Source: a virus. From it: 64,000 bases of DNA. Under the pieces are notes generated by a model. That model worked only from the letters and a program-made list of their open reading frames with translations. It searched no databases and was not told where the DNA came from. The position numbers were made by a program, and so were the translations under genes. This document shows positions 1 to 64,000 of this stretch, piece after piece (positions within the stretch are counted from its first letter, which is position 1; each line of letters begins with the position of its first letter). The DNA is taken from the IMG/VR virus record IMGVR_UViG_3300008448_000056, positions 6,568 through 70,567 of that record; one strand, 5' to 3'.

Positions 1-2
1 AT

Positions 3-323
3 TTAAAATGGCAAATCAGATTCATTTGGGATAATATTCTTCAAGTCAGAATTGCTGATTGAAGACTGGGTGTTCTTTTTTTCAATTGGCTTAAAGTTGC
101 CAACATAAACTTTCCCTTCTTTATCCTTAACTTCTTTTTTAGAATTCAATTGTAGCGAATGGCTATTATTGTATTTATCAAGCTCTGAGTTTTCCCAAAG
201 CAAAACATTACAATAAATCTTCCCATTACTAGCAATCTTAATAAAAGAACTGTGGCCGTTCTTTAATTGCTCTAACAAGTCTGTTACGCAGATGCTTCCT
301 GAATAAAGTTTGTTCTCTTTCAT
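3..323 (-). CDS. putative single-stranded DNA-binding protein
   Basis: Small protein ending in the acidic SSB-type tail ESDLPF, in the replication cluster; start placed at ATG 323 (MKENK). Confidence 0.5.
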   Translation of the reverse strand: MKENKLYSGSICVTDLLEQLKNGHSSFIKIASNGKIYCNVLLWENSELDKYNNSHSLQLNSKKEVKDKEGKVYVGNFKPIEKKNTQSSISNSDLKNIIPNESDLPF

Positions 324-333
324 TTTTGTTTTT

Positions 334-552
334 TTAATTATTATTATCAATTGTTAATCCAAGCTCAGATATAAGTGTTTGTACAATAGGGAAATCATGT
401 ATGATTTTCGTGGCTTGCAAGTTAATCTTAAATATCTTCTTAGCCATTTCATCTGATACTTCCCCTTCTACACCAGTTATTAGGTTTTTATACTTGTTGC
501 CACCTAAATACTGATATAGCTGATTGTTTTGTATGTTTCTAACTATTGCCAT
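334..552 (-). CDS. hypothetical protein
   Basis: 72-aa ORF packed in the operon. Confidence 0.6.
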   Translation of the reverse strand: MAIVRNIQNNQLYQYLGGNKYKNLITGVEGEVSDEMAKKIFKINLQATKIIHDFPIVQTLISELGLTIDNNN

Positions 553-791
553 TAGAAATAATCTTCACAGAGAATTGGTGTCATATCGCCAAGATGAGCC
601 CCGGCAATGTTAAATTCATAAAACTCTACAGCATCTTCTTCACTCATATCATTCATCAAATTCTTAATTATTGAATTTACAGAATATATAAGTCTCATTG
701 ATTTCAAATCAACACCAATTACCGCATTATCGTGACCATCAATTTTCAAAAACGTGTCATCGTCAAAAGCGTTTAAAATAGTTTCAAGCAT
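552..791 (-). CDS. conserved phage hypothetical protein
   Basis: DGHDNAVIG...MSEEDAVEFYEFNIAGA..G..TP pattern resembles a widespread small phage family; start at ATG 791 overlapping the upstream stop. Confidence 0.6.
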   Translation of the reverse strand: MLETILNAFDDDTFLKIDGHDNAVIGVDLKSMRLIYSVNSIIKNLMNDMSEEDAVEFYEFNIAGAHLGDMTPILCEDYF

Positions 792-1341
792 TTTTTCTTT
801 TTTCATAAATCCAACAGTTTTCTTTGTTTTTAATATTTGATTCTCCAAAAATCTCGTTTACAGCTTGTCTAACTCCATCTGAACTTTCATAATCATGTCC
901 AGCTATAACACCGTCATATTTTACTTTTACAAACCAAGAATTTATGTCAGTCTTTACACTTACATAATCATGAGCAGCATCAATAAAAACAAAATCTAAA
1001 GATTCATCTTTATAATATTTAGAAACTACCTTAGATTCTCCCTTTACCGGATTAACTATATGCCTAACTGGTTTTATATTAGCCAATAATTGACCGTATA
1101 TATTTTCATACTTATCCTCAGTTATATCTGATTGTGTTTTTGAATACTCAAATATATCTACACAATCAATTTTTATATTTTTATTAGAATTCAGTATTTC
1201 TACTGCCATATAACAAACACTTCTACCTTTCCAGCATCCAACTTCTACAAAATGTGCATTATCAAATCTCTCAACTATAGACTTATAAAAGTCTTTATAT
1301 GTAAACCAATCTTCTCCTATGTTTTGATAATAATGTTCCAT
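784..1341 (-). CDS. class I SAM-dependent methyltransferase (Methyltransf_24-like)
   Basis: VEVGCWKGRS motif I, LDFVFIDAAHDY, GVIAGHDY. Confidence 0.85.
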   Translation of the reverse strand: MEHYYQNIGEDWFTYKDFYKSIVERFDNAHFVEVGCWKGRSVCYMAVEILNSNKNIKIDCVDIFEYSKTQSDITEDKYENIYGQLLANIKPVRHIVNPVKGESKVVSKYYKDESLDFVFIDAAHDYVSVKTDINSWFVKVKYDGVIAGHDYESSDGVRQAVNEIFGESNIKNKENCWIYEKRKNA

Positions 1342-1342
1342 T

Positions 1343-3190
1343 TTAAAAATTTATATCAGTATTAGGTATTTCTTTCCATATCTCCTGCATAGTATAATTT
1401 GTATCCTGTTTTAGCTTTTTCAATTTAGCATAATCAGGGTCACAAGGCATATCTCCAGATGCCTCAACATACCTCTTTTTTGCCCAATTCAAAACTAATG
1501 GGAAATTGCCAAGTTTACCCCCAGTTCTTTTTCTTTTAAGCTTTTGTATGTATACATCAACGTCTGGACTATTTTTATCTTCATGAAACTTGGGTCTGTA
1601 ATAAGATATGATTTGGTCTGATTTATTGGCCCACATACTGCCCCCATGCAAATCGTAACTATCAGGAACGGGAAGTGAGCGGTCTTGGTTATACGTAGGA
1701 TTTTTGGGGTGTGCAATAATACAATATACTATGTTATTTAACAAAGCAAATCGTTTGATATCTTTTAAAACCCAGCTCAAATATTGGTCATCGCGCTCAT
1801 AAGCTTTTTGGGTTTTATCTAATTGATTGAATGGGTCAATCATAACACCATCAATACCCTTTTTCAGAATTAAATACCTAAACTTCTCATGTATAGATGC
1901 AATATCATGCTCATTCTCAGGATATACGTAGTATATGTGCTCAGATATGAACTTGCAGGCTTCTGTATATTCTTCTACTGTCATCTTATCTAGCCACTTC
2001 CCAGCATACATCTCAACCAAGTCATCATAAAAGTCATTTGGAGGGTAGTTTTCAGGGGAAAATATGGCCCACTTCCACCCGTCCCAAATTGATTTGGTTA
2101 ACATAAGCTGAAGCATAAAGAATGATTTGCCATGATTACCATACCCTGTACATAAAGTAATATCACCCTTCTTCCATCTAAAATATTCATCCATTGAATC
2201 AAATCTGGTTGTAGGAGCCAATTGAACACCTTCCTTAAATGCTTCAAGCATATCAGGGAAAATCTGCTCTAAGTAATAAACACCATCTACTGGGATAGAT
2301 GAAGAATTAAGTAATAAATTTATTACCTGTTCTTTTCCAAACTTCAACAATACTTCATTTAAGTCCTTACATCCTTCTGGGTATTCAACTACTCGGCATT
2401 TCTCAACACCAAGTCTTCTAACTAATTCATCTTTTAACTTTCTTCCCGCCTCATCACCATCTGCTGCAATAATAAATTCATCGATAGAAGAAAGCCATTC
2501 ACTGCAATTATCAAGATACTCTAATTGTTGATTCCCTTTACTAGCTCCATTGGGAACTGATAGTATTGCCCAACGGCCAAGTTCGTGTTCTACCACTTCC
2601 CCATCATCATCGGCGACTGGTTCGTATTCTTTTGAAAATCCACATTCATATGCAGCAAGCATATCCCATTCACCTTCGGTTATGATTGCACAATGTCTGC
2701 CATTTAAAGTTTGCATACCGAAAAATATCAATTCAGCATCTTTGACTAGACGAAAGTTTTTTGCACCATCACGATACTTTGCATTTACAATTTCACCATC
2801 ACGTATGTATGGGAACACAATGCATCTTTCTTTTTTCTGGGTTGCTGGCATCCATTCTTCACGACCATGTATAAAAAATTTTTTTAATGTTTCATGTGAA
2901 ATACCTCGGCTTGTTGCGTAGGCAATAATTCGGTCGTTAAGTTCGATGCTTGACAGCATCGATTTATCGGGTCTCAAATATTTTTTGGCAGACTCTTTTC
3001 TTTCAAAAGTTTTGACGTTACCTTTCCAACCACAATGATGGCAATTGTAAGTTCCCTCAGTCACATTAACGGATAAACAAGGGTCTTTTTTATTTCGGCG
3101 AGAATCTGAGCACTTTGGACAAACTGTTTTTTCTTGGCCACTACGGCGACGAATCTTAATCCCAAGTTTTGAGAGCTGGTTGTAGTACAT
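1343..3190 (-). CDS. DNA primase-helicase (T7 gp4/Twinkle-like)
   Basis: Zn finger CPKC...CHHC; TOPRIM ITEGEWD, DGDEAG, KDLNE; SF4 helicase Walker A GYGNHGKS, IDPFNQL, IAHPK. Confidence 0.93.
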   Translation of the reverse strand: MYYNQLSKLGIKIRRRSGQEKTVCPKCSDSRRNKKDPCLSVNVTEGTYNCHHCGWKGNVKTFERKESAKKYLRPDKSMLSSIELNDRIIAYATSRGISHETLKKFFIHGREEWMPATQKKERCIVFPYIRDGEIVNAKYRDGAKNFRLVKDAELIFFGMQTLNGRHCAIITEGEWDMLAAYECGFSKEYEPVADDDGEVVEHELGRWAILSVPNGASKGNQQLEYLDNCSEWLSSIDEFIIAADGDEAGRKLKDELVRRLGVEKCRVVEYPEGCKDLNEVLLKFGKEQVINLLLNSSSIPVDGVYYLEQIFPDMLEAFKEGVQLAPTTRFDSMDEYFRWKKGDITLCTGYGNHGKSFFMLQLMLTKSIWDGWKWAIFSPENYPPNDFYDDLVEMYAGKWLDKMTVEEYTEACKFISEHIYYVYPENEHDIASIHEKFRYLILKKGIDGVMIDPFNQLDKTQKAYERDDQYLSWVLKDIKRFALLNNIVYCIIAHPKNPTYNQDRSLPVPDSYDLHGGSMWANKSDQIISYYRPKFHEDKNSPDVDVYIQKLKRKRTGGKLGNFPLVLNWAKKRYVEASGDMPCDPDYAKLKKLKQDTNYTMQEIWKEIPNTDINF

Positions 3191-3261
3191 TACAAATATT
3201 TATTTGGCTAACGATTTTAAGGCGATTCTAGCCCCTCAAATTTTTGAGCGGGGTCTTGGTA

Positions 3262-4008
3262 TTACTTTTCATTTTGAGGCGAAATTTGGGCCGTTTCCGT
3301 GCGTCTGGTGCGATTGTGGTGCTCGGATTCAACCTCAGAAAGCGGTCTGGCCACCAAAAAGTCTTTTTTGAAGTGCCAGCTGTTCATCTGCCCGGAAGTC
3401 AGGAGTTTGATTTCGCGTTCGTCAAGCGGCTGGCAGGTTTCATCCTCGAAAACTACAACCCCAAATTTTGGCAAAAAATAGTGTCCAAAATCTTTGGGTA
3501 TGGGAAACCGTGGTTTGAGCTCCCGAAAAATCTCAACCTTTTCTTTTTCTTTTTTATTTATTTTTTCTTTTTCTTTTGGAGAATCCTTAGTTAGTACATT
3601 TCCTTTACTTTCCTTTACTTTCCTTTCCTTTATAGCATTGCGGTCGCTCTCCGGTCGCAATGCGTTCGCATTCGACCACCTGTAAGACGCTGATTCCCTT
3701 GCTTTTACAGATTTGAAATTTCTCTCATCTAATCGTCTTTTTACTGATTCCGAACCGAAAAAATTTCCCGAAATTTGGAACAAATCAAAATCCTGCACTA
3801 CGCTCGCAACAATGTCGCATTGCGTTCGCAAATCAAACGCAATGCCTTCGTAATCCGTTCGCAATGCGTTCGCATTATTGTATAAATCTTCGACAATTGA
3901 CCAGTAAATTCCGTACCCAATCATGCCGTGTCGACGTATCAAAATCTTGATTTTTTCGTCGTTTCTGGCGTTATAATCGTGGCTAAAATAGAAGGTTTGT
4001 TTTGCCAT
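3262..4008 (-). CDS. replication initiator-like protein (DUF4373/Lin1244 family N-terminus)
   Basis: YFSHDYNARNDEKI...GYGIYWSIVEDLY, Lys-rich linker, directly upstream of the helicase; start ATG 4008. Confidence 0.8.
   Translation of the reverse strand: MAKQTFYFSHDYNARNDEKIKILIRRHGMIGYGIYWSIVEDLYNNANALRTDYEGIAFDLRTQCDIVASVVQDFDLFQISGNFFGSESVKRRLDERNFKSVKARESASYRWSNANALRPESDRNAIKERKVKESKGNVLTKDSPKEKEKINKKEKEKVEIFRELKPRFPIPKDFGHYFLPKFGVVVFEDETCQPLDEREIKLLTSGQMNSWHFKKDFLVARPLSEVESEHHNRTRRTETAQISPQNEK
3540..3876. repeat. iteron-like repeats and pyrimidine/AT tract inside the initiator gene (candidate origin)
   Basis: CGCAATGCGTTCGCATT at 3656-3672 and 3860-3876; TGCGTTCGCA also at 3821-3830; TCCTTTACTT x2 at 3601-3620; T-rich tract 3541-3577. 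Confidence 0.6.
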
Positions 4009-4018
4009 AAAAAAAGGT

Positions 4019-4140
4019 GGCTTGCCTGCACTTTTGCTAAAGATATAATACACCAAAAATGGGGTAAAAATCTAGCGCAGGACAAGCCGTATTTTTAAAT
4101 AAATTAAATGAAAAAGTGGGCATATTATATGTCTTTAGCA
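4019..4140 (-). ncRNA. structured 5' leader (two interleaved helices) of the initiator gene
   Basis: 4140-4121 pairs with 4052-4035 and 4088-4074 pairs with 4032-4019; G-U wobbles fit the minus-strand RNA. Confidence 0.6.
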
Positions 4141-4144
4141 GCAT

Positions 4145-4172
4145 CAAAATTAATGGCGTGAGCAATACCAAA
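4145..4172 (-). promoter_or_regulatory. Bacteroidetes sigma70-type promoter
   Basis: TTTG-N16-TAATTTTG on the minus strand. Confidence 0.6.
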
Positions 4173-4179
4173 AAAATTT

Positions 4180-4389
4180 TTATTCACCCCCTTTATTTGC
4201 AAAATTTGGGAGCTCATTTAGTATCTTTTCCCACTTATTAATTCGGTCTGTAGAAGCGAACCCTTGGAAGTTTTCATCAAGTTCTTTAATAACCCATTTG
4301 CTTGCAAGTATTGAAGCTCTACGGGCTAATTCTACATCACCTAGTTCGATTACCATTTCCATAAAAATCCAAGCTGTTGTAGTTTCCAT
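4180..4389 (-). CDS. hypothetical protein
   Basis: 69-aa ORF with A-rich leader. Confidence 0.55.
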   Translation of the reverse strand: METTTAWIFMEMVIELGDVELARRASILASKWVIKELDENFQGFASTDRINKWEKILNELPNFANKGGE

Positions 4390-4406
4390 TATTGTTTGTT
4401 TTTTAA

Positions 4407-4817
4407 TTACCAGTTTTTAGTTATACCTAATTTAAATCCAAACCTCATATTCGTATTTTTTTCAATCATACACCCAATGGTTGCCATACCATCTAGATAA
4501 TAAATAGTCATTTCATAATCTTCTTTATTCTTGTCTACTAGTTTATATACTACAGTTACAACTCCAGTATCCTTAGTTGGACAGTTTGTTTTATACAAAA
4601 TAGGGAATTCGGTATCATTAATGTATAAGGAATTGTTGTATTCGTAAAAAAATATTTTTTCTGAAATAGTATTAACTAATTTTAAATTTTCAAACACATT
4701 TATTGTTTCAAAATAAGCTACATTCTTTTTAGGAGTTTGAATAGCAGATAAAAACTGCGCATCTAAGTTTAGATGAATAATGATGATTGCGCAAATTGAT
4801 AAGATTACTTTTTTCAT
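4407..4817 (-). CDS. putative exported protein
   Basis: MKKVILSICAIIIIHLNLDA|Q Sec-type signal peptide ending at Gln. Confidence 0.6.
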   Translation of the reverse strand: MKKVILSICAIIIIHLNLDAQFLSAIQTPKKNVAYFETINVFENLKLVNTISEKIFFYEYNNSLYINDTEFPILYKTNCPTKDTGVVTVVYKLVDKNKEDYEMTIYYLDGMATIGCMIEKNTNMRFGFKLGITKNW

Positions 4818-4831
4818 TGTTTTATTTTTGG

Positions 4832-5329
4832 TTATTGAAAATTTTTAAATGGGTCGTTATATTCTAGTATCTTTTGAAAAAAATCTGGTATTCGTGATGT
4901 TTCTTTAATATCTGGTGATATCATAACAAACCTGTCCGTAGCCTCTTTAAATATTGGCATTTTTCTAGCAGCCTCCCAATTATTATCGTATGTGCCGTGG
5001 CAATTACACCACTTCCCTAGAATCATATAATTAAGAGGATGTGTAGCCACTGAGGGAAATATTGACTTGGGGATGACGTGAGCTATACAGGCGTGCCAAT
5101 CCTGTTTATTATAATGTGCAAGCGATTCCCCGCAATTCCAACATTGCTTGTCTTCCCGGGCCATAATACCATCATACCATTTCTGTAGTTCAGAGGGAAG
5201 TCCTGCCTCTTTGAATTCTAGCTCTTGGGCAATCTTCTTCGCTGACTTCTTAGGGATACGGTACACCTTTTTCTGCTTTTCTGGCTTACCGTTCAGTTTT
5301 TGATTAAAGCGTTGTTCTAGGTAACTCAT
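4832..5329 (-). CDS. NinG/Rap-like His-Me finger nuclease
   Basis: CWNC, AHVIPKS, HPLN, CNCH pattern. Confidence 0.65.
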   Translation of the reverse strand: MSYLEQRFNQKLNGKPEKQKKVYRIPKKSAKKIAQELEFKEAGLPSELQKWYDGIMAREDKQCWNCGESLAHYNKQDWHACIAHVIPKSIFPSVATHPLNYMILGKWCNCHGTYDNNWEAARKMPIFKEATDRFVMISPDIKETSRIPDFFQKILEYNDPFKNFQ

Positions 5330-5333
5330 GATG

Positions 5334-5418
5334 CAAACATAAAGTATCTAAACAATCAAACCAAAATTTATTTGTTAAAAAAATTATTTTTTTTGTGATT
5401 CGTTTGCGCATATATTTG
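5334..5418. promoter_or_regulatory. divergent Bacteroidetes-type promoters
   Basis: TATGTTTG (minus, 5341-5334) and TATATTTG (plus, 5411-5418), each with an upstream TTTG, at the strand switch. Confidence 0.65.
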
Positions 5419-5508
5419 CAATTCATAGCAATCAAAACCGTTGTTTGGCAAGATTTCCCGCCTGTATTTCAATACTGGGCGGCATTTGTTAAAAAAAACT
5501 AAAAAATT

Positions 5509-5733
5509 ATGAGCATCGAAGCAACAATGACAATTGACGTAACTCCTACAGAAGAGGAAAAAGTTTGGGTAAAAGCATTAGCGTCTGGCGAAAAAGCTGG
5601 AGCAATCGCAGAGAAGCTTGGGATGAACCGCAATACGTTCGCATACCATTTGCGTTTTTTGCGTGCTAAATTTCAATGCAAAAACACAAACCAGCTTATT
5701 TCATATTTTTTACGAAATAATCTGATTGACTAA
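5509..5733 (+). CDS. LuxR-type HTH DNA-binding protein
   Basis: LASGEKAGAIAEKLGMNRNTFAYHLRFLRAKF...NTNQLI. Confidence 0.75.
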   Translation: MSIEATMTIDVTPTEEEKVWVKALASGEKAGAIAEKLGMNRNTFAYHLRFLRAKFQCKNTNQLISYFLRNNLID

Positions 5734-5771
5734 TGTGTAAATTCCCATTTAAAATAAAAATTGAAATTACA

Positions 5772-5984
5772 ATGAAAATTCGTTTAGAAAAACTGCAAAA
5801 AGAGCTATCTCGTGGAACTGCAAAAGAACAATTTGTTGCTCTTAAAGAATTGAAGGATTTTGTTCTAAAGTCCTTAGAGCAAGAGCAGGCTGGTCTTCAG
5901 GGAAGTGTTTCTGGAATTCAAGATTTGATTAATGAGATTAATGGCAACATTTACGGTAATGTGCCATCTGGTGGTGAAAATTAA
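5772..5984 (+). CDS. hypothetical coiled-coil protein
   Basis: ORF with heptad-like composition. Confidence 0.5.
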   Translation: MKIRLEKLQKELSRGTAKEQFVALKELKDFVLKSLEQEQAGLQGSVSGIQDLINEINGNIYGNVPSGGEN

Positions 5985-6223
5985 TTATTACTACCAGAAA
6001 TCAGTGTGTAAGCTGTTTCTGCTGCATAGTATATCGGGAATGGTGGTTGAGTTGTAACTATTTGTATTGCCGAATTGCAGGTTACTCCTTGGAATGTTTG
6101 TGTAGGGTTTAATGGTCTTATAATAACATTTCCCGGATTAAACCCCATTACAACTCCATAAGAGTCTGTAAAAGCTGGATTAGCTTGGTATGAATAGATT
6201 GAAGCAGTTATCAAATTTGCCAT
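5981..6223 (-). CDS. 80-aa protein, paralog of the N-terminal domain of 7451..10399
   Basis: About 47/80 identical residues by hand alignment. Confidence 0.75.
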   Translation of the reverse strand: MANLITASIYSYQANPAFTDSYGVVMGFNPGNVIIRPLNPTQTFQGVTCNSAIQIVTTQPPFPIYYAAETAYTLISGSNN

Positions 6224-6235
6224 TTAGCAAAAATA

Positions 6236-6264
6236 AAAAATCCGAGGTCAACCCCCGGATTTTT
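6236..6264. terminator. hairpin flanked by A/T tracts
   Basis: AAAAATCCG-N11-CGGATTTTT between two minus-strand genes. Confidence 0.55.
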
Positions 6265-6282
6265 CTAAAACCGATGAAAATG

Positions 6283-6549
6283 TTAAGCCAACGGAGCGTT
6301 AGCCAAAGCCAGAACTTGAGCAACGGTTTTGTCGGTAAAGAACTTGGTCGATACCTGATTCAAACCTTGAGGCAAAAGCTCAATTACGGAGTTACAGGTT
6401 ACGTTAGCCTGACCACGCTGTTGTGTGGTTGGGTAAACGTGAACGCCAAGAGATGGTAACAGATTGTACTGTCCGCCAGCAGCAGCAATTTCGGTTTGTC
6501 CGCCGGGGCCATCAATTCCGTAAACATAAACAGCAATAAGTTGTGCCAT
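6283..6549 (-). CDS. 88-aa protein, diverged member of the same domain family
   Basis: MAQLIAVYVY...VTCNSVI...FFTDKTV aligns with 5981..6223 (VTCNSAI). Confidence 0.7.
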   Translation of the reverse strand: MAQLIAVYVYGIDGPGGQTEIAAAGGQYNLLPSLGVHVYPTTQQRGQANVTCNSVIELLPQGLNQVSTKFFTDKTVAQVLALANAPLA

Positions 6550-6612
6550 GTTTTAAAATTTGATTGTGAAGAAAACTCTTCGCAAACGCTTGCGAAATAT
6601 CAATGTAAAATT

Positions 6613-7428
6613 ATGAATATCCCTTTAAAGTACAAAACATCGTCTCCGGCTGGAGATTTAATTAGTTTTTTGGCTGGTATCAAAAAAATGTGGGAAGACA
6701 CGGGACGAAAGGCTATTATATATCAGCGGGTAGGTATGCAGGGAATCGGGTATGATGGCAGTATACACCCTTTTCAAAATAGTGAAGGGGAACCTGTCTG
6801 TATGTCTGAGTATATGTTTGATATGCTAAAGCCATTAATTGAAGAACAGGAGTATGTTGAATCTTTTCTAATTTGGAAAGGGGAAGATTTTGATGTTGAT
6901 TTTGACTTGATAAGGCTTGAAAGATATACTAATCAACCCAAGGGTTCATTGAATAGATGGTTTAATTATGTCTTCCCACAGATGGCTTCGGACTTATCTA
7001 AGCCTTGGCTAACACTTCCCGAAACCATAAATTTTGCTTTTCCTTGGCAGGATAAGATTTTAATAAACTTTACGCAACGATATAGAAATTATGTAATTAC
7101 GTATCATTTTTTGAAGAAACATCAAAAAGACATAATGTTTTTGGGTCTTGCAAAAGAAAAAGACATTTTTTGTAAAACTTGGGACTTAGAACTTGACCAT
7201 TATCAACCTGATAATTTTTACCAATTAGCGCAAGCCATAAAAAATTGTAGATTCTTCTTGGGTAATCAAAGTTTTTGTTTTCAGTTGGCTGAAGCTTTAA
7301 AAACGCCAAGGATTTTAGAGACATTTACAATGATGCCAAATGTAATACCAATAGGTGAAAAAGCTTACGATTTCTATCATCAAGGCGGGGTTGAATACTA
7401 TTTTGAAAGACTTAACAAGGGCAAATAA
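6613..7428 (+). CDS. glycosyltransferase, GT-B/GT9-like
   Basis: AGDLI at the N-terminus; LAQAIKNCRFFLGNQSFCFQLAEALKTPRILE. Confidence 0.7.
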   Translation: MNIPLKYKTSSPAGDLISFLAGIKKMWEDTGRKAIIYQRVGMQGIGYDGSIHPFQNSEGEPVCMSEYMFDMLKPLIEEQEYVESFLIWKGEDFDVDFDLIRLERYTNQPKGSLNRWFNYVFPQMASDLSKPWLTLPETINFAFPWQDKILINFTQRYRNYVITYHFLKKHQKDIMFLGLAKEKDIFCKTWDLELDHYQPDNFYQLAQAIKNCRFFLGNQSFCFQLAEALKTPRILETFTMMPNVIPIGEKAYDFYHQGGVEYYFERLNKGK

Positions 7429-7450
7429 AAAATATTTGTAACTTTGGTTT

Positions 7451-10399
7451 ATGGCAAATGTATTAACAGCTTCAATATATAGTTATCAGGCAAACCCTGA
7501 TTTTACTGACCAATATGGGGTTCAAATGGGATTCCCGGTCGAAAATATAGTAATCAGGGGATTAACTACTCCAATCCCATTTCAAGGTGTTGATTGTAAT
7601 TCAACAATTGAAGTTATATCTGATACTAACCCATTCCCAACATATTATGCATCTGAAAATGTAACAACACTAATATCTGATGCAAATGCAACATCTTCAG
7701 CATCTGAAGTTGTTGTTTCAAACATATCAAACGATATGTTTGAGCAAACAGTTACAGTTGGTAGATATAATCAAGTTGAAATTAGTTTTGACCAAACTGA
7801 CCCTGATTTAATTACTGATGTAACTGTAACAAAAACAAATGGGGGCGATGCGATAAATTCTGGTGGTCAAGCTGTTTTTAGCACTGGGGTAAATACAAAT
7901 GGAGGTATTAAGTGTGTTACAAATTCTAATGTAGTTTATAGGCCAAATGCTGAAATATACGCGGAATTTACTTGCATATTTACAGATGGTGTTGCGTTAT
8001 CTTATCAAAGAATCGGACCTTATGATTCTAATAATGGATTTTATATAGGATATGAGGGAACTTCTTTTGGTGTTACGATAAGAAAAGCTGGTGTTGATGT
8101 TACAACTCCTAGGGCTTCTTTTAATGTAGATACTCTTATTGGTGCTGCAACTTCAAAGTTTACAAGAAACGGAATTCCAGAAGCATTAGATACTACAAAA
8201 GATAATTTATATAGAATTAGGTATGGTTGGCTTGGGGCTGCACCTGTCGTATTTGAGGTAATGTCGCCAGATGGTGAATGGGTTCTTTTTAACATTTATA
8301 GACACCCAAATACTGTTGCTGCTACATCAATAAATAACCCAGACTTACCAATTACGTTAGATGCGCAAAAAACAGCAGCTGGTGCTACTGATTTGGTTAT
8401 GTCAACTGCTTGCTGGGCACTTGGTACTAGCAGTGATTTGCAAAAAGTATCTTCTACATTAACAGACAATACTCTAGTAAAACCAGTTCGTTCTGTTTTG
8501 GTTGCCAAACAACCAAGCGGTTCTTATACTAATATTGACGCTACTACTGGTGGTAATTTGAAAGTTTCTGTTGAAGAAATTGATGGGGCTGTTATCGTTC
8601 CTGTAACTGGTTCTGTTTCTTTAAATGCGGGAACTAATTATGTAGGTAAAGTTCGTCTTACAGATGGCACAACAGATGCTGAGGTTGTACCATTGGCTGG
8701 TTATAGTGCTCAAGCTGTTGCTATTGTAGATGGTTCTGGTAATCAGGTGACAAGTTTTGGTGGTGGTACGCAATATGCTGATGGAACGGCCGTAGCAACT
8801 CCAACGGGTACTGTTGCTCTTGGTTTTGATGGAACAAATGTTCAAGCTTTAAGCTCAACAGCGGCAGGATTATTGAATGTTGCAGATGGAGGCGGAAGTA
8901 TAACGGTAGATGGTACTGTTACAGCTAACGCTGGTACAGGAAACTTTACTGTAGTTCAGGCTAGTGCTGCAAATCTTAACGCAACTGTTACTGGTTCCGT
9001 ATCAGTATCAAATTTTCCCGCAACACAACCAATTAGTGGTACGGTAACTGCTAACGCTGGTACAGGTACATTTAATGTATCTGGTAATGTAAGCCTTGAC
9101 TCTGGAACTAACTATGTTGGCAAGGTGAGACTCACAGATGGCACAACAGATGCTGAGGTTGTACCTTTAGCAAACTATAATGCCCAAGCCGTAGCGATTG
9201 TTGATGGCTCTGGTAACCAAGTAACAAGTTTTGGTGGGGGAACACAATATGTTGATGGAACAGCTGTAGCTACGCCAACAGGTACTGTATCTCTAGGGTT
9301 TGATGGAACAAATGTTCAAGCTCTTAGTACAACAGCAGCAGGTCTATTGAATATAGCTGATGGTGGTGGTTCAATCACTGTTGATGGCACTGTTACAGCT
9401 AATGCAGGTACTGGAAATTTTACTGTTGTTCAAGCAACAGCGGCAAATTTAAACGCTACAGTTACTGGAACTGTAACTGCTGACACAGAACTTCCCACAG
9501 CAGCGGCATTATCGGACTCAACCGCTAACCCGACAACTCCTCTTATTGGTGCTGCATTAGAAGCTTATAACGGTACAACATGGGATAGGTTAAAAACAGA
9601 CTCCGCACTTGCGGGTACATCTTCAAATGATACTACAGTTGGTATTCTTGCGGCTGGGATAGGTCCGGGTTTTTCAATAAGGCTGAATCCCACAAACTTA
9701 GGTACTGCCGTAAACTCTGCATCAACTATCAATGTTGATGGCGCAACAACTATGTCAATTGGTGTAGGTACAACAACTACTGGTACATTTATTTTTGAAG
9801 GTACTGCTGATGCTACTAACTGGTTTTCTGTTGAAGTTTTTGATGCAACTTCTGATTTGTGGGTATCAGGACAAAATATAACACCTACATTGGGCAAAAC
9901 CTACCATATTGCATCAGGCGGTTTAAGGCAAATTAGGTTAAGAACAGTTACTACACTTGGAGCAACAATGGCCCATGTTGTTAATCTTAGTTTATCTCAG
10001 CAGTTAATTGCAGGTATAGATACTGGGGCTGCTCCTCATAACTTTGGTTATTCAAACTTGCATAAAGATGGGGAATATACAACACAGCAAACAGGAACAG
10101 CATTGTGGACACCAACTTCTGGTAAAAAATTTGTAGTTACGGATATTACAATAACAACTGGCGGTACAACTTCTGGGGTTGTTACTTTATGGCAAGGAGC
10201 AGTTGCAGATACTACTTATACTGTTGGCACAGACCCTGCTGTATTTAGGGGAGAATTTGCTCCTTCTGCAAACTCAAAGCCGGGCGTTGTAAAATCATTT
10301 AATGTGCCATATGTTTCTACAACTGCTGACCATATTTTACGTGTTACAACTTCCGCTGCAATGACTGTATATGTTCAGTGTAATGGATATGAAATATAA
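7451..10399 (+). CDS. large fibre/decoration-like virion protein
   Basis: T/G/A/V-rich beta protein with an internal ~130-aa duplication; leaderless after TAACTTTG 7439-7446. Confidence 0.65.
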   Translation: MANVLTASIYSYQANPDFTDQYGVQMGFPVENIVIRGLTTPIPFQGVDCNSTIEVISDTNPFPTYYASENVTTLISDANATSSASEVVVSNISNDMFEQTVTVGRYNQVEISFDQTDPDLITDVTVTKTNGGDAINSGGQAVFSTGVNTNGGIKCVTNSNVVYRPNAEIYAEFTCIFTDGVALSYQRIGPYDSNNGFYIGYEGTSFGVTIRKAGVDVTTPRASFNVDTLIGAATSKFTRNGIPEALDTTKDNLYRIRYGWLGAAPVVFEVMSPDGEWVLFNIYRHPNTVAATSINNPDLPITLDAQKTAAGATDLVMSTACWALGTSSDLQKVSSTLTDNTLVKPVRSVLVAKQPSGSYTNIDATTGGNLKVSVEEIDGAVIVPVTGSVSLNAGTNYVGKVRLTDGTTDAEVVPLAGYSAQAVAIVDGSGNQVTSFGGGTQYADGTAVATPTGTVALGFDGTNVQALSSTAAGLLNVADGGGSITVDGTVTANAGTGNFTVVQASAANLNATVTGSVSVSNFPATQPISGTVTANAGTGTFNVSGNVSLDSGTNYVGKVRLTDGTTDAEVVPLANYNAQAVAIVDGSGNQVTSFGGGTQYVDGTAVATPTGTVSLGFDGTNVQALSTTAAGLLNIADGGGSITVDGTVTANAGTGNFTVVQATAANLNATVTGTVTADTELPTAAALSDSTANPTTPLIGAALEAYNGTTWDRLKTDSALAGTSSNDTTVGILAAGIGPGFSIRLNPTNLGTAVNSASTINVDGATTMSIGVGTTTTGTFIFEGTADATNWFSVEVFDATSDLWVSGQNITPTLGKTYHIASGGLRQIRLRTVTTLGATMAHVVNLSLSQQLIAGIDTGAAPHNFGYSNLHKDGEYTTQQTGTALWTPTSGKKFVVTDITITTGGTTSGVVTLWQGAVADTTYTVGTDPAVFRGEFAPSANSKPGVVKSFNVPYVSTTADHILRVTTSAAMTVYVQCNGYEI
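8603..9470 (+). repeat. internal duplication of ~130 codons
   Basis: GTNYVGKVRLTDGTTDAEVVPLA...AANLNATVTG occurs twice (about 8603-8995 and 9080-9470). Confidence 0.9.
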
Positions 10400-10404
10400 T
10401 TTAT

Positions 10405-10611
10405 ATGATTACTCAAGAAATATTATTAGTAGAAAAGGTTGATAATGGCGATGGCACTATTTCTCTTATAGCCGAATTGGCTGTATATAAAAATGGAATA
10501 TTTACCCATCACGATAGTAGAAGTCCATTTAATTTCCCAAGCGATATGACAGACCAAGAAATAATTGATTATATATGGGAAAACGAATATTTGAAGTATA
10601 AAATAGTTTAA
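10405..10611 (+). CDS. small acidic protein, possible fibre chaperone
   Basis: Follows the fibre gene; role inferred from position only. Confidence 0.5.
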   Translation: MITQEILLVEKVDNGDGTISLIAELAVYKNGIFTHHDSRSPFNFPSDMTDQEIIDYIWENEYLKYKIV

Positions 10612-11339
10612 TGGCTGTATTTAATTTACACGGTGTAACATCTGTACCTGCTGATAATGGTACAAATGCTACCACTACAATCACTCTTACTCCTCCAACC
10701 TTAATGTTAGATGGAGATTTAGTGGTTGTATATCTTCAGCAAAGAGGTACTGCTACTTTTTCTGTAGGTGTTACAGGCGGTCAGACTTGGACTCCTATAG
10801 GAAGAAATGCTGTAACAGCAACAGTAGCATTAGAAACTTATTGGGCTAGATTTAATGGCACATGGGCTGCTAATCCAAGATTTGACTTTTCTGCTGGTAC
10901 AAACACGTCAGCCCAGATGCTTGTTTTTAGGTCAGACGTACCTACAAATCAGTGGGGTACATCAAACATACAAACAACCAATGCTGCTGCTGCTGCCACT
11001 ATTACCATCACTGGTTTAACACCAGCAAATCCTGATAGTGTTACTGTAGGTAGCTGGATGACAGCAGATGATAATACATGGGGGAACTTAACAGGTGTTG
11101 GTTGGAGTAAATTAGGGTTGTCAAACCAATATAGAAACCTAGCAGGTAACGACCAATCATCAACTTACGCATATTACCTTCAAACAGGAGGACCATCTGC
11201 CATACCAAACGTATCGCAGCAACAGCTTACACTTGGTAATGATGCTACAGCTTGGAGAAGAATTACATTTTATAATTTTGCTGCCGCAGCATTTACCCCA
11301 TCCGACCCTATGGGTATGATGGGAATATTTGGAATTTAA
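10611..11339 (+). CDS. putative virion beta-sheet protein
   Basis: T/A/G-rich; TLTPP...DGDLVVV pattern seen in phage tail/decoration domains. Confidence 0.5.
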   Translation: MAVFNLHGVTSVPADNGTNATTTITLTPPTLMLDGDLVVVYLQQRGTATFSVGVTGGQTWTPIGRNAVTATVALETYWARFNGTWAANPRFDFSAGTNTSAQMLVFRSDVPTNQWGTSNIQTTNAAAAATITITGLTPANPDSVTVGSWMTADDNTWGNLTGVGWSKLGLSNQYRNLAGNDQSSTYAYYLQTGGPSAIPNVSQQQLTLGNDATAWRRITFYNFAAAAFTPSDPMGMMGIFGI

Positions 11340-11342
11340 TAT

Positions 11343-11564
11343 ATGATTCATCATTTCCCAACACCAATACCCGTTCACACCCCACATGGGTATGGAGATG
11401 CAATACTATTAATTGATTATGGAATAGACGTAAATACTGTTTGGTTAATTAGATTAGAGGGGGGAAGTGTTAAGCATTACCTATCAGATGATATAAGAAT
11501 ATATGGGAATCCTATGTATGGAAAGTCATTTGACATTGATATACCTGAAAATTGGAAACAATGA
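11343..11564 (+). CDS. conserved phage hypothetical protein
   Basis: PIPVHTPHGYGDAILLIDYG...NTVW. Confidence 0.6.
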   Translation: MIHHFPTPIPVHTPHGYGDAILLIDYGIDVNTVWLIRLEGGSVKHYLSDDIRIYGNPMYGKSFDIDIPENWKQ

Positions 11565-13000
11565 GACCAAATCTTAAAAATGTAACATTAATAGCAGTAG
11601 ATTGTCATAATTATAAAGCAGCTGCTGATGCTTTAAAGAAAAGCATGGAACAGTGCGATTTTGCTTCTGTTAAACTAATTACGGACATAGATATTAAAAT
11701 AAAAGATGTAGAAGTAATAAAAATTGATTCAATTAAATCAAAAGAAGAGTATTCTGAATTTATAATTAAAAAACTTAATTATTTTTTTCAGACTGAATAT
11801 GTTCTTGTTTGCCAACATGATGGTTATGTTTTAGATGGGAATTGCTGGGATGATGAATTTTTTAAATATGATTATATAGGCGCGCCTTGGCTGTATATTG
11901 ATGGCAAAAATGTTGGCAATGGTGGTTTTTCTTTAAGGTCAAAAAAACTTCAACACGCTTTAGCTACTGACGATTTTATTACAGCTACAGACCCAGAAGA
12001 CCAAGCTATTGGTAGGTTGTATCGCGATTATTTAATTAAAAAATATGAAATTAGATTTCCTACAGAAGAATTAGCTGATAAGTTTTCATTTGAGTTGAGG
12101 AAGCCAGCACAACCAACATTTGGTTTTCATGGTAAATTCCATGAGCCATATAAGCCTGTTGTTGTATTAAAAAGATTGGGTGCAATGGGTGATGTAATAA
12201 GACTAGAGCCAGTCATGAGGTATTTCCATGATACTGGGCATATGGTAGTTCTGCACACGACAAATAATTTCTACAATTTATTTATAAATCATCATTATAA
12301 AATACACAATATTTACTCTGTAGACGGGAGGATTCTAAAAAATGCAAAACATTTCGACTTAGATATGTCGTATGAGAATAACCCAAAAGTTCCCCATTTA
12401 ATATCATATTTTGAAGCTTGCGGAATCAGTAAAGATGATTACAAAAAATACCTAGTCAAGCAAAAGTTGTCATTAGGATTTCAGATTAACCAATATACTA
12501 AATTATTTAAAAAATATGTGGTATTACATATAGATGATAGGCCGCAGCTAAGTAGAAATATCAGTGGCATTGATTGGGATATTGTTGTGTATGAATTAAA
12601 ATATAATGGGTATGAGGTAATACAGCTTGGATTTCAAGATAAAAACATTGTTGGTGCTATACATATGAAAACTATAAATGAAAATTTATTGTCATATGTT
12701 GTTGCTGGTGCTGATATGTTTATTGGCATAGATAGCGGTATTAGTCATATAGCAGCTGGGTTTAATGTACCAAGTATGATATTTTTTGGCAGCGTAGACC
12801 CAGATATAATTCACGTCGACTTTGAGAATATTGTTATTATGACTAATCACGATGATAAAAACCCGATTTGCGAAAAACCATATTGTTGGCATTCTGTAAT
12901 TGGCTGCGCAGGAGCACCTTGTTACATAAATGAAAATAATCCTCCTTGTGTTAGTTTTTCTACAAAACAAGTTGTTGATTTTATAAAACTAGTAGTATGA
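11561..13000 (+). CDS. two-domain glycosyltransferase (DUF5672-like GT-A plus GT9-like GT-B)
   Basis: QHDG, YDYIGAPW, VGNGGFSLRS, PED; then GAMGDVI and FIGIDSGISHIAAG. Confidence 0.85.
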   Translation: MRPNLKNVTLIAVDCHNYKAAADALKKSMEQCDFASVKLITDIDIKIKDVEVIKIDSIKSKEEYSEFIIKKLNYFFQTEYVLVCQHDGYVLDGNCWDDEFFKYDYIGAPWLYIDGKNVGNGGFSLRSKKLQHALATDDFITATDPEDQAIGRLYRDYLIKKYEIRFPTEELADKFSFELRKPAQPTFGFHGKFHEPYKPVVVLKRLGAMGDVIRLEPVMRYFHDTGHMVVLHTTNNFYNLFINHHYKIHNIYSVDGRILKNAKHFDLDMSYENNPKVPHLISYFEACGISKDDYKKYLVKQKLSLGFQINQYTKLFKKYVVLHIDDRPQLSRNISGIDWDIVVYELKYNGYEVIQLGFQDKNIVGAIHMKTINENLLSYVVAGADMFIGIDSGISHIAAGFNVPSMIFFGSVDPDIIHVDFENIVIMTNHDDKNPICEKPYCWHSVIGCAGAPCYINENNPPCVSFSTKQVVDFIKLVV

Positions 13001-13734
13001 TTTGGGATTGCTTTACATATAATGGAGAAGAGGATTTGCTTAAAATAAGATGTGAAGAGCTTTCTGGCTTTGACGTGACCCACGTATTGGTTGAGAGCAA
13101 TTATACATTTACTGGTAAATGGAAGCCACTTAGTTATAAAAATAAACTTCCATATAAAATTGAACATTTTGTAGCTAACCATTTGCCAAATAATGGCGAT
13201 GCTTGGGAAAATGAAAAAGAGCAACGCAATCACATACTATTTGCCCTAAAACAATTGGGTGCATCAGATAATGATATTGTAATAATATCCGATGCGGATG
13301 AAATTGTTAGACGTTATACTGTTGAACATTACAATCCCATCAGTTCCCTTACCGCCATTAAGATGGACACATATAGGTATTACTTCAATTGCCTAGAGGG
13401 GAAACAGAACTGGGATAAGGCTAGAATGATGAATTTTTCATATTTAAAAGACAGAACGCCTAATGAGGTAAGAAACAGCGGATTTGAACGCGTTCTTCAA
13501 GATTCCGGTTGGCATTTTAGTTATATGGGTGGTTATGATAAAATCATTGAGAAAATAGAATCATTTTCGCATACTGAGTTTAATACAGAAGAATTTAAAT
13601 CTAAGATTAAATACAAACAGGAAAATTGTCAATCTTTGTTTGGGGACGATTTTTGGCAAGTTGTCCAATTAGATAACTCATTCCCTAGGGAAATAGTAAA
13701 CAATATTGAAGCATATAAAAAGCATATAAAGTGA
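12997..13734 (+). CDS. GT17-like N-acetylglucosaminyltransferase
   Basis: DCFTYNGE, VLVESNYTFTG, WENEKEQRN, ISDADEI, GWHFSY. Confidence 0.85.
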   Translation: MIWDCFTYNGEEDLLKIRCEELSGFDVTHVLVESNYTFTGKWKPLSYKNKLPYKIEHFVANHLPNNGDAWENEKEQRNHILFALKQLGASDNDIVIISDADEIVRRYTVEHYNPISSLTAIKMDTYRYYFNCLEGKQNWDKARMMNFSYLKDRTPNEVRNSGFERVLQDSGWHFSYMGGYDKIIEKIESFSHTEFNTEEFKSKIKYKQENCQSLFGDDFWQVVQLDNSFPREIVNNIEAYKKHIK

Positions 13735-14495
13735 AATTAGCTGGAACTACATTTATTAGAAATGGTGAGACTTATGACTATTGTTATATGGAGACAATAT
13801 CTTGTCTTTTAGAGTTTTGCGACCATGTTTTTGTTGTTGATGCGGGAAGTGATGATGGTACTTGCGAAAAAATAGAAGCCATCAATTCCCCTAATTTAAC
13901 ATTAATAAAGCGTTCTAAAGAAGAGTGGGATTTGCAGAAAGGAAAAGGTAAAACAAAGCTTTGTTATTTTACTGATATTGCTCTTTATGCAGCACATGAG
14001 GCTGGTTATGATTACAGTTTTTATCTGCAATGTGACGAAATACTTCATGAGCGGTCATATAATATTGTTCGGGAGGCCATAAAATCAAATATTGCTGGTT
14101 ATTTATGTAAAAGAGTTAATCTTTGGGATAGCCCTTACAAACAGTTAAATGTTCCCCAAAATAGAATGCCATGCTCTACAGAGGTAGTACGTTTGACTCA
14201 AGCCGAATACCGTTCTTATGGAGATGCTGAGAGTATTGCTGTGCCAACACTTGACAAAAGATGGGTTGATAAGATATGCATCTATCACATGGGCTTTGTA
14301 AGGAAGCGGGAATTAATGAAGGATAAGGTTATAAATATGCAGGAAAATGTATTTGAACTTGGGCATCACGACCCTAAATTGGACTTAGATACAGTATTCC
14401 AGCCTAAATTCTGGTTTGGGGAAGATGAACTAGAACTAATTGAGGAGCCACTTCCCAAGATTATAAAAAAATGGGCAGCAGAGCGGGTGTATTGA
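13731..14495 (+). CDS. GT2-like glycosyltransferase
   Basis: VVDAGSDDGT, LQCDE, IYHMG. Confidence 0.8.
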   Translation: MKLAGTTFIRNGETYDYCYMETISCLLEFCDHVFVVDAGSDDGTCEKIEAINSPNLTLIKRSKEEWDLQKGKGKTKLCYFTDIALYAAHEAGYDYSFYLQCDEILHERSYNIVREAIKSNIAGYLCKRVNLWDSPYKQLNVPQNRMPCSTEVVRLTQAEYRSYGDAESIAVPTLDKRWVDKICIYHMGFVRKRELMKDKVINMQENVFELGHHDPKLDLDTVFQPKFWFGEDELELIEEPLPKIIKKWAAERVY

Positions 14496-14515
14496 AAAAT
14501 TAAATAATTTTGGGT

Positions 14516-14827
14516 ATGGCAAAGATTAGAGTAAAATCAGCTGCTTGGCAGCGCAAGGAGGGTAAAAACCCTGAAGGAGGTCTTAACGCTAAAGGTAGAG
14601 CTTCGTATAAGGCTCAGACTGGCGGCACTTTAAAGGCTCCTGTTAAGTCTGGCGACAACCCTCGTCGTGCTAGTTTTTTGGCTAGAATGGGGGGAATGCC
14701 CGGGCCAGAATATAAAGATGGGAAGCCAACTCGTTTGTTGCTATCTTTGAAAGCTTGGGGAGCTTCATCAAAAGCTGACGCAAAAGCTAAGGCTAAAAAC
14801 ATTTCTGAACGCAATAAAAGCAAATAA
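14516..14827 (+). CDS. basic phage protein (DUF6321-like)
   Basis: AWQRKEGKNPEGGLNAKGRASY...RRASFLARM; ATG 14516 follows TAATTTTG. Confidence 0.7.
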   Translation: MAKIRVKSAAWQRKEGKNPEGGLNAKGRASYKAQTGGTLKAPVKSGDNPRRASFLARMGGMPGPEYKDGKPTRLLLSLKAWGASSKADAKAKAKNISERNKSK

Positions 14828-14828
14828 A

Positions 14829-14999
14829 ATGACTGAAAATCCTATTAAAAAAACGATGGTTAAGGTTTCGGTTATGCCAAAACAGAAAATTGATAAATCT
14901 ATAGCTGATAAGATGAGAAAAGAGGCGGTTGATAATATGAAAAAAGAAGCCTCAAAGCAAATTGGTAAACGGATATTTAATAGTTTAAAATCCAAATAA
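14829..14999 (+). CDS. small basic protein (not in ORF track)
   Basis: 56-aa ORF MTENPIKK...SLKSK fills the gap exactly. Confidence 0.6.
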   Translation: MTENPIKKTMVKVSVMPKQKIDKSIADKMRKEAVDNMKKEASKQIGKRIFNSLKSK

Positions 15000-15000
15000 A

Positions 15001-15666
15001 GTGGCTAAAGTTAAAATTACAAAGACAGTTAAAGCTGTTGATGGTCCGTCTGGTAAAATACTTACAGATGACCAAGTAGAAACTTGGTCTGATTTTGCAC
15101 AAAAAAATCAGAACTTGAACTTTGACCAAAAATGGGATGCTTTTTCTAAAAATAATCCAAAGTTTGGAGCTACAAAGCAAGATTTGAGGAAAGCATTAGA
15201 TATGCATGAAGATTGGCTTACAAACACTGAAAACGAACGTCGTGAGGCTGCTATGAATCAGGGTTTTAGAACTAGTATGTTAGGCGAAAAACAACGTGTT
15301 CGTTCTGGAGATGTTTTTATGCCTCTTTATGAGAATGGTAAATTAGTGGGAAGATATGGCGCAGAAGGGAAATTGCTTGATAAGTATGTAAAACCTTCTC
15401 AAATTACTTCTGGCATTTTGCCATATCGTCAAATCCCAAATATTGGGGATGTTGATATGGGAAGTTTTTATGTTGATAGGGAAAAGGGCATAGCTAAAGT
15501 TATTACAGGTAAAGACAAAGATGTCACAATGAATTTAAATGATTTGCGCCAGCATCCTGAATGGAAAGGAATTATGCTAAAAATAGATACTGAAGATTTA
15601 CGTAATAAGGCTAAATCTAATCCAGTCATTTTTAATAGCCAAATGCCATCAATATTTAAACAATAA
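15001..15666 (+). CDS. hypothetical protein
   Basis: GTG start, 221 aa, operon-packed. Confidence 0.6.
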   Translation: MAKVKITKTVKAVDGPSGKILTDDQVETWSDFAQKNQNLNFDQKWDAFSKNNPKFGATKQDLRKALDMHEDWLTNTENERREAAMNQGFRTSMLGEKQRVRSGDVFMPLYENGKLVGRYGAEGKLLDKYVKPSQITSGILPYRQIPNIGDVDMGSFYVDREKGIAKVITGKDKDVTMNLNDLRQHPEWKGIMLKIDTEDLRNKAKSNPVIFNSQMPSIFKQ

Positions 15667-15679
15667 AACATGAATAGGT

Positions 15680-16345
15680 ATGATTCAACTGCAAGCTGTA
15701 GAAGGTAAAGTAATAATCAGCGTTGACCTAGAAAGTAAAAATAGCCACACATTCTCTGACGGAACTAAAATAAGACTAGAAAGACAATACAATAATTTAA
15801 ATAAAAGGGAAACGCATCCTGTCAATGCTACCGTAGTTAGTGGTGATGGAATGAAATCTGGAAGTCAGATTTTAATTCACCCTAATATGACGCATGAAAC
15901 GTATAGGATATATGATTATGCTCCTCTTTCTGGGGAAATAGAGGGTAGTGATATAAAATATTATTCAATACCTGAAGAACAATGTTTTGGTTGGCTGGAT
16001 GGTGAAGAATGGAAACCTTTAAAAAACTTTGATTTTGCTTTAAGAGTTTTTAAGCCCTATAGTGGATTTATTGAGGGTATAGAGCCGGAATTGGTTAAAG
16101 ATGTTTTATATGTGACTACCGGGGAATTGAAGGGTAAAGTAGTACACACATTAAAGGCTTGTGATTATGAAATAATTTTCCAAGGTCTTAATGGGCAAGA
16201 AGAAAGGTTGATAAGATTCCGCCATTTCCCTGATTCTGAAAATGAAAGGGAAGAGGTTATAGCAATAGACGATTACTTAACTGATAAAGTAAATAACGGT
16301 AAATTACTTGTTGGATTATCACCTACTAAAGCAAAAACAATATGA
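15680..16345 (+). CDS. GroES-like domain protein
   Basis: LQAVEGKVII...ATVVS...GSQILIHPN...YYSIPEEQCF, then a second KPLKNF-type repeat; upstream of terminase. Confidence 0.5.
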   Translation: MIQLQAVEGKVIISVDLESKNSHTFSDGTKIRLERQYNNLNKRETHPVNATVVSGDGMKSGSQILIHPNMTHETYRIYDYAPLSGEIEGSDIKYYSIPEEQCFGWLDGEEWKPLKNFDFALRVFKPYSGFIEGIEPELVKDVLYVTTGELKGKVVHTLKACDYEIIFQGLNGQEERLIRFRHFPDSENEREEVIAIDDYLTDKVNNGKLLVGLSPTKAKTI

Positions 16346-16680
16346 CAGACGCAGCAAAAAGTATTTTAGAAAAAGAAATTAATGACTTAGAAAATAAACT
16401 TAAAGCTTACGAACAAAACGGGGCTGCTAAGTTATTTTATAGTCTACAGCGTAAGGCCAATGAAATGGCTGATTTGCTTAATGGCAATAGCTTGTCTAAG
16501 ATTAATATTGACGACCCAAAAGACAAGAGTTTTGAACGTATTTTTAAGATATTAGAAAAAAGCGCAACCGTAAGCGAATCAATTAAATCATTAAGGGATG
16601 CTGCTGGAATTACTGGTAATGAGAAAGCTGATATAGAGAAAAAACCATTTTTGGACAGAATAGCTGAAAAAAGAGATTAA
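16342..16680 (+). CDS. helical protein, candidate terminase small subunit
   Basis: Position upstream of TerL and helical composition only. Confidence 0.35.
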   Translation: MTDAAKSILEKEINDLENKLKAYEQNGAAKLFYSLQRKANEMADLLNGNSLSKINIDDPKDKSFERIFKILEKSATVSESIKSLRDAAGITGNEKADIEKKPFLDRIAEKRD

Positions 16681-16681
16681 C

Positions 16682-16804
16682 ATGGCAAAAGCAAATAGCT
16701 CCGCTAATAAAATTATATTTGGCCGCCGTAAAGGTGGTAAGGCTAAGAAAAGCCACAACAAAAACGACCGCAGAGAACGTAATTATCGCGGGCAAGGAAG
16801 ATAA
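16682..16804 (+). CDS. 40-aa basic peptide (not in ORF track)
   Basis: MAKANSS...NYRGQGR; the YRGQG ending is typical of a small phage family. Confidence 0.6.
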   Translation: MAKANSSANKIIFGRRKGGKAKKSHNKNDRRERNYRGQGR

Positions 16805-16806
16805 TA

Positions 16807-18870
16807 ATGTCTGACTTTGAAATCATATATGGCGTTCGGGTAAAACTTCCCGAAATGCCAAACGATGAAGAAATACTTAACTACGGACTGCCTGAAGAAG
16901 AGCAGCTGTGGAATAGGGAAGAACTGCCATCTTATTTTGAGAAAGTAGAGTATAATAAGGCGGGCGATTTGATTCTTACAGATAGCCAAGAACAATATGC
17001 TGTCAGGGAATTGTTAAGATGTAAGAAAGGAGTTTGGATTTTTATCAAGGGTAAGCCTTATTACATTACTAGAAAATATTACTTCTACTTACAATGGTGG
17101 ACACTTGAGGATGGTACAAGGCCAGAATATCGAGATTGTGACAGACGGTATTTCTTGTATTTGGAGCATTGGGAAAATATGCTCTGGTGTTTGGGCGTAA
17201 TTCGTGGTAAAAAGCGACGTGAAGGTGCGTCTTCCCAAGCCACATCAAATCTAGTATACGAGGCTATATTCTATAAGAATTCTAACTGCGGTTTAATTTC
17301 TAAGTCAAATGAAGACGGTCGTGCTACGTTTACGGAGATGGTGGCCTATGGGTATAGGCAACTACCTGCTTTTTTGAAGCCAAAGCAGTTGAACCGGGAA
17401 GATACGGTAACCGAGCTTGTTTTCGCCCAGAAAACATCAAACGTAAAAGATGGGGTAACGGCTACCCAAAAGGATGATGAAGGCAATCGGTCTAAGATTA
17501 ACTATCGTGCACCTGTACTAAACGCCTACGACCGTGGTCGTATGAGCCGTATTCTTTTGGACGAGTTTGGTAAACTTGAAAAGGATGTCCCAGCTTCTCA
17601 ATTATTTGCGATTGTTTCAAAAACGCTTGTAAAGGGTGTTAAGAGAGTCGGTTTTGTGGAAATGCCATCTACCGTCAATAAAATGACCAAAGGTGGTTCT
17701 GAGTTTAAAATGATTTGGGAAAAGGCGGATTTGGGCAAGAAAGTGCCTACCGTAAACCGTCTTGTTAGATATTTTAGCCCAGCATTCGATGGTTATGAGG
17801 GTTTCATTGACAAGTACGGTTTTAGTGTCATGGATTCCCCGACAGAAGAACAAGCCCAATATTTAATCGAAAAATGGGTCAGAAAAGACGAAGAAGGTAA
17901 CACAATAAGTGAACTTTCTGAAGAAGACATCCGTCTTGGGGCTAGGGCATATATTCAAAAAAGAAGAGAGGGAAGAGAAGGGGATGACCTAGAGGAAGAG
18001 ATTCGTATGAACCCTTGCAACGAGGTTGAGCTGTTTATGTCGGCCAACGCGGATTGCATTTTCAACGTAGTAAAGATTAACGAACAGGTAGAATATCTTA
18101 AAAATAACCCCATCTATAAAAGAAAGGTTTTATTCTACCGTGATATAGACCAAAAGGTAAAATGGAGGGACGCAAGGGCTGGGGAAGAGAGTTTTTGCTG
18201 GGAATTTGTGGGAGATTTGAATCTAAAGGGGGAAGACAATAAATCTTATTGGGATGGTCCCTTTAAAAAGCCAGCCAGAACAGATATAGGGGTTATAGGA
18301 CTCGATAGTTATTCAAACAGTCAAGGCGGTAAACGTTATGGCTCAAAAGCCGCTGCTTGGATATATTCAAAATATGACATTCGTGACCCAAATAATACCG
18401 GGCTTTTTACAGGGCATTTATACGGTCGACCTAGCGAAAAAGACGATTTGCACAACCAAGTATTACTTTGTGCAGAATATTTGGGGTATCAGATTTACAT
18501 AGAATTTGTGGCAGACGACTATTACTCATATTATAAGGACAGGGGTAAGCTTGGTTATTTGGCTAAATTCCCGTTGAGCGCAATTGACCCAAATAAACGG
18601 AAAATTGGTAGCTCAGAAAGGCATTACGGATTCCCTGTAACGGACTTTGCCATGACTAAGCAAAACGATGCAATGATTAGCTACATCGAGCATTATTGCG
18701 ATAAAATATATTGGATTGAACTTTTAGAAGATTTGAAAGTCTTTGACCCTAGTAAACGTACACCTAGTGACCGAACTGTTAGTGCGATGATTGCGTTAGT
18801 CGGGGGATTGGAGCCAGTTTACAAACCACCACCTCCCCCATCACCACTTGTAAAGGTTTACGCCCGGTAA
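16807..18870 (+). CDS. terL: terminase large subunit
   Basis: KKRREGAS Walker A variant, ILLDEFGK Walker B, PST coupling motif, nuclease GLDSY...SDRTVS. Confidence 0.9.
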   Translation: MSDFEIIYGVRVKLPEMPNDEEILNYGLPEEEQLWNREELPSYFEKVEYNKAGDLILTDSQEQYAVRELLRCKKGVWIFIKGKPYYITRKYYFYLQWWTLEDGTRPEYRDCDRRYFLYLEHWENMLWCLGVIRGKKRREGASSQATSNLVYEAIFYKNSNCGLISKSNEDGRATFTEMVAYGYRQLPAFLKPKQLNREDTVTELVFAQKTSNVKDGVTATQKDDEGNRSKINYRAPVLNAYDRGRMSRILLDEFGKLEKDVPASQLFAIVSKTLVKGVKRVGFVEMPSTVNKMTKGGSEFKMIWEKADLGKKVPTVNRLVRYFSPAFDGYEGFIDKYGFSVMDSPTEEQAQYLIEKWVRKDEEGNTISELSEEDIRLGARAYIQKRREGREGDDLEEEIRMNPCNEVELFMSANADCIFNVVKINEQVEYLKNNPIYKRKVLFYRDIDQKVKWRDARAGEESFCWEFVGDLNLKGEDNKSYWDGPFKKPARTDIGVIGLDSYSNSQGGKRYGSKAAAWIYSKYDIRDPNNTGLFTGHLYGRPSEKDDLHNQVLLCAEYLGYQIYIEFVADDYYSYYKDRGKLGYLAKFPLSAIDPNKRKIGSSERHYGFPVTDFAMTKQNDAMISYIEHYCDKIYWIELLEDLKVFDPSKRTPSDRTVSAMIALVGGLEPVYKPPPPPSPLVKVYAR

Positions 18871-18942
18871 AAAAAATTTTTTTGATAAAATAACTTATAT
18901 TTGTTCTGGAATAGTGGGATAATTTTTATTAAAAAATAATAA

Positions 18943-21396
18943 ATGCAGCAGAATTCTGCTCAAATATTAAAGGATTTCCAGCTCAATAATCTTTCTATTA
19001 AAGATAAATCTGACTGGGGTTACGGCAAGCAACTTGCCCAATATATTAATAGCACTATAACCGGAGGTATCTCTAGTTATTTTTGGGTGCGAAATGCTCG
19101 CTGGCGTACCAATCGAGGATACGCTAATGGGCGTGTGCCAATGAGTAAATTCCAAGACCTTCTTGAATTCAATGGGAAGGTTAACTATGTAAATATTAAT
19201 TGGCAGTCAATTAATGTTGTGAATCGGGTTGTATCTGGTTTAGTTGGTCGTTGGATGGGGCGTAGTGAAAAGGTGAAAGTGTCAGCTACGGATTCCCTTT
19301 CAACAAAAAAGAAAAAAGAACAGTTAGAAGAGATTGAGTTTATTATTAGTAATCGGGAAATGCTTGAGCAGCTTGAAGCTGAATCAGGTGTGCAAATGAT
19401 TCCAAAAGGAGAAGAACTTCCCGCCGACAAAGAAGAATTGCTTATTTGGAAAGACCAATTCCAGCGTCTTCCCGAAGAAATCGAATATGAAATGGGCTGC
19501 AACGATGTTCTGGCAGCTAATGGGTTCTTCGACGTGATGAAAGAAAAGATGTTGCACGATTCTGCGGAAACTGGATTTGTGGGCACTTATACATATATGG
19601 ATGATGATGGAGTTGTCCACGTGGAACTATTGAAGCCAGAAAACTGCTTCTATTCTTATTCAAACTTTAACGATTTCCGTGATACCACATGGCGTGGTGT
19701 TTTGCGTACATTAAAGATTAGCGAAATCCGTCGCCGTTATGGTAAGGAATTTGGTGGTAAACTTACCGAAGAAGAAATCTGGAAGATTGCGCAATTTGCA
19801 AAAGAATTTCAGCTTTACGATAATATTACTTGGCTTACAGAGTGGAACGTAACATTCTTGCGTCCTTATGACGAATGGAATATTGACATTCTTGAGTTTG
19901 AGTTGAAGACCGTTGATAGTGAGCCTTATACAGTTGTAACTACCAAAAAGAACAAAAGCACAATTGTAAAGAAAGGTCGTCCTGATAAGAGAGGGGAAAA
20001 CGAGGAAGTTATTTCTGACACTAAGTGGAACATCTACCGTGGTGTTTTTTGCCGTCAGTTGAATATGATGCTTGAGTGGGGAATTAAAAAGAATATGATT
20101 CGCCCTCAAGACCCCAAAGAGATTGGTAATGCGGAGTTCTCGTATAGCTTCTATATGGTTCAGAACTACGACATGACTTCCCTCGCCATCCCAGAAAAGA
20201 TTCAAGAGCCAGTAGACCAAATGATTATTGCTCGTCTGAAGATGCAGCAATTGGTGGCTAAAATGCGTCCAGTAGGTTCCCTGATTAACTGGGATGCTCT
20301 TCAAAATATTGATTATGGTCTTGGAGATGGTAATAAAGCCATCGACGTTAAGAAGCTATACGACCAAACAGGTGATTTGTATTATCGGGGAAGAGATGCC
20401 GAAGGTAACCCTGTCCCAGTCCCTGTAACTGAACTCGCAAACTCTGGATTCCTTAGCCAGCTTCAAGGTCTTATTATGCTTTACGATAAGCATTATTCTA
20501 TCCTTAAAGATGAACTTGGCGAAGACCCGAACTTGATTTCTCAGGCAATCCAGCCACGCGTAGCCGTATCAAATATTGATACCGCACAGCAAGCTGCCCA
20601 ATTTGCTACAGATTACTTCTATTGGGCTTATACAAACTGTTTGGCTGACACAGCTAAGAAGATTTCTTGCTTGCTGAAAAACTCTGTAACATACGGAGCT
20701 CAGGTATACCGTAATGTAACTAAGGATAAGGTCGAGAACCGTATTTTCTCTACTCGGATACAAGTACTTCCCGACCAAGCAGAACTTATGCGTTTTGAAG
20801 CCTTGTTGAATCAAACATTGGCTACAAACCCTGACTTCGTAATGTACGTAGACCCGTTCCAAATTATGCGGGTTGCAAAAGAAGATGTTAAACTTGCTGA
20901 AGCCTTATTCCGCCGTGCTCAAAAGAAAATGATTACTACTCAGCAACAAATCTCAATGCAGAATCAGCAAATGACTTTCCAAGGTCAAATGCAAGCTGCT
21001 CAAGCTGCTGAAGAAGCTAAGCGTCAGACCAAAGAACTGGAAGGGCAAATTGATGTCAAGCGTGCTCAAATGACCGCCGAAGCTCAAAACCGTACAAGCG
21101 TTTTGCAGATGGCTACAGCTTTGTATTTGAAGCAACAAGAGACTGGACAGCCAATTCCCGCAGAACTACAACCACTTATCCAAGCAGTTATGGAAAACGT
21201 AGGCTTGGCTGCGGTAGTTTCAACAGACGAACAAAAGCAGCAAATTGCAGCTCAAATGCAAGCAGCACAACAGCAAGCAATGATGCAGCAACAAGCTATG
21301 CAAGAACAAGGTCAAATGCCTAAAGGGGAAATACCTCCACAAGAAGAGGTTTTAGCTCAAGGGGATGCGATGAGTGCAGAAAACAATAATGGCTAA
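18943..21396 (+). CDS. portal protein (crAss-like)
   Basis: 817 aa directly after TerL, YANG..., Q-rich barrel C-terminus; promoter TATATTTG 18896-18903. Confidence 0.85.
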   Translation: MQQNSAQILKDFQLNNLSIKDKSDWGYGKQLAQYINSTITGGISSYFWVRNARWRTNRGYANGRVPMSKFQDLLEFNGKVNYVNINWQSINVVNRVVSGLVGRWMGRSEKVKVSATDSLSTKKKKEQLEEIEFIISNREMLEQLEAESGVQMIPKGEELPADKEELLIWKDQFQRLPEEIEYEMGCNDVLAANGFFDVMKEKMLHDSAETGFVGTYTYMDDDGVVHVELLKPENCFYSYSNFNDFRDTTWRGVLRTLKISEIRRRYGKEFGGKLTEEEIWKIAQFAKEFQLYDNITWLTEWNVTFLRPYDEWNIDILEFELKTVDSEPYTVVTTKKNKSTIVKKGRPDKRGENEEVISDTKWNIYRGVFCRQLNMMLEWGIKKNMIRPQDPKEIGNAEFSYSFYMVQNYDMTSLAIPEKIQEPVDQMIIARLKMQQLVAKMRPVGSLINWDALQNIDYGLGDGNKAIDVKKLYDQTGDLYYRGRDAEGNPVPVPVTELANSGFLSQLQGLIMLYDKHYSILKDELGEDPNLISQAIQPRVAVSNIDTAQQAAQFATDYFYWAYTNCLADTAKKISCLLKNSVTYGAQVYRNVTKDKVENRIFSTRIQVLPDQAELMRFEALLNQTLATNPDFVMYVDPFQIMRVAKEDVKLAEALFRRAQKKMITTQQQISMQNQQMTFQGQMQAAQAAEEAKRQTKELEGQIDVKRAQMTAEAQNRTSVLQMATALYLKQQETGQPIPAELQPLIQAVMENVGLAAVVSTDEQKQQIAAQMQAAQQQAMMQQQAMQEQGQMPKGEIPPQEEVLAQGDAMSAENNNG

Positions 21397-21416
21397 TGGC
21401 GTAAAAATTAATAAAA

Positions 21417-22904
21417 ATGCCTACATTATTATTACAAACAACAGTTGCTTCCCAAGCATTAAGGGGCGAAGATGTAATAGTTACATTGAGTGATTCTGAT
21501 ACGGTTTATTTATCATCTATTGAAGTTGGACAACAATGTAGAATTCAAGGAGTTGATATTTTTGGAACAGTTTCACACGTGGATTATTATGGTAATACCT
21601 TCAAAATAAGACCTTTACAACCTGATTTTTCTTTTGAATCTCCGACGCTTCCCGGTTATTTATCTGTATCAGATTATATTATTATTTACCAAGATGATTC
21701 CGTTATATTAAATCTTGAAACATTTACTGGGTATTTAACACCTAGTTACCCAGTAGGAGTGTTTAATATTGATGGTAATTATGTGGGAATTGCAAACGAC
21801 CAGTATGAATATATTACTGTCTGGAATTCAGACCCTGTAAACAGTGCTGTTGCAACAATATCCGAAGGGCCGACAACTATGACATTTGATTCTACAAATA
21901 CTTTGAATACTGGGTCTCTTCGCGGAATGCGTTTCTGGCAAGTAGATGTTCGTGGATGGGCTAACCTTGCCGTTGCTTCTGAAGATAAAATTTTGGTTGA
22001 CTCCACCATATATGATGGTAGTTCTTTTACTAGAGAGTTTAGGCAATCTGGTTTTTATGCAATAGGGGCATCATATTTTTATGCAAAAACTTATAATCCA
22101 TTCCCAAATCCAACGCCTTGGGTTGGTTATGCCAAACAAGCAAATATTAATGTAGGAGCTACACAAAAAGTGGTAACCGTATTTCACAATGACACTACAT
22201 ATTTTGCTGGATTTTGTTCAAATCCCGGTATTAGTCAGGGTAGCGGAGTAAGTAATTATATTAGTCCAACATATAAGGATTCTGAAATTAAAAATGTTAG
22301 AGGTAATTTTCCAATTGCCACTGAATATATTCTTATTGGATGTAATGGTATTGTGAATGATAACCATTATCCTTCTAATATTAATATGTCAGAGTTAACT
22401 AATGTTATATTTGTTATAACAGGATTTGGTGACCAAGTTTCTACAGCATATTTTACAGCTGGGACAAAGGCTGCTATAGAATACAACTTTGATATTTGGT
22501 ATACATCTTTACCAAATAAGTCTAAGTTATTAGCCATGAATAGTAATCTTTATAGAGTAAATACTAATACAACATCGTTTGATGGAACTGGTGTTAGTTT
22601 TGGCGATTTCCCAAATGTTAAACAGGTTGGTTTCCAAAGTATGCAAAAGCCATTTACAGTAAATGCTGCAACTTTCCCTAAAATTAACAACCTACTTGAT
22701 ATGATTCATGGAAATGCATTTGGGTCTCAAGGATGGACTCCTGCTGAAATAGATGATATTTATAATATGCTTGGTACAGTTCTTGTTGGAATCATTCCAG
22801 TAGGATGGGCTTGGTTACGTGTGCAATATTATAATGCTAATGCTACAGCTGCTTCATTAACAGCCAGAACATATCTAGCATCACAAGGGTGGACAATACA
22901 ATAA
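21417..22904 (+). CDS. putative head fibre/decoration protein with N-terminal domain paralogous to 23221..23499
   Basis: Shared ASQALRGEDVIVTLS; C-terminus ARTYLASQGWTIQ resembles ends of LRR-type surface domains. Confidence 0.6.
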   Translation: MPTLLLQTTVASQALRGEDVIVTLSDSDTVYLSSIEVGQQCRIQGVDIFGTVSHVDYYGNTFKIRPLQPDFSFESPTLPGYLSVSDYIIIYQDDSVILNLETFTGYLTPSYPVGVFNIDGNYVGIANDQYEYITVWNSDPVNSAVATISEGPTTMTFDSTNTLNTGSLRGMRFWQVDVRGWANLAVASEDKILVDSTIYDGSSFTREFRQSGFYAIGASYFYAKTYNPFPNPTPWVGYAKQANINVGATQKVVTVFHNDTTYFAGFCSNPGISQGSGVSNYISPTYKDSEIKNVRGNFPIATEYILIGCNGIVNDNHYPSNINMSELTNVIFVITGFGDQVSTAYFTAGTKAAIEYNFDIWYTSLPNKSKLLAMNSNLYRVNTNTTSFDGTGVSFGDFPNVKQVGFQSMQKPFTVNAATFPKINNLLDMIHGNAFGSQGWTPAEIDDIYNMLGTVLVGIIPVGWAWLRVQYYNANATAASLTARTYLASQGWTIQ

Positions 22905-22914
22905 ACTAAAATAT

Positions 22915-23181
22915 ATGAATTTCTACAAAACACCTACAGGAACCTACATGGGTCTCAATGCTACAGACCTATACCAAGTTACATTTGGTAAGCGTCAGGA
23001 TGGTACATTTTATTTTTCTCAAGAGACATTTACTATTGAAATGCTACCTCAACTGGAAGAAATTTACAACAATCCTGAGTCTCAACTCACTCCTGTAGAT
23101 TGGACAGATAGCCCAGTTTCTCAAGTTCAGGTAGAATCTGCATTAGAAAATATTTATCAATTAGGACAAGAAATTTCATAA
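22915..23181 (+). CDS. hypothetical acidic protein
   Basis: 88-aa ORF. Confidence 0.55.
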   Translation: MNFYKTPTGTYMGLNATDLYQVTFGKRQDGTFYFSQETFTIEMLPQLEEIYNNPESQLTPVDWTDSPVSQVQVESALENIYQLGQEIS

Positions 23182-23220
23182 ATTTGTAATGCCGGGAATT
23201 CCCGATAAAATAATAATACG

Positions 23221-23499
23221 ATGCCTACAATATCAGTTACTAATCAAAAAGCATCTCAAGCACTAAGGGGAGAAGATGTTATTGTAACACTTAGTGCAGC
23301 TGAGCAATCTAATTTATCATCTATTTTACCCGGACAATCCTGTTCTATTTCAGGTGTTGCTGTTTATGGAACAGTTACTCGGGTCGATAGTTATGGTGTG
23401 AGTTTTGAAATTTCACCTTCACAGCCAAACTCTGCTTTTGCTTCAACATCTAGTCCGGGGTATTTAGCAGCAAGTGAAACAATAGTAATAACATTATAA
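23221..23499 (+). CDS. 92-aa putative capsid auxiliary protein
   Basis: About 54% identical to the N-terminus of 21417..22904; own promoter TAAATTTG 23179-23186. Confidence 0.6.
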   Translation: MPTISVTNQKASQALRGEDVIVTLSAAEQSNLSSILPGQSCSISGVAVYGTVTRVDSYGVSFEISPSQPNSAFASTSSPGYLAASETIVITL

Positions 23500-23509
23500 A
23501 TAATATAAG

Positions 23510-23887
23510 ATGTCAGTTCAAATTGTTTTAGATGTAACTAACGAATATACAAGTGGTTCCGAATCCGGAACTGCACGCCTAGTAAAATTAGATGTAGGCG
23601 GGTTTGATTATGCTGTTGTTCAGCTTGTCAGTCCTACCGCAGCAGTGTCATTTACTCATACAAATGATTCTGGAGATATCCAGAGTGTATCAGACGGTAG
23701 TGCTGTTTCATCTACGAATGCAGTTACTGTACAAGGCGTAAATTTGGCTAGTGGTACAGCGGTATCTTCTTTGGCCGCAAGTGGACTTGTTCGTTTTGAG
23801 TCAATTGGACGCTATTTGTTTATTGATGGTACTTCGACTAGTGCAGATGTTACAAAAGCTCTTGTTCGTCTTTATAAAATTCATTAA
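23510..23887 (+). CDS. putative structural beta protein
   Basis: S/V/T-rich, in the head module. Confidence 0.5.
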   Translation: MSVQIVLDVTNEYTSGSESGTARLVKLDVGGFDYAVVQLVSPTAAVSFTHTNDSGDIQSVSDGSAVSSTNAVTVQGVNLASGTAVSSLAASGLVRFESIGRYLFIDGTSTSADVTKALVRLYKIH

Positions 23888-23888
23888 T

Positions 23889-24053
23889 ATGTCAAAGGTT
23901 ATAAAAATTAAAGTAAAGAAGCAGGAACCAGTTCCCGCTAAAGTTAAATCAGCCATGGGTCGTCCTTTATCTCAAAAAGAAAGGGAAATGGAGATGATGA
24001 AAGAGCTTAACAAAAAAGGGGCTATGCCTCCCTCACAAAAAAATGTTGGGTGA
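23889..24053 (+). CDS. small basic protein
   Basis: MSKVIKIKVKK...; start reassigned to ATG 23889. Confidence 0.55.
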   Translation: MSKVIKIKVKKQEPVPAKVKSAMGRPLSQKEREMEMMKELNKKGAMPPSQKNVG

Positions 24054-24054
24054 T

Positions 24055-24204
24055 ATGAAAGAAATGATTAAGCGCGCTGATGGTTCTTATTCTCAAAGAG
24101 GTCTTTGGGATAATATTCGTGCGAATAAGGGAAGTGGTAAGGCTCCGACAAAGGAAATGTTGAAGCAAGAAAAAAAGATTAAGTTAAAAGTAAAAAAGAA
24201 ATAA
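24055..24204 (+). CDS. small basic phage protein (not in ORF track)
   Basis: MKEMIKRADGSYSQRGLWDNIRANKGSGKAPTKEMLKQEKKIKLKVKKK. Confidence 0.65.
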   Translation: MKEMIKRADGSYSQRGLWDNIRANKGSGKAPTKEMLKQEKKIKLKVKKK

Positions 24205-24205
24205 A

Positions 24206-24631
24206 ATGGCAGCTTTGTTGAAAGTCCGTAAGGAAGATGATGATAAAGGGAAATCGAAGCTGAATCCTGAAGCGATTCAGTCTAAGCTTTTTTACTTATC
24301 TGATGCTGCCCACAAATTGCATTTGGATACTAAGTCTTTTGCCCAACATCAAGCTCTTAAAGGTTTGTATGATGGCTTGGTAGATTTTCGTGATGAAATC
24401 TCAGAAAAGCTGATGGGTTATATGGATGGAAAGCGTATCGGTTCAATTAAAGTAGGAGCACTTCCCGAATATACAGAAAAAGCACCTATGGAACTTGCTA
24501 AAGAAGTACGAGAATTCGGTAGTGAACTATGTGAGTTTGCTGATGAAAACGGGTACTCTGATGTAGAAAATGTAGCTCAAGCCCTTTCTGGACTTGGAGC
24601 CAAGACCGTGTATTTACTAACCTTAACATAA
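24206..24631 (+). CDS. ferritin/Dps-like four-helix protein (DUF5856-like)
   Basis: HKLHLDTKSFAQHQALKGLYD...DEISEKLMG...KTVYLLTL. Confidence 0.7.
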   Translation: MAALLKVRKEDDDKGKSKLNPEAIQSKLFYLSDAAHKLHLDTKSFAQHQALKGLYDGLVDFRDEISEKLMGYMDGKRIGSIKVGALPEYTEKAPMELAKEVREFGSELCEFADENGYSDVENVAQALSGLGAKTVYLLTLT

Positions 24632-24635
24632 ACGT

Positions 24636-25829
24636 ATGTCTGAAACAACAAATCAAGCTTCTCAAGAAACAATTGAACAAAGCCAGCCACAACAATCATT
24701 CAATCCATTTGATGATAGTAGTTGGTCGTCTAGTCCTGTAGCTCCTAGTGAGCCTACTGCTAGTGTTCAAGATGTTTCTGGTGGAGCTGCTGCAAGCACT
24801 TCCCAAGAAACAGAAGAAGAAGTACTAGATTCTAACGAATGGTTGAAAAGAGAATTTAGCTGGGATAGTGTAGATGCAGCAAAACAAGAATTAGAGGAGC
24901 TTCGAAAACTTCGTGAATCTAAAAACAGCGGCGTAGAAGAAGTAGAATTTGAAAACGAAGAAAGCTTAAACCTTTTCCGTCTTTTCAAAGAAGGAAAGCA
25001 AGATGAGGTATATAGCTATCTTGAGACACGTCGCAAACTTGATAATCTTATTAATGGGGAACTGAGCCGTGACTCTGCTGCTGAACTCATTAAAATGAAT
25101 ATGCAGAAGTCTTATCCTGATTTAACAAAGGATGAGATTGAGTTTAAGTTTAATCGGGAATTCAGTATCCCCGCAAAACCTGTGCAACAAGATATTGAAA
25201 CAGACGAAGAATATCAAGAGCGTCTCGATTCTTGGCAAAGCAAGGTTAAAGATGTTGAAACAGAATTAATGATTGAAGCAAAACTGGTTAAGCCAGATTT
25301 GCAGAAGTTTCGTAATGAGCTAGTTTTACCAGAGATAGAAAATGGTCAAAGTTCCTATGAGCCTACCCAAGAGGAATTGGAAGCGCAGAAGAAATTTGTT
25401 GACCATTTCAAGCAGTCAGTTAACAGTGCACTGTCATCTTTTGACGGATTTAGCGTTTCGGTTAAGGACGAAGAAGTAGATATACCGTTGTCTTACGCTA
25501 TTTCCCAAGAAGAAAAAGGCATTGTGGCTCAACAGCTTGAACGATTTGCTGATTCAAATTTTGACGCAAACGTAATCTTGGCTGAACGGTGGTTGGATAG
25601 TAATGGCGATATCAATACTTCCCAAGTCGTAAAAGATTTGGCGTTGCTGTTAAGCGAAGGGAAGATGAGCCAGAAGTTCGTAAACGAGGCAGCTTCTAAG
25701 CGTCTCGCAGAACATATCCGTCGGACAAGCAACATTAGCTTGAATTCCCGCACACCACAACAAACATTCAGCCCTGAAGCAAAGTCAGAAGTAGATAAGC
25801 AAATTGAATATATCTGGAAGAACAGTTGA
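24636..25829 (+). CDS. putative scaffolding protein
   Basis: Very acidic and helical, immediately upstream of the MCP. Confidence 0.6.
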   Translation: MSETTNQASQETIEQSQPQQSFNPFDDSSWSSSPVAPSEPTASVQDVSGGAAASTSQETEEEVLDSNEWLKREFSWDSVDAAKQELEELRKLRESKNSGVEEVEFENEESLNLFRLFKEGKQDEVYSYLETRRKLDNLINGELSRDSAAELIKMNMQKSYPDLTKDEIEFKFNREFSIPAKPVQQDIETDEEYQERLDSWQSKVKDVETELMIEAKLVKPDLQKFRNELVLPEIENGQSSYEPTQEELEAQKKFVDHFKQSVNSALSSFDGFSVSVKDEEVDIPLSYAISQEEKGIVAQQLERFADSNFDANVILAERWLDSNGDINTSQVVKDLALLLSEGKMSQKFVNEAASKRLAEHIRRTSNISLNSRTPQQTFSPEAKSEVDKQIEYIWKNS

Positions 25830-25861
25830 TATATATTCAATAACAATTAAAATTCAGAAAA

Positions 25862-27295
25862 ATGGCTGGTATCCCTACGTCGAATATTCTGCAACCGGGT
25901 AATATTAGTATCTCCGGTGGCGTAACTCGGCAACTTGTGTCGGACCTACAACTCCTGACACCTCAGTATTACAAGAACTATGTTGAAAAATATGGTTCTG
26001 AAGATTTCACTTGGTGGCTCGCTACCTACGCTGGAATGGAAGAGGTTAAAAACCGTGACTTCTTCTGGTTTGAAAACCGTGGTAAACTTATCACTGGTAT
26101 TCAGGCCGCCTCTAACGTAGCTGCTGCTGCTGGTGCTACAATCACTTTGACTCTGGCTTCTGGTTATCACTATAACAGTGGTACTCAGGCTCCTCTGCGT
26201 CCCGGTGAAACTGTACGCGTAGCTTCTACCAACGTGGAAGGTCAAATTTTGGCTATCACAGGTACTACACCTAACGCCTTCACTTTCACCGTTCGTCCAA
26301 AGATTTCTACCCAATCTCTGGCTTCTGCTGGTAGCACAGATTTTCTGGCTACTGACGTGCTGATTTTTGGTGGTATTATGGACGCTGGTGAAGCTTCTCA
26401 AACTAACCAACCAATGATTCAGTTGGATGAGAAGTACACTAACACTATCACAGAGATGCGCGAAACTTTCAGCGCAACTGACCTCGCCGAGATGACCGAA
26501 GTGTATTACACTGGTGGTTTCTCTGGTGATGTTCCTGCTGGTGGTGCTCAAGCTGGTACTTCCCTCTTCACATTGAAAGGGCTGGTAAAATCTAACATTC
26601 GTTTTAAAGACGATGTTGAGATGAAGCTGATGCGCGGTAATATCGTAAACAACAGTGGTCTGTCTACTACAACTTCAGTAGGTTCTGAGGGTATCATCCC
26701 GAAAGTACTGGCTGATGGTGAAACAGTAGGTTATACCGCTGGTAACCTCGATATCGCCAAGATTCACGAAATCACCCGTATCATGGACGTGAACGGTTGT
26801 ACTAGTGAGAATATGTGGCTGCAAGACATCTATCAGAACCAAAACTTCTCTGATGGTCTGTTTGCTGCATATCCTGCTGGTGCTTGGGTTTGGGGAAGTA
26901 ACGAAAAATCTGAAGAGGCTGCAATCAGCTATGGTTGCAAATCTATCGCTATCGATGGATACCACTTCAAGGTTAAGAAGTATCGTCCCTTCAACTCTGA
27001 GTTCCTGACTGGAGTTACTCCCACTAACGACTTCTTCCGCAATTTCGGTATGATTTGCCCTCAAGGTGAAACCCGCGATGCGAAAGATGCAAGCAAAACA
27101 TACAAGAATATCTCCATCATGTACCAACAACCTCCCAAAGGTGGTACTGTAGGAAACGGTATCCGTGTATGGCAGTGGGGTGGTGGTTCTCAGAATCCTA
27201 CCACAGGAACCATGAACGATAACGTGGAAATGATTACTTACCGTGGTAGCCGCGTAGTTGCAGCTAACCAGTTCGTAATCGTACAAGCTTCCTAA
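25862..27295 (+). CDS. major capsid protein
   Basis: 477 aa, highly expressed codon bias, FFWFE, EMKLMRG, GSEGIIP; followed by a strong terminator. Confidence 0.85.
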   Translation: MAGIPTSNILQPGNISISGGVTRQLVSDLQLLTPQYYKNYVEKYGSEDFTWWLATYAGMEEVKNRDFFWFENRGKLITGIQAASNVAAAAGATITLTLASGYHYNSGTQAPLRPGETVRVASTNVEGQILAITGTTPNAFTFTVRPKISTQSLASAGSTDFLATDVLIFGGIMDAGEASQTNQPMIQLDEKYTNTITEMRETFSATDLAEMTEVYYTGGFSGDVPAGGAQAGTSLFTLKGLVKSNIRFKDDVEMKLMRGNIVNNSGLSTTTSVGSEGIIPKVLADGETVGYTAGNLDIAKIHEITRIMDVNGCTSENMWLQDIYQNQNFSDGLFAAYPAGAWVWGSNEKSEEAAISYGCKSIAIDGYHFKVKKYRPFNSEFLTGVTPTNDFFRNFGMICPQGETRDAKDASKTYKNISIMYQQPPKGGTVGNGIRVWQWGGGSQNPTTGTMNDNVEMITYRGSRVVAANQFVIVQAS

Positions 27296-27310
27296 TAATT
27301 AGGAAAACCA

Positions 27311-27341
27311 AGGGGGCGGTGAAATATCCGCCCCCATTTTT
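27311..27341 (+). terminator. intrinsic terminator after the MCP
   Basis: GGGGGCGG-TGAAATAT-CCGCCCCC then ATTTTT. Confidence 0.8.
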
Positions 27342-27402
27342 AAATAACACCGCCCTGATATTCAGGGGGCATTAGTCCTTAAATGGTATAAAATCAAATA
27401 AA

Positions 27403-28293
27403 ATGGCAAAATTGTCAGATGTCCAGTATTCACTGAGCGGGGAGTCCAAAAATTCTGGACCATCGGAAGGGGAGAAATTAGTTATTAATGAGATTCGGGA
27501 TGTCACGCCTACTGGTGTTCGATTCCACATATTTAAGCTTGTATCAAATACAAGAAAAGGTGGAGTTCATGTCCCGGGAATTGATGACGTAATTAATCCC
27601 AAGACAGGTAAAATGGAGCGTATTCGTTTGCTGACTGGTGTTGACACTATTTGGTTAAAAGAGCAAAAAGATGTTACACCGGATTATGCAAAAATGAATC
27701 AAAGAAATTTAAGCTTTGTTCGTGGTACTAAGATTCTACGAATTCCCGACTACGACCATACAGCTATTGAATTTGCACGGCTGACACGACATAACATCGG
27801 AAGCCCCGCAAACAAAACTGGAAGTCATTTTGAGTTCTATGAGTACAACCCTGAGCGCGAACAGCAAGAACTGCTCCGTAAAGAAGAACTTGAGATAAAA
27901 ATGGCTATCTTAGCACAAGGAATGCAAGCGGACAAAATGAAAAAACACGCAGCATTCTTGGGAATCCGACTCATTGATGACCTCGGATTGCCTAAAACGG
28001 AAGATGGTTTGCGTAGAGAGTATATGATTTACGCAAAACGTAATCCTGAGTACTTTGAAAAGACGGTAGAATCTAAAGAGGTAGAAGTCGCATGGTTGGT
28101 GAAACGAGCCATTTTGGATTCTAAGCTTGAGATTGGACGGGAAGCTGGTAAAGTTTATTGGGCTAACGGTGGTGGTTTCATCACAGCAATTCCCAAGAAT
28201 GAAAACATAGAAAGCTACCTAGTTAATCTCGCGCTTACAAATACCGAAGAAGGACGTGAATTTAAAGATAGATTAACGAAAGTAACATCCTAA
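27403..28293 (+). CDS. conserved protein downstream of the MCP in crAss-like phages
   Basis: Synteny; YAKRNPEYF motif. Confidence 0.5.
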   Translation: MAKLSDVQYSLSGESKNSGPSEGEKLVINEIRDVTPTGVRFHIFKLVSNTRKGGVHVPGIDDVINPKTGKMERIRLLTGVDTIWLKEQKDVTPDYAKMNQRNLSFVRGTKILRIPDYDHTAIEFARLTRHNIGSPANKTGSHFEFYEYNPEREQQELLRKEELEIKMAILAQGMQADKMKKHAAFLGIRLIDDLGLPKTEDGLRREYMIYAKRNPEYFEKTVESKEVEVAWLVKRAILDSKLEIGREAGKVYWANGGGFITAIPKNENIESYLVNLALTNTEEGREFKDRLTKVTS

Positions 28294-28299
28294 TAGAAA

Positions 28300-28977
28300 A
28301 TGGCATACACTGTTGATGACGTTTACCAGATAGTCCAATACGCCTGCGGGAAAAACTTGCAGCAAGGCTACATTTCCCCGGCGGACTTCAATTTAACCAT
28401 CAATCAGGCTCAGAAATCGTATGCCTCTTACCTACTAGGTAACTTTCAACAATATCAACCGGGAAGACCCCAAGCAAGGGTTGAATTTGGGCAGAACACA
28501 GTAATCCGTCAGCGTTTGACTCCCATTATTTATGGGTACAATCTTACGATTGATGCTACTGGGTTCTCCCCATACCCCGGTGATTATTTGCAACAAGATG
28601 CAATGTGGAGCTTCTACGGGTATAATAGAATCCGGAAAGTGCAGCAACAGTATTTTTACTCTATTTACAACTCCGTTATTGACCCAGTTAATAGCTGGCC
28701 AGTATATATGCTTGAGTATGACGGATTTCGGTTCTTCCCGAACAATACAAGCCAAGCAAAACTTTCTTACGTTCGTAACCCTCCAGACATGGTTTGGGGT
28801 TACACATTAGATGGAAATGGAATCCCCGTTTACAATCCTGCGTCAAGTACTCAACCAGTTTGGGACGACGCTTCAATCCTTGAAATCATTGTGCGCGCAC
28901 TTCGTATAATTGGAGTAAATTTGCAATACAACGATGTGAACGCATACGCTACTGAAATAAAACAAATCGGGCAGTAA
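28300..28977 (+). CDS. tail ring/tubular protein
   Basis: VDDVYQIV...GYISPADFN..INQAQ, LSYVRNP, ILEIIVRAL..IGVNL. Confidence 0.7.
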   Translation: MAYTVDDVYQIVQYACGKNLQQGYISPADFNLTINQAQKSYASYLLGNFQQYQPGRPQARVEFGQNTVIRQRLTPIIYGYNLTIDATGFSPYPGDYLQQDAMWSFYGYNRIRKVQQQYFYSIYNSVIDPVNSWPVYMLEYDGFRFFPNNTSQAKLSYVRNPPDMVWGYTLDGNGIPVYNPASSTQPVWDDASILEIIVRALRIIGVNLQYNDVNAYATEIKQIGQ

Positions 28978-30635
28978 TGGCAAATCTTATTCAAGCTACG
29001 GTATATCAAATTGATGGGTCACCACTCCCCTCAGCGTCAACATTTGATTTTCAGACGAGTAATATTGTAATCCGGGAAGCGATAGTACCCACTATTGCAG
29101 CTGTACAATCTGCTATTTTATATTACAATGTGCCCAATAATAGTCTTAGCGTACAGACATTTTTTGTAAGCGAAACTATTGCAGACCTAGTCGCAGCATC
29201 AAATGTAAGTGTAACTACACAAGTACAAGCTACTGTTCTTGAGATTAACGAAGACCCACAAGTTCCCGGTGGCGTACAATATAGCTTCCCCGCAAATGAA
29301 ATTTTAGTCGGTGAATCAATTAATGCAGTAACTGGGGTAAACGCATATATTCAATTCAAAAATGTAAAGTATTTTGTATCTGAAACACAAAGCGATATTT
29401 TACTTTATTCAAATTTAGCTGGTTCTGGGATTCAAATTACTAAATCTGAATTAGATTTATTAGTAGCATCTAATGATTTAGTTCCCTCGGCAACGTATAT
29501 TATTTCTGGTGTAGACACTCCTTTATACGGAGGAACTACAATTATTATCAAAGCTGCTACCACCAACAAACTGGAGCTTGCTGGACATGGTGTATTCTAT
29601 AATCCTAAATACATCAATTTACAAGCCCCTAACAATGGGTATGGCATCTGGCAGAGTGGAAATACTTATGCTATTGGAGATGATGCTATTTGGGGTGGTA
29701 AGCATTGGACAAACAAGACTGGTGTAGCTGGTTCTTCTGTAGATAAGTATACACTTGACTCCACCAACTGGGATGTTGTTGCATTCAACTCCACAGACTA
29801 TAATGTTGTGTCTGATGTAATACATTATGACCAAGAACATGACATGATTATCCGTAGAAAGGATAAGTGGGATAATGATGTTGATGGTAACTATTTAGTA
29901 TTTATAGAATTTTCTGACTATAATGGAAGCAATTTAGGTAACCCTATTAAGGATTTTCAATGGGGAAATGGACCTGAAGGCTTTAACACTTCTACATATT
30001 ATTATAGAGGAGTATTTTCAAACTATGTAAAAGATAGTTATTTAGAATGTATTAATTTTATTGGGGATTTTTTATCTTCTAATACATTAACTCAATTTTC
30101 CAAAATACACTCCAATATTATTGATTATACTTCTAGTATTTCTAGTAATAATTTAGAATCAGGGTCAGCAATTCATAGCAATACAATAACTCAAACTTCA
30201 GGTATCACAGGGAATAATTTACATTTTTATAGTTCAATTGCACAAAATCAAATTAATGACTCTGTGTATGTAGTTGAAAATGTTTTAAATTCAACATCTA
30301 ATATATCTGTTAATCAACTCAGCAGTAGTGCTAGTATTAGAAGAAATACATTAAATAGTCAATCTACTATATATGGTAATATACTTTCTAACGTTAGTTC
30401 CATAAGTTCAAACATTTTATCTAACAGTATTTTTGGCTTTGGGTATGGAACATTGTCTGGTAAAACAATAGAAAATATTGAAGCAAACTACGCCAATGCT
30501 ACATTTAACATATCTGCTGCTACAATCATTTATGGAGACTATTCCAAACAAATGTTCAGAAACAGTGCTGGAACAACAAGGCTAGCCTATTACAATGCTT
30601 CTAGTGTATTAACAGTTGTAAACGTAAACGCATAA
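28977..30635 (+). CDS. fibre/spike protein with two N-terminal adaptor repeats and a beta-helix C-terminus
   Basis: Tandem QATV...FFVSET repeats; 11-residue SxIxxNxL repeats. Confidence 0.6.
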   Translation: MANLIQATVYQIDGSPLPSASTFDFQTSNIVIREAIVPTIAAVQSAILYYNVPNNSLSVQTFFVSETIADLVAASNVSVTTQVQATVLEINEDPQVPGGVQYSFPANEILVGESINAVTGVNAYIQFKNVKYFVSETQSDILLYSNLAGSGIQITKSELDLLVASNDLVPSATYIISGVDTPLYGGTTIIIKAATTNKLELAGHGVFYNPKYINLQAPNNGYGIWQSGNTYAIGDDAIWGGKHWTNKTGVAGSSVDKYTLDSTNWDVVAFNSTDYNVVSDVIHYDQEHDMIIRRKDKWDNDVDGNYLVFIEFSDYNGSNLGNPIKDFQWGNGPEGFNTSTYYYRGVFSNYVKDSYLECINFIGDFLSSNTLTQFSKIHSNIIDYTSSISSNNLESGSAIHSNTITQTSGITGNNLHFYSSIAQNQINDSVYVVENVLNSTSNISVNQLSSSASIRRNTLNSQSTIYGNILSNVSSISSNILSNSIFGFGYGTLSGKTIENIEANYANATFNISAATIIYGDYSKQMFRNSAGTTRLAYYNASSVLTVVNVNA

Positions 30636-30636
30636 A

Positions 30637-31269
30637 ATGACAAGAGCTGAATTTATAGAAAGAACTCTTCGCCAGATTTATGGCGGGTATGTGTCGGAAG
30701 ATTCTTCGATTACTCCCATGCTAGTAAATTCTTGGCTAAATGATGCTATTGCTCTTGCTGCAAAAACAAACTATACTGACAACTTAAAGTTGGATGGTAT
30801 AGGTTATGTTAACAATGCTTTTTATACTACATTTAAGGGAATTGCTCCTACACTAGACGAGCAGAATCTTTGGAAGCTACAGCTTCCCCAAGTGCCCGTA
30901 GGTATTGGTACAAATGAGGGAATTTCTACCATTGTGTTCAAAGATGCAAATGGGACTCTCAGCTTCCCACTAATTCCCTTGTCTGCAAACCAAAAGACGT
31001 ACTTCCAAACTATGCGTCCAATTCCCAACAAAACTTTGTATTACAATGAAGGGGGATTTGTATACGTAATTACAAATGTATTATTGAGTAACTATAGTGC
31101 TAGCGTTACAATGGTTAGCGGAGGGAACTCGTCAGACTTGAGCAGTACGCTGAACGTACCATCTGACTACTTCCCTGCAATGGTAGCCTATGTACAACAG
31201 CAATTAAACTTGATGAAAGCTGCTCCTAAAGACTTAGCTAATGATGGCCAAGATTTATCAGTAAACTAA
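30637..31269 (+). CDS. tail ring/tubular protein
   Basis: MTRAEFIERTLRQIYGG...LNVPSDY...PKDLAND. Confidence 0.6.
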   Translation: MTRAEFIERTLRQIYGGYVSEDSSITPMLVNSWLNDAIALAAKTNYTDNLKLDGIGYVNNAFYTTFKGIAPTLDEQNLWKLQLPQVPVGIGTNEGISTIVFKDANGTLSFPLIPLSANQKTYFQTMRPIPNKTLYYNEGGFVYVITNVLLSNYSASVTMVSGGNSSDLSSTLNVPSDYFPAMVAYVQQQLNLMKAAPKDLANDGQDLSVN

Positions 31270-31280
31270 AATTTAAGTAT

Positions 31281-31382
31281 ATGTTTTCATGGGGAATTAT
31301 CACAGGAATGGCTCTTACCCTTCTATTTGCAGAAATCGGTAAGGCTGGTCTTACATGGTTTAAACAAAAATTTTTTAAATGA
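31281..31382 (+). CDS. 33-aa hydrophobic peptide (not in ORF track)
   Basis: MFSWGIITGMALTLLFAEIGK...; ATGA overlap with groES. Confidence 0.4.
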   Translation: MFSWGIITGMALTLLFAEIGKAGLTWFKQKFFK

Positions 31383-31642
31383 AACCAATACGTTCAAACG
31401 TACTTGTAAAACCATTTCCCCCATCAGAGATTTCTGAAGGGGGAATTTTCGTACCTTTATCAGCAAGAAAGGAAAACAATCGGGTAACAATTGTAGCGGT
31501 GGGAAATGGAACCCCTAAAAAGCCAATGCAATTCAAGCCCGGTCAGGTTGCCTACCGTGTGAAAGAATGGGGTACTCCTGTTGAAATTCAAGGGGAGATG
31601 CATTACATAATGGATGACTCTGCGATTTTGGCAACTGAATAA
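31379..31642 (+). CDS. groES: co-chaperonin GroES
   Basis: MKPIRSNVLVKP...SEGGIFVP...IVAVGNG...GTPVEIQGE.HYIMDDSAILA. Confidence 0.9.
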   Translation: MKPIRSNVLVKPFPPSEISEGGIFVPLSARKENNRVTIVAVGNGTPKKPMQFKPGQVAYRVKEWGTPVEIQGEMHYIMDDSAILATE

Positions 31643-31653
31643 TAGTTACAAAG

Positions 31654-32424
31654 ATGCCTTTACAGAATAGACAATGGGTTAATTTGGATGATTGCATAAC
31701 GTCGTATTTGGACGAATCTGAGCAATCAAACACAAAATACTTTAAGCTTTGGAACTTGGCTTTTCGTGCCATGACTGAACTTGGACTGGACTTCTTCTAT
31801 TCTGTTAAATCTGTAAAGCTACCTGTAAATCCAAACCTTACAGTAACACTTCCCGAAGATTATCTTAATTATACAAAGGTGGGAATCCTTGACAATCAAG
31901 GACAAATAATTCCCCTCTCAGTAAACAATAACCTCACTACCTCATTCGACCTTCAACCTACACGACTTTCTCAGGTTGTAGACCCATCAATTGTAACAGC
32001 ATATAGCCCACAGGGAATTGTTTGGTGGAACTACTGGAATGGATATGGCCTTAGCAACCTTTACGGTCTGCCTTCTGGTAGCCCATTTGTAGGCCAGTTT
32101 AAGATGGATGCCGCAAACGGTGTCATCGTACTTGACATCAATTACAACTTTGAATACATCATGTTGGAGTATATCGCTGCCCCTATTGCGGGTGGTGAGT
32201 ATTTTGTCCCCGTTCAATTCAAAGAAGCAGTTATCGCATATTTGCGTTGGAAGGACATCATTTCCCTCCCAACATCAAGAAAAGGCTCTCTAGGTGACAA
32301 ACGTGACCGTAGAAACGACTATTATAATGAACGTCGTTTGGCTATCGCTCGTTACGATGCAGTTAATCTGACTGACTTGTACGAATGGAACCTGAAAAAT
32401 CAAAGGATTACGGTAAAAGGATAA
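31654..32424 (+). CDS. tail ring/tubular protein
   Basis: VTLPEDYLNYTKVG, IMLEYI, VPVQFKEAVIAYLRW. Confidence 0.7.
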   Translation: MPLQNRQWVNLDDCITSYLDESEQSNTKYFKLWNLAFRAMTELGLDFFYSVKSVKLPVNPNLTVTLPEDYLNYTKVGILDNQGQIIPLSVNNNLTTSFDLQPTRLSQVVDPSIVTAYSPQGIVWWNYWNGYGLSNLYGLPSGSPFVGQFKMDAANGVIVLDINYNFEYIMLEYIAAPIAGGEYFVPVQFKEAVIAYLRWKDIISLPTSRKGSLGDKRDRRNDYYNERRLAIARYDAVNLTDLYEWNLKNQRITVKG

Positions 32425-32503
32425 AATACAAAAAAAGATTACAATTCCAGAAAATACAAAAAATACAAATCTGGAATCAATGAATTGTAAATAAAATTAG
32501 AAT

Positions 32504-32776
32504 ATGTCACTTTCCGCAATACTTGGTCCGGGGTTGGTTTCGATATACGGTGCGGGAAGTAATACCAGCACAGTAACAGGAGCAATAGTTCCCAATAATA
32601 CATTTTTTTTTGGGGTAGTAGACCAAACTTGGAATGGATTAAACGGGAATGTATCTGTAGGACAATCTGTTTTATTCCAAGAATCAGATGTATTTACTCG
32701 TTTAGTTTATTCAAATCAAACATATACTTTAATTCAAGAAGATAAAGTAATTTTGATAGAAGTTACCCCACCATGA
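32504..32776 (+). CDS. GroES-fold-like small protein
   Basis: VSVGQSVLF...YSNQTYTLIQEDKVILIE parallels the GroES C-terminal half. Confidence 0.4.
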   Translation: MSLSAILGPGLVSIYGAGSNTSTVTGAIVPNNTFFFGVVDQTWNGLNGNVSVGQSVLFQESDVFTRLVYSNQTYTLIQEDKVILIEVTPP

Positions 32777-35700
32777 TAGACGCAAAAAGATTTTCTGGAG
32801 TCCTAAATACCGACGATAAGCCGGAAAACGTCGCTGGCCCTCAGCACATCGACGCAAAAAATGTTCGTTTTTATGGCGGCCCTAGCGGGTTAACAGCAGA
32901 AAATATTAAGGGTAATTACTTAATTAATAACGCACAACTTCCCGACGGATTAAATGAATGTATTGGCTCTTTCTTTGATTCAGTAAACCAAAGAATTATT
33001 TGGTTTAATTACAATAGTGCGGGAAATAATGGTATTTATAAACTTGACCTTCAGACCGAAACTGTATCTAAGATTTTTTTGTGCAATACTGATACCGCAA
33101 CTGATATTCTGAACTTTAGCCCAGATTATCCAGTACATTCTTGCAACCTTGTATATAGAACTCCGGGAGATGGCGACCTTCTCTACTGGACAGACGGTAA
33201 CAATCGTCCTCGTTATCTAAACTTGGATACCGTGTCTTCCCTTGCGCCATTTACAGAGGATATGATTAATGCGGCAAAGAATGCTCCTCTTACGCCACCT
33301 GATTTGGAATATCAGGATGATGTAAATTTTAAAACAAACAATTTAAGAAAGAAATTATTTAGAGCTTGTTATCGTTGGGTTTATAGTAATGGAGAAAAAT
33401 CTACATTTTCTCCTATATCAAAAGTTCCCCTACCTGTAAATGGATATGACGTAACAACAAACGCCATAGATACTTACAACAATAGAATACAAATAACAGT
33501 AACTGGAGGTGGAGATGATTACACAGCAATTGAAGTTGCTGGTCAATTTAATATAAATAATGTATGGAGTGATTTCTTTTTAATTGATAGCTTAGATGCT
33601 ACTCAATACAATATTGCTCCGGGTGGTACATATAATTACAGATTTTATAACGATTCTACATACACCCCAATAGACCCTCAAGAAACTGACTTATATTTTA
33701 GCTGGCTACCAAACAAAGCTAATACGCTTGAGCTGCTAAACGGTAATGTTCTTATTTACGGGGGAATTACTGATGGTTATGATTTGTTGCAAAGAGATGA
33801 AGTTGACGTAGTAATTACATCAAGCTTATCTTCAAGCGGCGGAAGTGTACCTACAATAACTTACGGATATTCTGGGCCTCGTTCTATTTATGTTTATATT
33901 GGCCCAGTAATTCAAACTGGTGCAGTATATAATGTAACATTTAATTATACTAATTCGGTAACTCCGCCAGTTATAACTTATACATCTAACGATAGCTATA
34001 CAACTATTGGTGGCGATACTCAGGCAAGCATTGCGACTTCCCTAGCTGCGTTAATAAACAACCCCGGATTCATTACTGCTACAGCAACTGGTGGAGGTTA
34101 TATATTTATTACTGTCTCTAGCGGTATCGGTAGTATTACAAATGTAGTTGTTACTGCCACGGGAACTGGTGGTGTTGTAACTCCGGGACCGTCTTGGAAA
34201 TGGAGTTGTCCCGGAAGACTTGGACTGGTTTATTTTGATGATAGAGGGAAAACAAATGGAGTAATATCTTACGTTGCAGATAACGTATTGGATAATACAG
34301 ATTTTGCATTTTATACTCCAGCGTTCGGTACGTCTGGAGGTGTCCCTCAAACTCCAGTTGTTAATGCATCAATAAATCACACACCACCAACTTGGGCGAC
34401 TAGTTATCAATGGGTACGGGCAAACTTGTTGCCTACTAGTTTTATATATTGGGTGACTTCTGATTATCAAACGGATTCAACATATTTATATTTTTGTATA
34501 CAAAACTTAACTGAACAAAAGGAAAAAGATACAGGTTTTGTGCCAAGTTATGAGTTTACACAAGGTGATAGAGTTCGAGTAATAGCATCATATACTGGTT
34601 CTGCATTTTCTCCATACGTTGATGGTAGCGGACAGCCATTCCAGCAGGATATGGCTATTTTGGGGACTGTTGAAAGAACGATGGCTTCTCCAGCAACAAA
34701 CGGTACATTTTTGAAAGTATATAATACTGGCTCATTCCCTACCGCATCTTATCAACAAAAAATGTTGATTGAGATTTATAGCCCAAGACAGAAAAATACT
34801 AGTGAAACTGAACTGTTTTTTGAGTGGGGCGAAAAATATGATATTTATACTTTGCTTGGTAACAGATACCATAGAGGGCAAATAGCAGACCAAACATCAA
34901 CTCAACCAGCTACATTTGAATGGAAAGAAGGTGATGTTTATTTTAAGCCAAGAACATTTTATACTAATGTAGGTTCTCCGGCTGTTGTAAATACCCAATA
35001 TTTCCAAGACGCTAATTACAGCGATTATTTTGTAAGTGCGGTAAATTCTAATGGAAGAGCTTGGGTTGTTGATTCTTTGGCCGCAGAAGAATATAATTCT
35101 GTTATGATTAGATGGGGTGGGAAGTATCAAGATGGAACTACAATAAATGAACTCCCAATTTTTAGACCTAATGACTTGGATATGGCTGATAGGTCTAAAG
35201 GTGATATACAAAGATTTAAATCACGTGATAGGATTTTGCGTGTATTCCAAGACCGGGGAACTGGTCAGTATGGAGTTTATATGCGTTTTATTCAGAATAA
35301 TCAAGGTCAATCTGAGCTGGTTACTACGAATGAAATTATTACAACAAATAACATTCAATACTATCAAGGTGTATATGGGGTATCAGGATACCCGACAAAC
35401 TTAGTAAGTACCCAAAATGCTGACTATTTTGTAGATGTGGTAACTGGTCGTGCAATTAGATTGGGGGGAAATGGACTCACAGACTTGGGCTTGGCTTACA
35501 AAGGTCAATTCTTCTTGAGTCAGTTAGTACTTCCCTACAATAAATCAATAACAAGAGCTGGCGGTTTTACATCTAAGATAATGGGGTTATTTAACTACTT
35601 TGACAATCAATATAATGTATTGTTGCAGGGAAGTATTAGCCAACTTATTATCCAAAGCCAATCTCCTTTTGAATTATCAGCTACTTACGAATTGTATTTA

Positions 35701-36489
35701 AACGGAGAGCCTAAAACTGGGGACGTTATAAGTATTGAATTGACAGATAGTTTATCAACTACTCAAACATATTCATACACCGTATTGGCTGGTGACACTG
35801 TTGATGATATAATTACTGGCTTGGTTGCAGACATTAACGGTGGAATTGACTTTGTTGCTACCTCAATATCGGGTTCCCCTTATTCTCACCTAGAAGTAGT
35901 ATCTGCTTACCCGCTTATTACAGTAGAGGGAATTACTGCCATAACATATAATACAACAGGAGACGTAACCCCATACAATTTCAGCTTCAACGAAACTCGT
36001 AACGGGTTCTGCTCATTTTACGATTTCCATCCAGAATGGGCTACAGGGGCTAACGATATGGTCTACACTTGGAAAAACGGGGAAATCTGGAAGCACGACG
36101 ACCCAACATACTGTAATTTCTACGGAGACCAGTATAACGCATCCGTAACCGTTGTTTTTAACAATAATTTGTTGGGTAAAAAGTCTTGGCATAGTATTAA
36201 CGAAATTGCCAGCGGTATATGGGCAGTTCCCTCAATGTATACCAACACCAAATCCTACGGAAGTACTAATCAATTATCCAATCTGGTAGACGCAGAATTT
36301 ACCATTTTGGAAGGGAATCCGTCATCCGCCATCAAGAGAGACTCCAATTCCCAAGGCGGAAAAATCAACGGGGACTTCATGAAAGGCAACTATTTAGTTG
36401 CTAAATTTGAGAAACAAAATGCTTCAAATTATATAACTTTGTCAGAGGTCTCTGTCCGAACTACGGATAGCCCGTTGACAGCAAAATAA
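32773..36489 (+). CDS. tail stabilisation/muzzle protein (P22 gp10-like)
   Basis: GVLNTDD...IDAKNVR, LLYWTDGNNRPRYLN, SFYDFHPE, INGDFMKGNY. Confidence 0.8.
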   Translation: MIDAKRFSGVLNTDDKPENVAGPQHIDAKNVRFYGGPSGLTAENIKGNYLINNAQLPDGLNECIGSFFDSVNQRIIWFNYNSAGNNGIYKLDLQTETVSKIFLCNTDTATDILNFSPDYPVHSCNLVYRTPGDGDLLYWTDGNNRPRYLNLDTVSSLAPFTEDMINAAKNAPLTPPDLEYQDDVNFKTNNLRKKLFRACYRWVYSNGEKSTFSPISKVPLPVNGYDVTTNAIDTYNNRIQITVTGGGDDYTAIEVAGQFNINNVWSDFFLIDSLDATQYNIAPGGTYNYRFYNDSTYTPIDPQETDLYFSWLPNKANTLELLNGNVLIYGGITDGYDLLQRDEVDVVITSSLSSSGGSVPTITYGYSGPRSIYVYIGPVIQTGAVYNVTFNYTNSVTPPVITYTSNDSYTTIGGDTQASIATSLAALINNPGFITATATGGGYIFITVSSGIGSITNVVVTATGTGGVVTPGPSWKWSCPGRLGLVYFDDRGKTNGVISYVADNVLDNTDFAFYTPAFGTSGGVPQTPVVNASINHTPPTWATSYQWVRANLLPTSFIYWVTSDYQTDSTYLYFCIQNLTEQKEKDTGFVPSYEFTQGDRVRVIASYTGSAFSPYVDGSGQPFQQDMAILGTVERTMASPATNGTFLKVYNTGSFPTASYQQKMLIEIYSPRQKNTSETELFFEWGEKYDIYTLLGNRYHRGQIADQTSTQPATFEWKEGDVYFKPRTFYTNVGSPAVVNTQYFQDANYSDYFVSAVNSNGRAWVVDSLAAEEYNSVMIRWGGKYQDGTTINELPIFRPNDLDMADRSKGDIQRFKSRDRILRVFQDRGTGQYGVYMRFIQNNQGQSELVTTNEIITTNNIQYYQGVYGVSGYPTNLVSTQNADYFVDVVTGRAIRLGGNGLTDLGLAYKGQFFLSQLVLPYNKSITRAGGFTSKIMGLFNYFDNQYNVLLQGSISQLIIQSQSPFELSATYELYLNGEPKTGDVISIELTDSLSTTQTYSYTVLAGDTVDDIITGLVADINGGIDFVATSISGSPYSHLEVVSAYPLITVEGITAITYNTTGDVTPYNFSFNETRNGFCSFYDFHPEWATGANDMVYTWKNGEIWKHDDPTYCNFYGDQYNASVTVVFNNNLLGKKSWHSINEIASGIWAVPSMYTNTKSYGSTNQLSNLVDAEFTILEGNPSSAIKRDSNSQGGKINGDFMKGNYLVAKFEKQNASNYITLSEVSVRTTDSPLTAK

Positions 36490-36495
36490 TATATT

Positions 36496-37164
36496 ATGCC
36501 ACCAGTATCAGGAGCTAGTGCAACCCCTTGGGGGGCGATAATTCAGGGAGGTCTTGGACTTGCTCAAATGGTTGGCGGCGCAATTGGAGCCGCTAAGGGT
36601 CGTAAAGAACTTAAAGGGCTATTGGCTCAGTCACCTCAGTACAAAGCTGATGAAGGAATTATGAGCTATTACAACCAAGCCCTTCAGCGTGCAGGCATTT
36701 CCCCTACAGAATCAGCTCTCTACAAACGTCAGATGCAAAACATAGGTCGTAGCGCAGCTACTGGACTCCGTGCAGCGCAACAAGAAGGTGGTGGGTTAGC
36801 AGCTGCTTCTAGTATTGCTAGAGGTATGAGTGATTCTGCTTTAAACGCAGAAACTGCTGCTGAACAACAACAAGCTCAGAGATTTGGGGCACTTGGAGCC
36901 GCTGCTCAAATGGCTGCTGGCGAACGTCAGCGCGCTTTTGATATCAATGTAATGCAGCCTTGGCAGACAAAAGCTCAAATGGCTGGGCAACGTGCAGCTG
37001 GTGGGGCTCAGACATTCAATATCGGAGCTGGTAATATTTTTGGTGCGGGAAGTAGCCTTGCAACTGCTGATTTGTACAAACAGCTTTATGGTAAAGGCGG
37101 AAACAAGTATGGTGCAATAGGTGGTTTGCTTGGACGATATGGCGGTGGTTTACTGGGTCAGTAA
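36496..37164 (+). CDS. putative ejection (pilot) protein
   Basis: A/G/Q-rich with an N-terminal GxxxG hydrophobic helix, follows the muzzle gene. Confidence 0.6.
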   Translation: MPPVSGASATPWGAIIQGGLGLAQMVGGAIGAAKGRKELKGLLAQSPQYKADEGIMSYYNQALQRAGISPTESALYKRQMQNIGRSAATGLRAAQQEGGGLAAASSIARGMSDSALNAETAAEQQQAQRFGALGAAAQMAAGERQRAFDINVMQPWQTKAQMAGQRAAGGAQTFNIGAGNIFGAGSSLATADLYKQLYGKGGNKYGAIGGLLGRYGGGLLGQ

Positions 37165-37181
37165 TATTAATTTTATATAAA

Positions 37182-38462
37182 ATGGCGTTGCAACTTCCCA
37201 ACATATATACCCTAGGTCAAGTACAAGTTAATAGTCAACCATTAGCTCAACTACAAGGACAGCTGATTGCTAAACAACAAGCTAAGCAAGAAGCTTTGGA
37301 TAAGTATTTTGAGAAGCAAATGAGTGATTTGTCTAGAGATGGAATTGCAGAAAATGATATGCCTGATTGGGATGCTGAAGTTACTGGTTTAAAAAATTAT
37401 TGGAAACAAAATAAAGATGATATTGCGAGGGGGGGAGATGCAAAGTTTCAGTTTGATAAAAAAGTTCAAGAAATAAGAACCTTAGCTTCCCAATCTAAAG
37501 AGAAAAAAAGAGATTTACTTGAACTTGGTCGTCAAGCAACAATTGCTGGCAAGAATTTTACAGATACAGATATGACTGTAATTGATAAAATGTCATTGCC
37601 AATAAGAAGTAAGGATAGGATTAACCCTGAAACTGGTAAAGCTTGGGGGTATTGGGATTTATCTACTCAAGTCCCTGCATTCGATGCAAGTAAAAGAAAT
37701 TCTTGGTTTAATAATATATCTTCTGATATAGAGCCTGAAATTGCTAAAGCAGTACCAAAAACTAGAAAAACATTGCCGGGAGGAGATATACAAGAAGATA
37801 TTGAATATTTTTATGGGGACAGGCAGCTCCAATTCATGGAAAATAAAGCCATGTCTCTTTTAGCGTCTGATAGGACCGCAATGAATGATTACGAAAAACT
37901 TAAAGCTAACCCAACAGACCCTAGATTAGCAGAATTACAAAAAGCATGGGATGCTGCGCCTTGGCATAAAGGTAAGCCTATGACTACTTTACAGGATTTG
38001 GCTGCTGCTGATGTTTTACGCGAATATTATTTGAGACCTCCTGTAAGAAAGCTTAAAACATATCAAGTAAGTCAAGGTAGTGGAGGTACTACTAAGGCTG
38101 TTGATGCTGATATTCGTCCTTATTTAGTATTCCCTAAGTATACCGCATCTACAGTAACATTGCCAGATGGTAGAAAAGCAGTTCCCTCCACTGAAATATC
38201 ACCTAACGATTTGTCAAAAATTAAAGTAGTTCCTGAGTTTATTGGAGGAAAAGATTACTATATTGTGGAGTCTGATGGTGTATGGAGGGGAGAAGGAGGT
38301 CAAAGAATTGTAGACGAAGATTTGGCTGTGCAAGCTGCACCTTCAGATATTAGAGAATCATATTTAAAAAAGAAAATGTCTGGCGGGAAACCAAGCCAAA
38401 CTAAAAAAACAACTACTCCTGCTGGAACTAAAAAGAAAACTGGGGCTAGTGGATTAAATTAA
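37182..38462 (+). CDS. putative internal virion/ejection protein
   Basis: Helical, lies between the pilot and giant proteins. Confidence 0.5.
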   Translation: MALQLPNIYTLGQVQVNSQPLAQLQGQLIAKQQAKQEALDKYFEKQMSDLSRDGIAENDMPDWDAEVTGLKNYWKQNKDDIARGGDAKFQFDKKVQEIRTLASQSKEKKRDLLELGRQATIAGKNFTDTDMTVIDKMSLPIRSKDRINPETGKAWGYWDLSTQVPAFDASKRNSWFNNISSDIEPEIAKAVPKTRKTLPGGDIQEDIEYFYGDRQLQFMENKAMSLLASDRTAMNDYEKLKANPTDPRLAELQKAWDAAPWHKGKPMTTLQDLAAADVLREYYLRPPVRKLKTYQVSQGSGGTTKAVDADIRPYLVFPKYTASTVTLPDGRKAVPSTEISPNDLSKIKVVPEFIGGKDYYIVESDGVWRGEGGQRIVDEDLAVQAAPSDIRESYLKKKMSGGKPSQTKKTTTPAGTKKKTGASGLN

Positions 38463-38467
38463 TACTA

Positions 38468-41400
38468 ATGGCTGAAAATACATATACAGGACAAAACGAA
38501 GACCCGAAATATCGTAAAAAAGTATATGATATTTTATCTTCAAATTTTGAAGACTTCAAATTGTCTGAATCTGATTTTTACAAAAAGTTAGATTCAGATA
38601 CTGGGTATGCTCCTAAAGTGTATAAAGTATTAAAAGATAATTTTTCTGATTTTCAAAAGCCGGAAAAAGATTTTATGTCTTTAGTCGGCCCTTCTAAAAA
38701 AAAAGGCCTTTTTGGAGAAATTACTACTTACGTTGGCCAATTGCAAAAAGAGGCTGGTGAGGCTCTTGGTGGGGTAAAGAAAGGATTGGAGACAGTAGCA
38801 GCAACTGCTGCTCATTATGAAAGAAAGGTCCCAAGGATATCTGGTCCTGTTGAAGAAAAAGTAAAGGTAGAAGTAGAGGAGAAGCTTGACCCTAATGATT
38901 TGGTGGGAAGTTTGCAGAAAACAATGCCTCCATTGTTTAAACAAACAGTTCCCACATCAGATGCTACTTATATTAGGCCAAATGCAGTAAATATATTTAA
39001 CGAGCAAGAACGTCAGCGACCAGAGGTAATAAAAGGATTAGAGAGGGAAAAGAAATTAAAAGATTTAAAGGCAGCTTTTACTAGTGATGTAAATTTATCT
39101 ACTACGCAGTTGATGCGTGCTACTGGTAGAAGTGCAAATGAAATACAGGGTGCTAGTCGGGAAGAGCTTGCTCAAATGGTTCGTGAAGGGAATCAGTCAG
39201 ATAGATTGGCCGCACAAACTGTTGCTGATGCAAGAGATATTCGTCAGGCTTTTACTGAATCTGAAAATTTAGAGCAAGCTGCTATTAAATTAGCTGCATT
39301 AAAGGACCCGCAAGTAGCTCGTCAAATAGAAATTACTGCGTCAAAACTTCCCGCACGTAATCTTGGTGAAGTAGTATCGGGAACTCGCAATGTAATGGGT
39401 GACCCTAAAAGTCTTTTTGGGGAAGCTACGCTTGGCCGGATGATTTATCAGTTGGCATCAAATCCAGTTGCAGTACAAGAGATTGAGAAGAATCCTGAAC
39501 TTAAAAAGCAATTCCGGGAAGCTATCCCCTTGCTAATTAATAAATATCCTTCTTTCGGTAAAAGCTATTTGGGTAATGTTATTTCCCAAAAGATGGAAGA
39601 TATGGGCATGAATAATGCTCTGTTGAATATAGTTACCAAAGAAGAAACAGATAAAGTCGTAGATGAATTGGTCTCTGAAGGGAAGATGAGCCCCTTGGAA
39701 ATCCAATTCTACAAAGACAATATGCGCGAAGGCGGTATTAGAAATTTTGCAAAAACAATTATCGGTGAGCAGTTGTATAAAACGCCGGGATTGATAGAGC
39801 GCACAGCCGAAAGCGCAGTTTCTGCAATCAAATCTACTGGAGCTGGGGCTGCTGAAGTAACTGGTCTACGTCCGTTGTTGGTTGGGGAAAGAGCGATGGT
39901 CGCTCGCGATGTTGCTGCTAGAGATGAGGCAGTAAACATTCGTCCTCGTGGTACTATTAACGAAATATCTGCATTTGGTGGTGATTTCCTAGGACAAGTA
40001 TTGCCTACAGGTCTTTTGGGAAAAGGTCTTACGGCGGCCAAAGTATTCCAAAACCCAGACAACGCTATTAAAGCTCTGTTCGGTCTGCAAGCTTTTGGTA
40101 ATTATATGCCTCAAGCGCGTGCTATGTTCCCCGGAGAAGGGTTAAAGCAAAGAGCTTATGCTGGTATTTTAGCAGGTTTAGAGCTTGCCACAGAGAATAT
40201 ATTTAGAGATAAAAAGGTAATAGACGGTTTATTAGGGAAAGTAAAGCCTGAAATTGCATCCGTAATTAATAAGTTTACTGCTAAAGAGATATCTGCTGCT
40301 ACTGCTCGGGAAGCCGTGGAAGGAACTATTGCAAAAGCAATACGGTCAGTTCCCCAATTCACAAAATACTTCGCTAAAGGCGTAGGCGAAAACACATTTG
40401 AAGAGACGGTAACACAATTAGGCCAGCAACTTACTGATGGAGTATTCACTGGTAAGAAGTTTAATGATTGGGTAAATGGGGAAGAGCTGCTTGAAACAGC
40501 ACGCACATCTGCTCTAGGAAGTACATTTATTGCAGGTTTGTCAGCTCGCGCTGATATGCTTGCTTCAAAGGGTATGACCGCTAAGATGGTGTATGATATG
40601 GCAGAAAAGCCTGAGTACTGGATTGAGAAGATTAGAGAGAATGCAGAAACCGACCCAGATTTGCAAGCTGATGCGGAAGATAAAATAGCAAACTTAGAAT
40701 ATGCTACCAAAGTCCGTCAAGACCTAGAAAAAACTAATCTGACCGAAAAGCAAAAGATTAAGTTTTTAATTAATGCACTGGATGCTCATGTGAAAGGGAA
40801 GACTTCCCAATCAATCACAGACCCTGTATTAAAGAAACGAGCAGAACAAGAAGCTAAAGTAGTAGAACAACAACAAGAGGCTATATTGAATGGTGATGAC
40901 CAAGGGGAAATAGAGGGAGACCTATCTGATGAAGTTGTAGAACCTGCCGGGGAAGTCGCACCAGAAGTTCCCGCAGCACCAAAAGAAATAACAGAGCAAG
41001 AGTATAGTGATTTTATTGACAAGGGAATTGTTATCCCTGAAAGATTAAATGACATAGCTCAAAAAGTAAAGAATCAAGAAAAGTTATCTGAAAGGGAACA
41101 AGAGATATTTACTGATAAGACGGCTGATATTAATAAAATTATCGCCGAAGAAGTCAAGCCAGAAGTTCCCCAAACAGTAAAACAACTAAGAGCAGCAGAA
41201 CAAGCAGAATATGCTGCTATGGCTGACCCTAACGACGAAATAAAAAGACAAGAAATTTACGATAAGTACGATAAGCTGATTACTCCGTTATTGGAGAAAG
41301 AAAAAGAAGTCCCAGCAGCACCAACAGAAGGGGTAGGGGCAAAACCACAGGTTAGGTCAAATACTGATGGTGGGAAGTATGTTAAATATAACCCAGATGA

Positions 41401-44400
41401 CGTATTGCCTCTTCTTAAAGATTTTGAGCCAACAAATACTTTAGAGGTAGAAAATTATGTAACTCAGGTTGTGCCAAGTGATGCTTCGGTAGAAGCATAC
41501 AAAATGGTTCCTGTAGATAACATAAAGCCATCAGAAAAATTAAGCGAAAAAGATAGGGCTGAAATAGATAGAATAAAAGATGCTATTAAAAATAATGAGG
41601 ACATACCACCTGTTGTTTTGGAATTCGCTCCAGTAATTGATAATAACTCAGAATATAAATTTGGTTTAGCGGATGGCCACCACAGATACATAGCTTACAA
41701 AGAATTGGGATATAATGAAATACCTTCTGCTATTATAACGTCTAGAGAGGATTATACTTTTAATACTAATGATAAGGATGTATCTACTTTATTCAAAAAA
41801 GTAGTTCCATCAGGGGTTACGCCACAAGCCCCCGCACAGGCTCCAGTTCCCTCCATCATAGAAGTAAAATCTCCAAAAGAAGTAAAACAAGGAGATACTG
41901 TAGTATGGAGAGGGGAAGAGTTTGTAGTTGATGCAGTAAACAATAAGGGTGGGTTTAATCTTCGCAATAAGAAAGAACCCACTTGGACTGTAACAGACGC
42001 AAGAATAACCGATGAAGAGTTCCAAGGTAAGCGTGGGGAAGCTGTACCAGAAGCCAAATTGGAGGTAGAGACAGCTCCAGAAATTCCAGCAGCGGCTCCA
42101 GTTCCCTCAGTTCAAACTGAACAAGTTGGTTATACTTCAAAAAATCTTCCCAAACCAATTGGCAATTTTGAAGTAGTAGAAGTTATTCCTTATACTGAAG
42201 TTGATAAAAATAAATTTAAACCAGAACAGCAATTAAAATTTAATCAAGGTGATTATTATGAACCAGTAAGAATCGTGGGGGATTCTGATTTAATTGAACT
42301 TATACAAATGGGTTCACGACTTATAAATAATCTTAAAGCTGGTTATGAAAAAAAACCTATAAATAAATACAGGAAAGAAAAACTTGAAAAACAATTCGGT
42401 ATTACTTCTTATGAGGCGTACAATAAAGCCCGACAATTAGCAAAAGACAACAGGGGTAATATTGAGAATATAATTATTATAGGTGAGCCTGTATCTGAAA
42501 TTAAATCAGAAGTTCCCGCAAAAACAACATCTGACGTAGTAGCTGATGATTTGCTTAATTTCTTAGGCATAAAGCCAGAAGGAGGTGAAGTTAAATTTAG
42601 CAAAAGAACAGGCCAGCCTGAAGTAATTAAGCCAGTTGATGAGAAAGAAAAGGAAGTAATTGACCAAATGAATGCTATGGAATTGGTCAATGAAGGCGTT
42701 GAATTGGGTGCTCCATCAACTACAAATGAAAAGATTGACGTTGACGAGTTAAACTCTCGTCTTGATACACCTTTGGCGAAAGTAAATTGGGATGATTATG
42801 AGGGAATTCCTTTTGCTTTTACCATATCTGACCAACTTCGTTCTGGGGATGTAACAAATCCTGCAACTGGGGAAGTTATTGGAGACCTTAAAGGAGGTAT
42901 CGGATTTAACGGTACTTCGGGAAATGAAGGTAATTCTTGGGCCAACACAAGTAAGGATGAGGCTGAAGCTTTATTGAGTAAAGCATTAGACGTTTACAAC
43001 GCAAATAAGCCATTGTTTGAAAAGCTTTGGGCTGAAGGTAAGCTTCCTGATGGGCATACCCCCGTAGCTGTTGTTAAAATGGCTGAAAGCTCAATACTTT
43101 CAAACGAAGCCGTATTCCGTGTTGGAATCCAAAATATAAAAACACTTCCCGAGCGTAATAGACAAAAGGCTGTAACAGTATTAACAAAAACACTAAAGCA
43201 AAAAGCTGCCCAAATTAGTAAGGATATTAAAAGGGGAGCTGATGCTAAAACTGGTGCGCCTTATAGTGAGAATACATTAAAAGCCAAAAAGAAATTATTG
43301 GCTCAATATAACAGAATATTAGATGTCGTAAACAAGTACGGGTATAAGGATATTGTAGAGGTTTTAGAAGATAGTAAACACTTCTCACTTCCCGAAAAAG
43401 CTATTATTACCGGGGAAGTATTCTATGGTGCTCCTACCCCAATAGGAACTAAGCCTATCGATATTAATAGAAGCCGCCCAAGTACTCCTGTATCTGTTGC
43501 ATTGATAGGAAATAAAAATCCTGAATTAATTAATATCGGTCGGATAACTGATTTGTTGACTGAACCTTCAATGAAGAATGTGCCCAATATGCACGTTGTA
43601 TCAATTGTAGGTGTAGATGTCAAAAACCCACAGACCACTGAAACAAATCATCCCAATTATAAATTTGGTGTTAAAGGACAATCTATCGGAGTTTTAGAGA
43701 ATCCTGTTCACATGAAGGATGCTTTTGGGGAAGCTTATGGTAGTGCCATTTCCCAAGTCACCAAAAATGAAGCTAGCAATGCGTCTATAAACGCAAAACA
43801 AGCTATGACACAGGGTATCCCTGTACAAGCTGGACTTCCTAATAGGGTCTTAAAAGGTGCTGTTGCAAAGAAAAATTTGGACGCAATAGATAAGTTAACA
43901 GGATTTTTGCGTCAAGCTTTCCCGTCTACTACATTCTTTTCTTCTCAAGAAGCTTGGGATGCAGCTATGGCTGACCCTTCAATAAAGAAAAAATTGAAAC
44001 AAGGGGAAGTAGTATATGCATTTACCACTGATGGAAACGTATTTATAAATCCAAATCTTAAAACAACAAAAGCTGCTCTTCACGAAACTGGACATATTTG
44101 GATGGAATTTGTAAGGGATTCAAATCCTGAAATTTATAAAAAGGGTCTTAGTTTAGTAGAAGGAACAAAAGAATTAGAAAAAGCCAAAGAACAATATGGT
44201 GATACTGAATTGGCTAGGGAAGAGGCACTTATGGAATTGATGTCATCGAAAGGAGACACGATTGTCAATGCTTCCCAAAAAGCTAAATTTAAAGAATGGT
44301 TATTATCCCTTTATAAATACATATCTGAAAGCTTTACATCTCTTTTAGGTTTGTCTCCAAAAGAAGTTGAAAATCTAACATTGGATAAGTTTATTGAAGG

Positions 44401-47400
44401 GATGTTGGCTGATATCTTATCTGGACGAGAGGTAACTTCAAAAAAAGTAAAAACTCAATTAAAACTTTCTGCTGAATCAAAATATGAAACAATTAAGAGA
44501 TTTATTGATTTGCAACGTCAAAAAGGATTTAGCGATGAAGATATCAGAGCTGGTATAAAAAAGGTTGCTAAATCTATATTTCTTAGTGAATCTGATGTAG
44601 ACAATTTAATGGCCGGGGAAATCCCCATAAAAACAAAAGAAGATGCCGTTCAAGAGCAAGCAGCAGGTAAAGTTCCTGTACAGCCAGAAGCCGGAGTTAG
44701 CAAAGAAGTGGAGGGAGGAGTTCCCGGAGCAAAACCTAAAGCAGCTCCCGAAGAAGGTAAAGCTGAAGGTGAAGAAGAAAAAGTAAGGGTATCTGGTATC
44801 AAGAAGGGCTTGGTTTCCCAAGAGGTATTATCAAGAGTAAATCTTAATACAGTTGGAGATAAAGAGCTTTTAGAGTCGGGAAGAGCTATCATTGAAAGTG
44901 GGGAAGTGAAGCCAAAGACTGTTGTCAATCGTGTAATTGATGGTGGTCAGGGTGTTCTTACCCCTGCTGAGGTAGTCGCTATGATTACTTATAAGGCTGA
45001 TTTAGACACTAAACAAGAAGATTTTTCTAAAGAAATTGAAAGAAGAACAAAGGCTGGGGAAGACTTAGGTGACCTTTTGGTTGAATACAAGGACTTGCAG
45101 GTCGAAATAGACAACTACGACATTGCAGCTGTTATCACAGCTCAGCAACAATCTTTGGCATTCCGTCTTCGCAGATATCTTCTTGACAGAGAGTATAACA
45201 TTAGTGTACAAATTAATCGTTACAAGCAAACAAACGGCGGAACAATCCCTGAATCTGTACTCGCTAAGTTTAATAAGCTTAATGAAACGATAAAGGATTT
45301 GCGTAAGAAGATTAAGGAGGCTGAAGCTGTTAAGTACGAAGAAGATTCTAAGGCTGCTATGCAAAACATCATTGAAGATGTAGAGCGTGAGAATCAGGCT
45401 AACGGTCCTAAATTATATACAGAGCAAGAGCTTGAGGATAAAGTTAAAGAAGGAGTTCAGAAGGAAATTGATGGTATCTACGCAAAGATGCCAGCTGAAA
45501 AGAAAAGCAAAGCTCAACGAGTTGTAGATGCTCTCGATAATATTCAACGTAAACTTCGTAGTAAAACATATGATGCTAGCTTAGGAGTTCCCGTAGCTTT
45601 CATTGATGCGGGAATTACTGCAATCAAGAATGCTATCAAGCTTGGTATAGAAGTAGAAAAGGCTATTGAGATTGGAATTAAAACAATCAAGGATAAGCTC
45701 AATGGTGCTAAGTGGGATAAGGAGGCTGACTTCCGTAAGGATATGATGGAAGGTTTTAAAGAGGAAGGAGTTGATGTTAAAAAAACAAAAGAAGTAAAGG
45801 CTAAGATTAATGATGATGGTACAATAACAATTCCAAACAAAGACATCCGTGATTTTGTATCTCAGGGGATTGAAGATATTGATGATTTGGCTGATGCTAT
45901 ATTAAATAAGTATCAAGCAGAACTTCCCGGCATATCATCAAGACAAGTAAGAGATGCCATCACCAAGTATGGTAAAGAAGTATCACAAACAAGAGATGAT
46001 ATTTCAATAAAGCTTGGAAGAGCGAAGAGAGTCGGAAGATTGCTTTCAGAACTTGAGGATTTAAGAACTATGGATAAGGGTGCTTTCTTGTTGAAGTACC
46101 AAAGAGTTAAGCCAGCCCAAGACAAGATATCTGAAAGAGAGAAGAATCTCAAATATCTCATTCGTCAATTGGGGCGGGAAATTATGGGTGATGAGCCACT
46201 TCCCGACAACTATGACGAACAAAAAGCCCTTGATACAGCAAAGAATAGGGTTGGCCGTAGAATCGAAGAACTTAGAGACAAAGTAAGAAGAGGTGATTTC
46301 TCTAAAAAGCAAAAACGCAGAGTTCAGGCTGACCAAGAACTATTGGACCTTCAGACTCAACTTGAAAATGCTAAATCTCAATTCGACTTGGAGCATGAAA
46401 AGAATGAGCAAAAGAATAAGAAGTGGTATCAGAAAGCTGGCGATTTTGTATTAGAGCTGTTTAGCGGAATACCAAGAACACTGGTTACTGGTTTTGACCT
46501 TGGTATCGTGTTTACTCAGGGTATACGAAAAGTATTTACCAATCCTCGGATGTCTGCGAAGGCATTTGTAGAGGCTGGTAAGCAGTTCTTCTCAGAATCT
46601 AGACAAAGAAGAATGGAGCAAGAGCTTAAATTGTCTGGTTCTTACGCATTGATTAAGAATTCGGGTCTTGCAATATCGGAGGGGGCTGAAAAAGCATCTG
46701 CCCAAGAACAGATATTTATTGTCAATTATGTAAACTTAATTTGGGATACATTCTCAAGAGTTATAACATTGAATTACAAGCCGGGAACTGATTTCGTAAA
46801 GGCATTAAATCCTTTCAAGGCTTCCCAAAGATTCTTTGATGGCTACTTAAATTACATAAGAATAAATTCATTCCTTGACTTGTCGAATGCTATCGACAAA
46901 GGCGGATATATGCCTGAAACTCATCCTGAAATTTACAAAGCTGCTGCTGAATTTGTAAATACTACTACTGGTAAAGGAGCAAAGAATATTCCAAAATCTC
47001 TTGGTTTCTTAATGTTCTCTGCATCCAAAGTTGCATCTGAATTAAAACTATATACACCTTATGCATTTTATTATTACGCTAAAATGCCTAAAGCTGTAAG
47101 GAAAAGAGCTATGTTGGAGTTTGGAACATTCGCTTTGAGTTTTGGTACAACTATGTTCTTAATGAGAGCTGCACTTGGCCAAGGTCAAGGCGGTGAAGAT
47201 GATGATGAATTTTGGGATATCAATAGCAGTAATTTCTTGACATTTAAGTTTGGGAATCAGCGGGTATCATTTGCGGCTGGTGCTCGTCCAACACTTGTGT
47301 TTATGGGTCGATTGTTTAGTGGTGTGTATGTCGACCAGTATGGTCAAGAATCAAAATTGGGTGAAAGAACGGGTAAGCAAATTAATACTAGGTTCGACCT

Positions 47401-48001
47401 TATTGTTAGGTTCTTTACTGCTAAAGCGGCTCCAGTTCCCGCAGCTGTCATACAATACCTAGACAAGAAAGCTGGCGTAGAGGTAGAAGATAATGTCTTC
47501 CAAAATCTAGTCCTTCCCATGTGGCTTCAGGACTCACAAGAATTGTACGCTCAGAATCCAAAAGAAATAGGGGCCCTTTATACCCTTCTTTCACTTATTG
47601 GGGCAAACATAAGAACCGTAGAGGAGTATACTCAGAAAGAACATAAGGTCCCTAAAAAGATAATATACAAGGAACAAATATTACCGTCGGGAACTAGAGA
47701 GCGGGAAGTGACTTTAACTGATGAGCAAAGAGCTGAATTCCAAAAAATATTTGACCAAAAATTTAAAGAGAATATTGACAATATACATAAGTCTGAAGCA
47801 TACAAAAAGTTGAAAGGTAAAAATGATAGAATGCTTTTTGATGTAACATTTGGCAAGAAGGCTAAGGATGATGCTGAGACTGATGCTATAAATTTATTGG
47901 AAAGAATATATACAAGTGAATTCAAGAAGTTCCCAATAATAAGAGAAACCCCAGAAGAGAAAGAAATAAATAGAATTCTGAACATAGGGGAAAAGCGGTA
48001 A
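38468..48001 (+). CDS. giant polyvalent ejected protein (ParB/Srx-like and zincin metallopeptidase domains)
   Basis: IPPVVL...LADGHHRYIAYKELG; VFINP...ALHETGHIW...REEAL; long coiled coils; hydrophobic helices near both ends. Confidence 0.75.
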   Translation: MAENTYTGQNEDPKYRKKVYDILSSNFEDFKLSESDFYKKLDSDTGYAPKVYKVLKDNFSDFQKPEKDFMSLVGPSKKKGLFGEITTYVGQLQKEAGEALGGVKKGLETVAATAAHYERKVPRISGPVEEKVKVEVEEKLDPNDLVGSLQKTMPPLFKQTVPTSDATYIRPNAVNIFNEQERQRPEVIKGLEREKKLKDLKAAFTSDVNLSTTQLMRATGRSANEIQGASREELAQMVREGNQSDRLAAQTVADARDIRQAFTESENLEQAAIKLAALKDPQVARQIEITASKLPARNLGEVVSGTRNVMGDPKSLFGEATLGRMIYQLASNPVAVQEIEKNPELKKQFREAIPLLINKYPSFGKSYLGNVISQKMEDMGMNNALLNIVTKEETDKVVDELVSEGKMSPLEIQFYKDNMREGGIRNFAKTIIGEQLYKTPGLIERTAESAVSAIKSTGAGAAEVTGLRPLLVGERAMVARDVAARDEAVNIRPRGTINEISAFGGDFLGQVLPTGLLGKGLTAAKVFQNPDNAIKALFGLQAFGNYMPQARAMFPGEGLKQRAYAGILAGLELATENIFRDKKVIDGLLGKVKPEIASVINKFTAKEISAATAREAVEGTIAKAIRSVPQFTKYFAKGVGENTFEETVTQLGQQLTDGVFTGKKFNDWVNGEELLETARTSALGSTFIAGLSARADMLASKGMTAKMVYDMAEKPEYWIEKIRENAETDPDLQADAEDKIANLEYATKVRQDLEKTNLTEKQKIKFLINALDAHVKGKTSQSITDPVLKKRAEQEAKVVEQQQEAILNGDDQGEIEGDLSDEVVEPAGEVAPEVPAAPKEITEQEYSDFIDKGIVIPERLNDIAQKVKNQEKLSEREQEIFTDKTADINKIIAEEVKPEVPQTVKQLRAAEQAEYAAMADPNDEIKRQEIYDKYDKLITPLLEKEKEVPAAPTEGVGAKPQVRSNTDGGKYVKYNPDDVLPLLKDFEPTNTLEVENYVTQVVPSDASVEAYKMVPVDNIKPSEKLSEKDRAEIDRIKDAIKNNEDIPPVVLEFAPVIDNNSEYKFGLADGHHRYIAYKELGYNEIPSAIITSREDYTFNTNDKDVSTLFKKVVPSGVTPQAPAQAPVPSIIEVKSPKEVKQGDTVVWRGEEFVVDAVNNKGGFNLRNKKEPTWTVTDARITDEEFQGKRGEAVPEAKLEVETAPEIPAAAPVPSVQTEQVGYTSKNLPKPIGNFEVVEVIPYTEVDKNKFKPEQQLKFNQGDYYEPVRIVGDSDLIELIQMGSRLINNLKAGYEKKPINKYRKEKLEKQFGITSYEAYNKARQLAKDNRGNIENIIIIGEPVSEIKSEVPAKTTSDVVADDLLNFLGIKPEGGEVKFSKRTGQPEVIKPVDEKEKEVIDQMNAMELVNEGVELGAPSTTNEKIDVDELNSRLDTPLAKVNWDDYEGIPFAFTISDQLRSGDVTNPATGEVIGDLKGGIGFNGTSGNEGNSWANTSKDEAEALLSKALDVYNANKPLFEKLWAEGKLPDGHTPVAVVKMAESSILSNEAVFRVGIQNIKTLPERNRQKAVTVLTKTLKQKAAQISKDIKRGADAKTGAPYSENTLKAKKKLLAQYNRILDVVNKYGYKDIVEVLEDSKHFSLPEKAIITGEVFYGAPTPIGTKPIDINRSRPSTPVSVALIGNKNPELINIGRITDLLTEPSMKNVPNMHVVSIVGVDVKNPQTTETNHPNYKFGVKGQSIGVLENPVHMKDAFGEAYGSAISQVTKNEASNASINAKQAMTQGIPVQAGLPNRVLKGAVAKKNLDAIDKLTGFLRQAFPSTTFFSSQEAWDAAMADPSIKKKLKQGEVVYAFTTDGNVFINPNLKTTKAALHETGHIWMEFVRDSNPEIYKKGLSLVEGTKELEKAKEQYGDTELAREEALMELMSSKGDTIVNASQKAKFKEWLLSLYKYISESFTSLLGLSPKEVENLTLDKFIEGMLADILSGREVTSKKVKTQLKLSAESKYETIKRFIDLQRQKGFSDEDIRAGIKKVAKSIFLSESDVDNLMAGEIPIKTKEDAVQEQAAGKVPVQPEAGVSKEVEGGVPGAKPKAAPEEGKAEGEEEKVRVSGIKKGLVSQEVLSRVNLNTVGDKELLESGRAIIESGEVKPKTVVNRVIDGGQGVLTPAEVVAMITYKADLDTKQEDFSKEIERRTKAGEDLGDLLVEYKDLQVEIDNYDIAAVITAQQQSLAFRLRRYLLDREYNISVQINRYKQTNGGTIPESVLAKFNKLNETIKDLRKKIKEAEAVKYEEDSKAAMQNIIEDVERENQANGPKLYTEQELEDKVKEGVQKEIDGIYAKMPAEKKSKAQRVVDALDNIQRKLRSKTYDASLGVPVAFIDAGITAIKNAIKLGIEVEKAIEIGIKTIKDKLNGAKWDKEADFRKDMMEGFKEEGVDVKKTKEVKAKINDDGTITIPNKDIRDFVSQGIEDIDDLADAILNKYQAELPGISSRQVRDAITKYGKEVSQTRDDISIKLGRAKRVGRLLSELEDLRTMDKGAFLLKYQRVKPAQDKISEREKNLKYLIRQLGREIMGDEPLPDNYDEQKALDTAKNRVGRRIEELRDKVRRGDFSKKQKRRVQADQELLDLQTQLENAKSQFDLEHEKNEQKNKKWYQKAGDFVLELFSGIPRTLVTGFDLGIVFTQGIRKVFTNPRMSAKAFVEAGKQFFSESRQRRMEQELKLSGSYALIKNSGLAISEGAEKASAQEQIFIVNYVNLIWDTFSRVITLNYKPGTDFVKALNPFKASQRFFDGYLNYIRINSFLDLSNAIDKGGYMPETHPEIYKAAAEFVNTTTGKGAKNIPKSLGFLMFSASKVASELKLYTPYAFYYYAKMPKAVRKRAMLEFGTFALSFGTTMFLMRAALGQGQGGEDDDEFWDINSSNFLTFKFGNQRVSFAAGARPTLVFMGRLFSGVYVDQYGQESKLGERTGKQINTRFDLIVRFFTAKAAPVPAAVIQYLDKKAGVEVEDNVFQNLVLPMWLQDSQELYAQNPKEIGALYTLLSLIGANIRTVEEYTQKEHKVPKKIIYKEQILPSGTREREVTLTDEQRAEFQKIFDQKFKENIDNIHKSEAYKKLKGKNDRMLFDVTFGKKAKDDAETDAINLLERIYTSEFKKFPIIRETPEEKEINRILNIGEKR

Positions 48002-48050
48002 TAAAATGAACGTAAAAAACCTTAATTTTGATACATAAAATATAGGTAAA

Positions 48051-48578
48051 ATGCCATTAGTTCCCAATTTTACAACAAGCCAAACAGCGGGAAGTCCCTC
48101 TGTCATAAATATAGAGGATACGTCCACGGGAAGTGACGTGGCTATTACCCAACGTCGGGTTTATTTGGTTGACTGGCAGGGAAATTATGTCGTTCCCTCT
48201 GGAACTACAACTAACTACGTTCAATGGAGTATCCTAAACTCAACAATTGCAATTGATTGCCTTACCCAAGATACCGCTCTTGAGGTGACAGTTGAATGGT
48301 TGGACACAAACGATGTTGTTTTGTATGACAAAACTGAATTAGTAGGATTTACTCTTTATAACGAGACCTTCTACTATTCCCTGACACAAGCCCAAGCTGC
48401 TGCATCAACTCCAACAACCATCCTTCAAGACACTACGTTCTTGCAGAATAAATCTAATCTTCGTTTGTTTATTGATAGCGGGAATCAGGCGGTCACACTC
48501 GGGTATGATATCGTATCTGCTCAGCAATGTTACAACTTGGCCACAAATCTTAATACTAATCAAGACCTATACTACTAA
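48051..48578 (+). CDS. putative tail hub/structural protein
   Basis: PKD-like start (PNFT...IEDTSTG); promoter TAATTTTG 48023-48030. Confidence 0.5.
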   Translation: MPLVPNFTTSQTAGSPSVINIEDTSTGSDVAITQRRVYLVDWQGNYVVPSGTTTNYVQWSILNSTIAIDCLTQDTALEVTVEWLDTNDVVLYDKTELVGFTLYNETFYYSLTQAQAAASTPTTILQDTTFLQNKSNLRLFIDSGNQAVTLGYDIVSAQQCYNLATNLNTNQDLYY

Positions 48579-48583
48579 GCCAA

Positions 48584-49156
48584 ATGGAGTTGTATTACAC
48601 AAATAAAGATTTGGTTTCTCTGGAAGGTGAAATTTGGAAGGATGTTCCAAATTACGAATCCTTATATCAGGTTAGTAATCTTGGGAGAGTAAAATCATTG
48701 ATAAAAGGTGAATTGATATTGAACCAAATTTTTAATATAGACAAATATTTGTGTGTCAATTTGTATAAAAAAGGTAAAGTAAAGATGATGAAAGTCCATA
48801 GATTAATTGGATTTGCATTTTTAAATAATGAATTAAATAAACCTACTATTAACCATATTGATGGTAACAAACAAAATAATATTTTGTCTAATTTAGAATG
48901 GTCATCTATAAAAGAAAATAATATACACGCATGGGAGATGGGCTTAAAAAAGCCATCTGAGTATCAGAAAAAAAGAGTTATTGAGTGCAATAGTGGTGAA
49001 AATAGCAAAAAAGCTAAATTAATTTTGAATACAGAAACAGGCATTTATTATTATACTATAAGAGAAGCGGCTTCTTCAATAAATATGAAGAGGCAAACTC
49101 TTAATGCAATGTTGGTTGGGAAAAACAGAAATAGAACTAATTTTGTTTACGCATAA
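48584..49156 (+). CDS. NUMOD4-HNH homing endonuclease
   Basis: EIWKDVPNYESLYQVSNLGRVKS; VHRLI...INHIDGNKQNN..SNLEW...EN..HA. Confidence 0.92.
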   Translation: MELYYTNKDLVSLEGEIWKDVPNYESLYQVSNLGRVKSLIKGELILNQIFNIDKYLCVNLYKKGKVKMMKVHRLIGFAFLNNELNKPTINHIDGNKQNNILSNLEWSSIKENNIHAWEMGLKKPSEYQKKRVIECNSGENSKKAKLILNTETGIYYYTIREAASSINMKRQTLNAMLVGKNRNRTNFVYA

Positions 49157-49167
49157 AATCTATAAAA

Positions 49168-49689
49168 TTGCCACTGACAGTCGCTCAAATAATTGACATT
49201 GGGAAAATATCTCAATACCTAGCTCAAGTTGATGTTAACAAGGGAAGTCTTTTTTCTCCCCGTGTAGCTCCTCTTACGCCACAGATTCTTTACTTGGAGC
49301 GTAAGGCGGTAGAATGGATGTACAATCTTGACCCTGCTGACACTTCCCTCTTCCAAACATCACAATATCTATATAGCCTTTGTAGGGGATATAATCTACA
49401 AGCTCAACAAATTTCGGGAACTGCTGGGGCTATTTCCCCTGTTATACCATCACAGATTCCCAACCCTTATGATTTTGAAGTAACCGGAAGTTCTCTAATG
49501 GTAAACGGACAGTCTACCATAACATTAAGTGCTTTCATAGGATTCAATGTTCTTTTTGTTCGCAACGGAATCCCACAGTCAACAATTAATACAGGAGGTA
49601 GCTATTATTCTTGGGTAAAAGCTACAGGATTATTTACCATTTCCCCAGCAGCCTCATTGGGCGAACAATTCCAAATCTATCCAGTATGA
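49168..49689 (+). CDS. putative tail structural protein
   Basis: TTG start, 173 aa, C-terminal VRNGIPQ beta domain. Confidence 0.55.
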   Translation: MPLTVAQIIDIGKISQYLAQVDVNKGSLFSPRVAPLTPQILYLERKAVEWMYNLDPADTSLFQTSQYLYSLCRGYNLQAQQISGTAGAISPVIPSQIPNPYDFEVTGSSLMVNGQSTITLSAFIGFNVLFVRNGIPQSTINTGGSYYSWVKATGLFTISPAASLGEQFQIYPV

Positions 49690-52286
49690 TGAAAAAAATA
49701 TTCTTACTTGTAATTGGGTTTGTAATGTTTAAGATGGGGTACTCGCAATACCCCATCCAACAATTTATTGGTGCGGACAGCGCAGTTGTGACATCCAAAG
49801 GTGGCTTGCAAGGCCGTTTGATTAATCACGTTTTTACAGATACCACTTCCGCCAATTCCCAACGAATCAAACAATATCCCGGTGCTATGATTTATGCATC
49901 AGGGAAGTTGTGGGTCAGAAACACTACAGCCACAGGATGGACTGAACTTGCTTATGGGCCAATATCCACAACAAATATTTACAATTCAGATGGTACTCTT
50001 ACTGGAAATCGTGAACTGGATGGTAATAGCAATAATCTTACTTTCACAGCAGTAAAGAAATTTGAATTTTCTGGAGATAGCCTTTATTATCTTCTTGACC
50101 CAGCGGGAAACCTGAGATTGAAGCTTGGGAATCAGCAATTCACCATGCAGGGTGACACGGCTTCCCTTTCCAGAAGATTATCTTACACTGCAAATCTTGG
50201 TTCTTCATTTACTAAACATAGCCTAGTAGACAAAAATTATGTGGACAGTATTGGTGTGTTAAGCCCTACAGGTTCTGGAACTACCAACTACGTTTCCAAA
50301 TGGACAGGTTCTACTGCATTGGGGAACTCACAGATTTTTGATAATGGTACGAGTGTAGGGATAGGAACTGCGAGTCCGAGTTCAAAACTACACGTTGAAG
50401 GTGGCACGTTAACGGTAATCGGTAGCGGAACTTCAGTTAATGAGTTTAGGGCTAATGGTATTATTGCGATTGATTTAACACCAAACTTATCAGACGATTA
50501 TAAGTTTAGAACATTGGTGGCGGTTAGTGGAGATATAACTCAAACTGCCGTTAATAACTTCTCATTAAACTCGGGTGGTTATTTAGGTCTTGGTGGCGGT
50601 GGTAGTGAGAAAATGCGAATCACAAGTGCTGGGCGAGTTCTCATCGGAACACAAACCGAATCGACTTATGAGTTAGACGTAGTGGGCGACATCCGTTCTA
50701 CCTTAGATGCCAACATAAACGGATTGACAGTAGGTAAAGGAGGGGGAAATGTTGCGGATAACACCGCCTTTGGTTATCAAGCAATCAACGGCACTTCAAC
50801 TGGAACATCAAACACAGCCATCGGATATATTGCGTTAAAAAGTTTAACATCAGGTTCATACAATAGTGCACTCGGTCTTAATGCTGGTAACTCACTAACC
50901 ACTGGAAACCAAAACGTATTTTTAGGCTCTTATGCTGGTGGGAGTTTTACAACACAATCAAACAACGTAGCAATTGGATATTACTCGATGGTTAGCGCTA
51001 CGTCATCCGATTTCAATACTGCTATTGGTCATTCAGCATTTCAAAACACAACAAGCGCCGGAGGAGGTGTAGCGGTTGGATACCAATCATTAAATGCAAA
51101 CACGTCTGGAGATTACAATACTGGAATCGGTTACCAATCATTACGAAGAAACACAACCGGAGCATACAATACAGCGATAGGGCATAGAACTTTGGATGCA
51201 GCGATTTCCGCAACTGGTAACACTTCTATCGGTTGGGCATCATTGATAAATGCAACTGGAGGATACAATACTGCAATAGGTAAAAATGCTGGTTATAGTA
51301 CAACTACTGGCACATACAACATTTTCATAGGCTCAGACCCATCGCTGTCTTCTGGTAATGGTATCACAACTGGGAACTACAACACCATCATCGGTTCACA
51401 AATAACAGGTCTCTCCTCTTCCCTCTCAAATACAATCATATTAGCAGATGGACAAGGGAATCAGAGGTTGTATATTAACAATATAGGAAATTTGGGAGTC
51501 AATACTACTTCTCCTACTTCACTCGGTTCTAATATTACAACTTTAGACATTGTAGGAAGGAGTGATGCTTTTACAGGTGGAATTTATTTTCGTTCTTCTG
51601 CAAACGCAGTAAGGGGATACATATACGGAACAAGTAGTTTGTTTACTATAGGTTCAGAAACATCTGTTCCTTTAACATTCCAAACGGCTGCAACTGAACA
51701 AGCAAGGATTTTTGCAAATGGAAACTTTGCCATTGGCACAACCACAGACGGGGGTTACAAGTTACAAGTATCGGGAACAACTCAAACAACTGCTTTACGA
51801 ATTTCAAATGGTAGTGTAGTTTGTGATAACACATTTATTTCAGATGCCTTTGTTTTAGGAGGTTCTACCAATTTATGGTTCTACAATAATTCAAGTAAAC
51901 AAATAAAAGCAAACGGAACTGATATTACTGTTTATACAACTGTCCCACAATTAAACACTCAAACTACATTTGTAATCAATGACGCAGGTTCAGCACCTAC
52001 AGGATATAAAATACAGAAATGGATGACAGGTAGCGTTGAAAAGGCGTTCCTTGATAAGGATGGGAACTTTACAACATTAACAAGCGGTTTATTTGGTTCT
52101 ATTGGAACTGTTAATGCATCCGCAGTTTTGGAGGCAACAAGCACCACAAAAGGTTTCCTACCTCCGAGACAAACTCAAGCACAACGCACCGCCATAACTT
52201 CACCAGCGGTCGGATTGATTGTATATCAGACAGATGCGACTGAAGGTTTGTATATTTACACCTCAACTGGGTGGGTACAATTATGA
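49686..52286 (+). CDS. tail fibre/adhesin-like protein with N-terminal signal peptide
   Basis: MMKKIFLLVIGFVMFKMGYS|Q; VGIGTASP, EKMRITSAG, many NTAIGY repeats, STTKGFLPPR...GLIVYQTD. Confidence 0.8.
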   Translation: MMKKIFLLVIGFVMFKMGYSQYPIQQFIGADSAVVTSKGGLQGRLINHVFTDTTSANSQRIKQYPGAMIYASGKLWVRNTTATGWTELAYGPISTTNIYNSDGTLTGNRELDGNSNNLTFTAVKKFEFSGDSLYYLLDPAGNLRLKLGNQQFTMQGDTASLSRRLSYTANLGSSFTKHSLVDKNYVDSIGVLSPTGSGTTNYVSKWTGSTALGNSQIFDNGTSVGIGTASPSSKLHVEGGTLTVIGSGTSVNEFRANGIIAIDLTPNLSDDYKFRTLVAVSGDITQTAVNNFSLNSGGYLGLGGGGSEKMRITSAGRVLIGTQTESTYELDVVGDIRSTLDANINGLTVGKGGGNVADNTAFGYQAINGTSTGTSNTAIGYIALKSLTSGSYNSALGLNAGNSLTTGNQNVFLGSYAGGSFTTQSNNVAIGYYSMVSATSSDFNTAIGHSAFQNTTSAGGGVAVGYQSLNANTSGDYNTGIGYQSLRRNTTGAYNTAIGHRTLDAAISATGNTSIGWASLINATGGYNTAIGKNAGYSTTTGTYNIFIGSDPSLSSGNGITTGNYNTIIGSQITGLSSSLSNTIILADGQGNQRLYINNIGNLGVNTTSPTSLGSNITTLDIVGRSDAFTGGIYFRSSANAVRGYIYGTSSLFTIGSETSVPLTFQTAATEQARIFANGNFAIGTTTDGGYKLQVSGTTQTTALRISNGSVVCDNTFISDAFVLGGSTNLWFYNNSSKQIKANGTDITVYTTVPQLNTQTTFVINDAGSAPTGYKIQKWMTGSVEKAFLDKDGNFTTLTSGLFGSIGTVNASAVLEATSTTKGFLPPRQTQAQRTAITSPAVGLIVYQTDATEGLYIYTSTGWVQL

Positions 52287-52843
52287 TAGGAATATATAAA
52301 ATAACATTCCCTAACGGGCATTATTATTATGGCCAAGCCATCAATATAAGCAGACGATTTTCACAACACAAAAGAGAATTCAAAAAAGGAACACATACAA
52401 ATAAAAGGTTGCAAAATTGTTATCAAAAATATGGTGAGCCTATTTATGAAATCGTTGTAGAATGCGATAAATCCGAGTTAAACAAAATAGAATCAGAATA
52501 TTTGTTTAAGCATATTGACAATGAATTGTGTTGCAATATGTGTAGAGAAGGAAGAAGCCCAAAAGGTATAAAAAGAAGTGATGAATTCAATAAAAAAATA
52601 AGTTTATACCAGCGAATGAATGGCAAGTCAAAGCCTGTTTATATGTTTAGCAGAGATAACATGGATATGCTTGGTAAATATGACACAATTCGTGATGCAG
52701 AAAAAGCTATCGGTGCCAATCCAAAAGATGTTCAAAAATCATGCAAATCAAATGGAAAATATAATGTTCGTGGTTACAAATTTATGTATGCTCAGCCTAT
52801 TGATAATTTATTAAATCATATTACAAACATTGTAAACTTTTAA
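52283..52843 (+). CDS. GIY-YIG homing endonuclease with NUMOD1-like C-terminus
   Basis: GIYKI...YYGQA.NISRR..QH; KPVYMF...YDTIRDAEK. Confidence 0.88.
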   Translation: MIGIYKITFPNGHYYYGQAINISRRFSQHKREFKKGTHTNKRLQNCYQKYGEPIYEIVVECDKSELNKIESEYLFKHIDNELCCNMCREGRSPKGIKRSDEFNKKISLYQRMNGKSKPVYMFSRDNMDMLGKYDTIRDAEKAIGANPKDVQKSCKSNGKYNVRGYKFMYAQPIDNLLNHITNIVNF

Positions 52844-52854
52844 ATAAAACACAA

Positions 52855-53220
52855 ATGAAAAAAGCAATCTTCATTCTTTTCCTTGCCTTTGGCTATGGTG
52901 CAAATGCACAAACCATTGACAGTACTGTAACTAGTATTACAGCCGTTTACATTCAGCCTATTAAAGCTCAGTTTACGGATTCCCTAATGTCAACAAATCT
53001 TGGTGTACGGGTTATCGCAGATGACCTTAAAACAACCGCAACACTTTATTGGTGTTTGCTTATGTCAAATGGAGTTGTATCTGTTCAGGGAAATTATACT
53101 ATGACAGGAGCTGACTACACTGCTTGGTGTGCTGCTTCAAACCCAGTTCCTTGTAACATCTGGCCGTTTACGGTAGTTGGCCGAGTATACAATCTAACAT
53201 TTATTAACCCATCAAATTAA
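52855..53220 (+). CDS. fibre-associated protein with signal peptide
   Basis: MKKAIFILFLAFGYGANA|Q; GNYTMTGADYTAW. Confidence 0.65.
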   Translation: MKKAIFILFLAFGYGANAQTIDSTVTSITAVYIQPIKAQFTDSLMSTNLGVRVIADDLKTTATLYWCLLMSNGVVSVQGNYTMTGADYTAWCAASNPVPCNIWPFTVVGRVYNLTFINPSN

Positions 53221-53242
53221 TAACCAAATAAAATTAAACAAA

Positions 53243-53494
53243 ATGAAAACTGCAATTAAAATTTCCATTTCCCTTTTTGTACTCATTGTTGTATTGTCAT
53301 CTTTCAGTAATTTTACGAAGGGAAATCAGGATAAAACCTTAAAGTTTGAATTTACTGTAGATGAAGTAAATGTAATCTTTGAGGGTCTTGGAGAACTTCC
53401 CGCAAAAAAATCAGAAGGTCTGAGAATTAAAATTTATCAATCAGCACAGGAACAATTGAAATCGCAAGAGCAATCAGTTCCCAAGAAAAACTAA
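53243..53494 (+). CDS. fibre-associated small protein with hydrophobic N-terminus
   Basis: FTVDEVNVIFEGLGELPAK.S..L..KI..SAQEQ. Confidence 0.6.
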   Translation: MKTAIKISISLFVLIVVLSSFSNFTKGNQDKTLKFEFTVDEVNVIFEGLGELPAKKSEGLRIKIYQSAQEQLKSQEQSVPKKN

Positions 53495-53503
53495 TAAATA
53501 AAA

Positions 53504-53686
53504 ATGGATACTCCAGCATCAGTAGGTAACGCACACGCAAGTTTATTGGTTTCAATTACTACAGCTGTTGTTTCTTTTGCTGACGCTGGGGAAGCCATGA
53601 AAAGCTTAGCCGGATTGATTTCAATTGTAGCTGGTATCATGGCTATTCGTTATTATTATCACGCAACTAAAAGTGTACAGAAATGA
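53504..53686 (+). CDS. putative holin/antiholin
   Basis: 60 aa with two hydrophobic segments at the start of the lysis cassette. Confidence 0.5.
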   Translation: MDTPASVGNAHASLLVSITTAVVSFADAGEAMKSLAGLISIVAGIMAIRYYYHATKSVQK

Positions 53687-54000
53687 ACTATACCAATTTA
53701 GTACTGTTTGCCCTTGGATTGTTCGGGATATTGATTCACAACTTAATTAAGGTTGACACAATCAATCGACAGTCAGAAGGGCATTTCGATTTCAAGAAGT
53801 TTATTTCTTTGGAATGGCCTTCAATCGCCATCAGTTTCTCAGTAGTTGGCGTATGTTTGATTGCTAAACATGAAGTAAAGCAGCTTGAAGAGGTAGGGAA
53901 TTGGCTGGGCTTAGCCTTTGTTACTATTGGTTACACGGCTCAATCTATTGTATACAAATACTTGGGAACTGCCGAGAAAAAAATAAAGGGAGATGCATAA
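53683..54000 (+). CDS. putative holin
   Basis: Three TM segments and a basic C-terminus. Confidence 0.55.
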   Translation: MNYTNLVLFALGLFGILIHNLIKVDTINRQSEGHFDFKKFISLEWPSIAISFSVVGVCLIAKHEVKQLEEVGNWLGLAFVTIGYTAQSIVYKYLGTAEKKIKGDA

Positions 54001-54526
54001 GAAAGCTATTATATACTTTCTGATTTCGGTTACTTGTTTTTTTATTGCAACTAGTTGTAATACTGAAAAGCGTCTACAGAAAGCAGAAGTATTGTTAGCT
54101 TCAAAAGGCCGTCTACCCGAAGTTTGTGCCGCTCGATTTCCCCCAAAAGATTCTATAGTATACCGTGATAGCGTACATTTTGATACTCTGTATACGAGTA
54201 TATATTCGGTTGACACATTGGTATCGAATGATACTATTAAAGTGGTTACAACACTTCCCTCCAAAGTAGTAACAAAAGAAGTAATCAAGTTCCGTGAGAT
54301 ATATCGGGAAAACACGGCTAAAGTAAATGATTTAGAAAATAAATTGTCTGCGTGCAATTCCCAATCTGCAAATTACTCAATAGAACTAGTAAAGTTACGA
54401 GCTGAATCTAGTAAATTGGGTTCATTAGCTAAACAAAGATTGTGGTTCTTGTGGATTTTCATTTTGGTTGCATTGGTCATTACCTTCCGTAAAAACATTA
54501 TTAAACTAGTAAAAACAATTTTATGA
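53993..54526 (+). CDS. putative unimolecular spanin
   Basis: Lipobox IATS|C, coiled coil, C-terminal TM LWFLWIFILVALVITF. Confidence 0.6.
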   Translation: MHKKAIIYFLISVTCFFIATSCNTEKRLQKAEVLLASKGRLPEVCAARFPPKDSIVYRDSVHFDTLYTSIYSVDTLVSNDTIKVVTTLPSKVVTKEVIKFREIYRENTAKVNDLENKLSACNSQSANYSIELVKLRAESSKLGSLAKQRLWFLWIFILVALVITFRKNIIKLVKTIL

Positions 54527-54816
54527 AATTTATTCCGAGCCTTGTTGCATTGGCTGTTGCTTTCCTATTTACGTATTTTGGATTTATTGAAACTCAGCCT
54601 TGTGATTTGGATGCGATTTTTTTAAGTTGCCGACTGAACCCATTTACTTTGTTTGACCTTATCGGGTGCGTTTTGTTTTATGGAGGATGCCTATTGATTT
54701 CATCACTTCCCTTGCTTGAGAAAGTTGAGTTGTATAATCCAGAGGGAAGTTCTGCTTGGAACATAGCGTTCTTTGTAGCAATGGTTGGAGGAGTAGTTTT
54801 AATTTGGAATTTGTAA
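54523..54816 (+). CDS. membrane protein
   Basis: Three hydrophobic segments. Confidence 0.6.
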   Translation: MKFIPSLVALAVAFLFTYFGFIETQPCDLDAIFLSCRLNPFTLFDLIGCVLFYGGCLLISSLPLLEKVELYNPEGSSAWNIAFFVAMVGGVVLIWNL

Positions 54817-54819
54817 TGG

Positions 54820-55182
54820 ATGGTATACGTTGCCGAGATATTGATGTTGCTACTAAATGTAGCGATGGCTTGGCATCATTCTTCTCTCATTAAAGAGGGA
54901 AGACCTATTAAACATGGTTGGTGGGGGTTGCTATATTTCGGTATAGCCTTCCCCATTTGTTTTTATTACAAGTCCGTATTATTATTTGTGTGCTTCTTGT
55001 TTATTCGCAAGATATTTTTTGATATCAGTTTGAATCTATTTAGGGAACTGCCGACATTCTATGTAAGCAAATCCACCACTTCCCTTATTGACAGGTTACA
55101 CAATAAATTATTTGGGTATAGTAGTGAAGTTTATATGTTAATCTATTTAGGATTACTAATTACATTAAATCTATTCTTATGA
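54820..55182 (+). CDS. membrane protein
   Basis: Multiple TM segments; FDISLNLFR...Y.SK.TTS.ID. Confidence 0.6.
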   Translation: MVYVAEILMLLLNVAMAWHHSSLIKEGRPIKHGWWGLLYFGIAFPICFYYKSVLLFVCFLFIRKIFFDISLNLFRELPTFYVSKSTTSLIDRLHNKLFGYSSEVYMLIYLGLLITLNLFL

Positions 55183-55781
55183 ACTTAAAATCCCTTGAAC
55201 ATAAATTACCGCCAGCTATCTTGGATGAGTTGCCATCGCTTGAGAAGTACGGATTAAATACGGATTTGAGGTTGGCGCATTTTCTTTCACAATGCCACCA
55301 TGAAAGCGGAGGCTTCAAAACATTTAGAGAAAACCTGAGTTATTCCGCAGAGGGGTTGATTAAGGTCTTCCCCAAATACTTCCCTACAATACAAGTTGCT
55401 AAACAATATGAACGCAACCAAGTAAAGATAGGTAGTAAGGTATATGGTAGCCGTATGGGAAATGGTGATGAGAAATCTGAAGACGGGTACAAGTACAAGG
55501 GAAGAGGTGCGCTCCAACTGACAGGTAAAGATAATTACAAGGCGTTCAGTGATTTTGTGGGGGAAGATGTGGTAGCCAATCCAGACCTTGTGGCGTCTAA
55601 ATTTCCCCTTACATCAGGGGCGTGGTTCTTTAAAAAGAATAACCTATGGGCTATCTGCGATTTGGGAAATGGTGACGAAGTAGTTAAACAATTGACCAAG
55701 CGAATCAACGGAGGTATGCACGGTTACGATGACCGCCTCGCTAAATTCAAAATGTATTTAGGTTTTGTTCAGCCAAAGTAA
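55179..55781 (+). CDS. endolysin, glycoside hydrolase family 19
   Basis: AHFLSQCHHESGGF, ENLSYS, YKGRGALQLTGKDNY, TKRINGG.HG..DR. Confidence 0.92.
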   Translation: MNLKSLEHKLPPAILDELPSLEKYGLNTDLRLAHFLSQCHHESGGFKTFRENLSYSAEGLIKVFPKYFPTIQVAKQYERNQVKIGSKVYGSRMGNGDEKSEDGYKYKGRGALQLTGKDNYKAFSDFVGEDVVANPDLVASKFPLTSGAWFFKKNNLWAICDLGNGDEVVKQLTKRINGGMHGYDDRLAKFKMYLGFVQPK

Positions 55782-56070
55782 CATATGGGTTGTTTCCCTT
55801 GCGGTATTTTTTAGCATGGTATTCGTAGGGCTATCTGTTCATTACGTAAACAAGCTATTCGCTTCCCATACCAAAGACCTATTAGTTAGGTTTATACTAA
55901 TCATATTCGCCTCGCTGGTTGCGGTCTTTATCATTGACAAAGTGGTAGCGTTTAAGATTCCGCTTCTATCAGATAAACAGAACGATGAGTTGTTTGACCT
56001 TATCAAGACCCTGACCCTTATGATTTTTTCTTATTACTTTGGTAGTCAAAAGAATTCTAAGTCGGACTAA
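55765..56070 (+). CDS. membrane protein (holin-like)
   Basis: TM segments ending IFSYYFGS; start uncertain. Confidence 0.55.
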   Translation: MFSQSNIWVVSLAVFFSMVFVGLSVHYVNKLFASHTKDLLVRFILIIFASLVAVFIIDKVVAFKIPLLSDKQNDELFDLIKTLTLMIFSYYFGSQKNSKSD

Positions 56071-56105
56071 TCCACGCATTATCACCAAGTATTATTTGTT
56101 AAAAA

Positions 56106-56501
56106 TTGTATAACTATATTTGTGTAGTTAACACTTCCCAATTGAAACATTCATCTTCATTCTATTACGACGTGGACTTCGGTACTGAAGCCGAGGACTG
56201 GGTGAAAGACATATTCACGGGCGGTTACAAGGTCGAAGTAAAGTGCGACCGAATCGCTCACAAAACAGGAAACATTTTCATTGAGGTTTATTCGCGTGGG
56301 AAGAAGTCAGGCATCTCAACAACCGAAGCCGATTATTGGATTTATGTTATTCAAGAGCGGGAAGTCATGTATCTGATTCCCGTTGAACACCTGAAGGAAC
56401 TATGCAAGAAGTTCCATGACCCGAATCGTGGGTTTGTAAAAGGGGGAGACAACAACACCTCGCTTGGGGTTTTGATTCCCGTAGTGGCGTTGGTAAAATA
56501 A
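56106..56501 (+). CDS. PD-(D/E)XK nuclease-like protein
   Basis: VEVKCD...TGNIFIE...SGISTTEADYW; true start probably downstream of TATATTTG 56115-56122. Confidence 0.65.
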   Translation: MYNYICVVNTSQLKHSSSFYYDVDFGTEAEDWVKDIFTGGYKVEVKCDRIAHKTGNIFIEVYSRGKKSGISTTEADYWIYVIQEREVMYLIPVEHLKELCKKFHDPNRGFVKGGDNNTSLGVLIPVVALVK

Positions 56502-56532
56502 AAAGCCCCACCCGTAGAAACGGGCGGGGGTA
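56501..56532. terminator. hairpin at the convergence of late and early transcription
   Basis: AAAAGCCCCACCCGT-AGAA-ACGGGCGGGGGT; T-tract on the minus strand. Confidence 0.65.
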
Positions 56533-56805
56533 AACTAACACACTATGAAAACAAAACCTAACTAAAATATCATTATGATTTCCCCTATCATCCAAGACCA
56601 ATATGCAACACCAATAAGTAGGGAAGTCGCGCCTAAGAGCATAGATAGTATTTTCATGTTGTTTCTTTGTTTTTGGTTAGCCAATCATAAAAGTAATCTG
56701 CAAGTTTTATCACATCGTCTGCGAATCCCTCATGTTTCTGGGTTGCCAATATAAGTGCGAGTTGTCGGTCTGTTAGATTGCTAACAATGATGTTTTGTTT
56801 TTCTT

Positions 56806-57021
56806 TCATACTACTTTTGTTTTGTCGGGGTTCTCGCCTTTGTAGTTGTCCAATGAGGCAACAATCTTCCCAGTGATTGGGAACTTGTCAAGGAACTGCT
56901 TTGGGGAGTAGGACTTCCCCTTATACACATACTTACGTTCTCCGTTAGTATCGTATACATATCCCGCAGTCCGATGAGCGGTCATGTTCTTGCAGTATTC
57001 TGAATAGGTTAATAGCTTCAT
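56806..57021 (-). CDS. hypothetical early protein
   Basis: Operon-packed ORF. Confidence 0.55.
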   Translation of the reverse strand: MKLLTYSEYCKNMTAHRTAGYVYDTNGERKYVYKGKSYSPKQFLDKFPITGKIVASLDNYKGENPDKTKVV

Positions 57022-57230
57022 TGGTTTATCTTTTTTACTTTACGATAGACGGGGAATCCAAACACATAATAGGTTGTCTTTTTGTACCTATCAATCTCGG
57101 GGAAATTCCATACATCGAAATACGTCACGAACTTGTAATAGATTTTCCTATGTGCTATTCGTTCGTGCTTTCTGATGACCGATGGTTTGTCGTGCCAGTA
57201 GGTCATGTCGTCGGGGAAGTGGTTGTCCAT
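57018..57230 (-). CDS. hypothetical early protein
   Basis: ATGA overlap with the next gene. Confidence 0.55.
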   Translation of the reverse strand: MDNHFPDDMTYWHDKPSVIRKHERIAHRKIYYKFVTYFDVWNFPEIDRYKKTTYYVFGFPVYRKVKKINQ

Positions 57231-57248
57231 TGGGTTAGTATTTAAGGG

Positions 57249-57512
57249 TTAATTGTAATTTATTTTTGGCGGTTGAGTTTCGTAAATGATGACATCAAAA
57301 TCCCCTGCCACTCGAGATTCAATTTTAGTTGCAAGTTCCATTGCTTTTGCAAATGCCTTGGGTTCGTAATAGTAGTCATCAACTGAGGCATCAACGTCAA
57401 AGCTGAAACAATCAACGAATCTAAGCGTTTCTTCATTGTCTTGCTCACGATAGTATACCGAGTACTTGGGCTTTTCCCCGATACGTTCAATAAGTTTTAC
57501 TACTGCTTTCAT
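57249..57512 (-). CDS. hypothetical early protein
   Basis: AAAAACAAAACAT leader. Confidence 0.6.
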   Translation of the reverse strand: MKAVVKLIERIGEKPKYSVYYREQDNEETLRFVDCFSFDVDASVDDYYYEPKAFAKAMELATKIESRVAGDFDVIIYETQPPKINYN

Positions 57513-57609
57513 ATGTTTTGTTTTTAAGATTCGGGATATAGTTTATTGTATATGTGGTTAAGTGCTGACCCGATTGCAGCGATTCCCGTCCACATTAGTA
57601 TGAATTTTA

Positions 57610-57837
57610 TTAGCATGGTAGGTCATGTATGATTGCTTGTTTTTGTTTTGGGGTTAACTTATCCGTGAGGTCGATGCCGATACCAGCTATCACTACCTCG
57701 ACCGATAGTAGGTTGATGTCTTCTTCCACGAATGTGTGGATGCCGTGGCACTCCTCGGTACGTGTGGTTCGGGAGTACTCGTAGGTGACAAGGAGTTCTG
57801 CTCCTTCGATGATGTCGGTTTTGAAGTTTGTAGTCAT
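57610..57837 (-). CDS. hypothetical early protein
   Basis: AC-rich leader and upstream CACAATAA..CGTTA motif. Confidence 0.6.
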   Translation of the reverse strand: MTTNFKTDIIEGAELLVTYEYSRTTRTEECHGIHTFVEEDINLLSVEVVIAGIGIDLTDKLTPKQKQAIIHDLPC

Positions 57838-57904
57838 GTGTTTTGTTTTTTATATAACGGGAATTGGTGAGGATTATTGTGCGAGGAATTCATAAAAATA
57901 CTGT

Positions 57905-58123
57905 CTACGTCTTGCCTCGTCGATTTGTTTTTTCAGTAGTTCTATTTTGTTGCGAAGTGCGTACGGATTTGGGGTTTTGCCCGATTCCAATTTGCGAATG
58001 AGTGCTTTGAGTTGTTGTTCTTTTTGTGCCGTTGTCATTGATTGGGTAATTTAATAGTTGGTAAATGTGTGTTATCCATTCGTTGTACGAATTGCATGGG
58101 TGTTCGGGGTATGTGGTTTTCAT
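57905..58123 (-). CDS. hypothetical early protein
   Basis: ATGA overlap with the upstream gene. Confidence 0.4.
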   Translation of the reverse strand: MKTTYPEHPCNSYNEWITHIYQLLNYPINDNGTKRTTTQSTHSQIGIGQNPKSVRTSQQNRTTEKTNRRGKT

Positions 58124-58689
58124 CTTAGTGATTGTTTAAGTTCATCAATTGTGATTCCTGCTTCTTCGCATAGCCATTCGGTGATTGCCTTTACCTCGGA
58201 TTCCCTACAAATAACATCCGATGAGGTGCTGAATACATTGGACGTGGGGGCGAAGGCGAAGATGATTTCGTACGGGCATTCCAATCTGCCTTCCAATACC
58301 TCATCAACAAGGCGGTTGAATTTATGCTTCCAAGGTACGTCATCGTAGTTACCCGTTGACCACCCGCTTGCTAGGTTTGTGTATCCGTCACCGATTTGTG
58401 AGTCCCAGTACCCCCGCCATCCGTCAGTACGGACGTACTTGAATTCAGGAACTGCCTTGCAGTCGGCTTCCTCAAAATATTCGGTATCTTGGTATCCGAA
58501 TTCAGAACACCATAGGTACTTGTCTACTTCCCCTCGCAAAGTGGTAATAACTTGGCATGGATATTCCCATGCTGATTGCTCACAAGATTCGCATATCTCT
58601 TCGCCCGAGCGGGTGAGGTAACTGCCATCGCAATTCGTATCAATCTCCGATTGACAAGATGCACATTTGATGATGTTTGTTGGTTCCAT
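58120..58689 (-). CDS. acidic protein with N-terminal Zn ribbon
   Basis: CASC...CESC; YVRTDGWRGYW; PTSNVFS. Confidence 0.65.
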   Translation of the reverse strand: MEPTNIIKCASCQSEIDTNCDGSYLTRSGEEICESCEQSAWEYPCQVITTLRGEVDKYLWCSEFGYQDTEYFEEADCKAVPEFKYVRTDGWRGYWDSQIGDGYTNLASGWSTGNYDDVPWKHKFNRLVDEVLEGRLECPYEIIFAFAPTSNVFSTSSDVICRESEVKAITEWLCEEAGITIDELKQSLR

Positions 58690-58719
58690 TGTGTGTGTTT
58701 TTTATGGTTTGGGAATTGG

Positions 58720-58938
58720 TTATTTTGTATCAATTGAATATAGATATTCGAGCATACATTCGTATTCGGGTTGGTTGGGGTCATTGTATTTTGAATCGCA
58801 ATACTTCCCGTACTCATCGCATACAATACCATATAATTCATCGTACTCAATCTCGTTTGGGATTACCGCGTTGTACAAATTACTAAACAAGAAGAATGAA
58901 TAGTCGCAGTAAGGTCGGTTCAATGATGTGTTGTTCAT
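58720..58938 (-). CDS. hypothetical early protein
   Basis: AAAACAAAACACC leader. Confidence 0.55.
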   Translation of the reverse strand: MNNTSLNRPYCDYSFFLFSNLYNAVIPNEIEYDELYGIVCDEYGKYCDSKYNDPNQPEYECMLEYLYSIDTK

Positions 58939-58956
58939 GGTGTTTTGTTTTACTGG

Positions 58957-59157
58957 TTATAAAATCATCAGAGATTCAATCTCGTTTTGTAAATACTTGG
59001 TTGCTTGATGAAGTACCTCTTCATCCGATATCCTCAATATATGACCCGAACGAAGTTCGATGTATAGATTGCCGGAATCAGTTAATACTCGGATGTCGTT
59101 TTCTTCCGCAATGGTGTCCAAGCTTAATTTTGCGTAGTTAAGTGTTTTGCTGTTCAT
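58957..59157 (-). CDS. hypothetical early protein
   Basis: AC-rich leader and promoter motif. Confidence 0.6.
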   Translation of the reverse strand: MNSKTLNYAKLSLDTIAEENDIRVLTDSGNLYIELRSGHILRISDEEVLHQATKYLQNEIESLMIL

Positions 59158-59215
59158 AGTGTTTTGTTTTATTGATTAACGAATAAGTAAACAATGTTAT
59201 TGTGTCAGGGAAGTG

Positions 59216-59506
59216 TTAAAGAATAACCCGAATGCGTCTGCCTTGAGTTCCCTCCCATTCAACATTCAGTCCGTTGTTTTTTAGAATGCTCACAATCTCT
59301 TCCCCATTCCCAGCCCAAGCAAGATATACATCTCCGTCTTTGTCCATCCGTTGTTTGTCTTGTGCATGGTAAAATACTGCCCGTTCTGATTTGTCATCGG
59401 GGACTGATGCCCAACCGCACGATTGACAACATTTGTGATTTTGACGTGCGAAATAACCTACTTTGCGTAGTTCTTTGAATGCTTTAGTTAATTGTTCTTT
59501 TTTCAT
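59216..59506 (-). CDS. DUF6891-like protein
   Basis: AFKELRKVG.FARQN..CCQSCG...VFYHAQD...YLAW...GL.VEWEG. Confidence 0.6.
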   Translation of the reverse strand: MKKEQLTKAFKELRKVGYFARQNHKCCQSCGWASVPDDKSERAVFYHAQDKQRMDKDGDVYLAWAGNGEEIVSILKNNGLNVEWEGTQGRRIRVIL

Positions 59507-59545
59507 GGTGTGTTGTTTTTTATATTAACGAATAAGTGTGTCCGA

Positions 59546-59779
59546 TTATTGTGTTAGGGAAGTGTTAATGCTATTTTTTATTTTCCGTACGTACGCAATT
59601 GAGCATTCTGATACGTACGCAAGGAAGTTGACCGAGTGGTCGGTAGTGGAGATTAGTTTCTCCAATACTTCCCGCTTACTACACTCATCACCGCTCAGTA
59701 CTTTGTCAGCGATGAACTGCTCAATTGCTCTTGCTCTCAATGTAGGGAAAGGGTTGTTAAGTGTTGGGTTGTTGTTCAT
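59546..59779 (-). CDS. hypothetical early protein, possible HTH C-terminus
   Basis: Start MNNNP after the leader; SVNFLAYVSECSIAYVRKIK. Confidence 0.5.
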   Translation of the reverse strand: MNNNPTLNNPFPTLRARAIEQFIADKVLSGDECSKREVLEKLISTTDHSVNFLAYVSECSIAYVRKIKNSINTSLTQ

Positions 59780-59807
59780 GGTGGTTTGTTTTATGGTTTG
59801 GGAAATG

Positions 59808-60026
59808 TTAAGAGTGTGCATCGAATTCTTCGTACAATTCCTCTGCGGTCTTTTCATTGAACGTATCATCGTCAAAATAGTAGGCGATTTGTTTATCTAA
59901 TTCCTCTGCATCTCCTTCGAAATTAAGTTCAGCGAGAAGGTCTCCGAGTGTCTCGGTTGCGAATAAGTATCCGTTGTGGCTCTTTACTTGGTAGGTTTCG
60001 CCACGGAAATTGATTGTGTTGTTCAT
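59808..60026 (-). CDS. acidic hypothetical early protein
   Basis: Start MNNTINF after the AC-rich leader. Confidence 0.55.
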   Translation of the reverse strand: MNNTINFRGETYQVKSHNGYLFATETLGDLLAELNFEGDAEELDKQIAYYFDDDTFNEKTAEELYEEFDAHS

Positions 60027-60077
60027 TGTGTTTTGTTTTTTGGTGGGAAGTGTTGACACTCCCCACCGATTAGTTAA

Positions 60078-60248
60078 TTAGAAATCCGATACTTTGTACT
60101 GAACATCATACACATTAGTTGGCTCGTAATACTCATCGTAAGCCTGTTCTAACGCAATGGTGTTAGCATCTTCGATATTGGTTGCCTCTACTTCAATTTC
60201 TTTCATCGCATATTCGATGCGGATTACTTGTACTTTGTACTTTTTCAT
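60078..60248 (-). CDS. 56-aa DpnD/PcfM-like protein (not in ORF track)
   Basis: MKKYKVQV...EIEVEATNIEDA..IA. Confidence 0.6.
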   Translation of the reverse strand: MKKYKVQVIRIEYAMKEIEVEATNIEDANTIALEQAYDEYYEPTNVYDVQYKVSDF

Positions 60249-60285
60249 GGTGTTTTATTTTTTATATAACGGGAATTGTTCCCGA

Positions 60286-60489
60286 TTATTGTGTTAAGAT
60301 GGCTTCGTTTTTTAAATAAAATAACACCCTAACATAAAAATGTATTTGATTTATGTTGTCTATCGCTCCGTGTTCGCTTGATAAATCATTTATCGTTTCG
60401 CTTAATTTATTTTTGAGTTCGTTTATCCCTCCCAATTGCTGTATACCATAATTTGCATAATCGCGAATTTCTTTGTTAGATTTTTTCAT
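60286..60489 (-). CDS. hypothetical early protein
   Basis: AC-rich leader; upstream TTTG-N20-TAACTTAC promoter variant. Confidence 0.55.
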   Translation of the reverse strand: MKKSNKEIRDYANYGIQQLGGINELKNKLSETINDLSSEHGAIDNINQIHFYVRVLFYLKNEAILTQ

Positions 60490-60575
60490 GGTGTTTTGTT
60501 TTTGTGGTTATTAATGTAAGTTACTAAACAACAATATTGATACCAAATTTATTTTGTTAGGGAAGTGTTAAGGTA

Positions 60576-60612
60576 GAAAATGATGGGGGTCAGTACTTCC
60601 CGACCCCCATCG
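60576..60612 (-). terminator. intrinsic terminator after the DUF932 gene
   Basis: GATGGGGGTC-loop-GACCCCCATC-ATTTTCT. Confidence 0.7.
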
Positions 60613-60620
60613 GTCACACA

Positions 60621-61562
60621 CTATGCAAGAGATAAGATGCTATTGAACGCTTGGTTGTCAATTCCCAACCCAGTGCCAACATATTTGGACTCAAGGCGGG
60701 CGTTGTCACGCTTGGGTACGGGTAGCTTGTGGGAAGTGTAGTGTGTCACTCCGCTGAATAGACCCCACAACGTGTCACCCTTGCTACGCATCTCCGTAGC
60801 GATTGATTCCAAGAGTTCGCCCGAGCGGTTGATAGCATATGTGCTATATTGTTCCTTCGCTTGGGAATTGGTGAGGGTGATGTCCACGTCCGTTACTTCC
60901 CGAACAATACGAGCGATGTTTTCCTTGGTCACGGCAACCTCCGAGAGGCGGATAAATTGGTCGAAGATAGACCGCTCTTGGTCAGCAATTCCCACCACTT
61001 GGCGAATGGATGCCTCTACCTTATCGTGGAGCGACTGGGTGTGCTTTGCCGACTGCTGAAGTTCCCGACCCGCTGATGCGAACGTGTTCCGGCAACATAT
61101 GGTGAAGTTTACCGCTCCCCATTTAAGGGCAGTCGTGCCATCGTGTCCGTTGATGCCTGTCACGAACCCTTTCACGGAAGTGCCGTTTTTACCGATGCCT
61201 GTAATCTCGTTGCCTGTGTTCAATTGGAGGTAGACCTTCCCGCCCCCATTGAATGAACCGCCCGAATGGATGCTATAGCCTGTCTTCTCGGAGATGCGGA
61301 TGAGGAGTTCAGCCAGTTCGCTATTTTGAAAGGGAACATAGCCGTCCTTACAGGTAGCGAAGACCTTGCTATTGTCCTCCCGAACGATACCGAAGAAGCC
61401 TGTGCCGTTGCCATTGGGGAGGAGGAGTTCCTGTTTGCTCACTTCCCACCGCAACCCATAACGGTCAAGGAGGTCGGCTACCGCCTCACGATTTTCGGGG
61501 TTGGATACTTGCGTTCCGCTGAACGCGTTGCTGAGGATGTTGTCTGCGATTGTGTTGTTCAT
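60621..61562 (-). CDS. DUF932/TIGR03299 phage-plasmid family protein
   Basis: GLRWEV, YVPFQN.E, GSFNGG.KV, NGHDGT, ICCRNT, KHT, TLWGLFSGVT.Y.SH. Confidence 0.85.
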   Translation of the reverse strand: MNNTIADNILSNAFSGTQVSNPENREAVADLLDRYGLRWEVSKQELLLPNGNGTGFFGIVREDNSKVFATCKDGYVPFQNSELAELLIRISEKTGYSIHSGGSFNGGGKVYLQLNTGNEITGIGKNGTSVKGFVTGINGHDGTTALKWGAVNFTICCRNTFASAGRELQQSAKHTQSLHDKVEASIRQVVGIADQERSIFDQFIRLSEVAVTKENIARIVREVTDVDITLTNSQAKEQYSTYAINRSGELLESIATEMRSKGDTLWGLFSGVTHYTSHKLPVPKRDNARLESKYVGTGLGIDNQAFNSILSLA

Positions 61563-61714
61563 GGTGTGTGTTTTGTGTATTAACGAATAAGGGTGTTTTG
61601 TTATTGTGTTAGGGAAATGTTAAAGGGAAAATTTGTCCGCTATCAAGTTGACCGCTTTAAGGGCGATGAAGAGGACTACGATGAGCCACCAAGGGGAGAG
61701 GTCTTTTTGCTTTT

Positions 61715-61942
61715 TCATTGGTTTGTGTTTTTAGGGTATATATAACTTGAGTTATTGGTGATAAATCCTTCAAAGTGTGCTTCTACACGTTTGTTCCATC
61801 TTTTTTCCGCTATAGAATGAACTCCCGTATACGCTGAAATGAAGTAGAATCTATCGGTGTCCTTTCTCACTTGTATGCCAGAAAATGCAGTATAAACGTG
61901 CGTGGTATTTGCTATCAATTTAGCAATGTTCTCTTTTTTCAT
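61715..61942 (-). CDS. hypothetical early protein
   Basis: ATGA overlap. Confidence 0.55.
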   Translation of the reverse strand: MKKENIAKLIANTTHVYTAFSGIQVRKDTDRFYFISAYTGVHSIAEKRWNKRVEAHFEGFITNNSSYIYPKNTNQ

Positions 61943-62148
61943 TTTGTGGGGGTTTGTTGGTTTTCTAAATAGTCATCGAACTGCTCACCCAATCCGAGAA
62001 TGTTAATAGCCATAGCCAGTCCGTTGTATGTGTCTTGCAACCACCTATGGGTGGCTTTGGTGTTTTTCTTGCTCAATTGGGTGTCAAGGTGCTTCCCTTG
62101 GGCGAATAGGTCAAGGATTTGCTCTTGTGTTACGTTGTACTTTTTCAT
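61939..62148 (-). CDS. hypothetical early protein
   Basis: AAAACACACACACC leader. Confidence 0.6.
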   Translation of the reverse strand: MKKYNVTQEQILDLFAQGKHLDTQLSKKNTKATHRWLQDTYNGLAMAINILGLGEQFDDYLENQQTPTK

Positions 62149-62168
62149 GGTGTGTGTGTTTTAAGGTT

Positions 62169-62214
62169 TGGGAACTGGGAGCGGAATCGAACCGCTCCTT
62201 CAACCATTCAGTTC
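62169..62214 (-). ncRNA. tRNA-like minihelix 1 (T arm plus acceptor, ends C-CCA)
   Basis: GAACTG AATGGTTGAA GGAGCGG TTCGATT CCGCTCC CAGTT C CCA. Confidence 0.6.
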
Positions 62215-62236
62215 GGGGGGGGTATTCCCTCTTAAA

Positions 62237-62386
62237 TTAAAGAAAACGAGCATAGATACGGCGTAAGCCTAACTGACCGCCGAACTTAAAAAGAGCCAAA
62301 ATGAGAAGCCCAATGCCGAATGCAAAGCCAATACTTCCCAAGATTACAATTGCTTCAATTGGTAATGATGCGATGATTTTTTTCAT
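62237..62386 (-). CDS. 49-aa membrane peptide (not in ORF track)
   Basis: MKKIIASLPIEAIVILGSIGFAFGIGLLILALFK... Confidence 0.55.
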   Translation of the reverse strand: MKKIIASLPIEAIVILGSIGFAFGIGLLILALFKFGGQLGLRRIYARFL

Positions 62387-62463
62387 AACGTGTGTGTTTT
62401 ATTGGTTAACGATTGGTTGGTGTGTTTTATTGTGGGGGAAGTGCTGACACTTCCCCCGATTAA

Positions 62464-62643
62464 TCAATCAAGGTCGTTGATGCGTTCACTATCATCTACC
62501 GACTCCGTTATGTATTCGAAGTGATGCTTCTTACATAACTTCTCCAAGGCGGGGAGACAAACCGCATACGTTTCCTCGTCATCGAAAATAGCGACCAATT
62601 CTGCGTACTTGGGGCTGTCCATTTCGAAATAGACCTTTACCAT
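62464..62643 (-). CDS. hypothetical early protein
   Basis: Start MVKVYFE after the AC-rich leader. Confidence 0.6.
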   Translation of the reverse strand: MVKVYFEMDSPKYAELVAIFDDEETYAVCLPALEKLCKKHHFEYITESVDDSERINDLD

Positions 62644-62663
62644 AGTGTGTGTGTTTTGATGAG

Positions 62664-62709
62664 GAACTGATGGCGGGAACGACCCGCCTTCGCTCATTGC
62701 TATCAGTTC
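62664..62709 (-). ncRNA. tRNA-like minihelix 2
   Basis: G AACTGAT AGCAATGAGCGAA GGCGG GTCGTTC CCGCC ATCAGTT C: 7-bp plus 5-bp stems and a 7-nt loop. Confidence 0.55.
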
Positions 62710-62729
62710 TGGGAGGCACGACTAATTAA

Positions 62730-62921
62730 TTAATCTCTTGCGATGTAGTAAACAATTCCCTTCTCATCATCAATCTCCAATTCGTGGTCAATTACGTTGA
62801 TGATGTTTTGGGAATCTTCGTGAGATATGTTCATTCTCACCTGTTCCCGACCTACACTAAGATAGAGTGTGTAGGTAAATGTGTTTAAATCGTAGGACAC
62901 TTGGTCAATTGTTGCTTTCAT
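62730..62921 (-). CDS. hypothetical early protein
   Basis: Leader begins at the hammerhead cleavage site. Confidence 0.6.
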   Translation of the reverse strand: MKATIDQVSYDLNTFTYTLYLSVGREQVRMNISHEDSQNIINVIDHELEIDDEKGIVYYIARD

Positions 62922-62937
62922 AACGTGTGTGTTTTAT

Positions 62938-63012
62938 GGTTAAGACAATGAAGCGGGGGAAGTGTTCCCTCCGCTTCCGTGTTTCGGCTATTTTAAGCCT
63001 CATCAGTTAACC
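62938..63012 (-). ncRNA. hammerhead ribozyme
   Basis: GGUUAA CUGAUGA GGCU-UAAAAU-AGCC GAA ACA...GAAGCGG/CCGCUUC...UGU C|UUAACC: full consensus core, stems I-III, GUC site at 62944. Confidence 0.88.
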
Positions 63013-63249
63013 TCGGTACAACAATTGCAAATCTGCTAATGGGTTGCCGTTTTTGTCGCTCATTGTGTATATCCTTTTACCTTTGAATGGTAGAGGTGCT
63101 GGTTCGTTTCGGTCAGACCCTATGTAGTGAATTCCCGCAAAATTATACAACCAAAGGCTGTTTTTTTCTGAGGTCAATCTTATTTGCGAATTCGGTAAAA
63201 GGTGTTGGGCTTTGATTTTTGCAAGGTGCAAAATTTGCTCGGTAGTCAT
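63007..63249 (-). CDS. 80-aa first early protein, bracketed by two hammerhead sites
   Basis: AC-rich leader; its last codons GGT TAA form stem I of the ribozyme. Confidence 0.65.
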   Translation of the reverse strand: MTTEQILHLAKIKAQHLLPNSQIRLTSEKNSLWLYNFAGIHYIGSDRNEPAPLPFKGKRIYTMSDKNGNPLADLQLLYRG

Positions 63250-63313
63250 ATGTGTGTGTTTTATGGTTAAGACACGGATTCAAGTTTAACCCGAAGGTCA
63301 GAGGCTTGGTCAT

Positions 63314-63385
63314 TCAAAGAGCGGTGGGGTATCATCCCCTCATCAACAATACAAATATACACCCGATTAACTACTAAACAATAGA
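63314..63385 (-). promoter_or_regulatory. early promoter with boxB-like hairpin and boxA-like site
   Basis: TTG-N19-TATATTTG (63359-63352); GGGG-ATGATA-CCCC; CGCTCTTTGA (63323-63314). Confidence 0.6.
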
Positions 63386-63500
63386 AAAAGCCAACTATTT
63401 TGTTAAAGAAAAGTTAACAAAAACGGATAAAATTGACCAATTTTGTATGTGGTTGATAATCAATGATTTATAAGGTCAAAAAATGCCATTTCCTCAAATT

Positions 63501-63862
63501 TCGATTATCTCGGTGCGGGTAAGGGTGTAATACCAAAAAAAAGATACGCGAAATTTGGGGTGTTTCCGTGCGTTTAAAACGATTTTGATTTACAATGGAA
63601 TTTCTGTTAAAATATTCCTAAACAACTAAACAAGGAATATGACAAATATGTCACAATTGAGATTACCAAATATTTTTTGCGTATTTGCAAAACTTTAACA
63701 TTTGGGGTGTTTTTTAAGTAAAAATACTTAGCCGTTTATTTGCCCAAGGTTCGATTATCTACTAAACAATAAGGGTAAGATACCACAAAAAAGATACGCG
63801 AAATTTGGTGCGTTTACGTGCGTCTCATTCGATTTCGATTTGCCAAACATTTTCTGTTAAAA
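63501..63862. repeat. two imperfect 112-bp direct repeats
   Basis: 63501-63612 and 63751-63862 align without gaps (TCGATTATCT...AAGATACGCGAAATTTGG...TTTCTGTTAAAA). Confidence 0.9.
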
Positions 63863-64000
63863 CTTTCCCAACATTTCCCTTAACAGACCTTTAATACTTC
63901 CCCTCTTCCCATACCATAACAAACATACACCAAAGGGAGAAGCCGAGCCATTCCCCCCGACCCTTGGCATCCCGACCCCGACCTTGCCCCTCCACTTCCC

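Follow-up and report, generated by a model that had tools for sequence, protein, structure and literature searches.

tRNA-like processing signals are represented by the plant mitochondrial t-elements and the MALAT1 mascRNA, and RiboJ is a synthetic ribozyme insulator. Several further systems come close to the phage locus described here. In prophages, hammerhead ribozymes stand on either side of individual genes or of small groups of genes (Perreault et al. 2011, PMC3088659); in the haloviruses HF1 and HF2 a hammerhead cuts 13 nt ahead of the start codon of an early gene, with a mapped 5' end no more than 3 nt away (PMC3088659). Type I hammerheads are also found in the 5' UTRs of RNA mycoviruses, where they are required for translation initiation (PMC13725137). 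For mitochondrial polycistrons there is the tRNA punctuation model (PMC8601606), and the non-tRNA substrates of RNase P include the P1/P7 C4 antisense RNA precursor, the phi80 M3 RNA and polycistronic mRNAs (PMC11143913). T4-type phages carry PeSLs, which are composite promoter-terminator motifs (PMC2839356, PMC4122927). Finally, the determinants of initiation in Flavobacterium johnsoniae include an A-run at -14 to -11 and an A at -3 (Baez et al. 2019, PMC6847099).

The DNA analysed here, which we call the window, is a stretch of 64,000 nt from a phage that is most likely crAss-related, with a host that is most likely of the Bacteroidota type. Judging from its sequence and from related loci, we think it probable that one block of small genes uses interchangeable generators of RNA 5' ends, which would insulate exchangeable cassettes having A/C-rich starts free of Shine-Dalgarno sequences.

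The Small-Gene Block

The block lies on the minus strand (63.35 to 56.5 kb) and is presumed to be early. Its main landmarks are as follows.

56562-63249, minus strand: some 24 small ORFs of 30-313 aa whose leaders are rich in A/C and poor in G, from the ORF list and leader composition
63352-63359, minus strand: TAnnTTTG match TATATTTG, read from the sequence against the Bacteroidota -7 box consensus
60621-61562, minus strand: gene for a DUF932 protein of 313 aa (PF06067, E 1.1e-22)
60582-60611, minus strand: terminator-like hairpin with the tail AUUUUCU, closing the first transcription unit
60042-60067, minus strand: 11-bp hairpin, found by folding, directly 5' of the leader of ATG 60026
56506-56529, minus strand: terminator-like hairpin with a U tract at the block end, converging with late plus-strand genes

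TATATTTG may be a promoter of the host type that serves the first transcription unit, and equivalent boxes (TATCTTTG) occupy the corresponding site in the related loci L003, L004 and L021. These and the other relatives were found with the DUF932 gene as the anchor. The strong hairpin reported before ATG 60026 in a preliminary description of this DNA is indeed there, with a folding energy of -20.4 kcal/mol (z = -5.81). The same description had each cassette turned into a monocistronic mRNA by an element of its own. This could hold for the 11 of the 23 junctions between successive cistrons that carry an element, and not for the 12 without any, so that roughly half of the cistrons lack a 5'-end generator and must remain polycistronic. 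Seven of the 23 junctions are overlaps of the ATGA type, and five are gaps of 11-30 nt with the leader as their sole content.

The A/C-Rich Leader

The window has 11 matches to the motif AAAACAN7ATG where 1.71 are expected, and none of 100 shuffles attained 11; eight of the matches fall within 58936-63262 of the minus strand. The existence of a common AC-rich leader, as had been claimed, is well supported by its distribution: AAAAC begins at -17 to -9 in 18 of the 25 candidate early starts (minus strand, 63.35 to 56.5 kb), compared with 4 of 34 late starts on the plus strand and 3 of 9 starts in the replication module. Base composition over the 24 nt 5' of the start is A.51, C.29, G.04 and T.16 for early genes, and A.47, C.12, G.12 and T.29 for late ones. 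The suggested fit to Shine-Dalgarno-free Bacteroidota initiation holds as well, since the A-run at -14 to -11 and the A at -3 match the F. johnsoniae determinants. It is worth pointing out that the leader motif is also found inside an overlapping coding region, before ATG 61718, and its role as a start region therefore needs no free 5' end.

Hammerhead Motifs

Three features bear on the ribozymes.

62938-63012, minus strand: type I hammerhead motif, from its full core, its fold and comparison with relatives
62922-62943, minus strand: 22-nt leader UUAACCAUAAAACACACACGUU before ATG 62921, the predicted 5'-OH product of the hammerhead cut
63250-63345, minus strand: 5' UTR of the first ORF, with a hairpin and a hammerhead remnant

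The ribozyme site proposed before ATG 62921 was borne out as a predicted structure. Its core is complete (CUGAUGA, GAAA, A15.1-U16.1 and C17), at minimum energy it folds into the three-way junction expected of a hammerhead (z = -4.26), and the predicted cut falls between C62944 and U62943, 22 nt 5' of the ATG. The stop codon of the preceding ORF (63007-63009) lies within stem I. The motif did not rise above the Rfam threshold, and no loop-loop or pseudoknot contact, of the kind that speeds hammerheads at cellular Mg2+, was identified in it.

A descriptor search of 107 related loci (708,142 bases) returned 28 matches, 22 of them distinct; all 28 are on the gene strand and none on the opposite strand, with 0.2 expected per shuffle, though many of the loci are closely related and the counts of hammerheads, and likewise of minihelices and boxes below, are of non-independent events. 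In the 22 aligned copies the core is invariant except at N7 (U/A/C) and H17 (C/A). Stem II comes in five complementary versions (GGCU/AGCC, GCCG/CGGC, GUUC/GAAC, GGAU/AUCC and GGCUU/AAGCC) and stem I shows one change, GGUUAA/UUAACC to GGUGAA/UUCACC, pairing figures that are biased towards structure because the descriptor demands the stems. The leader is 22-23 nt long in 20 of 26 distinct hammerhead contexts. One relative, L021, has four hammerheads at spacings of 250-330 nt, every one with a leader and an ATG after it, and L007 has a type III hammerhead before its first ORF.

The second ribozyme that had been proposed, before ATG 63249, was rejected: the site has UUGAUGA, it lacks the GAAA strand, its fold is unremarkable (z = -0.07), and an Rfam search restricted to the 131 bases before this ATG gave zero family matches. 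What is found there is a promoter-proximal 5' UTR, lying about 10 nt 3' of the TAnnTTTG box, with a 5'-proximal hairpin GGGGAUGAUACCCC at 63326-63339 and a hammerhead remnant, GUC-UUAACC, at 63265-63273. It has GUCUUAACC and the leader in common with the real hammerhead, and nothing more; the element is kept in L003 and L022 and missing from L004.

tRNA-Like Minihelices

tRNA mimics had been noted before ATGs 62643 and 62148, and both sites can be described as acceptor/T-arm minihelices.

62663-62709, minus strand: tRNA-like minihelix 1, from its fold, a model match (48.6 bits) and covariation
62171-62214, minus strand: tRNA-like minihelix 2, from its fold and a model match (57.6 bits)

Minihelix 1 has an 8-bp acceptor-like stem, a 13-nt linker, a 5-bp T stem and a 7-nt loop followed by C, and ends 19 nt 5' of ATG 62643. 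Minihelix 2 has a 6-bp acceptor-like stem, a 10-nt linker with GG, a 7-bp T stem, and the T loop UUCGAUU followed by CCCAA, and ends 22 nt 5' of ATG 62148. ARAGORN gave zero predictions for them, and full tRNAs were rejected as an interpretation; tmRNA models matched weakly and in part, through their T arm. Elsewhere the related loci contain two predicted tRNA genes of the ordinary kind.

The tRNA-like model R1 was built from five copies and found a sixth, outside the training set, in L007 (36.1 bits). Applied to 98 further loci (622,071 bases) it gave 38 matches, every one on the gene strand. Over the 30 distinct rows of an alignment (A4), 98.8% of 322 cells are paired and 10 of 11 pairs have changed on both sides, figures biased towards structure by the fitting of the alignment to the model. 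None of 500 shuffles attained the observed percentage paired or the covariation score, and three attained the count of doubly changed pairs. Among 29 complete minihelices, the stacked helix is 13 bp in 24, a C follows directly 3' in 27, the linker has GG in 24, and 13 show the tRNA consensus UUCGAUU as their T loop. The copies in relatives, seven of them in L123, are always 17-35 nt 5' of an ATG.

The Bipartite CGTTA Box

The box has the form ACAATAA-N13-15-CGTTA, and its six copies, all on the minus strand, are the sole ones in the 70.6-kb genome.

62407-62433, minus strand: box with N15 before ATG 62386
61581-61607, minus strand: box before ATG 61562, the DUF932 gene
60267-60292, minus strand: box of the CCCGTTATATA type before ATG 60248
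59526-59552, minus strand: box before ATG 59506
59177-59203, minus strand: box before ATG 59157
57855-57880, minus strand: box before ATG 57837
62434-62457, minus strand: GC-rich 10-bp hairpin GGGGGAAGUG-UCAG-CACUUCCCCC, from folding, without a U tract

The box at 61581-61607 is preceded by UAACAUUUCCCUAACACAAUAA, with TAA in all three frames, and the TAA of the box at 60267-60292 is itself the stop codon of the preceding ORF. The hairpin at 62434-62457 (-19.9 to -20.5 kcal/mol, z = -3.76) has a box directly 3' of it and occurs in seven distinct copies in relatives. Across 720,186 bases of related loci the box is found 89 times on the gene strand and 8 times on the opposite one, and in 59 of 70 distinct copies the distance from CGTTA to the ATG is 17-21 nt. 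Eight distinct boxes have their start at the U tract that forms the tail of the DUF932 terminator, so that transcription would need to restart there. A CGTTA promoter had been proposed for six genes; the box does stand before all six ATGs, but its identity as a promoter is conjectural. It is no match to the TTTG/TAnnTTTG consensus of Bacteroidota. Neither a sigma factor nor an RNA polymerase was recognised among the genes of the phage.

Exchange among Relatives

The idea of interchangeable gene cassettes, also put forward earlier, is favored by the related sequences. Homology with the two closest relatives, L003 and L004, breaks at the leaders and intergenic elements, and six cassettes (60486-58963) are missing from both. 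One and the same gene family can have different types of element depending on the genome. In the window a tRNA-like element precedes both the ORF at ATG 62643 (ORF3) and ORF5; L021 and L024 carry a hammerhead before their members of the ORF3 family, and in L025 and L027 a CGTTA box stands before those of the ORF5 family. Three more families have either a hammerhead or a CGTTA box by genome, and another has a hammerhead or a tRNA-like element. Upstream of DUF932 genes there are ten copies of the CGTTA box, one hammerhead, two tRNA-like elements and one hairpin; for 67 of the 81 distinct DUF932 homologues, no element of any of these four types lies upstream.

Proposed Mechanism and Its Alternatives

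The block may be seen as two transcription units bounded by terminators, in which exchangeable small-gene cassettes follow one another and every cassette would open with an unstructured, G-poor, A/C-rich initiation region with its A-run at -14 to -11 and A at -3. In about half of the cassettes an extra element 19-24 nt before the ATG would create a new RNA 5' end. The type I hammerhead would cut itself, its body remaining on the upstream RNA with a 2',3'-cyclic phosphate end and a 22-23 nt 5'-OH leader remaining on the downstream RNA. The minihelix would be excised by host RNase P on its 5' side and/or, behind the conserved C, by RNase Z or some other 3'-trailer nuclease. The bipartite box, sometimes placed 3' of a hairpin or terminator, would most probably serve as an internal promoter, recognised by an RNA polymerase that is either non-primary or modified by the phage. 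Such elements would be insulators, freeing the translation and stability of a cassette from the upstream context, and by this uncoupling would allow cassettes to be gained, lost and swapped by recombination at shared boundary sequences.

The boundary sequences might instead matter mainly as DNA, either as PeSL-like recombination sites or as selfish or decaying insertions, with RNA cutting of little or no effect and the leader being the host-type initiation region. That homology blocks break at the shared elements fits this account, as do the retention of a decayed hammerhead before ATG 63249, the half of the cistrons that manage without an element, and the leaders functioning within overlapping frames. 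We nevertheless regard it as unlikely, because it leaves unexplained the invariant catalytic core and compensatory stem changes of the hammerhead, the covariation of the minihelix, the strand biases of 28:0 and 38:0, and the fixed 22-23 nt spacing to the ATG.

Somewhat less likely again is that the elements serve the upstream cistron, as a shield of its 3' end against 3' exonucleases or as a terminator-like stop, the downstream leader being a by-product. The spacing to the next ATG is tightly fixed and that to the upstream stop variable, a promoter-like box swaps with the hammerhead and minihelix, and the type III hammerhead of L007 would leave its body on the downstream RNA and stands 3' of a noncoding leader rather than of a gene. 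These observations speak against it. In its favor, a type I cut would leave nearly the whole ribozyme, with two stable hairpins, on the upstream product, hairpins without U tracts stand at equivalent sites, and stop codons in several frames open every module. We give the same low credence to the view that the tRNA-like elements are not processing signals, being remnants of tRNA genes, attP-type tRNA 3' halves, or mimics that may bind a tRNA-modifying enzyme, the CCA-adding enzyme or a host defence factor. The consensus T loops, the partial tmRNA matches and the ordinary tRNA genes in related loci would all agree with it, but the 5' acceptor strand is there and covaries with the 3' strand, something that neither an attP core nor a gene in decay would preserve. 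Moreover, a single locus can have up to seven copies, without exception on the gene strand and 17-35 nt 5' of an ATG; they swap with hammerheads at orthologous genes; and no integrase was found among the scanned proteins, which are part of the proteome.

Comparison with Known Systems

Hammerheads beside phage genes are already known, and those here resemble the ones of PMC3088659 in being canonical, in lying between genes of a phage transcript, in the variable genes they flank and in occurring several per operon. They differ in being type I, in having a single fixed form of stem I, GGUUAA/UUAACC, with which the shared leader begins, in swapping with a non-ribozyme class of element at orthologous genes, in a host type without Shine-Dalgarno recognition, and in being missed by the Rfam models.

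The tRNA-like family and its interchangeability appear to be new. As in mitochondrial tRNA punctuation, a tRNA-shaped element is placed between coding regions and its expected excision by tRNA-processing nucleases would set the mRNA ends. Unlike the system outlined in PMC8601606, the element is a predicted acceptor/T-arm minihelix of 42-48 nt without an anticodon arm, with a stack of 13 bp rather than 12, in a DNA phage of bacteria. The substrates covered in PMC11143913 are likewise phage or operon RNAs with an acceptor/T-stem mimic, and there host RNase P processes them; they are individual regulatory RNAs or chance sites, in contrast to a family with up to seven members per operon at gene boundaries.

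Like the PeSLs (PMC2839356, PMC4122927), the elements are repeated intergenic motifs that flank variable small ORFs in hyperplastic regions, at breakpoints of insertion, deletion and replacement, and the hairpin and box unit at 62407-62457 has a stem-loop plus promoter-like layout. However, the box is not a recognised host promoter, predicted RNA-cleaving elements take equivalent slots, and the host phylum and initiation mechanism are different. The leaders share with the Bacteroidota initiation regions treated in PMC6847099 the lack of a Shine-Dalgarno sequence, the A-rich -14 to -11, the A at -3 and -6, and low structure; they are an extreme case, nearly G-free A/C (G 4%, C 29%), whereas the late genes of the same phage have A/T-rich leaders. 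Mycovirus hammerheads (PMC13725137) and RiboJ offer the last likeness, a self-cleaving ribozyme just 5' of a coding region that yields a defined leader and enables or standardises translation, but these are eukaryotic and cap-independent or engineered. The phage case, if true, would be a natural ribozyme leader of a bacterial virus, alongside tRNA-like and promoter-like alternatives.

Gene layout and the elements between the small genes

The viral record is 70,567 bp long, and the window spans its bases 6568-70567. The genes, and the elements that punctuate the small ORFs, are arranged as follows.

6.5-55.8 kb, plus strand: terminase, portal, virion protein and tail spike genes
0.3-5.3 kb, minus strand: primase/helicase and replication initiator genes
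About 63.35 to 56.5 kb, minus strand: separate block of about 24 small ORFs
63352-63359: TAnnTTTG box
62938-63012, minus strand: type I hammerhead, before ATG 62921
62663-62709 and 62171-62214, minus strand: tRNA-like minihelices, before ATGs 62643 and 62148
Six copies, minus strand: bipartite box ACAATAA-N13-15-CGTTA, 18-22 nt before an ATG, one of them after a 10-bp hairpin
60582-60611 and 56506-56529: terminator-like hairpins with U tracts
About 60510-60611: terminator, then a host-like promoter region
60042-60067, minus strand: lone 11-bp hairpin, before ATG 60026

A crAss muzzle domain (PF25731) was recognised in a 1238-aa protein among the plus-strand genes, and Pfam matches within the block were confined to two ORFs, DUF932 (60621-61562) and DUF6891 (59216-59506). 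The two terminator-like hairpins and the TAnnTTTG box make the block look like two transcription units; that it is early we infer from the gene layout. A blastn search with the region gave no match to GenBank phages, and no integrase was found among the proteins scanned, which were part of the ORFs.

The preliminary description had given many early cistrons their own generator of 5′ ends. Among the 23 junctions between successive cistrons, 11 hold such an element, including the strong hairpin that it had placed before ATG 60026; the other 12 are overlaps of the ATGA type (7) or gaps of 11-30 nt with the leader alone (5). The boundary modules open with stops in several frames: TAA occurs in all three frames within UAACACUUCCCUAACACAAUAA (window 61601-61623, 59548-59570 and 59199-59221), and the 5′ part of the hammerhead (62998-63012) contributes one UAA from stem I, two UGA from the core and another UAA from loop II. 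An upstream insert would therefore be terminated in any frame.

Some further features of the region are worth recording. Two small block proteins have a cysteine-rich, zinc-binding look, namely the 189-aa ORF at 58120-58689, with CxxC pairs and a family widely conserved among relatives, and the 96-aa DUF6891 protein (59216-59506). Upstream of the first promoter lies a 250-nt tandem duplication (window 63488-63871) with a 102-nt core that is 79% identical, and 63364-63383 and 63752-63771 each hold a 20-nt box, TATTGTTTAGTAG(A/T)TAATCG in minus-strand reading; reiterated sites for a promoter or regulator are a possible reading. The last bases of the record (window 63953-64000) form a G-rich stretch, GGGAAGTGGAGGGGCAAGG... 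on the minus strand. In the two closest relatives (loci L003 and L004) it is kept at 87-90%, ahead of the early promoter regions, and it may mark a genome end or a regulatory site.

The shared leader

The window has 11 copies of the motif AAAACAN7ATG where 1.71 are expected, a count reached by none of 100 shuffles, and 8 of the 11 lie inside the block. AAAAC beginning at -17 to -9 is found at 18 of 25 candidate early starts versus 4 of 34 late ones, and at 3 of 9 replication-gene starts. The common A/C-rich leader of the early ORFs is thus well founded. An A peak at -13 to -11 is common to both classes (early.92/.96/.88, late.68/.76/.71), and A at -3 reaches.64 in the early leaders, which are C-rich and nearly free of G (G.04, C.29) in comparison with the late leaders (G.12, C.12).

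According to the available text of PMC6847099, the positive determinants for the Shine-Dalgarno-blind ribosomes of Flavobacterium johnsoniae are an A-run at -14 to -11 and A at -3/-6. The early leaders carry both, have no purine-rich Shine-Dalgarno sequence and show low structure, so the proposed fit to Bacteroidetes initiation agrees well with them. The common leader is thus primarily an extreme and unstructured version of the Bacteroidota-type initiation region. One copy, AAAAACACAAACCA-ATGA at 61718, is held inside an overlapping reading frame, and a free 5′ end would therefore be unneeded for this start-region role.

Collection of related loci

Relatives were gathered with the DUF932 protein (ATG 61562), which led to 9 viral loci; an alignment of these led to 80 metagenome and 27 viral loci with 33-96% identity, some of the records being present in both collections. 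The survey covered 5-6 kb on either side of the DUF932 homologues.

Predicted hammerhead ribozymes

The element before ATG 62921 reads GGUUAA, CUGAUGA, GGCU-UAAAAU-AGCC, GAA and A..U, ending in C at the cut, after which UUAACC follows; the cut is preceded by GUC. Stem I is GGUUAA/UUAACC, stem II is GGCU/AGCC and stem III is long, and the conserved core is complete (C3 U4 G5 A6 N7 G8 A9, G12 A13 A14, the A15.1-U16.1 pair and H17). Its minimum-energy fold is exactly the three-way junction (-30.5 kcal/mol, z = -4.26). The ribozyme site proposed here is thus borne out as a type I motif, and the predicted cut between C62944 and U62943 would leave a 22-nt leader. Rfam found nothing at its gathering threshold in the whole window, hammerheads included: Hammerhead_3 gave a misaligned partial match of 16 bits against a cut-off of 48.5 bits, and permissive scans of 57000-64000, 62100-63400, 63235-63365, six related loci and L021 1800-2140 returned chance-level matches alone. 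By eye, loop II offers no convincing partner for a tertiary contact between stems I and II.

A descriptor asked for CUGANGA, GAAA and H17, for minimum lengths of 3 bp in stems II and III and 4 bp in stem I, and for an A-U pair closing stem III. It gave 4 matches in the first 160,681 bases versus 0.15-0.5 per shuffle, and 28 matches (22 distinct) in 107 loci (708,142 bases) versus 0.2 per shuffle. All 28 are on the gene strand. One relative, L021, has four hammerheads (2506-2579, 2838-2911, 3093-3166 and 3369-3420), and after each come UUAACC, an A/C leader and an ATG. Among the 26 distinct hammerhead-ORF contexts, 14 have a leader of 22 nt, 6 of 23 nt, 2 of 19 nt, 1 of 24 nt and 2 of 34-35 nt; one hammerhead is of type III. 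In the 22 aligned copies, N7 (U, A or C) and H17 (C or A) are the sole core positions that vary. Stem II comes in five complementary forms, stem III differs in both sequence and length, and stem I has one double change, which together lend covariation support to a three-helix junction. RNAalifold on a MAFFT alignment of the 22, in which gaps were placed inconsistently, recovered stem I alone.

A second ribozyme site had been proposed before ATG 63249, and this one did not hold up: the sequence reads UUGAUGA, the GAAA strand is absent, the fold is no better than shuffles (z = -0.07), and a search confined to 131 bases at the site matched no Rfam family. The site opens with a small hairpin about 10 nt downstream of the TAnnTTTG box, closes with GUC-UUAACC plus the leader, and looks like a hammerhead that has lost its core. 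It is kept in L003 and in another relative, L022, and is missing from L004.

Several relatives have a structured noncoding leader of 270-440 nt before the first ORF (L021 1824-2110, L020 200-356, L023 1050-1210, L024 690-847, L007 2370-2740). Each of these leaders opens, directly behind a TATCTTTG box, with a small hairpin; they close either with GUGUC-UUAACC, lacking a recognisable hammerhead core, or, at the end of the roughly 440-nt leader of L007, with a type III hammerhead that has one extra base after A9. The c4-2 RNA model gave a weak, non-significant match to the L021 leader (1800-2140; 15.9 bits, E 1.9). Leaders of this kind may contain an unrecognised ribozyme.

tRNA-like minihelices

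The tRNA mimics suggested before ATGs 62643 and 62148 proved to be acceptor/T-arm minihelices of 42-48 nt: an acceptor-like stem, a linker of 10-13 nt, and a T stem and loop, with a continuous 13-nt 3′ strand and then C. They are not tRNA genes, as a cloverleaf with an anticodon arm is absent and ARAGORN reported 0 tRNA genes in the window. A first, loose descriptor gave 11 matches versus 8.05 per shuffle, and a covariance model was preferred. Since a MAFFT alignment of the minihelices with their flanks (A1) was structurally inconsistent, the model was built from a second alignment of five copies (A2), in which 100% of 55 cells are paired and 8 of 11 pairs have double changes. It recovered an untrained sixth copy at L007 3260-3306 (36.1 bits, E 5e-6) and, in 98 further loci (622,071 bases, E <= 0.1), 38 matches, every one on the gene strand. 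In the 30 distinct rows, 98.8% of 322 cells are paired and 10 of 11 pairs changed on both sides, in an alignment that was fitted to the model and so favours the structure; none of 500 shuffles reached the observed percentage paired or covariation score, and slid registers pair 32-52% of cells.

The acceptor and T stems of tRNA stack into about 12 bp. Among 29 complete distinct minihelices the stack is 13 bp in 24, 12 bp in 3 and 11 bp in 2, so that the usual stack is one pair above that of tRNA, and the T loop has 7 nt (UUCGAUU 13, AGCGAUA 7, UUCGACU 4, UUCGUUA 3, other 2). The linker contains GG in 24 of the 29, possibly in the role of the D-loop GG, which makes contact with the T loop. A C follows the helix in 27 of the 29, and the trailer then begins with UCA, UAA or CAA; ..C-CCA is seen solely in the 62171-62214 type. 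The RNase Z rule asks for a U-initial trailer after the discriminator, and CCA helps RNase P. An A-rich leader and ATG come within about 17-35 nt, and one relative, L123, has seven minihelices. No Rfam family matched. ARAGORN found 2 ordinary tRNAs in the 27 related loci with hits, neither at a model match: Ser-ACT (L085 9945-10014) and Ala-CGC (L124 2125-2200), both on the gene strand in the small-ORF region. Full tRNAs may sometimes occupy the same punctuation slots.

The bipartite CGTTA box

The six boxes are the only copies in the genome, all on the minus strand, and they stand before all six ATGs for which a CGTTA promoter had been claimed (62386, 61562, 60248, 59506, 59157 and 57837). 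In 720,186 bases there are 89 boxes on the gene strand and 8 on the opposite one; the ATG is 17-21 nt after CGTTA in 59 of 70 distinct boxes, and the 15-nt spacer varies in sequence and hardly in length. The element itself is therefore confirmed, and the promoter half of the claim has points on both sides. The best argument for it comes from 8 distinct boxes whose start coincides with the U-tract tail (UUUCUACC) of the DUF932 terminator, a point at which transcription would need to begin anew. As a promoter for the primary sigma factor of Bacteroidota, which would have TTTG at -33 and TAnnTTTG at -7, the box was rejected, having neither; TAnnTTTG is found at 63352-63359 only, a sigma-70 scan gave no excess (20 sites versus 18.2 in shuffles), and no gene for a phage sigma factor or polymerase was recognised. 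An RNA-level cleavage site leaving 5′-UUAA..., a start that the hammerhead product shares, is a possible alternative. For the promoter reading we would put the chances at about even, whichever polymerase might act there. In the crAss-like phage phi14:2, the early transcripts of the virion polymerase are described as having no common upstream motif (bioRxiv 10.1101/2020.03.07.982082, available text).

A 3177-aa ORF (38468-48001, plus strand) lies two genes downstream of the crAss muzzle homologue (32773-36489). It has no Pfam, PHROG or PDB sequence match and lacks a DxDxD motif, which leaves its candidacy as a virion RNA polymerase reading the box unsupported; a role as cargo protein or virion polymerase would make it an unrecognised type of either.

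Exchange of elements and mosaicism among relatives

An element was assigned to an ORF starting no more than 45 nt downstream, and all plus-strand ORFs were clustered by blastp. The window's own record, helper loci and duplicate fetches were left out (L001, L002, L005, L012-L018, L099-L102, L105, L106, L109, L112 and L113), and pairs identical in protein and in the 24 nt upstream were counted once.

Table. Elements in front of members of each protein family ("none", none of the four detectors fired)
DUF932 family: box 10, hammerhead 1 (L079), tRNA-like 2 (L085, L040), hairpin 1, none 67
ORF3 family (ATG 62643): tRNA-like in the window, hammerhead in L021 and L024, none 5
ORF5 family (ATG 62148): tRNA-like in the window, box in L025 and L027
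51-aa family: hammerhead 2, box 3, none 1
47-aa family: hammerhead 1, box 2, none 3
70-aa family: hammerhead 2, box 1
166-aa family: hammerhead 1, tRNA-like 1

When the block is compared with L003 and L004 by blastn, homology stops at leaders or intergenic elements (e.g., 63253, 62926 and 60486). ORFs 1-6 have other genes in their place in these two relatives, and six cassettes (60486-58963) are missing from both, where the repeated boundary motifs alone match. Repeated intergenic motifs thus mark the breakpoints of gene insertion, deletion and replacement between close relatives. With these breaks and the families of mixed elements, the idea of interchangeable cassettes found support. The motifs, the covariation, the bias in strand and distance, the swaps and the mosaicism are all observations.

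A possible mechanism and its meaning

The occurrence of a hammerhead, a tRNA-shaped RNA and a promoter-like box in the same slot before orthologous genes argues for one shared job, that of making a 5′ end just upstream of the standard leader. We infer every biochemical step of the mechanism from sequence. Host-type promoter(s) would give a polycistronic RNA that cuts itself at the hammerheads and is cut by host tRNA-processing enzymes at the minihelices, and transcription would probably restart at the boxes. Each event would produce a downstream RNA whose short leader, about 19-24 nt and unstructured, suits initiation independent of Shine-Dalgarno pairing, and an upstream RNA with a stable structure at its end; overlapping or closely spaced cistrons would stay coupled. 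The modules would also insulate the cassettes from their neighbours and supply homology for shuffling. Taken together, the preliminary description was confirmed in part as an observation and supported in part as an interpretation.

A further-reaching reading is that, in this freshwater/marine crAss-related lineage, translation of plug-in ORFan genes by Shine-Dalgarno-blind ribosomes needs a fresh 5′ end whose distance from the ATG is fixed at 19-24 nt, furnished interchangeably by a ribozyme (5′-OH), a tRNA-like element cut by host tRNA-processing enzymes (5′-P) or a mini-promoter (5′-PPP). We consider this rather unlikely. Were such dependence on the 5′ end true, hammerheads and tRNA mimics would be natural modular insulator parts that evolution swaps freely, bacterial and phage hammerheads would gain a defined function, and 5′-end-dependent ribosome loading would be revealed in Bacteroidota. 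Returning to the shared job of making 5′ ends, the arrangement would show how phages keep small early genes of fast turnover expressible whatever their neighbours, and it would offer natural insulator parts for Bacteroidota engineering.

Comparison with known systems

Hundreds of hammerheads have been reported from bacteria and phages, and a 2019 review (PMC6765202, available text) calls their biological role still largely elusive. The 2011 work, in the text available of PMC3088659, describes prophage hammerheads that flank single genes and a halovirus hammerhead 13 nt before an early gene, with which the mapped 5′ end agrees, and it suggests that long phage transcripts are processed into gene-length mRNAs; its alignments could contain members of the present group. 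According to the available text of PMC11143913, the substrates of RNase P include the C4 and M3 RNAs of phages as well as certain operon mRNAs. In the literature searched (supplements and subscription journals aside), we found no description of minihelices that punctuate phage operons or are exchanged with hammerheads; this family, with 38 matches in 98 loci, would add a new class to the processing signals of phage operons. In T4-type phages, modular shuffling is mediated by PeSL motifs, an early promoter with a terminator stem-loop, as the available parts of PMC2839356 and PMC4122927 describe. Here a hairpin is combined with a box, of putative promoter role, at 62407-62457, and relatives have 7 copies of this pair. 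The hammerhead part gives a further example of the phage-gene hammerheads already described, and the tRNA-like family with its three-way interchangeability is a new form of a known kind of system.

Follow-up and report, generated by a model that had tools for sequence, protein, structure and literature searches.

Armless tRNA-like hairpins between the early genes of phages form a conserved family and may punctuate polycistronic mRNA

The early region of the phage represented by IMG/VR record IMGVR_UViG_3300008448_000056 contains long runs of tiny genes, and two of the spacers between them contain sequences that resemble the top half of a tRNA, which raises the question of what such a structure does between a stop codon and the next start codon. 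The window analysed here is a stretch of 64,000 nucleotides of that record (positions 6,568 to 70,567), and all positions below are counted from its first letter (Table 1). Both elements were found where the initial annotation had placed them, on the minus strand, the strand on which the small genes around them are encoded.

Table 1. Positions in the window of the two elements, their parts and the neighbouring features
Feature	Position	Strand	Remarks
Element 1 (subtype 1)	62172..62214	(-)	covariance model R1 54.0 bits, E 6e-9
Element 1 outer 5' strand	62214-62209	(-)	
Element 1 linker	62208-62199	(-)	10 nt
Element 1 inner 5' strand	62198-62192	(-)	
Element 1 loop	62191-62185	(-)	7 nt
Element 1 inner 3' strand	62184-62178	(-)	
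Element 1 outer 3' strand	62177-62172	(-)	
Element 1 3' tail	62168..62171	(-)	CCAA; first base is the family-invariant unpaired C
Leader of gene downstream of element 1	62149..62167	(-)	A/C-rich, G-poor; contains repeated motif AAAACACACAC
Gene upstream of element 1	62237..62386	(-)	49-aa hydrophobic ORF; no PHROG family
Gene downstream of element 1	61939..62148	(-)	69-aa ORF; no PHROG family
Element 2 (subtype 2)	62664..62709	(-)	covariance model R1 57.3 bits, E 1e-9
Element 2 outer 5' strand	62709-62702	(-)	
Element 2 linker	62701-62689	(-)	13 nt
Element 2 inner 5' strand	62688-62684	(-)	
Element 2 loop	62683-62677	(-)	
Element 2 inner 3' strand	62676-62672	(-)	
Element 2 outer 3' strand	62671-62664	(-)	
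Element 2 3' tail	62660..62663	(-)	CTCA; matches family consensus tail
Leader of gene downstream of element 2	62644..62659	(-)	A/C-rich; also contains motif AAAACACACAC
Gene upstream of element 2	62730..62921	(-)	63-aa ORF; no PHROG family
Gene downstream of element 2	62464..62643	(-)	59 aa from the ATG after the leader motif
Plain hairpin, neighbouring spacer	62434..62457	(-)	10 bp, 4-nt loop; -19.9 kcal/mol, z -5.26
Plain interrupted hairpin, next spacer upstream	62950..62977	(-)	z -5.38; not tRNA-like

In element 1, a 13-bp helix is split into 6 bp and 7 bp by a linker on the 5' side that includes ATGG; the loop is a canonical T-loop, TTCGATT, with a G:C closing pair, and the exact 11-mer GGTTCGATTCC occupies positions 62193-62183. 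The minimum-energy fold of element 1 is this same 6+7 structure. The 13 bp of element 2 are split 8+5 by a linker with a possible 2-bp mini-stem, and its 7-nt loop, GTCGTTC, contains neither T54 nor A58, so that canonical T-loop sequence is present in element 1 only, of the two; the tip of element 2 can alternatively be read as 6 bp with a 5-nt loop. Taken as a single sequence, element 2 reaches its minimum energy with the inner hairpin only, the outer 5' strand pairing elsewhere. Fold z-scores are -2.47 for element 1 (one of 200 shuffles as good) and -3.32 for element 2 (none of 200). The outer-stem pattern shared by the elements occurs twice versus 0.00 times expected (0/100 shuffles reach two) and the T-loop-like 11-mer pattern twice versus 0.11 times expected (2/100 shuffles reach two). 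The geometry alone is not rare, because a loose descriptor of a bulged 12-bp helix matches 51+49 times in the 70.6-kb record; with about 100 matches per genome, such a descriptor was uninformative as a search tool and was abandoned.

As had been anticipated, a tRNA finder passes over the elements: ARAGORN reports 0 tRNA and 0 tmRNA genes for both the window and the entire record, and 0 genes in three further element-bearing loci (L006, L007 and L021). A search of Rfam gave no tRNA-type match at E<=10, none at E<=1, and no match to tmRNA or YrlA. The elements fail as canonical cloverleaves in that 10-13 nt are the sole span between the acceptor-like and the T-like stem.

The decisive support for the elements is comparative, the case from single sequences being weakened by the loose descriptor and by the fold of element 2. 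A covariance model (R1) built from six copies gave 78 matches at E<=0.05, representing 61 distinct rows at 31 loci in 26 phage records, so that the structure described from one genome is indeed conserved in relatives. The proposed architecture, a tRNA top half in which a linker takes the place of the D and anticodon arms, likewise extends to the whole family, with a 13-bp helix, a 7-nt loop and a linker of 10-13 nt. The helix has exactly 13 perfect bp in 53 of the 61 copies and 12 bp in seven, while the position of the bulge shifts (7+6 in 27 copies, 8+5 in 20, 6+7 in three and 9+4 in three); copies of the 7+6 type can be read more simply as an acceptor stem of 7 bp and a T-stem of 6 bp, C being the discriminator base. 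Every copy (61/61) has a 7-nt loop, which begins with TTCG in 42 and matches TTCGA.T in 37; the 19 loops that depart from the T-loop consensus, element 2 among them, include AGCGATA in ten copies and AGCGAAA in four. All but one of the 61 copies keep the G:C pair that closes the loop (G53:C61 in tRNA numbering), and beyond the helix all 63 contexts have an unpaired C as their first 3' base, with T next in 52 of them.

The T-stems of the two elements had been noted to differ in sequence and yet to pair, and this holds throughout the family: compensatory changes in which both sides are altered occur at all 11 of the 11 modelled pairs. In alignments that were fitted to the structure of the model, which favours pairing, 99.1% of 671 cells are paired versus 74.8% after shuffling, and 147 cells are doubly changed versus 29.5 +/- 4.5 in shuffled alignments (0/500 shuffles reach 147). 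Sliding the 3' partners by one to three columns lowers pairing to 28-49%, and a set of 18 members gives the same picture of covariation as the 61-row set. Preservation of pairing through compensatory changes in 61 distinct copies implies selection on the fold. The two elements are thus members of a conserved family of "armless" tRNA mimics of about 44 nt, present in many distantly related phages. The 36 copies with an ATGG linker all have a canonical TTCGA.T loop, compared to one of the 25 other copies; this association would fit an "elbow" contact of the kind made between the GG of a D-loop and a T-loop, but it could also reflect simply the existence of two lineages.

Two features attributed to individual elements are less general. 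Element 1 had been described as having a canonical T-loop and a CCA end, and both GGTTCGATTCC and CCAA are present, but CCAA forms the tail of only three of the 61 family copies and CTCA that of 31. Bacterial tRNA-His, like a histidine-accepting minihelix, is identified by the pair G-1:C73 followed by CCA, and the acceptor/T helix of tRNA-Sec and of tRNA-His is 13 bp long. The elements share with both tRNAs a 13-bp coaxial helix, and element 1, with a terminal G:C pair and then CCA, ends as bacterial tRNA-His does. The tRNA-His mark perceived by the initial annotation is seen in the sequence of element 1 but does not hold generally in the family, in which CCA is rare and the terminal pair is not conserved: it is G:C in 47 of 61 copies, which largely share one conserved outer stem, and in the other 14 it is A:T (four), T:A (three), C:G (one) or a mismatch (six).

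Each element-bearing record has one to seven copies, clustered within 2-4 kb on one strand, and in 22 of the 25 such records searched the terminase is 27-42% identical to that of the window. The record set is biased, 22 of the 26 positive records having been reached via DNA patterns taken from the element itself. Among 25 relatives fetched through proteins instead (eight via a 313-aa protein and 17 via the primase, many of them fragments), two contain a real element (E<=1), a patchy distribution; one relative has no element although its neighbouring protein is 94% identical. Two relatives (L003 and L004) have a bulged hairpin of 7+5 bp with a 5-nt loop that is not a T-loop, followed by the same tail. 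Pattern scans for the two linker types returned six and five stretches, of which L013 (in the record of L006), L020 (in the record of L007) and L021 are real elements. L016, with a 35-nt linker and just 12.4 bits with R1, was left uncounted; L014 and L017 are a gene called tRNA-SeC by ARAGORN, L012 and L015 adjoin a tRNA-Pro gene, and L018, L019 and L022 are unrelated to the family. A scan of 185,579 species genomes with an element pattern returned six stretches with one real element, on a 5.3-kb MAG contig (L196); the scan thus pointed neither to prophages nor to a host tRNA that matches. Comparison of positions 60000-64000 of the window with isolated phages by blastn gave no match; the nearest isolates by primase protein are Tenacibaculum, Riemerella-type and Flavobacterium phages with 29-35% identity, and the host of these phages is probably a member of the Bacteroidota. 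The sequencing runs that match positions 60000-63500 are 22 in number, all of DNA and each containing at most 0.25 of the sampled words, with no RNA runs among them. The family is apparently undescribed in the literature, but it is possibly contained in the tables of an IMG/VR catalogue that covers some 10,000 candidates for structured RNAs, whose tRNA-like candidates, as the catalogue describes them, overlap ARAGORN calls (PMC10690425).

The position of the elements between genes is as regular as their fold is conserved. The helices end 23 nt (element 1) and 20 nt (element 2) before the next ATG, close to the 20 nt first estimated, and begin 22 nt and 20 nt, respectively, after the previous stop codon. 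All copies in the family are on the coding strand between ORFs, with 6-7 nt from stop codon to helix most often (31/61) and 18-20 nt from helix to ATG most often (29/57). Spacers of this size are too short for a promoter, and so the elements are probably located inside transcripts. The leader motif AAAACACACAC has 14 matches versus 1.77 expected (0/100 shuffles). The 3' flank consensus beyond the helix is CTCATCAAAAC, with no U-run, and a CCCCC run precedes the elements in 47-54 of 64 cases. The plain hairpin in the neighbouring spacer has the same spacer position as the tRNA-like elements but is not tRNA-like, and it also lacks a U-tract. A 77-aa ORF is called from position 62697, its start ATG being inside the linker of element 2. 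As a start codon in the family, the linker ATG gives no consistent picture (14 of 64 contexts have no ATG, 27 have ORFs of at most 25 codons and 23 have longer ones); the coding reading, as either a uORF or an N-terminal extension, was rejected for want of a consistent frame and because covariation argues against it. A Pfam scan of 20 ORFs found no RNA-binding protein, tRNA-related protein or integrase, and most of the small early ORFs belong to no family at all.

The favoured interpretation, to which a probability of roughly 45% is assigned, is that the elements serve as tRNA-like signals for punctuation, at which the host's RNase P and RNase Z cut. The acceptor-like stem would be stacked on the T-arm, with the linker of 10-13 nt replacing the D arm, the anticodon arm and the variable region. 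Within polycistronic early transcripts, between a stop codon and an ATG about 19 nt farther on, the elements would be recognized as tRNA top halves by the host enzymes that process tRNA ends. The predicted site of RNase P is the 5' boundary of the helix; beyond the invariant unpaired C, the transcript would be cut by RNase Z or by a different activity that trims tRNA 3' ends. In this way the two cuts would free a small minihelix RNA and divide the operon into individual mRNAs that each begin with a short, defined A/C-rich leader. The structure, covariation, position and orientation of the elements are observed, whereas transcription through them, the cleavages and the enzymes involved are inferred; the top-half architecture, the short linker and the T-stems that differ and still pair make recognition by tRNA-handling enzymes a reasonable expectation. 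The points against punctuation are that the helix is 13 bp long, compared to 12 in a canonical tRNA, that 58 of 61 copies encode no CCA, that 19 of 61 loops (that of element 2 included) deviate from the T-loop consensus, that the distribution is patchy, and that sister spacers carry ordinary hairpins in the equivalent place, where a generic hairpin function may suffice.

Several known systems offer partial parallels. In mitochondria, tRNAs between cistrons are excised by RNase P and RNase Z, freeing the mRNAs. That form of punctuation uses functional tRNAs with anticodons, whereas the phage elements cannot decode; among 15 of the 30 papers on tRNA punctuation and phage, none deals in its title or at the start of its abstract with bacteriophage transcripts. 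The tRNA-like domain of tmRNA is a mimic of the acceptor and T-arm without an anticodon arm, in which a short GG-bearing substitute for the D-loop contacts the T-loop, and the bacterial Y RNA-like (YrlA) RNAs are tRNA mimics that also have no anticodon arm. Unlike these, the phage elements have no G3:U70 pair and no tag-coding or Ro-binding module, are about 44 nt long and multi-copy, and are located within mRNAs. The t-elements of plant mitochondria, found via the T-arm motif GGTTCRANYCC, are described as non-canonical tRNA-like structures within mRNAs at the borders of coding regions, as the phage elements are. The ends of t-elements match mRNA termini ascribed to RNase P and RNase Z, and t-elements have been proposed to direct these cuts, which has in part been demonstrated (Forner et al. 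2007, PMC1920247). Element 1 matches this motif exactly, and element 2 and 24 other copies deviate from it. The t-elements as described are non-canonical cloverleaves scattered as single copies in an organelle (PMC1920247); the phage elements differ in having a linker for the D and anticodon arms and 13 bp, and in being multi-copy in early operons. Hairpins that stack an acceptor stem, a T-stem and a T-loop in the same way are reported to be efficient substrates of the RNA of bacterial RNase P, which cleaves them whether or not its protein partner is present (PMC11143913). The hairpins described there are laboratory constructs of 12 bp without a bulge and with a 3' CCA (PMC11143913), compared to 13 bp, a one-sided linker of 10-13 nt and mostly a CTCA tail in the phage elements.

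A somewhat unlikely alternative, and the strongest, is that the elements act in cis without any tRNA enzyme, as a 3'-end stabilizer of the upstream cistron, as an insulator that shields the unstructured A/C-rich initiation region from upstream structure and ribosomes, or as an operator for an RNA-binding protein of phage or host that governs how the following early gene is translated. The prevailing distance of 18-20 nt to the ATG and the conservation of both flanks would be expected of such a feature, as would the plain hairpins in the same place in sister spacers and the bulged hairpins with non-T loops and the same tail in L003 and L004. A generic hairpin, however, leaves unexplained why the helix keeps its exact length despite the moving bulge, why the loop is always 7 nt with a T-loop consensus, and why the G:C closing pair and the unpaired C are invariant; moreover, no RNA-binding or tRNA-related protein was seen in the 20 ORFs scanned with Pfam, although most of the small early ORFs are without a family.

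Less probable still is that the function resides in the released minihelix RNA, which after CCA addition would serve as a decoy or competitor towards those host factors or defences which bind the acceptor end and T-arm, the candidate targets being tail-cleaving Cas12a3 and CCA-modifying toxins. The portion of a tRNA retained in the element is precisely the one contacted by such factors, up to seven copies are present per phage in the region transcribed first, and a 13-bp length could exclude the RNA from translation. On the other hand, accumulation of the RNA and its gain of CCA are conjectural, the encoded tail is mostly CTCA rather than CCA, a role in the mRNA more readily accounts for the tight spacing to stop and start codons, and precedent for such phage decoys was not found in the literature. 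A decoy would need the same processing steps, and so this possibility extends the punctuation reading rather than excluding it. The combination of the two, in which a broad group of phages that probably infect Bacteroidota has reinvented mitochondrial-style punctuation with a 44-nt armless mini-tRNA and the CCA-tailed minihelices accumulate as defence decoys, is doubtful to a slightly greater degree; in it, the 13-bp minihelices would be too long for elongation factor and ribosome, would accumulate, and would soak up defences directed at the acceptor end and T-arm, such as Cas12a3 and CCA-modifying toxins.

It is very unlikely that the elements are non-functional or act at the level of DNA, whether as decaying tRNA genes, as attP copies of the 3' half of a host tRNA or as recombinogenic borders of gene cassettes. 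An origin of the elements from tRNA genes is likely, the whole spacer is repeated with its flanks, comparison of close relatives shows a mosaic early region, and integration of mobile elements into tRNA genes is reported to leave tRNA-gene fragments (PMC9897764). Nevertheless, the compensatory changes across 61 distinct copies largely refute this explanation. It also weighs against it that each copy has its own 5' strand, which an attP copy would not need, that there are several copies per phage, all on the coding strand, that the scan of 20 ORFs turned up no integrase, and that the element-pattern scan of species genomes found no prophage copies. The record includes an ORF of 3177 aa, which brought up a DNA hairpin promoter for a virion RNA polymerase; the elements are improbable in that role, since a helix with a one-sided bulge of 10-13 nt would form a cruciform poorly and such a promoter would not explain the T-loop features. 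Also very unlikely are intrinsic terminators or RNase III sites: stable GC-rich hairpins do separate the early genes, and the early mRNA of phage T7 is cut at bulged hairpins between genes, but no copy is followed by a U-tract (the 3' consensus being CTCATCAAAAC), RNase III needs roughly two helical turns, for which a 13-bp helix with a one-sided bulge is too short, and neither role accounts for the T-loop features.

Should RNase P and RNase Z cut them as the punctuation reading predicts, the elements would be the first case found of tRNA-like mRNA punctuation in bacteriophages, parallel to the tRNA punctuation of mitochondria and the t-elements of plants, and would account for the expression of long runs of tiny early genes as separate messages. 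Being invisible to tRNA finders and Rfam, the family is at present unannotated in dozens of phage genomes. The conserved 13-bp length with a movable bulge constitutes a natural experiment on what tRNA-processing enzymes measure, and a self-contained processing unit of 44 nt would be useful for Bacteroidota constructs with several genes or guides, a use that full tRNAs already have elsewhere. If it acts as a decoy as well, the released RNA would represent a new type of RNA-based counter-defence.

The two elements lie in an IMG/VR virus record of 70,567 bp, rated complete by CheckV, of which the window takes in bases 6568-70567. They fall within a minus-strand string of small ORFs (80, 63, 59, 49, 69, 75 and 313 aa) that begins just within a 750-bp non-coding right end. 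Inspection of sequence and pairing on the minus strand bears out the anatomy that the initial annotation had drawn for both, an acceptor-like outer stem and a T-arm-like inner stem with a linker in place of the D and anticodon arms (see table); the two copies have their outer stem and some of the linker sequence in common, and the inner stems are unlike yet each pairs. As had been suspected, the elements escape a tRNA finder, ARAGORN calling neither a tRNA nor a tmRNA in the window or anywhere else in the record; an Rfam search of positions 58000-64000 at E<=10 returned only two chance snoRNA matches, and no Rfam family matches the elements.

On single-sequence evidence the elements exceed chance only moderately. 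Their fold z-scores are -2.47 and -3.32, the minimum-energy fold of copy 2 retains the inner hairpin only, and a permissive descriptor of a bulged 12-bp helix has about 100 matches across the genome; a T-loop-like 11-mer pattern is observed twice against 0.11 expected, a count equalled in 2 of 100 shuffles, and the shared outer-stem pattern twice against none expected. It is the comparison with other phages that settles the question. Folding the spacers of relatives retrieved by way of the adjacent DUF932 protein (313 aa) revealed the same architecture with other stem sequences in two further phage records. A covariance model (R1) built from six copies finds two copies in the window's own record, with no more there even at E<=10; 2, 2 and 1 in another three records; 3 or 4, 1, and 6 or 7 in three more reached through a linker pattern; and 56 matches at E<=0.01 in all 19 records reached through an outer-stem-plus-tail pattern. 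Structural conservation in relatives, the absence of which would have counted against the initial annotation, was found: the family comprises 78 matches, 61 of them distinct, at 31 loci in 26 records, a sample biased in that the majority of positive records were reached through element-derived patterns. For 22 of the 25 records with elements that were searched, terminase identity to the window phage is 27-42%; by this measure they are only distant kin. Only 2 of 25 relatives fetched through proteins, many of them fragments, have elements, and one close relative whose neighbouring protein is 94% identical has none. In one relative (L139) a tandem pair of elements with unrelated outer stems is separated by 26 nt that contain no ORF, resembling neighbouring genes of a tRNA array.

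Counts of helix, loop and linker come from an independent parse of the 61 ungapped sequences, which does not rest on the model-fitted alignment. The helix has 13 perfect pairs in 53 copies, 12 pairs with a terminal mismatch in 7 and a bulge in one, while the junction of outer and inner stems shifts (7+6 in 27, 8+5 in 20, 6+7 in 3, 9+4 in 3). All 61 loops are 7 nt long (TTCGATT 21, TTCGACT 14, AGCGATA 10, AGCGAAA 4, TTCGTTA 3, others 9), and linkers measure 10, 11 or 13 nt in 58. Outside that parse, G:C closes the loop in 60 of 61 copies, and an unpaired C comes first after the helix in all 63 contexts, with T next in 52. In an alignment that favours pairing because it was fitted to the model, 99.1% of 671 cells are paired versus 74.8% after shuffling; both sides change at all 11 modelled pairs, double-change cells number 147 versus 29.5 +/- 4.5 (0 of 500 shuffles reach 147), and sliding the 3' partners by 1-3 columns lowers pairing to 28-49%. 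The first 18 copies alone give the same picture. The copies fall into two subtypes: all 36 whose linker starts with (N)ATGG carry the canonical TTCGA.T loop, and the remaining 25, copy 2 among them, include just one with that loop, an association that fits a contact between a D-loop GG and the T-loop and that may reflect descent alone.

Placed on the coding strand, the elements most commonly have their helix 6-7 nt after a stop codon (31/61) and 18-20 nt before the next ATG (29/57). A C run precedes the helix in 47-54 of 64 cases; CTCATCAAAAC and then further A and C follow it, and no U-run occurs 3' of the helix in the family flanks examined. In the window an A/C-rich leader, AAAACACACAC, with 14 matches against 1.77 expected, immediately precedes the start codon (ATG) in at least seven small early genes and is probably a translation-initiation region lacking a Shine-Dalgarno sequence. 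Sister spacers of the same gene string hold plain hairpins or a repeated cassette of about 55 nt, which looks like a phage-specific promoter and does not appear to resemble the usual Bacteroidota promoter consensus. Because the element-bearing spacers leave no room for a promoter, the elements, we infer, are probably transcribed within a polycistronic early RNA.

Positions of the elements and of other features (window coordinates unless another record is named)
Feature	Positions	Strand	Details
Copy 1	62214-62172	minus	6-nt outer strand, 10-nt linker, 7-bp inner stem, loop TTCGATT, 13 consecutive nt pairing back, tail CCAA
Copy 2	62709-62664	minus	8-nt outer strand, 13-nt linker, 5-bp inner stem, loop GTCGTTC, 13 paired nt, tail CTCA
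Leader motif	58691-58701, 61564-61574, 62152-62162, 62390-62400, 62647-62657, 62925-62935, 63252-63262	minus	pattern search
Plain hairpins	62457-62434, 62977-62950		sister spacers
~55-nt cassette	59165-59219, 59514-59568, 60254-60308, 61569-61623; also 59192-59226, 60544-60578, 61596-61630	minus reading	repeat in early spacers; TTAACACTTCCCTAACACAATAA, variable stretch, TTCGTTAATA
Spacer with hairpin 5' of cassette	60489-60622
106-nt inverted copy	63895-64000 (record 70462-70567)		95% copy of record 2425-2528
~100-nt repeat (families D8, D14)	63520-63621, 63770-63871		non-coding right end
40-nt core of that repeat	3279-3318		near primase region
11-bp direct repeats	3795-3876, 3635-3672		units like GCATTGCGTTC
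3177-aa ORF	38468-48001	plus	structural module
Homing-endonuclease-like genes	48584-49156, 52283-52843	plus	NUMOD4 plus HNH; GIY-YIG
Tandem elements	L139 79-201	minus
7+5-bp hairpins	L003 3852-3939, L004 4980-5095		early spacers
tRNA-Pro and hairpins	L012 1090-1290, L015 1740-1940
tRNA-SeC	L014 6116-6201, L017 5588-5673		86 nt, anticodon TCA

Other features were seen in passing. In two close relatives without tRNA-like elements (L003, L004), an early-spacer hairpin has 3 bulged nt on its 5' side, a non-T loop of 5 nt and the tail CTCATCC as in the elements, and could be a degenerate version of them or an alternative one; a hairpin lies 5' of the cassette in spacers of both and in one window spacer. 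In two other phage records (L012, L015) three additional T-arm-containing hairpins with GGTTCGATTCC, uncalled by ARAGORN, come after a tRNA-Pro gene, and one of these hairpins (13 positions, no linker) scores 22.7 bits with R1; truncated tRNA-like hairpins may therefore exist in other phage lineages as well. Two phage contigs (L014, L017) carry an ARAGORN-called tRNA-SeC, which may be a suppressor-type tRNA; the 12-mer before its T-arm equals the copy 1 linker 12-mer, a match mostly forced by the search pattern. The record closes with 106 nt that repeat, in inverted orientation, sequence found 2.4 kb from its beginning, and this could be a real terminal structure or an assembly artefact; IMG/VR marks inverted terminal repeats in two relatives, and a 15-kb relative contig (L004/L005) gives matches in both orientations. 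The repeat of about 100 nt may be a promoter or origin element, and the array of 11-bp repeats, between primase/helicase and Lin1244-like genes, looks like replication-origin iterons. The 3177-aa ORF, with no PHROG or Pfam family, could encode a virion protein of giant size, perhaps an ejection protein or a virion RNA polymerase, and two homing-endonuclease-like genes are inserted amid structural genes.

The family-wide fixed helix length whatever the bulge position, the 7-nt T-loop with its G:C closing pair and the unpaired base after the helix are traits of the tRNA top half, and it is these that RNase P, RNase Z and the CCA-adding enzyme read on a tRNA. Hairpins of acceptor stem, T-stem and T-loop alone are reported to be efficient RNase P substrates (PMC11143913), and tRNA-like t-elements of plant mitochondria are described as RNase P/RNase Z signals making mRNA ends, detected through a T-arm motif that copy 1 also carries (PMC1920247). 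Because of these traits, the minimal substrates and the t-element precedent, the likeliest function is tentatively to let host tRNA-processing enzymes 'punctuate' the early operon (probability about 0.45). Against it stand a helix of 13 bp rather than 12, the near absence of an encoded CCA, a non-consensus loop in 19 of 61 copies, ordinary hairpins in equivalent spacers and a patchy distribution. The tRNA-His mark proposed initially is seen in the sequence of copy 1, with a terminal G:C and then CCA, but the terminal pair varies in the family (of 61, 47 are G:C, 8 are standard pairs of another kind and 6 are mismatched), and the CCA end fails as a general feature, the tail being CCAA in only 3 of 61. 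A plainer reading of the common 7+6 form is a 7-bp acceptor stem and a 6-bp T-stem with C as the discriminator base.

A purely cis-structural role (stabiliser, insulator or operator for a protein) would account for the fixed spacing and for plain hairpins being interchangeable with the elements, but it leaves the tRNA-specific constraints unexplained and is rather unlikely. A decoy for factors that bind the acceptor end and T-arm is less probable still: Cas12a3, including one from a Bacteroidetes bacterium, is reported to bind that part of tRNA (PMC12851939), and a decoy would need the same processing steps as punctuation. Covariation, copy number, the 5' strand that each copy has, the failure to find an integrase in the 20 ORFs scanned and the near absence of the element from bacterial genomes make a pseudogene, attP or recombination border very improbable, and a terminator or RNase III site, with a short helix and no U-tract, is the least credible of all. 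The literature searched gives no account of elements of this kind in phages; the family may be listed in an existing catalogue of IMG/VR candidate structured RNAs (PMC10690425). The family is one of tRNA-like cis elements in an armless, multi-copy, phage-borne form, at which, on the punctuation reading, host tRNA-processing enzymes would divide the early operon.

What the first reader, a model, noticed from the sequence alone, without database searches (positions are those of the whole stretch)
62938..63278. One hammerhead core with two cleavage sites bracketing an ORF: a possible self-excising, self-circularising phage mRNA
Seen: a complete hammerhead core (GGUUAA CUGAUGA GGCU/AGCC GAA ACACGGA) starts at the stop codon of ORF 63249-63007. 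The 23-nt sequence UGUC|UUAACCAUAAAACACACAC occurs twice, with cut sites at 63271/63270 (before the ORF) and 62944/62943 (after the core), 327 nt apart. The upstream site UCCGUGU-C-UUAACC pairs perfectly with the core arms: 7-bp stem III and 6-bp stem I, a type III fold with the whole ORF in loop I. The downstream site gives a type I fold with a local stem III. Established: hammerheads cut after NUH, leave 5'-OH and 2',3'-cyclic phosphate, and can ligate. Inference: two cuts release a 327-nt RNA whose ends refold in the ligation geometry, giving a covalently closed, exonuclease-resistant mRNA for the first early protein. The next gene receives a 5'-OH leader. Retrozymes use two full ribozymes; I do not know of a single-core, two-site ORF cassette in a dsDNA phage.
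Basis: partly seen in the sequence, partly recalled or inferred. Interest (0 to 1): 0.95.

Follow-up and report, generated by a model that had tools for sequence, protein, structure and literature searches.

The report
Phage hammerhead ribozyme with orphan upstream half-site
A genuine self-cutting hammerhead RNA of a known type ends the first early gene of this uncultured phage. The second "cut site" upstream is a real, perfectly matching half-hammerhead that sits at a junction where gene cassettes are swapped, and nothing yet shows that it is cut or that the gene's message becomes a circle.

Summary
There is one complete type I hammerhead at 63012-62938 on the minus strand. A 23-nt exact repeat occurs twice. 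The upstream site pairs perfectly with both ribozyme arms (6 + 7 bp), and the two GUC sites lie 327 nt apart.

The hammerhead is real and of a known kind. It is the only core in the 70.6-kb genome; 1 of 200 shuffles gave one. Close relatives keep it, with compensatory stem II changes. Sister type I hammerheads sit between genes in other phage contigs.

The circular-mRNA reading has no support beyond the complementarity.
- Thirteen of the 23 repeated bases are the AC-rich leader found before 8 early genes.
- The rest is the 3' half of a hammerhead whose stem III helix (ACACGGA/UCCGUGU) occurs whole in other phages.
- Relatives carry three different cargo ORFs between the same leader and hammerhead.
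- Homology breaks fall exactly at the repeats.
- One relative (L123) keeps ORF and hammerhead but has no upstream site.
- Thermodynamic folding gives the long-range fold a probability of 0.012 or less.
- No RNA data were available.

Cutting at the upstream site remains chemically possible (about 0.25). A circle is unlikely (under 0.1). Earlier unchecked notes of this scan reported one-core, many-site hammerheads in other phages.

The parts
63352..63359 (-). Promoter-like TAtaTTTG box. L003, L004 and L123 have TAtcTTTG at the same place. It marks the likely start of the early transcript a few bases downstream.
   Evidence: Sequence. That TAnnTTTG is a Bacteroidota -7 box is recalled knowledge, not a tool result.
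63279..63347 (-). Long leader, about 70 nt. It holds hairpin GGGG-AUGAUA-CCCC and hairpin GACC-UUCG-GGUU. It is present in the window, L003, L004 and the X9 contig and absent from L123. Its function is unknown.
   Evidence: 13 of 73 columns differ from L003. Hairpin 2 changes G-U to G-C in L003. The leader AUG at 63313 is lost in L003, so it is not coding.
63265..63278 (-). Upstream orphan half-hammerhead (site 1): UCCGUGU (complement of the stem III arm), C (63271), UUAACC (complement of the stem I arm).
   Evidence: Pairs printed. Arm scan gives stem I 6 and stem III 7, next best in the genome 6 + 3.
63252..63274 (-). Copy 1 of the 23-nt exact repeat: the end of the half-site plus the AC-rich leader of ORF80.
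63007..63249 (-). ORF80, an 80-aa protein of no known family. It is the cargo gene between the repeats. Its last codons (GGU UAA) are the 5' strand of stem I.
   Evidence: Homologues at 91% and 71% identity. 0 Pfam families. 243 of 243 bases identical in L003.
62938..63012 (-). Complete type I hammerhead ribozyme: stem I 63012-63007 / 62943-62938; core CUGAUGA 63006-63000; stem II 62999-62986; GAA 62985-62983; stem III 62982-62945, with a 2x2 internal loop and a long hairpin. Predicted cut after C62944.
   Evidence: Stem II compensatory changes in L003.
62925..62947 (-). Copy 2 of the 23-nt repeat: UGUC, UUAACC and the AC-rich leader of ORF63. Homology with L003 ends at its 3' edge.
62730..62921 (-). 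ORF63, the downstream cistron here. In the X9 contigs it is the cargo directly behind the long leader and is itself followed by a hammerhead.

Best explanation
A canonical type I (open stem I) hammerhead ribozyme is fused to the 3' end of the first early cistron. It most likely cuts its own local site after GUC (62944/62943). This separates the ORF80 message from the next cistron and leaves that cistron with a 5'-OH and the short AC-rich leader that most early genes of this phage carry.

The upstream 'second site' is the 3' half of a sister or ancestral hammerhead: the 3' strand of stem III, GUC, the 3' strand of stem I, and the shared leader. It is joined to a promoter-proximal leader of about 70 nt. 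Sister hammerheads in one phage share their arms, so such a half is a perfect substrate by descent, not by design.

The two repeats are the conserved flanks at which ORF (+ hammerhead) cassettes are exchanged between related phages by homologous recombination.

Shown: the sequence anatomy, conservation and compensatory change of the hammerhead, cargo swapping and break points at the repeats, and a relative without the upstream site.
Inferred: self-cleavage itself, the 5'-OH product, the recombination mechanism, and that upstream cutting is at most minor.
For: (1) The hammerhead is real.
- It is the only CUGANGA..GAAA core in 70.6 kb.
- The strict descriptor gives 1 real hit; 1 of 200 shuffles gave one.
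- L003 has an identical ORF80 (243 of 243 bases), yet stem II is GCCG/CGGC instead of GGCU/AGCC. Two pairs are changed on both sides, and 6 of 14 columns differ.
- N7 varies U/A and the core is otherwise invariant in L003, L004 and L123.
- In X9 one haplotype reads GAUUAA|CUGAUGA and the commoner one GGUUAA|CUGAUGA, which restores the sixth stem I pair.

(2) It is a known kind. 11 distinct type I hammerheads with a 6-bp stem I and the same stem II/loop family lie between genes in the phage contigs held. Perreault 2011 describes hammerheads flanking single genes in prophages, with cleavage shown in vitro (PMC3088659, passages).

(3) The repeat is made of shared modules.
- AAACACAC precedes 8 minus-strand start codons and occurs 0 times on the plus strand.
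- UUAACC-AAUAAAACACACAC-GUUAUG recurs at 62409-62384 with no GUC.
- The helix ACACGGA/UCCGUGU occurs whole in other hammerheads. 13 of 25 loci found by that pattern show a CUGAYGA core in the printed flank, including type I L151/L152.
- The sister hammerheads of L002 share stem I and 4 bp of stem III.

(4) Cassette exchange.
- ORF80 (window, L003), ORF-Y (L004) and ORF63 (X9) each lie between the same leader and hammerhead.
- The downstream genes differ.
- Identity to L003 is 0 mismatches from 63278 to 63000, against 13 of 73 in the leader and 84 of 195 downstream.

(5) L123 keeps ORF-Y and the hammerhead behind the same promoter but has a short leader without the half-site (best arm match there 6 + 3).

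(6) Folding.
- The local fold is -104.7 kcal/mol (MFE -104.9) and the long-range fold -95.5.
- The probability of the long-range stems is 0.012 or less before site 2 is made and about 0 after. Local stem I is at 0.6-0.8.
Against: - The upstream complementarity is perfect (13 bp around GUC), which is the classic design of a trans-cleaving hammerhead. The local stem III is weakened by a 2x2 internal loop in all four relatives, which would favour competition by the upstream site.
- Every haplotype that has the long leader also has a hammerhead straight after its first cistron (window, L003, L004, and X9 by unitig overlap), with three different cargos. In each genome examined this is the only hammerhead. 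That pattern is also what a functional leader/ribozyme pair would give.
- The one relative without the site (L123) has a substitution in the arm (ACACGUA).
- Nearest-neighbour folding ignores hammerhead tertiary contacts, ribosomes and co-transcriptional kinetics.
- No cleavage data of any kind were available.
- The relatives are close, and site 1 lies inside the recently exchanged tract, so its invariance is uninformative either way.
Confidence: 0.55

Rival explanations
1. Substrate-only site used as a 5'-end generator. The downstream core pairs with the upstream half-site, forming a discontinuous hammerhead with ORF80 in loop I, and cuts off the structured leader of about 75 nt. ORF80 then gets the same 5'-OH UUAACC-AC-rich leader as the next cistron, and the leader may be released as a small RNA. 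No circle is needed.
For: - Perfect 6 + 7 bp match, unique in the genome.
- The same 3' flank lies at both sites, so any stem I / loop II contact is equal.
- The architecture leader + site / cargo / hammerhead is kept with three cargos.
- Other promoters of these phages feed short AC-rich leaders directly, so a long leader might need removal.
- Discontinuous hammerheads with large loop I insertions exist in mammalian Clec2 mRNAs (review PMC2950038, passages).
- Earlier unchecked notes of this scan describe one-core, 9- or 14-site layouts in other phages.
Against: - L123 manages without the site.
- The long-range fold is 9.2 kcal/mol worse, with probability 0.012 or less.
- After local cleavage stem III stays closed by its own hairpin.
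- There is no covariation between site and arm, because all carriers are near-identical there.
- The co-occurrence is equally expected if leader and hammerhead are simply the conserved flanks used for cargo exchange.
Confidence: 0.25
2. Both sites are cut. The 327-nt ORF80 RNA refolds with its own 5' UUAACC in stem I and is ligated, by the ribozyme or by a host RtcB-type ligase, into a covalently closed, exonuclease-resistant mRNA.
For: - The geometry is correct. After two cuts the fragment's 5'-OH end can occupy stem I next to C17 with its 2',3'-cyclic phosphate (sequence).
- Hammerheads ligate, and hammerhead-bounded RNAs are circularised in viroids and retrozymes (review PMC6765202, passages; PMC5680766, abstract only).
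Against: - Everything listed against upstream cutting applies here too.
- Stem I is only 6 AU-rich pairs.
- The ORF has a stop codon, so a circle brings no obvious translational gain.
- Perreault 2011 report that they could not detect circular or spliced products from hammerhead-flanked prophage genes (data not shown in that paper).
- The cargo ORFs differ, so no property of ORF80 is tied to the layout.
Confidence: 0.07
3. The hammerhead-like sequence is inactive or only a structural or recombination element, for example a 3' stabilising structure, and neither site is cut.
For: - No hit reaches an Rfam gathering score.
- No obvious stem I / loop II pseudoknot.
- The proximal local stem III has only 3 pairs.
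- More distant relatives lack any such core (0 of 6 loci; 0 of 5 whole records).
Against: - All 11 catalytic core positions are intact and invariant in four diverged copies, while the stems change compensatorily.
- GUC is at position 17 in 11 of 11 family members.
- Rfam also misses the textbook copies.
- Comparable prophage hammerheads cleave in vitro and in E. coli.
Confidence: 0.06

Closest known systems
Clustered hammerhead ribozymes flanking single genes in prophage and phage operons (Perreault et al. 2011, PMC3088659; passages read)
   Same: - Consensus hammerhead core, placed between small phage genes whose identity is not constant.
- Proposed role of cutting long phage transcripts into gene-length mRNAs.
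- Those authors already raised circular or spliced products as a possibility.
   Different: - Here there is one complete ribozyme per genome instead of two or three. It overlaps the stop codon of the first early cistron.
- A ribozyme-less 3' half with perfectly matching arms lies upstream of the gene.
Discontinuous hammerhead in mammalian Clec2 3' UTRs (Martick et al. 2008, known to me through the review PMC2950038; passages read)
   Same: The upstream site and the core would form one hammerhead, with substrate and enzyme strands separated by a long insertion in loop I (about 250 nt here).
   Different: - In Clec2 the distant strand is the only substrate, and the arrangement is conserved across mammals and was shown to cleave.
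- Here a local substrate competes, one relative lacks the distant strand, and nothing has been assayed.
Retrozymes and viroid-like circular RNAs with hammerheads (PMC5680766, abstract only; PMC6765202, passages)
   Same: Unit-length RNA bounded by two hammerhead cleavage sites, with 5'-OH and 2',3'-cyclic phosphate ends that ligases can close.
   Different: - Those elements carry a full ribozyme at each end or in each repeat unit, are non-coding or replicate through RNA, and their circles have been observed.
- Here there is one core, a protein-coding cargo in a dsDNA phage, and no RNA evidence.
Earlier notes of this scan: one hammerhead core with 9 or 14 matching sites (e1-5919357, e1-3293241/-3293240), and ribozyme-less hammerhead halves at cassette junctions (e1-6084152). 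These are AI notes, unchecked by me.
   Same: Substrate-only or half-hammerhead sequences that match a nearby core, lying before small early genes of uncultured phages.
   Different: - Here there is a single extra site, not an array (2 copies of TGTCTTAACC in this genome and in L004's record).
- The halves of e1-6084152 were described as the other (back) half, reused as ribosome-binding sites.

Membership tests
Hammerhead ribozyme (type I) | Conserved core C3 U4 G5 A6 N7 G8 A9 ... G12 A13 A14 | tested here: met
   CUGAUGA at 63006-63000 and GAA at 62985-62983. Same core, with N7 = U or A, in L003, L004 and L123.
Hammerhead ribozyme (type I) | Three helices around the core, with G10.1-C11.1 and A15.1-U16.1 closing pairs; stem I open | tested here: met
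   Stem I 6 bp, stem II 4 bp, stem III 3 bp, then a 2x2 loop and a long helix.
Hammerhead ribozyme (type I) | Cleavage triplet NUH (H not G) at position 17 | tested here: met
   GUC at both sites. C17 in 11 of 11 family members found by descriptor.
Hammerhead ribozyme (type I) | Helices kept by compensatory change in homologues | tested here: met
   Window versus L003 (homology set by an identical flanking ORF, not by the descriptor): stem II GGCU/AGCC becomes GCCG/CGGC. The 11-member table also shows several pair types per position, but those rows were selected for pairing.
Hammerhead ribozyme (type I) | Score at or above the Rfam gathering threshold (clan CL00010) | tested here: inconclusive
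   0 hits at gathering. Hammerhead_3 scores 16 bits against 48.5. The clean hammerheads of L001 and L002 also give 0 hits.
Hammerhead ribozyme (type I) | Self-cleavage giving 5'-OH and 2',3'-cyclic phosphate | not testable with these tools
   No RNA run holds the stretch. Needs an in vitro transcription assay.
Discontinuous (split-strand) hammerhead | A distant substrate strand complementary to both arms around NUH | tested here: met
   UCCGUGU-C-UUAACC pairs 7 + 6 bp. 6 + 8 in L003 and 6 + 7 in L004.
Discontinuous (split-strand) hammerhead | The distant strand is conserved together with the core in relatives, ideally with covariation | tested here: not met
   L123 has the core but no distant strand. 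The carriers are identical over site and arms, so there is no covariation.
Discontinuous (split-strand) hammerhead | The long-range fold is competitive with alternative folds | tested here: not met
   -95.5 against -104.7 kcal/mol. Pair probability 0.012 or less. This is a thermodynamic model only.
Hammerhead-bounded circular RNA (viroid-like / retrozyme-like) | A circular RNA or head-to-tail junction is observed | not testable with these tools
   No RNA holder listed. The only skip joint seen is in a run guessed to be DNA that has zero depth over ORF80.
Hammerhead-bounded circular RNA (viroid-like / retrozyme-like) | A complete ribozyme at each unit boundary | tested here: not met
   One core in the genome. 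The upstream boundary has only the substrate half.

The most novel reading that the evidence does not exclude
A natural one-core, two-site hammerhead in a dsDNA phage. The core behind the first early gene first cuts the matching half-site 250 nt upstream, as a discontinuous hammerhead with the ORF in loop I, and then its own site. This releases a cargo-independent 'excision cassette'. Its 327-nt mRNA has ends held in ligation geometry and is closed into a circle, while the structured leader of about 75 nt is freed as a small RNA. The conserved leader / cargo / hammerhead layout with three different cargos would then be a portable expression module.
Probability: 0.08. Interest if true: 0.85.

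Novelty: new member of a known kind. Interest (0 to 1): 0.4.

Why it matters
Hammerheads are common between phage genes, but their purpose is still open (review PMC6765202).

This locus is a compact natural test case. It has one ribozyme, one local substrate and one perfect distant substrate in the same transcript. Natural variants swap the cargo gene or lack the distant site.

A single in vitro transcription experiment would tell whether a phage hammerhead can use a second, remote site. If it can, that would link this locus to the one-core, many-site layouts noted elsewhere in this scan, and it would make the circular-RNA idea raised in 2011 directly testable.

If it cannot, the locus still shows that hammerhead ends and shared leaders serve as recombination junctions for early-gene cassettes.

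Tried and rejected
- Rfam scans. Gathering mode over the whole window gave 0 hits. E-value mode over 62600-63600 gave only weak sraA and Hammerhead_3 matches. Gathering mode over 11 loci gave 0 hits. All are uninformative, because clean hammerheads are missed.
- RNA evidence. No RNA holder is listed among the 21 runs, so expression, ends and circular junctions could not be examined.
- The leader as a ribozyme of its own. UUGAUGA-GGGG..CCCC is not followed by GAA, the whole genome has no second core, and alignment of leaders with hammerheads shows homology only from (G/U)UGUC onward. Rejected.
- A leader ORF (AUG at 63313, 56 aa). The AUG is lost in L003. Rejected.
- The upstream GGUUAA (63291-63286) as a stem I relic or decoy. 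It reads GGUCAA in L003 and belongs to the hairpin GACC-UUCG-GGUU. Not supported.
- My first reading of the X9 skip joint was 'site without core'. Withdrawn: other X9 contigs show ORF63 followed at once by a hammerhead (note).
- Invariance of site 1 as a sign of selection. Rejected, because it lies inside a 0-mismatch exchange tract.
- Searches for more relatives:
  - ORF80 and ORF63 in viral contigs gave 0 relatives.
  - The phages collection by blastn gave no match.
  - The 14-mer CCAAGCCTCTGACC gave 118 or more hits, nearly all by chance. Only L003 and L004 match by blastn among the 121 loci then held.
  - The longer leader pattern gave L004 plus one chance hit, L131.
  - Genome contigs gave 0 with the ORF80 alignment and 0 with the arm-specific hammerhead pattern.
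- Pfam: 0 families for ORF80, ORF63 and the next small ORF; DUF932 for the 313-aa neighbour.
P0002 lacks the last three residues (YRG) that overlap stem I. It would have been the most informative relative.
- Supplementary files of Perreault 2011 (figures S1-S3 on tandem arrangements) were not seen.

Full report
WHAT IS THERE. On the minus strand the early transcript reads, in order:
- a TAtaTTTG box (63359-63352);
- a leader of about 70 nt with two hairpins;
- UCCGUGUC|UUAACC (63278-63265, cut position 63271/63270);
- the AC-rich stretch AUAAAACACACAC;
- ORF80 (63249-63007);
- a complete hammerhead. Its parts are GGUUAA (63012-63007, containing the stop codon), CUGAUGA, GGCU-UAAAAU-AGCC, GAA, ACACGGA, an 11-bp bulged hairpin, UCAUUGU, C62944|UUAACC (62943-62938);
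- the same AC-rich stretch again, and ORF63 (62921-62730).

The 23-mer is present exactly twice, and none of 100 shuffles reached that. The sites are 327 nt apart.

THE HAMMERHEAD IS GENUINE.
- It is the only CUGANGA-hairpin-GAAA core in the whole 70,567-nt record, on both strands.
- A strict type I descriptor (stem I 6 or more, stem II 4 or more, stem III 3 or more) finds it, and finds anything in only 1 of 200 dinucleotide shuffles.
- L003 is a metagenome contig with an ORF80 identical at 243 of 243 bases. There stem II reads GCCG-UCAAU-CGGC instead of GGCU-UAAAAU-AGCC. Two base pairs are changed on both sides, the distal stem III is rewritten but still pairs, and the core and both arms are unchanged.
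- L004 (= L122) and L123 (= L124) keep the ribozyme with N7 = A.
- Identical stem II sequences led to IMG/VR contigs L001 and L002. These carry two and three clean type I hammerheads between consecutive genes.
- In all, 11 distinct type I hammerheads with a 6-bp stem I and GUC at the site were parsed from the loci held. The pairing in that table is by construction of the descriptor.
- Rfam 15 reports nothing at gathering score and only 16 bits for Hammerhead_3. It also misses the textbook copies in L001 and L002, so the blank is a sensitivity limit.
- This is the class described by Perreault et al. 2011: hammerheads that flank individual, non-constant genes in prophages and cut long transcripts in vitro and in E. 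coli (PMC3088659, passages read).

WHAT THE UPSTREAM SITE IS.
- The complementarity is real: 7 bp with ACACGGA and 6 bp with GGUUAA (pairs printed). In a genome-wide scan for sites matching the arms it stands alone; the next best is 6 + 3 with wobbles.
- But the two copies are homologous modules, not a chance or purpose-built match.
- Thirteen of the 23 bases are the AC-rich leader. AAACACAC lies just before 8 start codons on the minus strand and never on the plus strand.
- A third copy, UUAACC-AAUAAAACACACAC-GUUAUG, precedes the gene at 62386 without any GUC.
- The remaining bases, with the four that extend the match, are the 3' half of a hammerhead. Written as UC[CG]UGUC against UC[AU]UGUC, the local site is the same helix with two mismatches.
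- The perfect helix ACACGGA/UCCGUGU exists whole in other phage hammerheads. A pattern for it returned 25 loci, and in 13 of them a CUGAYGA core is visible in the printed flanks. These include the type I ribozyme of L151/L152, which has the same stem II family.
- Sister hammerheads within one phage share arms. In L002 each core matches the other's site with 6 + 4 bp.
- So a 3' half left over from a sister copy would automatically be a perfect substrate for its neighbour.

THE REPEATS ARE EXCHANGE JUNCTIONS.
- Window and L003: 0 mismatches from the 5' edge of site 1 to CUGAUGA (63278-63000). Against that, 13 of 73 columns differ in the leader, 6 of 14 in stem II, and 84 of 195 (plus 55 gap columns) beyond the second repeat, where L003 has a different gene.
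- L004: the window-type leader and site 1, then a different ORF (ORF-Y, 75 aa) that reads into the ribozyme, then the hammerhead, then the L003-type downstream gene.
- DNA-run contigs laid on the window. In run X9 a 289-nt contig joins the leader and site 1 directly to ORF63. Two further contigs show ORF63 followed at once by an L003-type hammerhead. They overlap the first by 30 nt, so the linkage is inferred. X9 has zero depth over ORF80.
- In run X1 the hammerhead itself has 570-730 summed depth against about 28-37 on its flanks, and the contigs diverge on both sides. Many genomes in that sample therefore share this ribozyme.
- Three cargos (ORF80, ORF-Y, ORF63) thus sit between the same leader and ribozyme, and several downstream genes follow the second repeat.
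- The more distant relatives, with 59-75% identity in the neighbouring DUF932 protein, have no such core: 0 of 6 loci and 0 of 5 whole records.

THE KEY COUNTER-EXAMPLE. L123 shares the promoter, ORF-Y and the hammerhead with L004. Between the TAtcTTTG box and the AC-rich leader it has only about 25 nt, and no UCCGUGUC-UUAACC. The best arm match anywhere in that locus is 6 + 3. The ribozyme is therefore kept without the upstream site. It does not prove that the site is unused where it exists, and in L123 the arm reads ACACGUA, which fits relaxed constraint as well as drift (n = 1).

FOLDING.
- For a 441-nt transcript the local type I fold is essentially the MFE (-104.7 against -104.9 kcal/mol). 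Forcing the long-range fold costs 9.2 kcal/mol (-95.5).
- In nascent transcripts that end before site 2 is made, the mean pair probability of the long-range stems is 0.012 or less. Once site 2 exists it is about 0, while local stem I is at 0.6-0.8.
- After local cleavage stem III stays closed by its own hairpin.
- These are equilibrium nearest-neighbour estimates. They ignore tertiary contacts, ribosomes and kinetics, so they count as weak evidence.

- Thirteen perfect pairs around GUC are exactly what an engineered trans-cleaving hammerhead uses.
- The local stem III is imperfect in all relatives.
- Every haplotype with the long leader has the genome's only hammerhead right after its first cistron.
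- Discontinuous hammerheads exist (review PMC2950038).
- Earlier, unchecked notes of this scan report one-core, many-site layouts in other phages.
- I therefore keep about 0.25 for real cutting at the upstream site and 0.07 for the full circular-mRNA model.
- Perreault et al. state that they looked for spliced or circular products of hammerhead-flanked genes and detected none.
- My literature searches found no description of a single-core, two-site ORF cassette in a phage. The searches were: 'hammerhead ribozyme' + bacteriophage + 'circular RNA', 89 papers, 15 listed; 'discontinuous hammerhead', 43 papers; two further term sets. These searches cover open-access text only.

VERDICT.
- Observation: confirmed.
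- The ribozyme is an ordinary new member of the phage type I hammerheads.
- The upstream site is best read as an orphan half-hammerhead at a cassette junction.
- One in vitro transcription experiment would settle it.

Noticed in passing
window 62709-62664 (-) and 62214-62169 (-): Two tRNA-like minihelices lie in early intergenic spacers. Each has an acceptor-like stem (GAACUGAU/AUCAGUUC; GAACUG/CAGUUC), a 10-13-nt linker in place of the D and anticodon arms, and a T-arm-like hairpin. The second has AGCGG-UUCGAUU-CCGCU and ends ...C-CCA. ARAGORN calls no tRNA. Rfam matches only the T-arm, to a tmRNA model at 13 bits. In L003 the outer stem of the first element changes U-A to G-C. ORF63 is followed by this element in the window but by a hammerhead in X9, so the two kinds of element look interchangeable as 3' or processing modules.
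   Followed up: partly
window 63279-63347 (-): A structured leader of about 70 nt lies between promoter and half-site. It is conserved in L003, L004 and X9 and absent in L123. It has a 5' hairpin GGGG-loop-CCCC (the loop varies) and a hairpin GACC-UUCG-GGUU (CACG loop and G-C closing pair in L003). It has no Rfam match and no conserved ORF. Its function is unknown. It would be released as a small RNA if the half-site were cut.
   Followed up: partly
window 57000-63300 (-), e.g. 63261, 62934, 62656, 62399, 62161, 61573, 58700: The AC-rich motif AAAACACAC(A) lies 2-5 nt before 8 start codons on the minus strand and never on the plus strand. It is probably the translation-initiation leader of the early genes in a host without Shine-Dalgarno use. 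The TAnnTTTG boxes suggest a Bacteroidota host, but that is recalled knowledge.
   Followed up: partly
X9 contigs laid at window 62735/63011 and 62730: Two haplotypes join ORF63 to the hammerhead. One uses the gene's own GAU UAA as stem I (5 of 6 pairs). The commoner one has GGU UAA (6 of 6 pairs), changing the last residue from Asp to Gly. This looks like a coding change that restores a ribozyme base pair.
   Followed up: no
L123/L124 (IMG/VR record, 15,484 nt): The record is classed as having inverted terminal repeats, and the same region was returned in both orientations. It may be a palindromic assembly, so only its local sequence was used.
   Followed up: no
window 60621-61562 (-): The 313-aa neighbour is a DUF932 protein (E = 1e-22). 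It is conserved at 59-94% identity in 9 IMG/VR loci and served as the anchor for finding relatives.
   Followed up: partly
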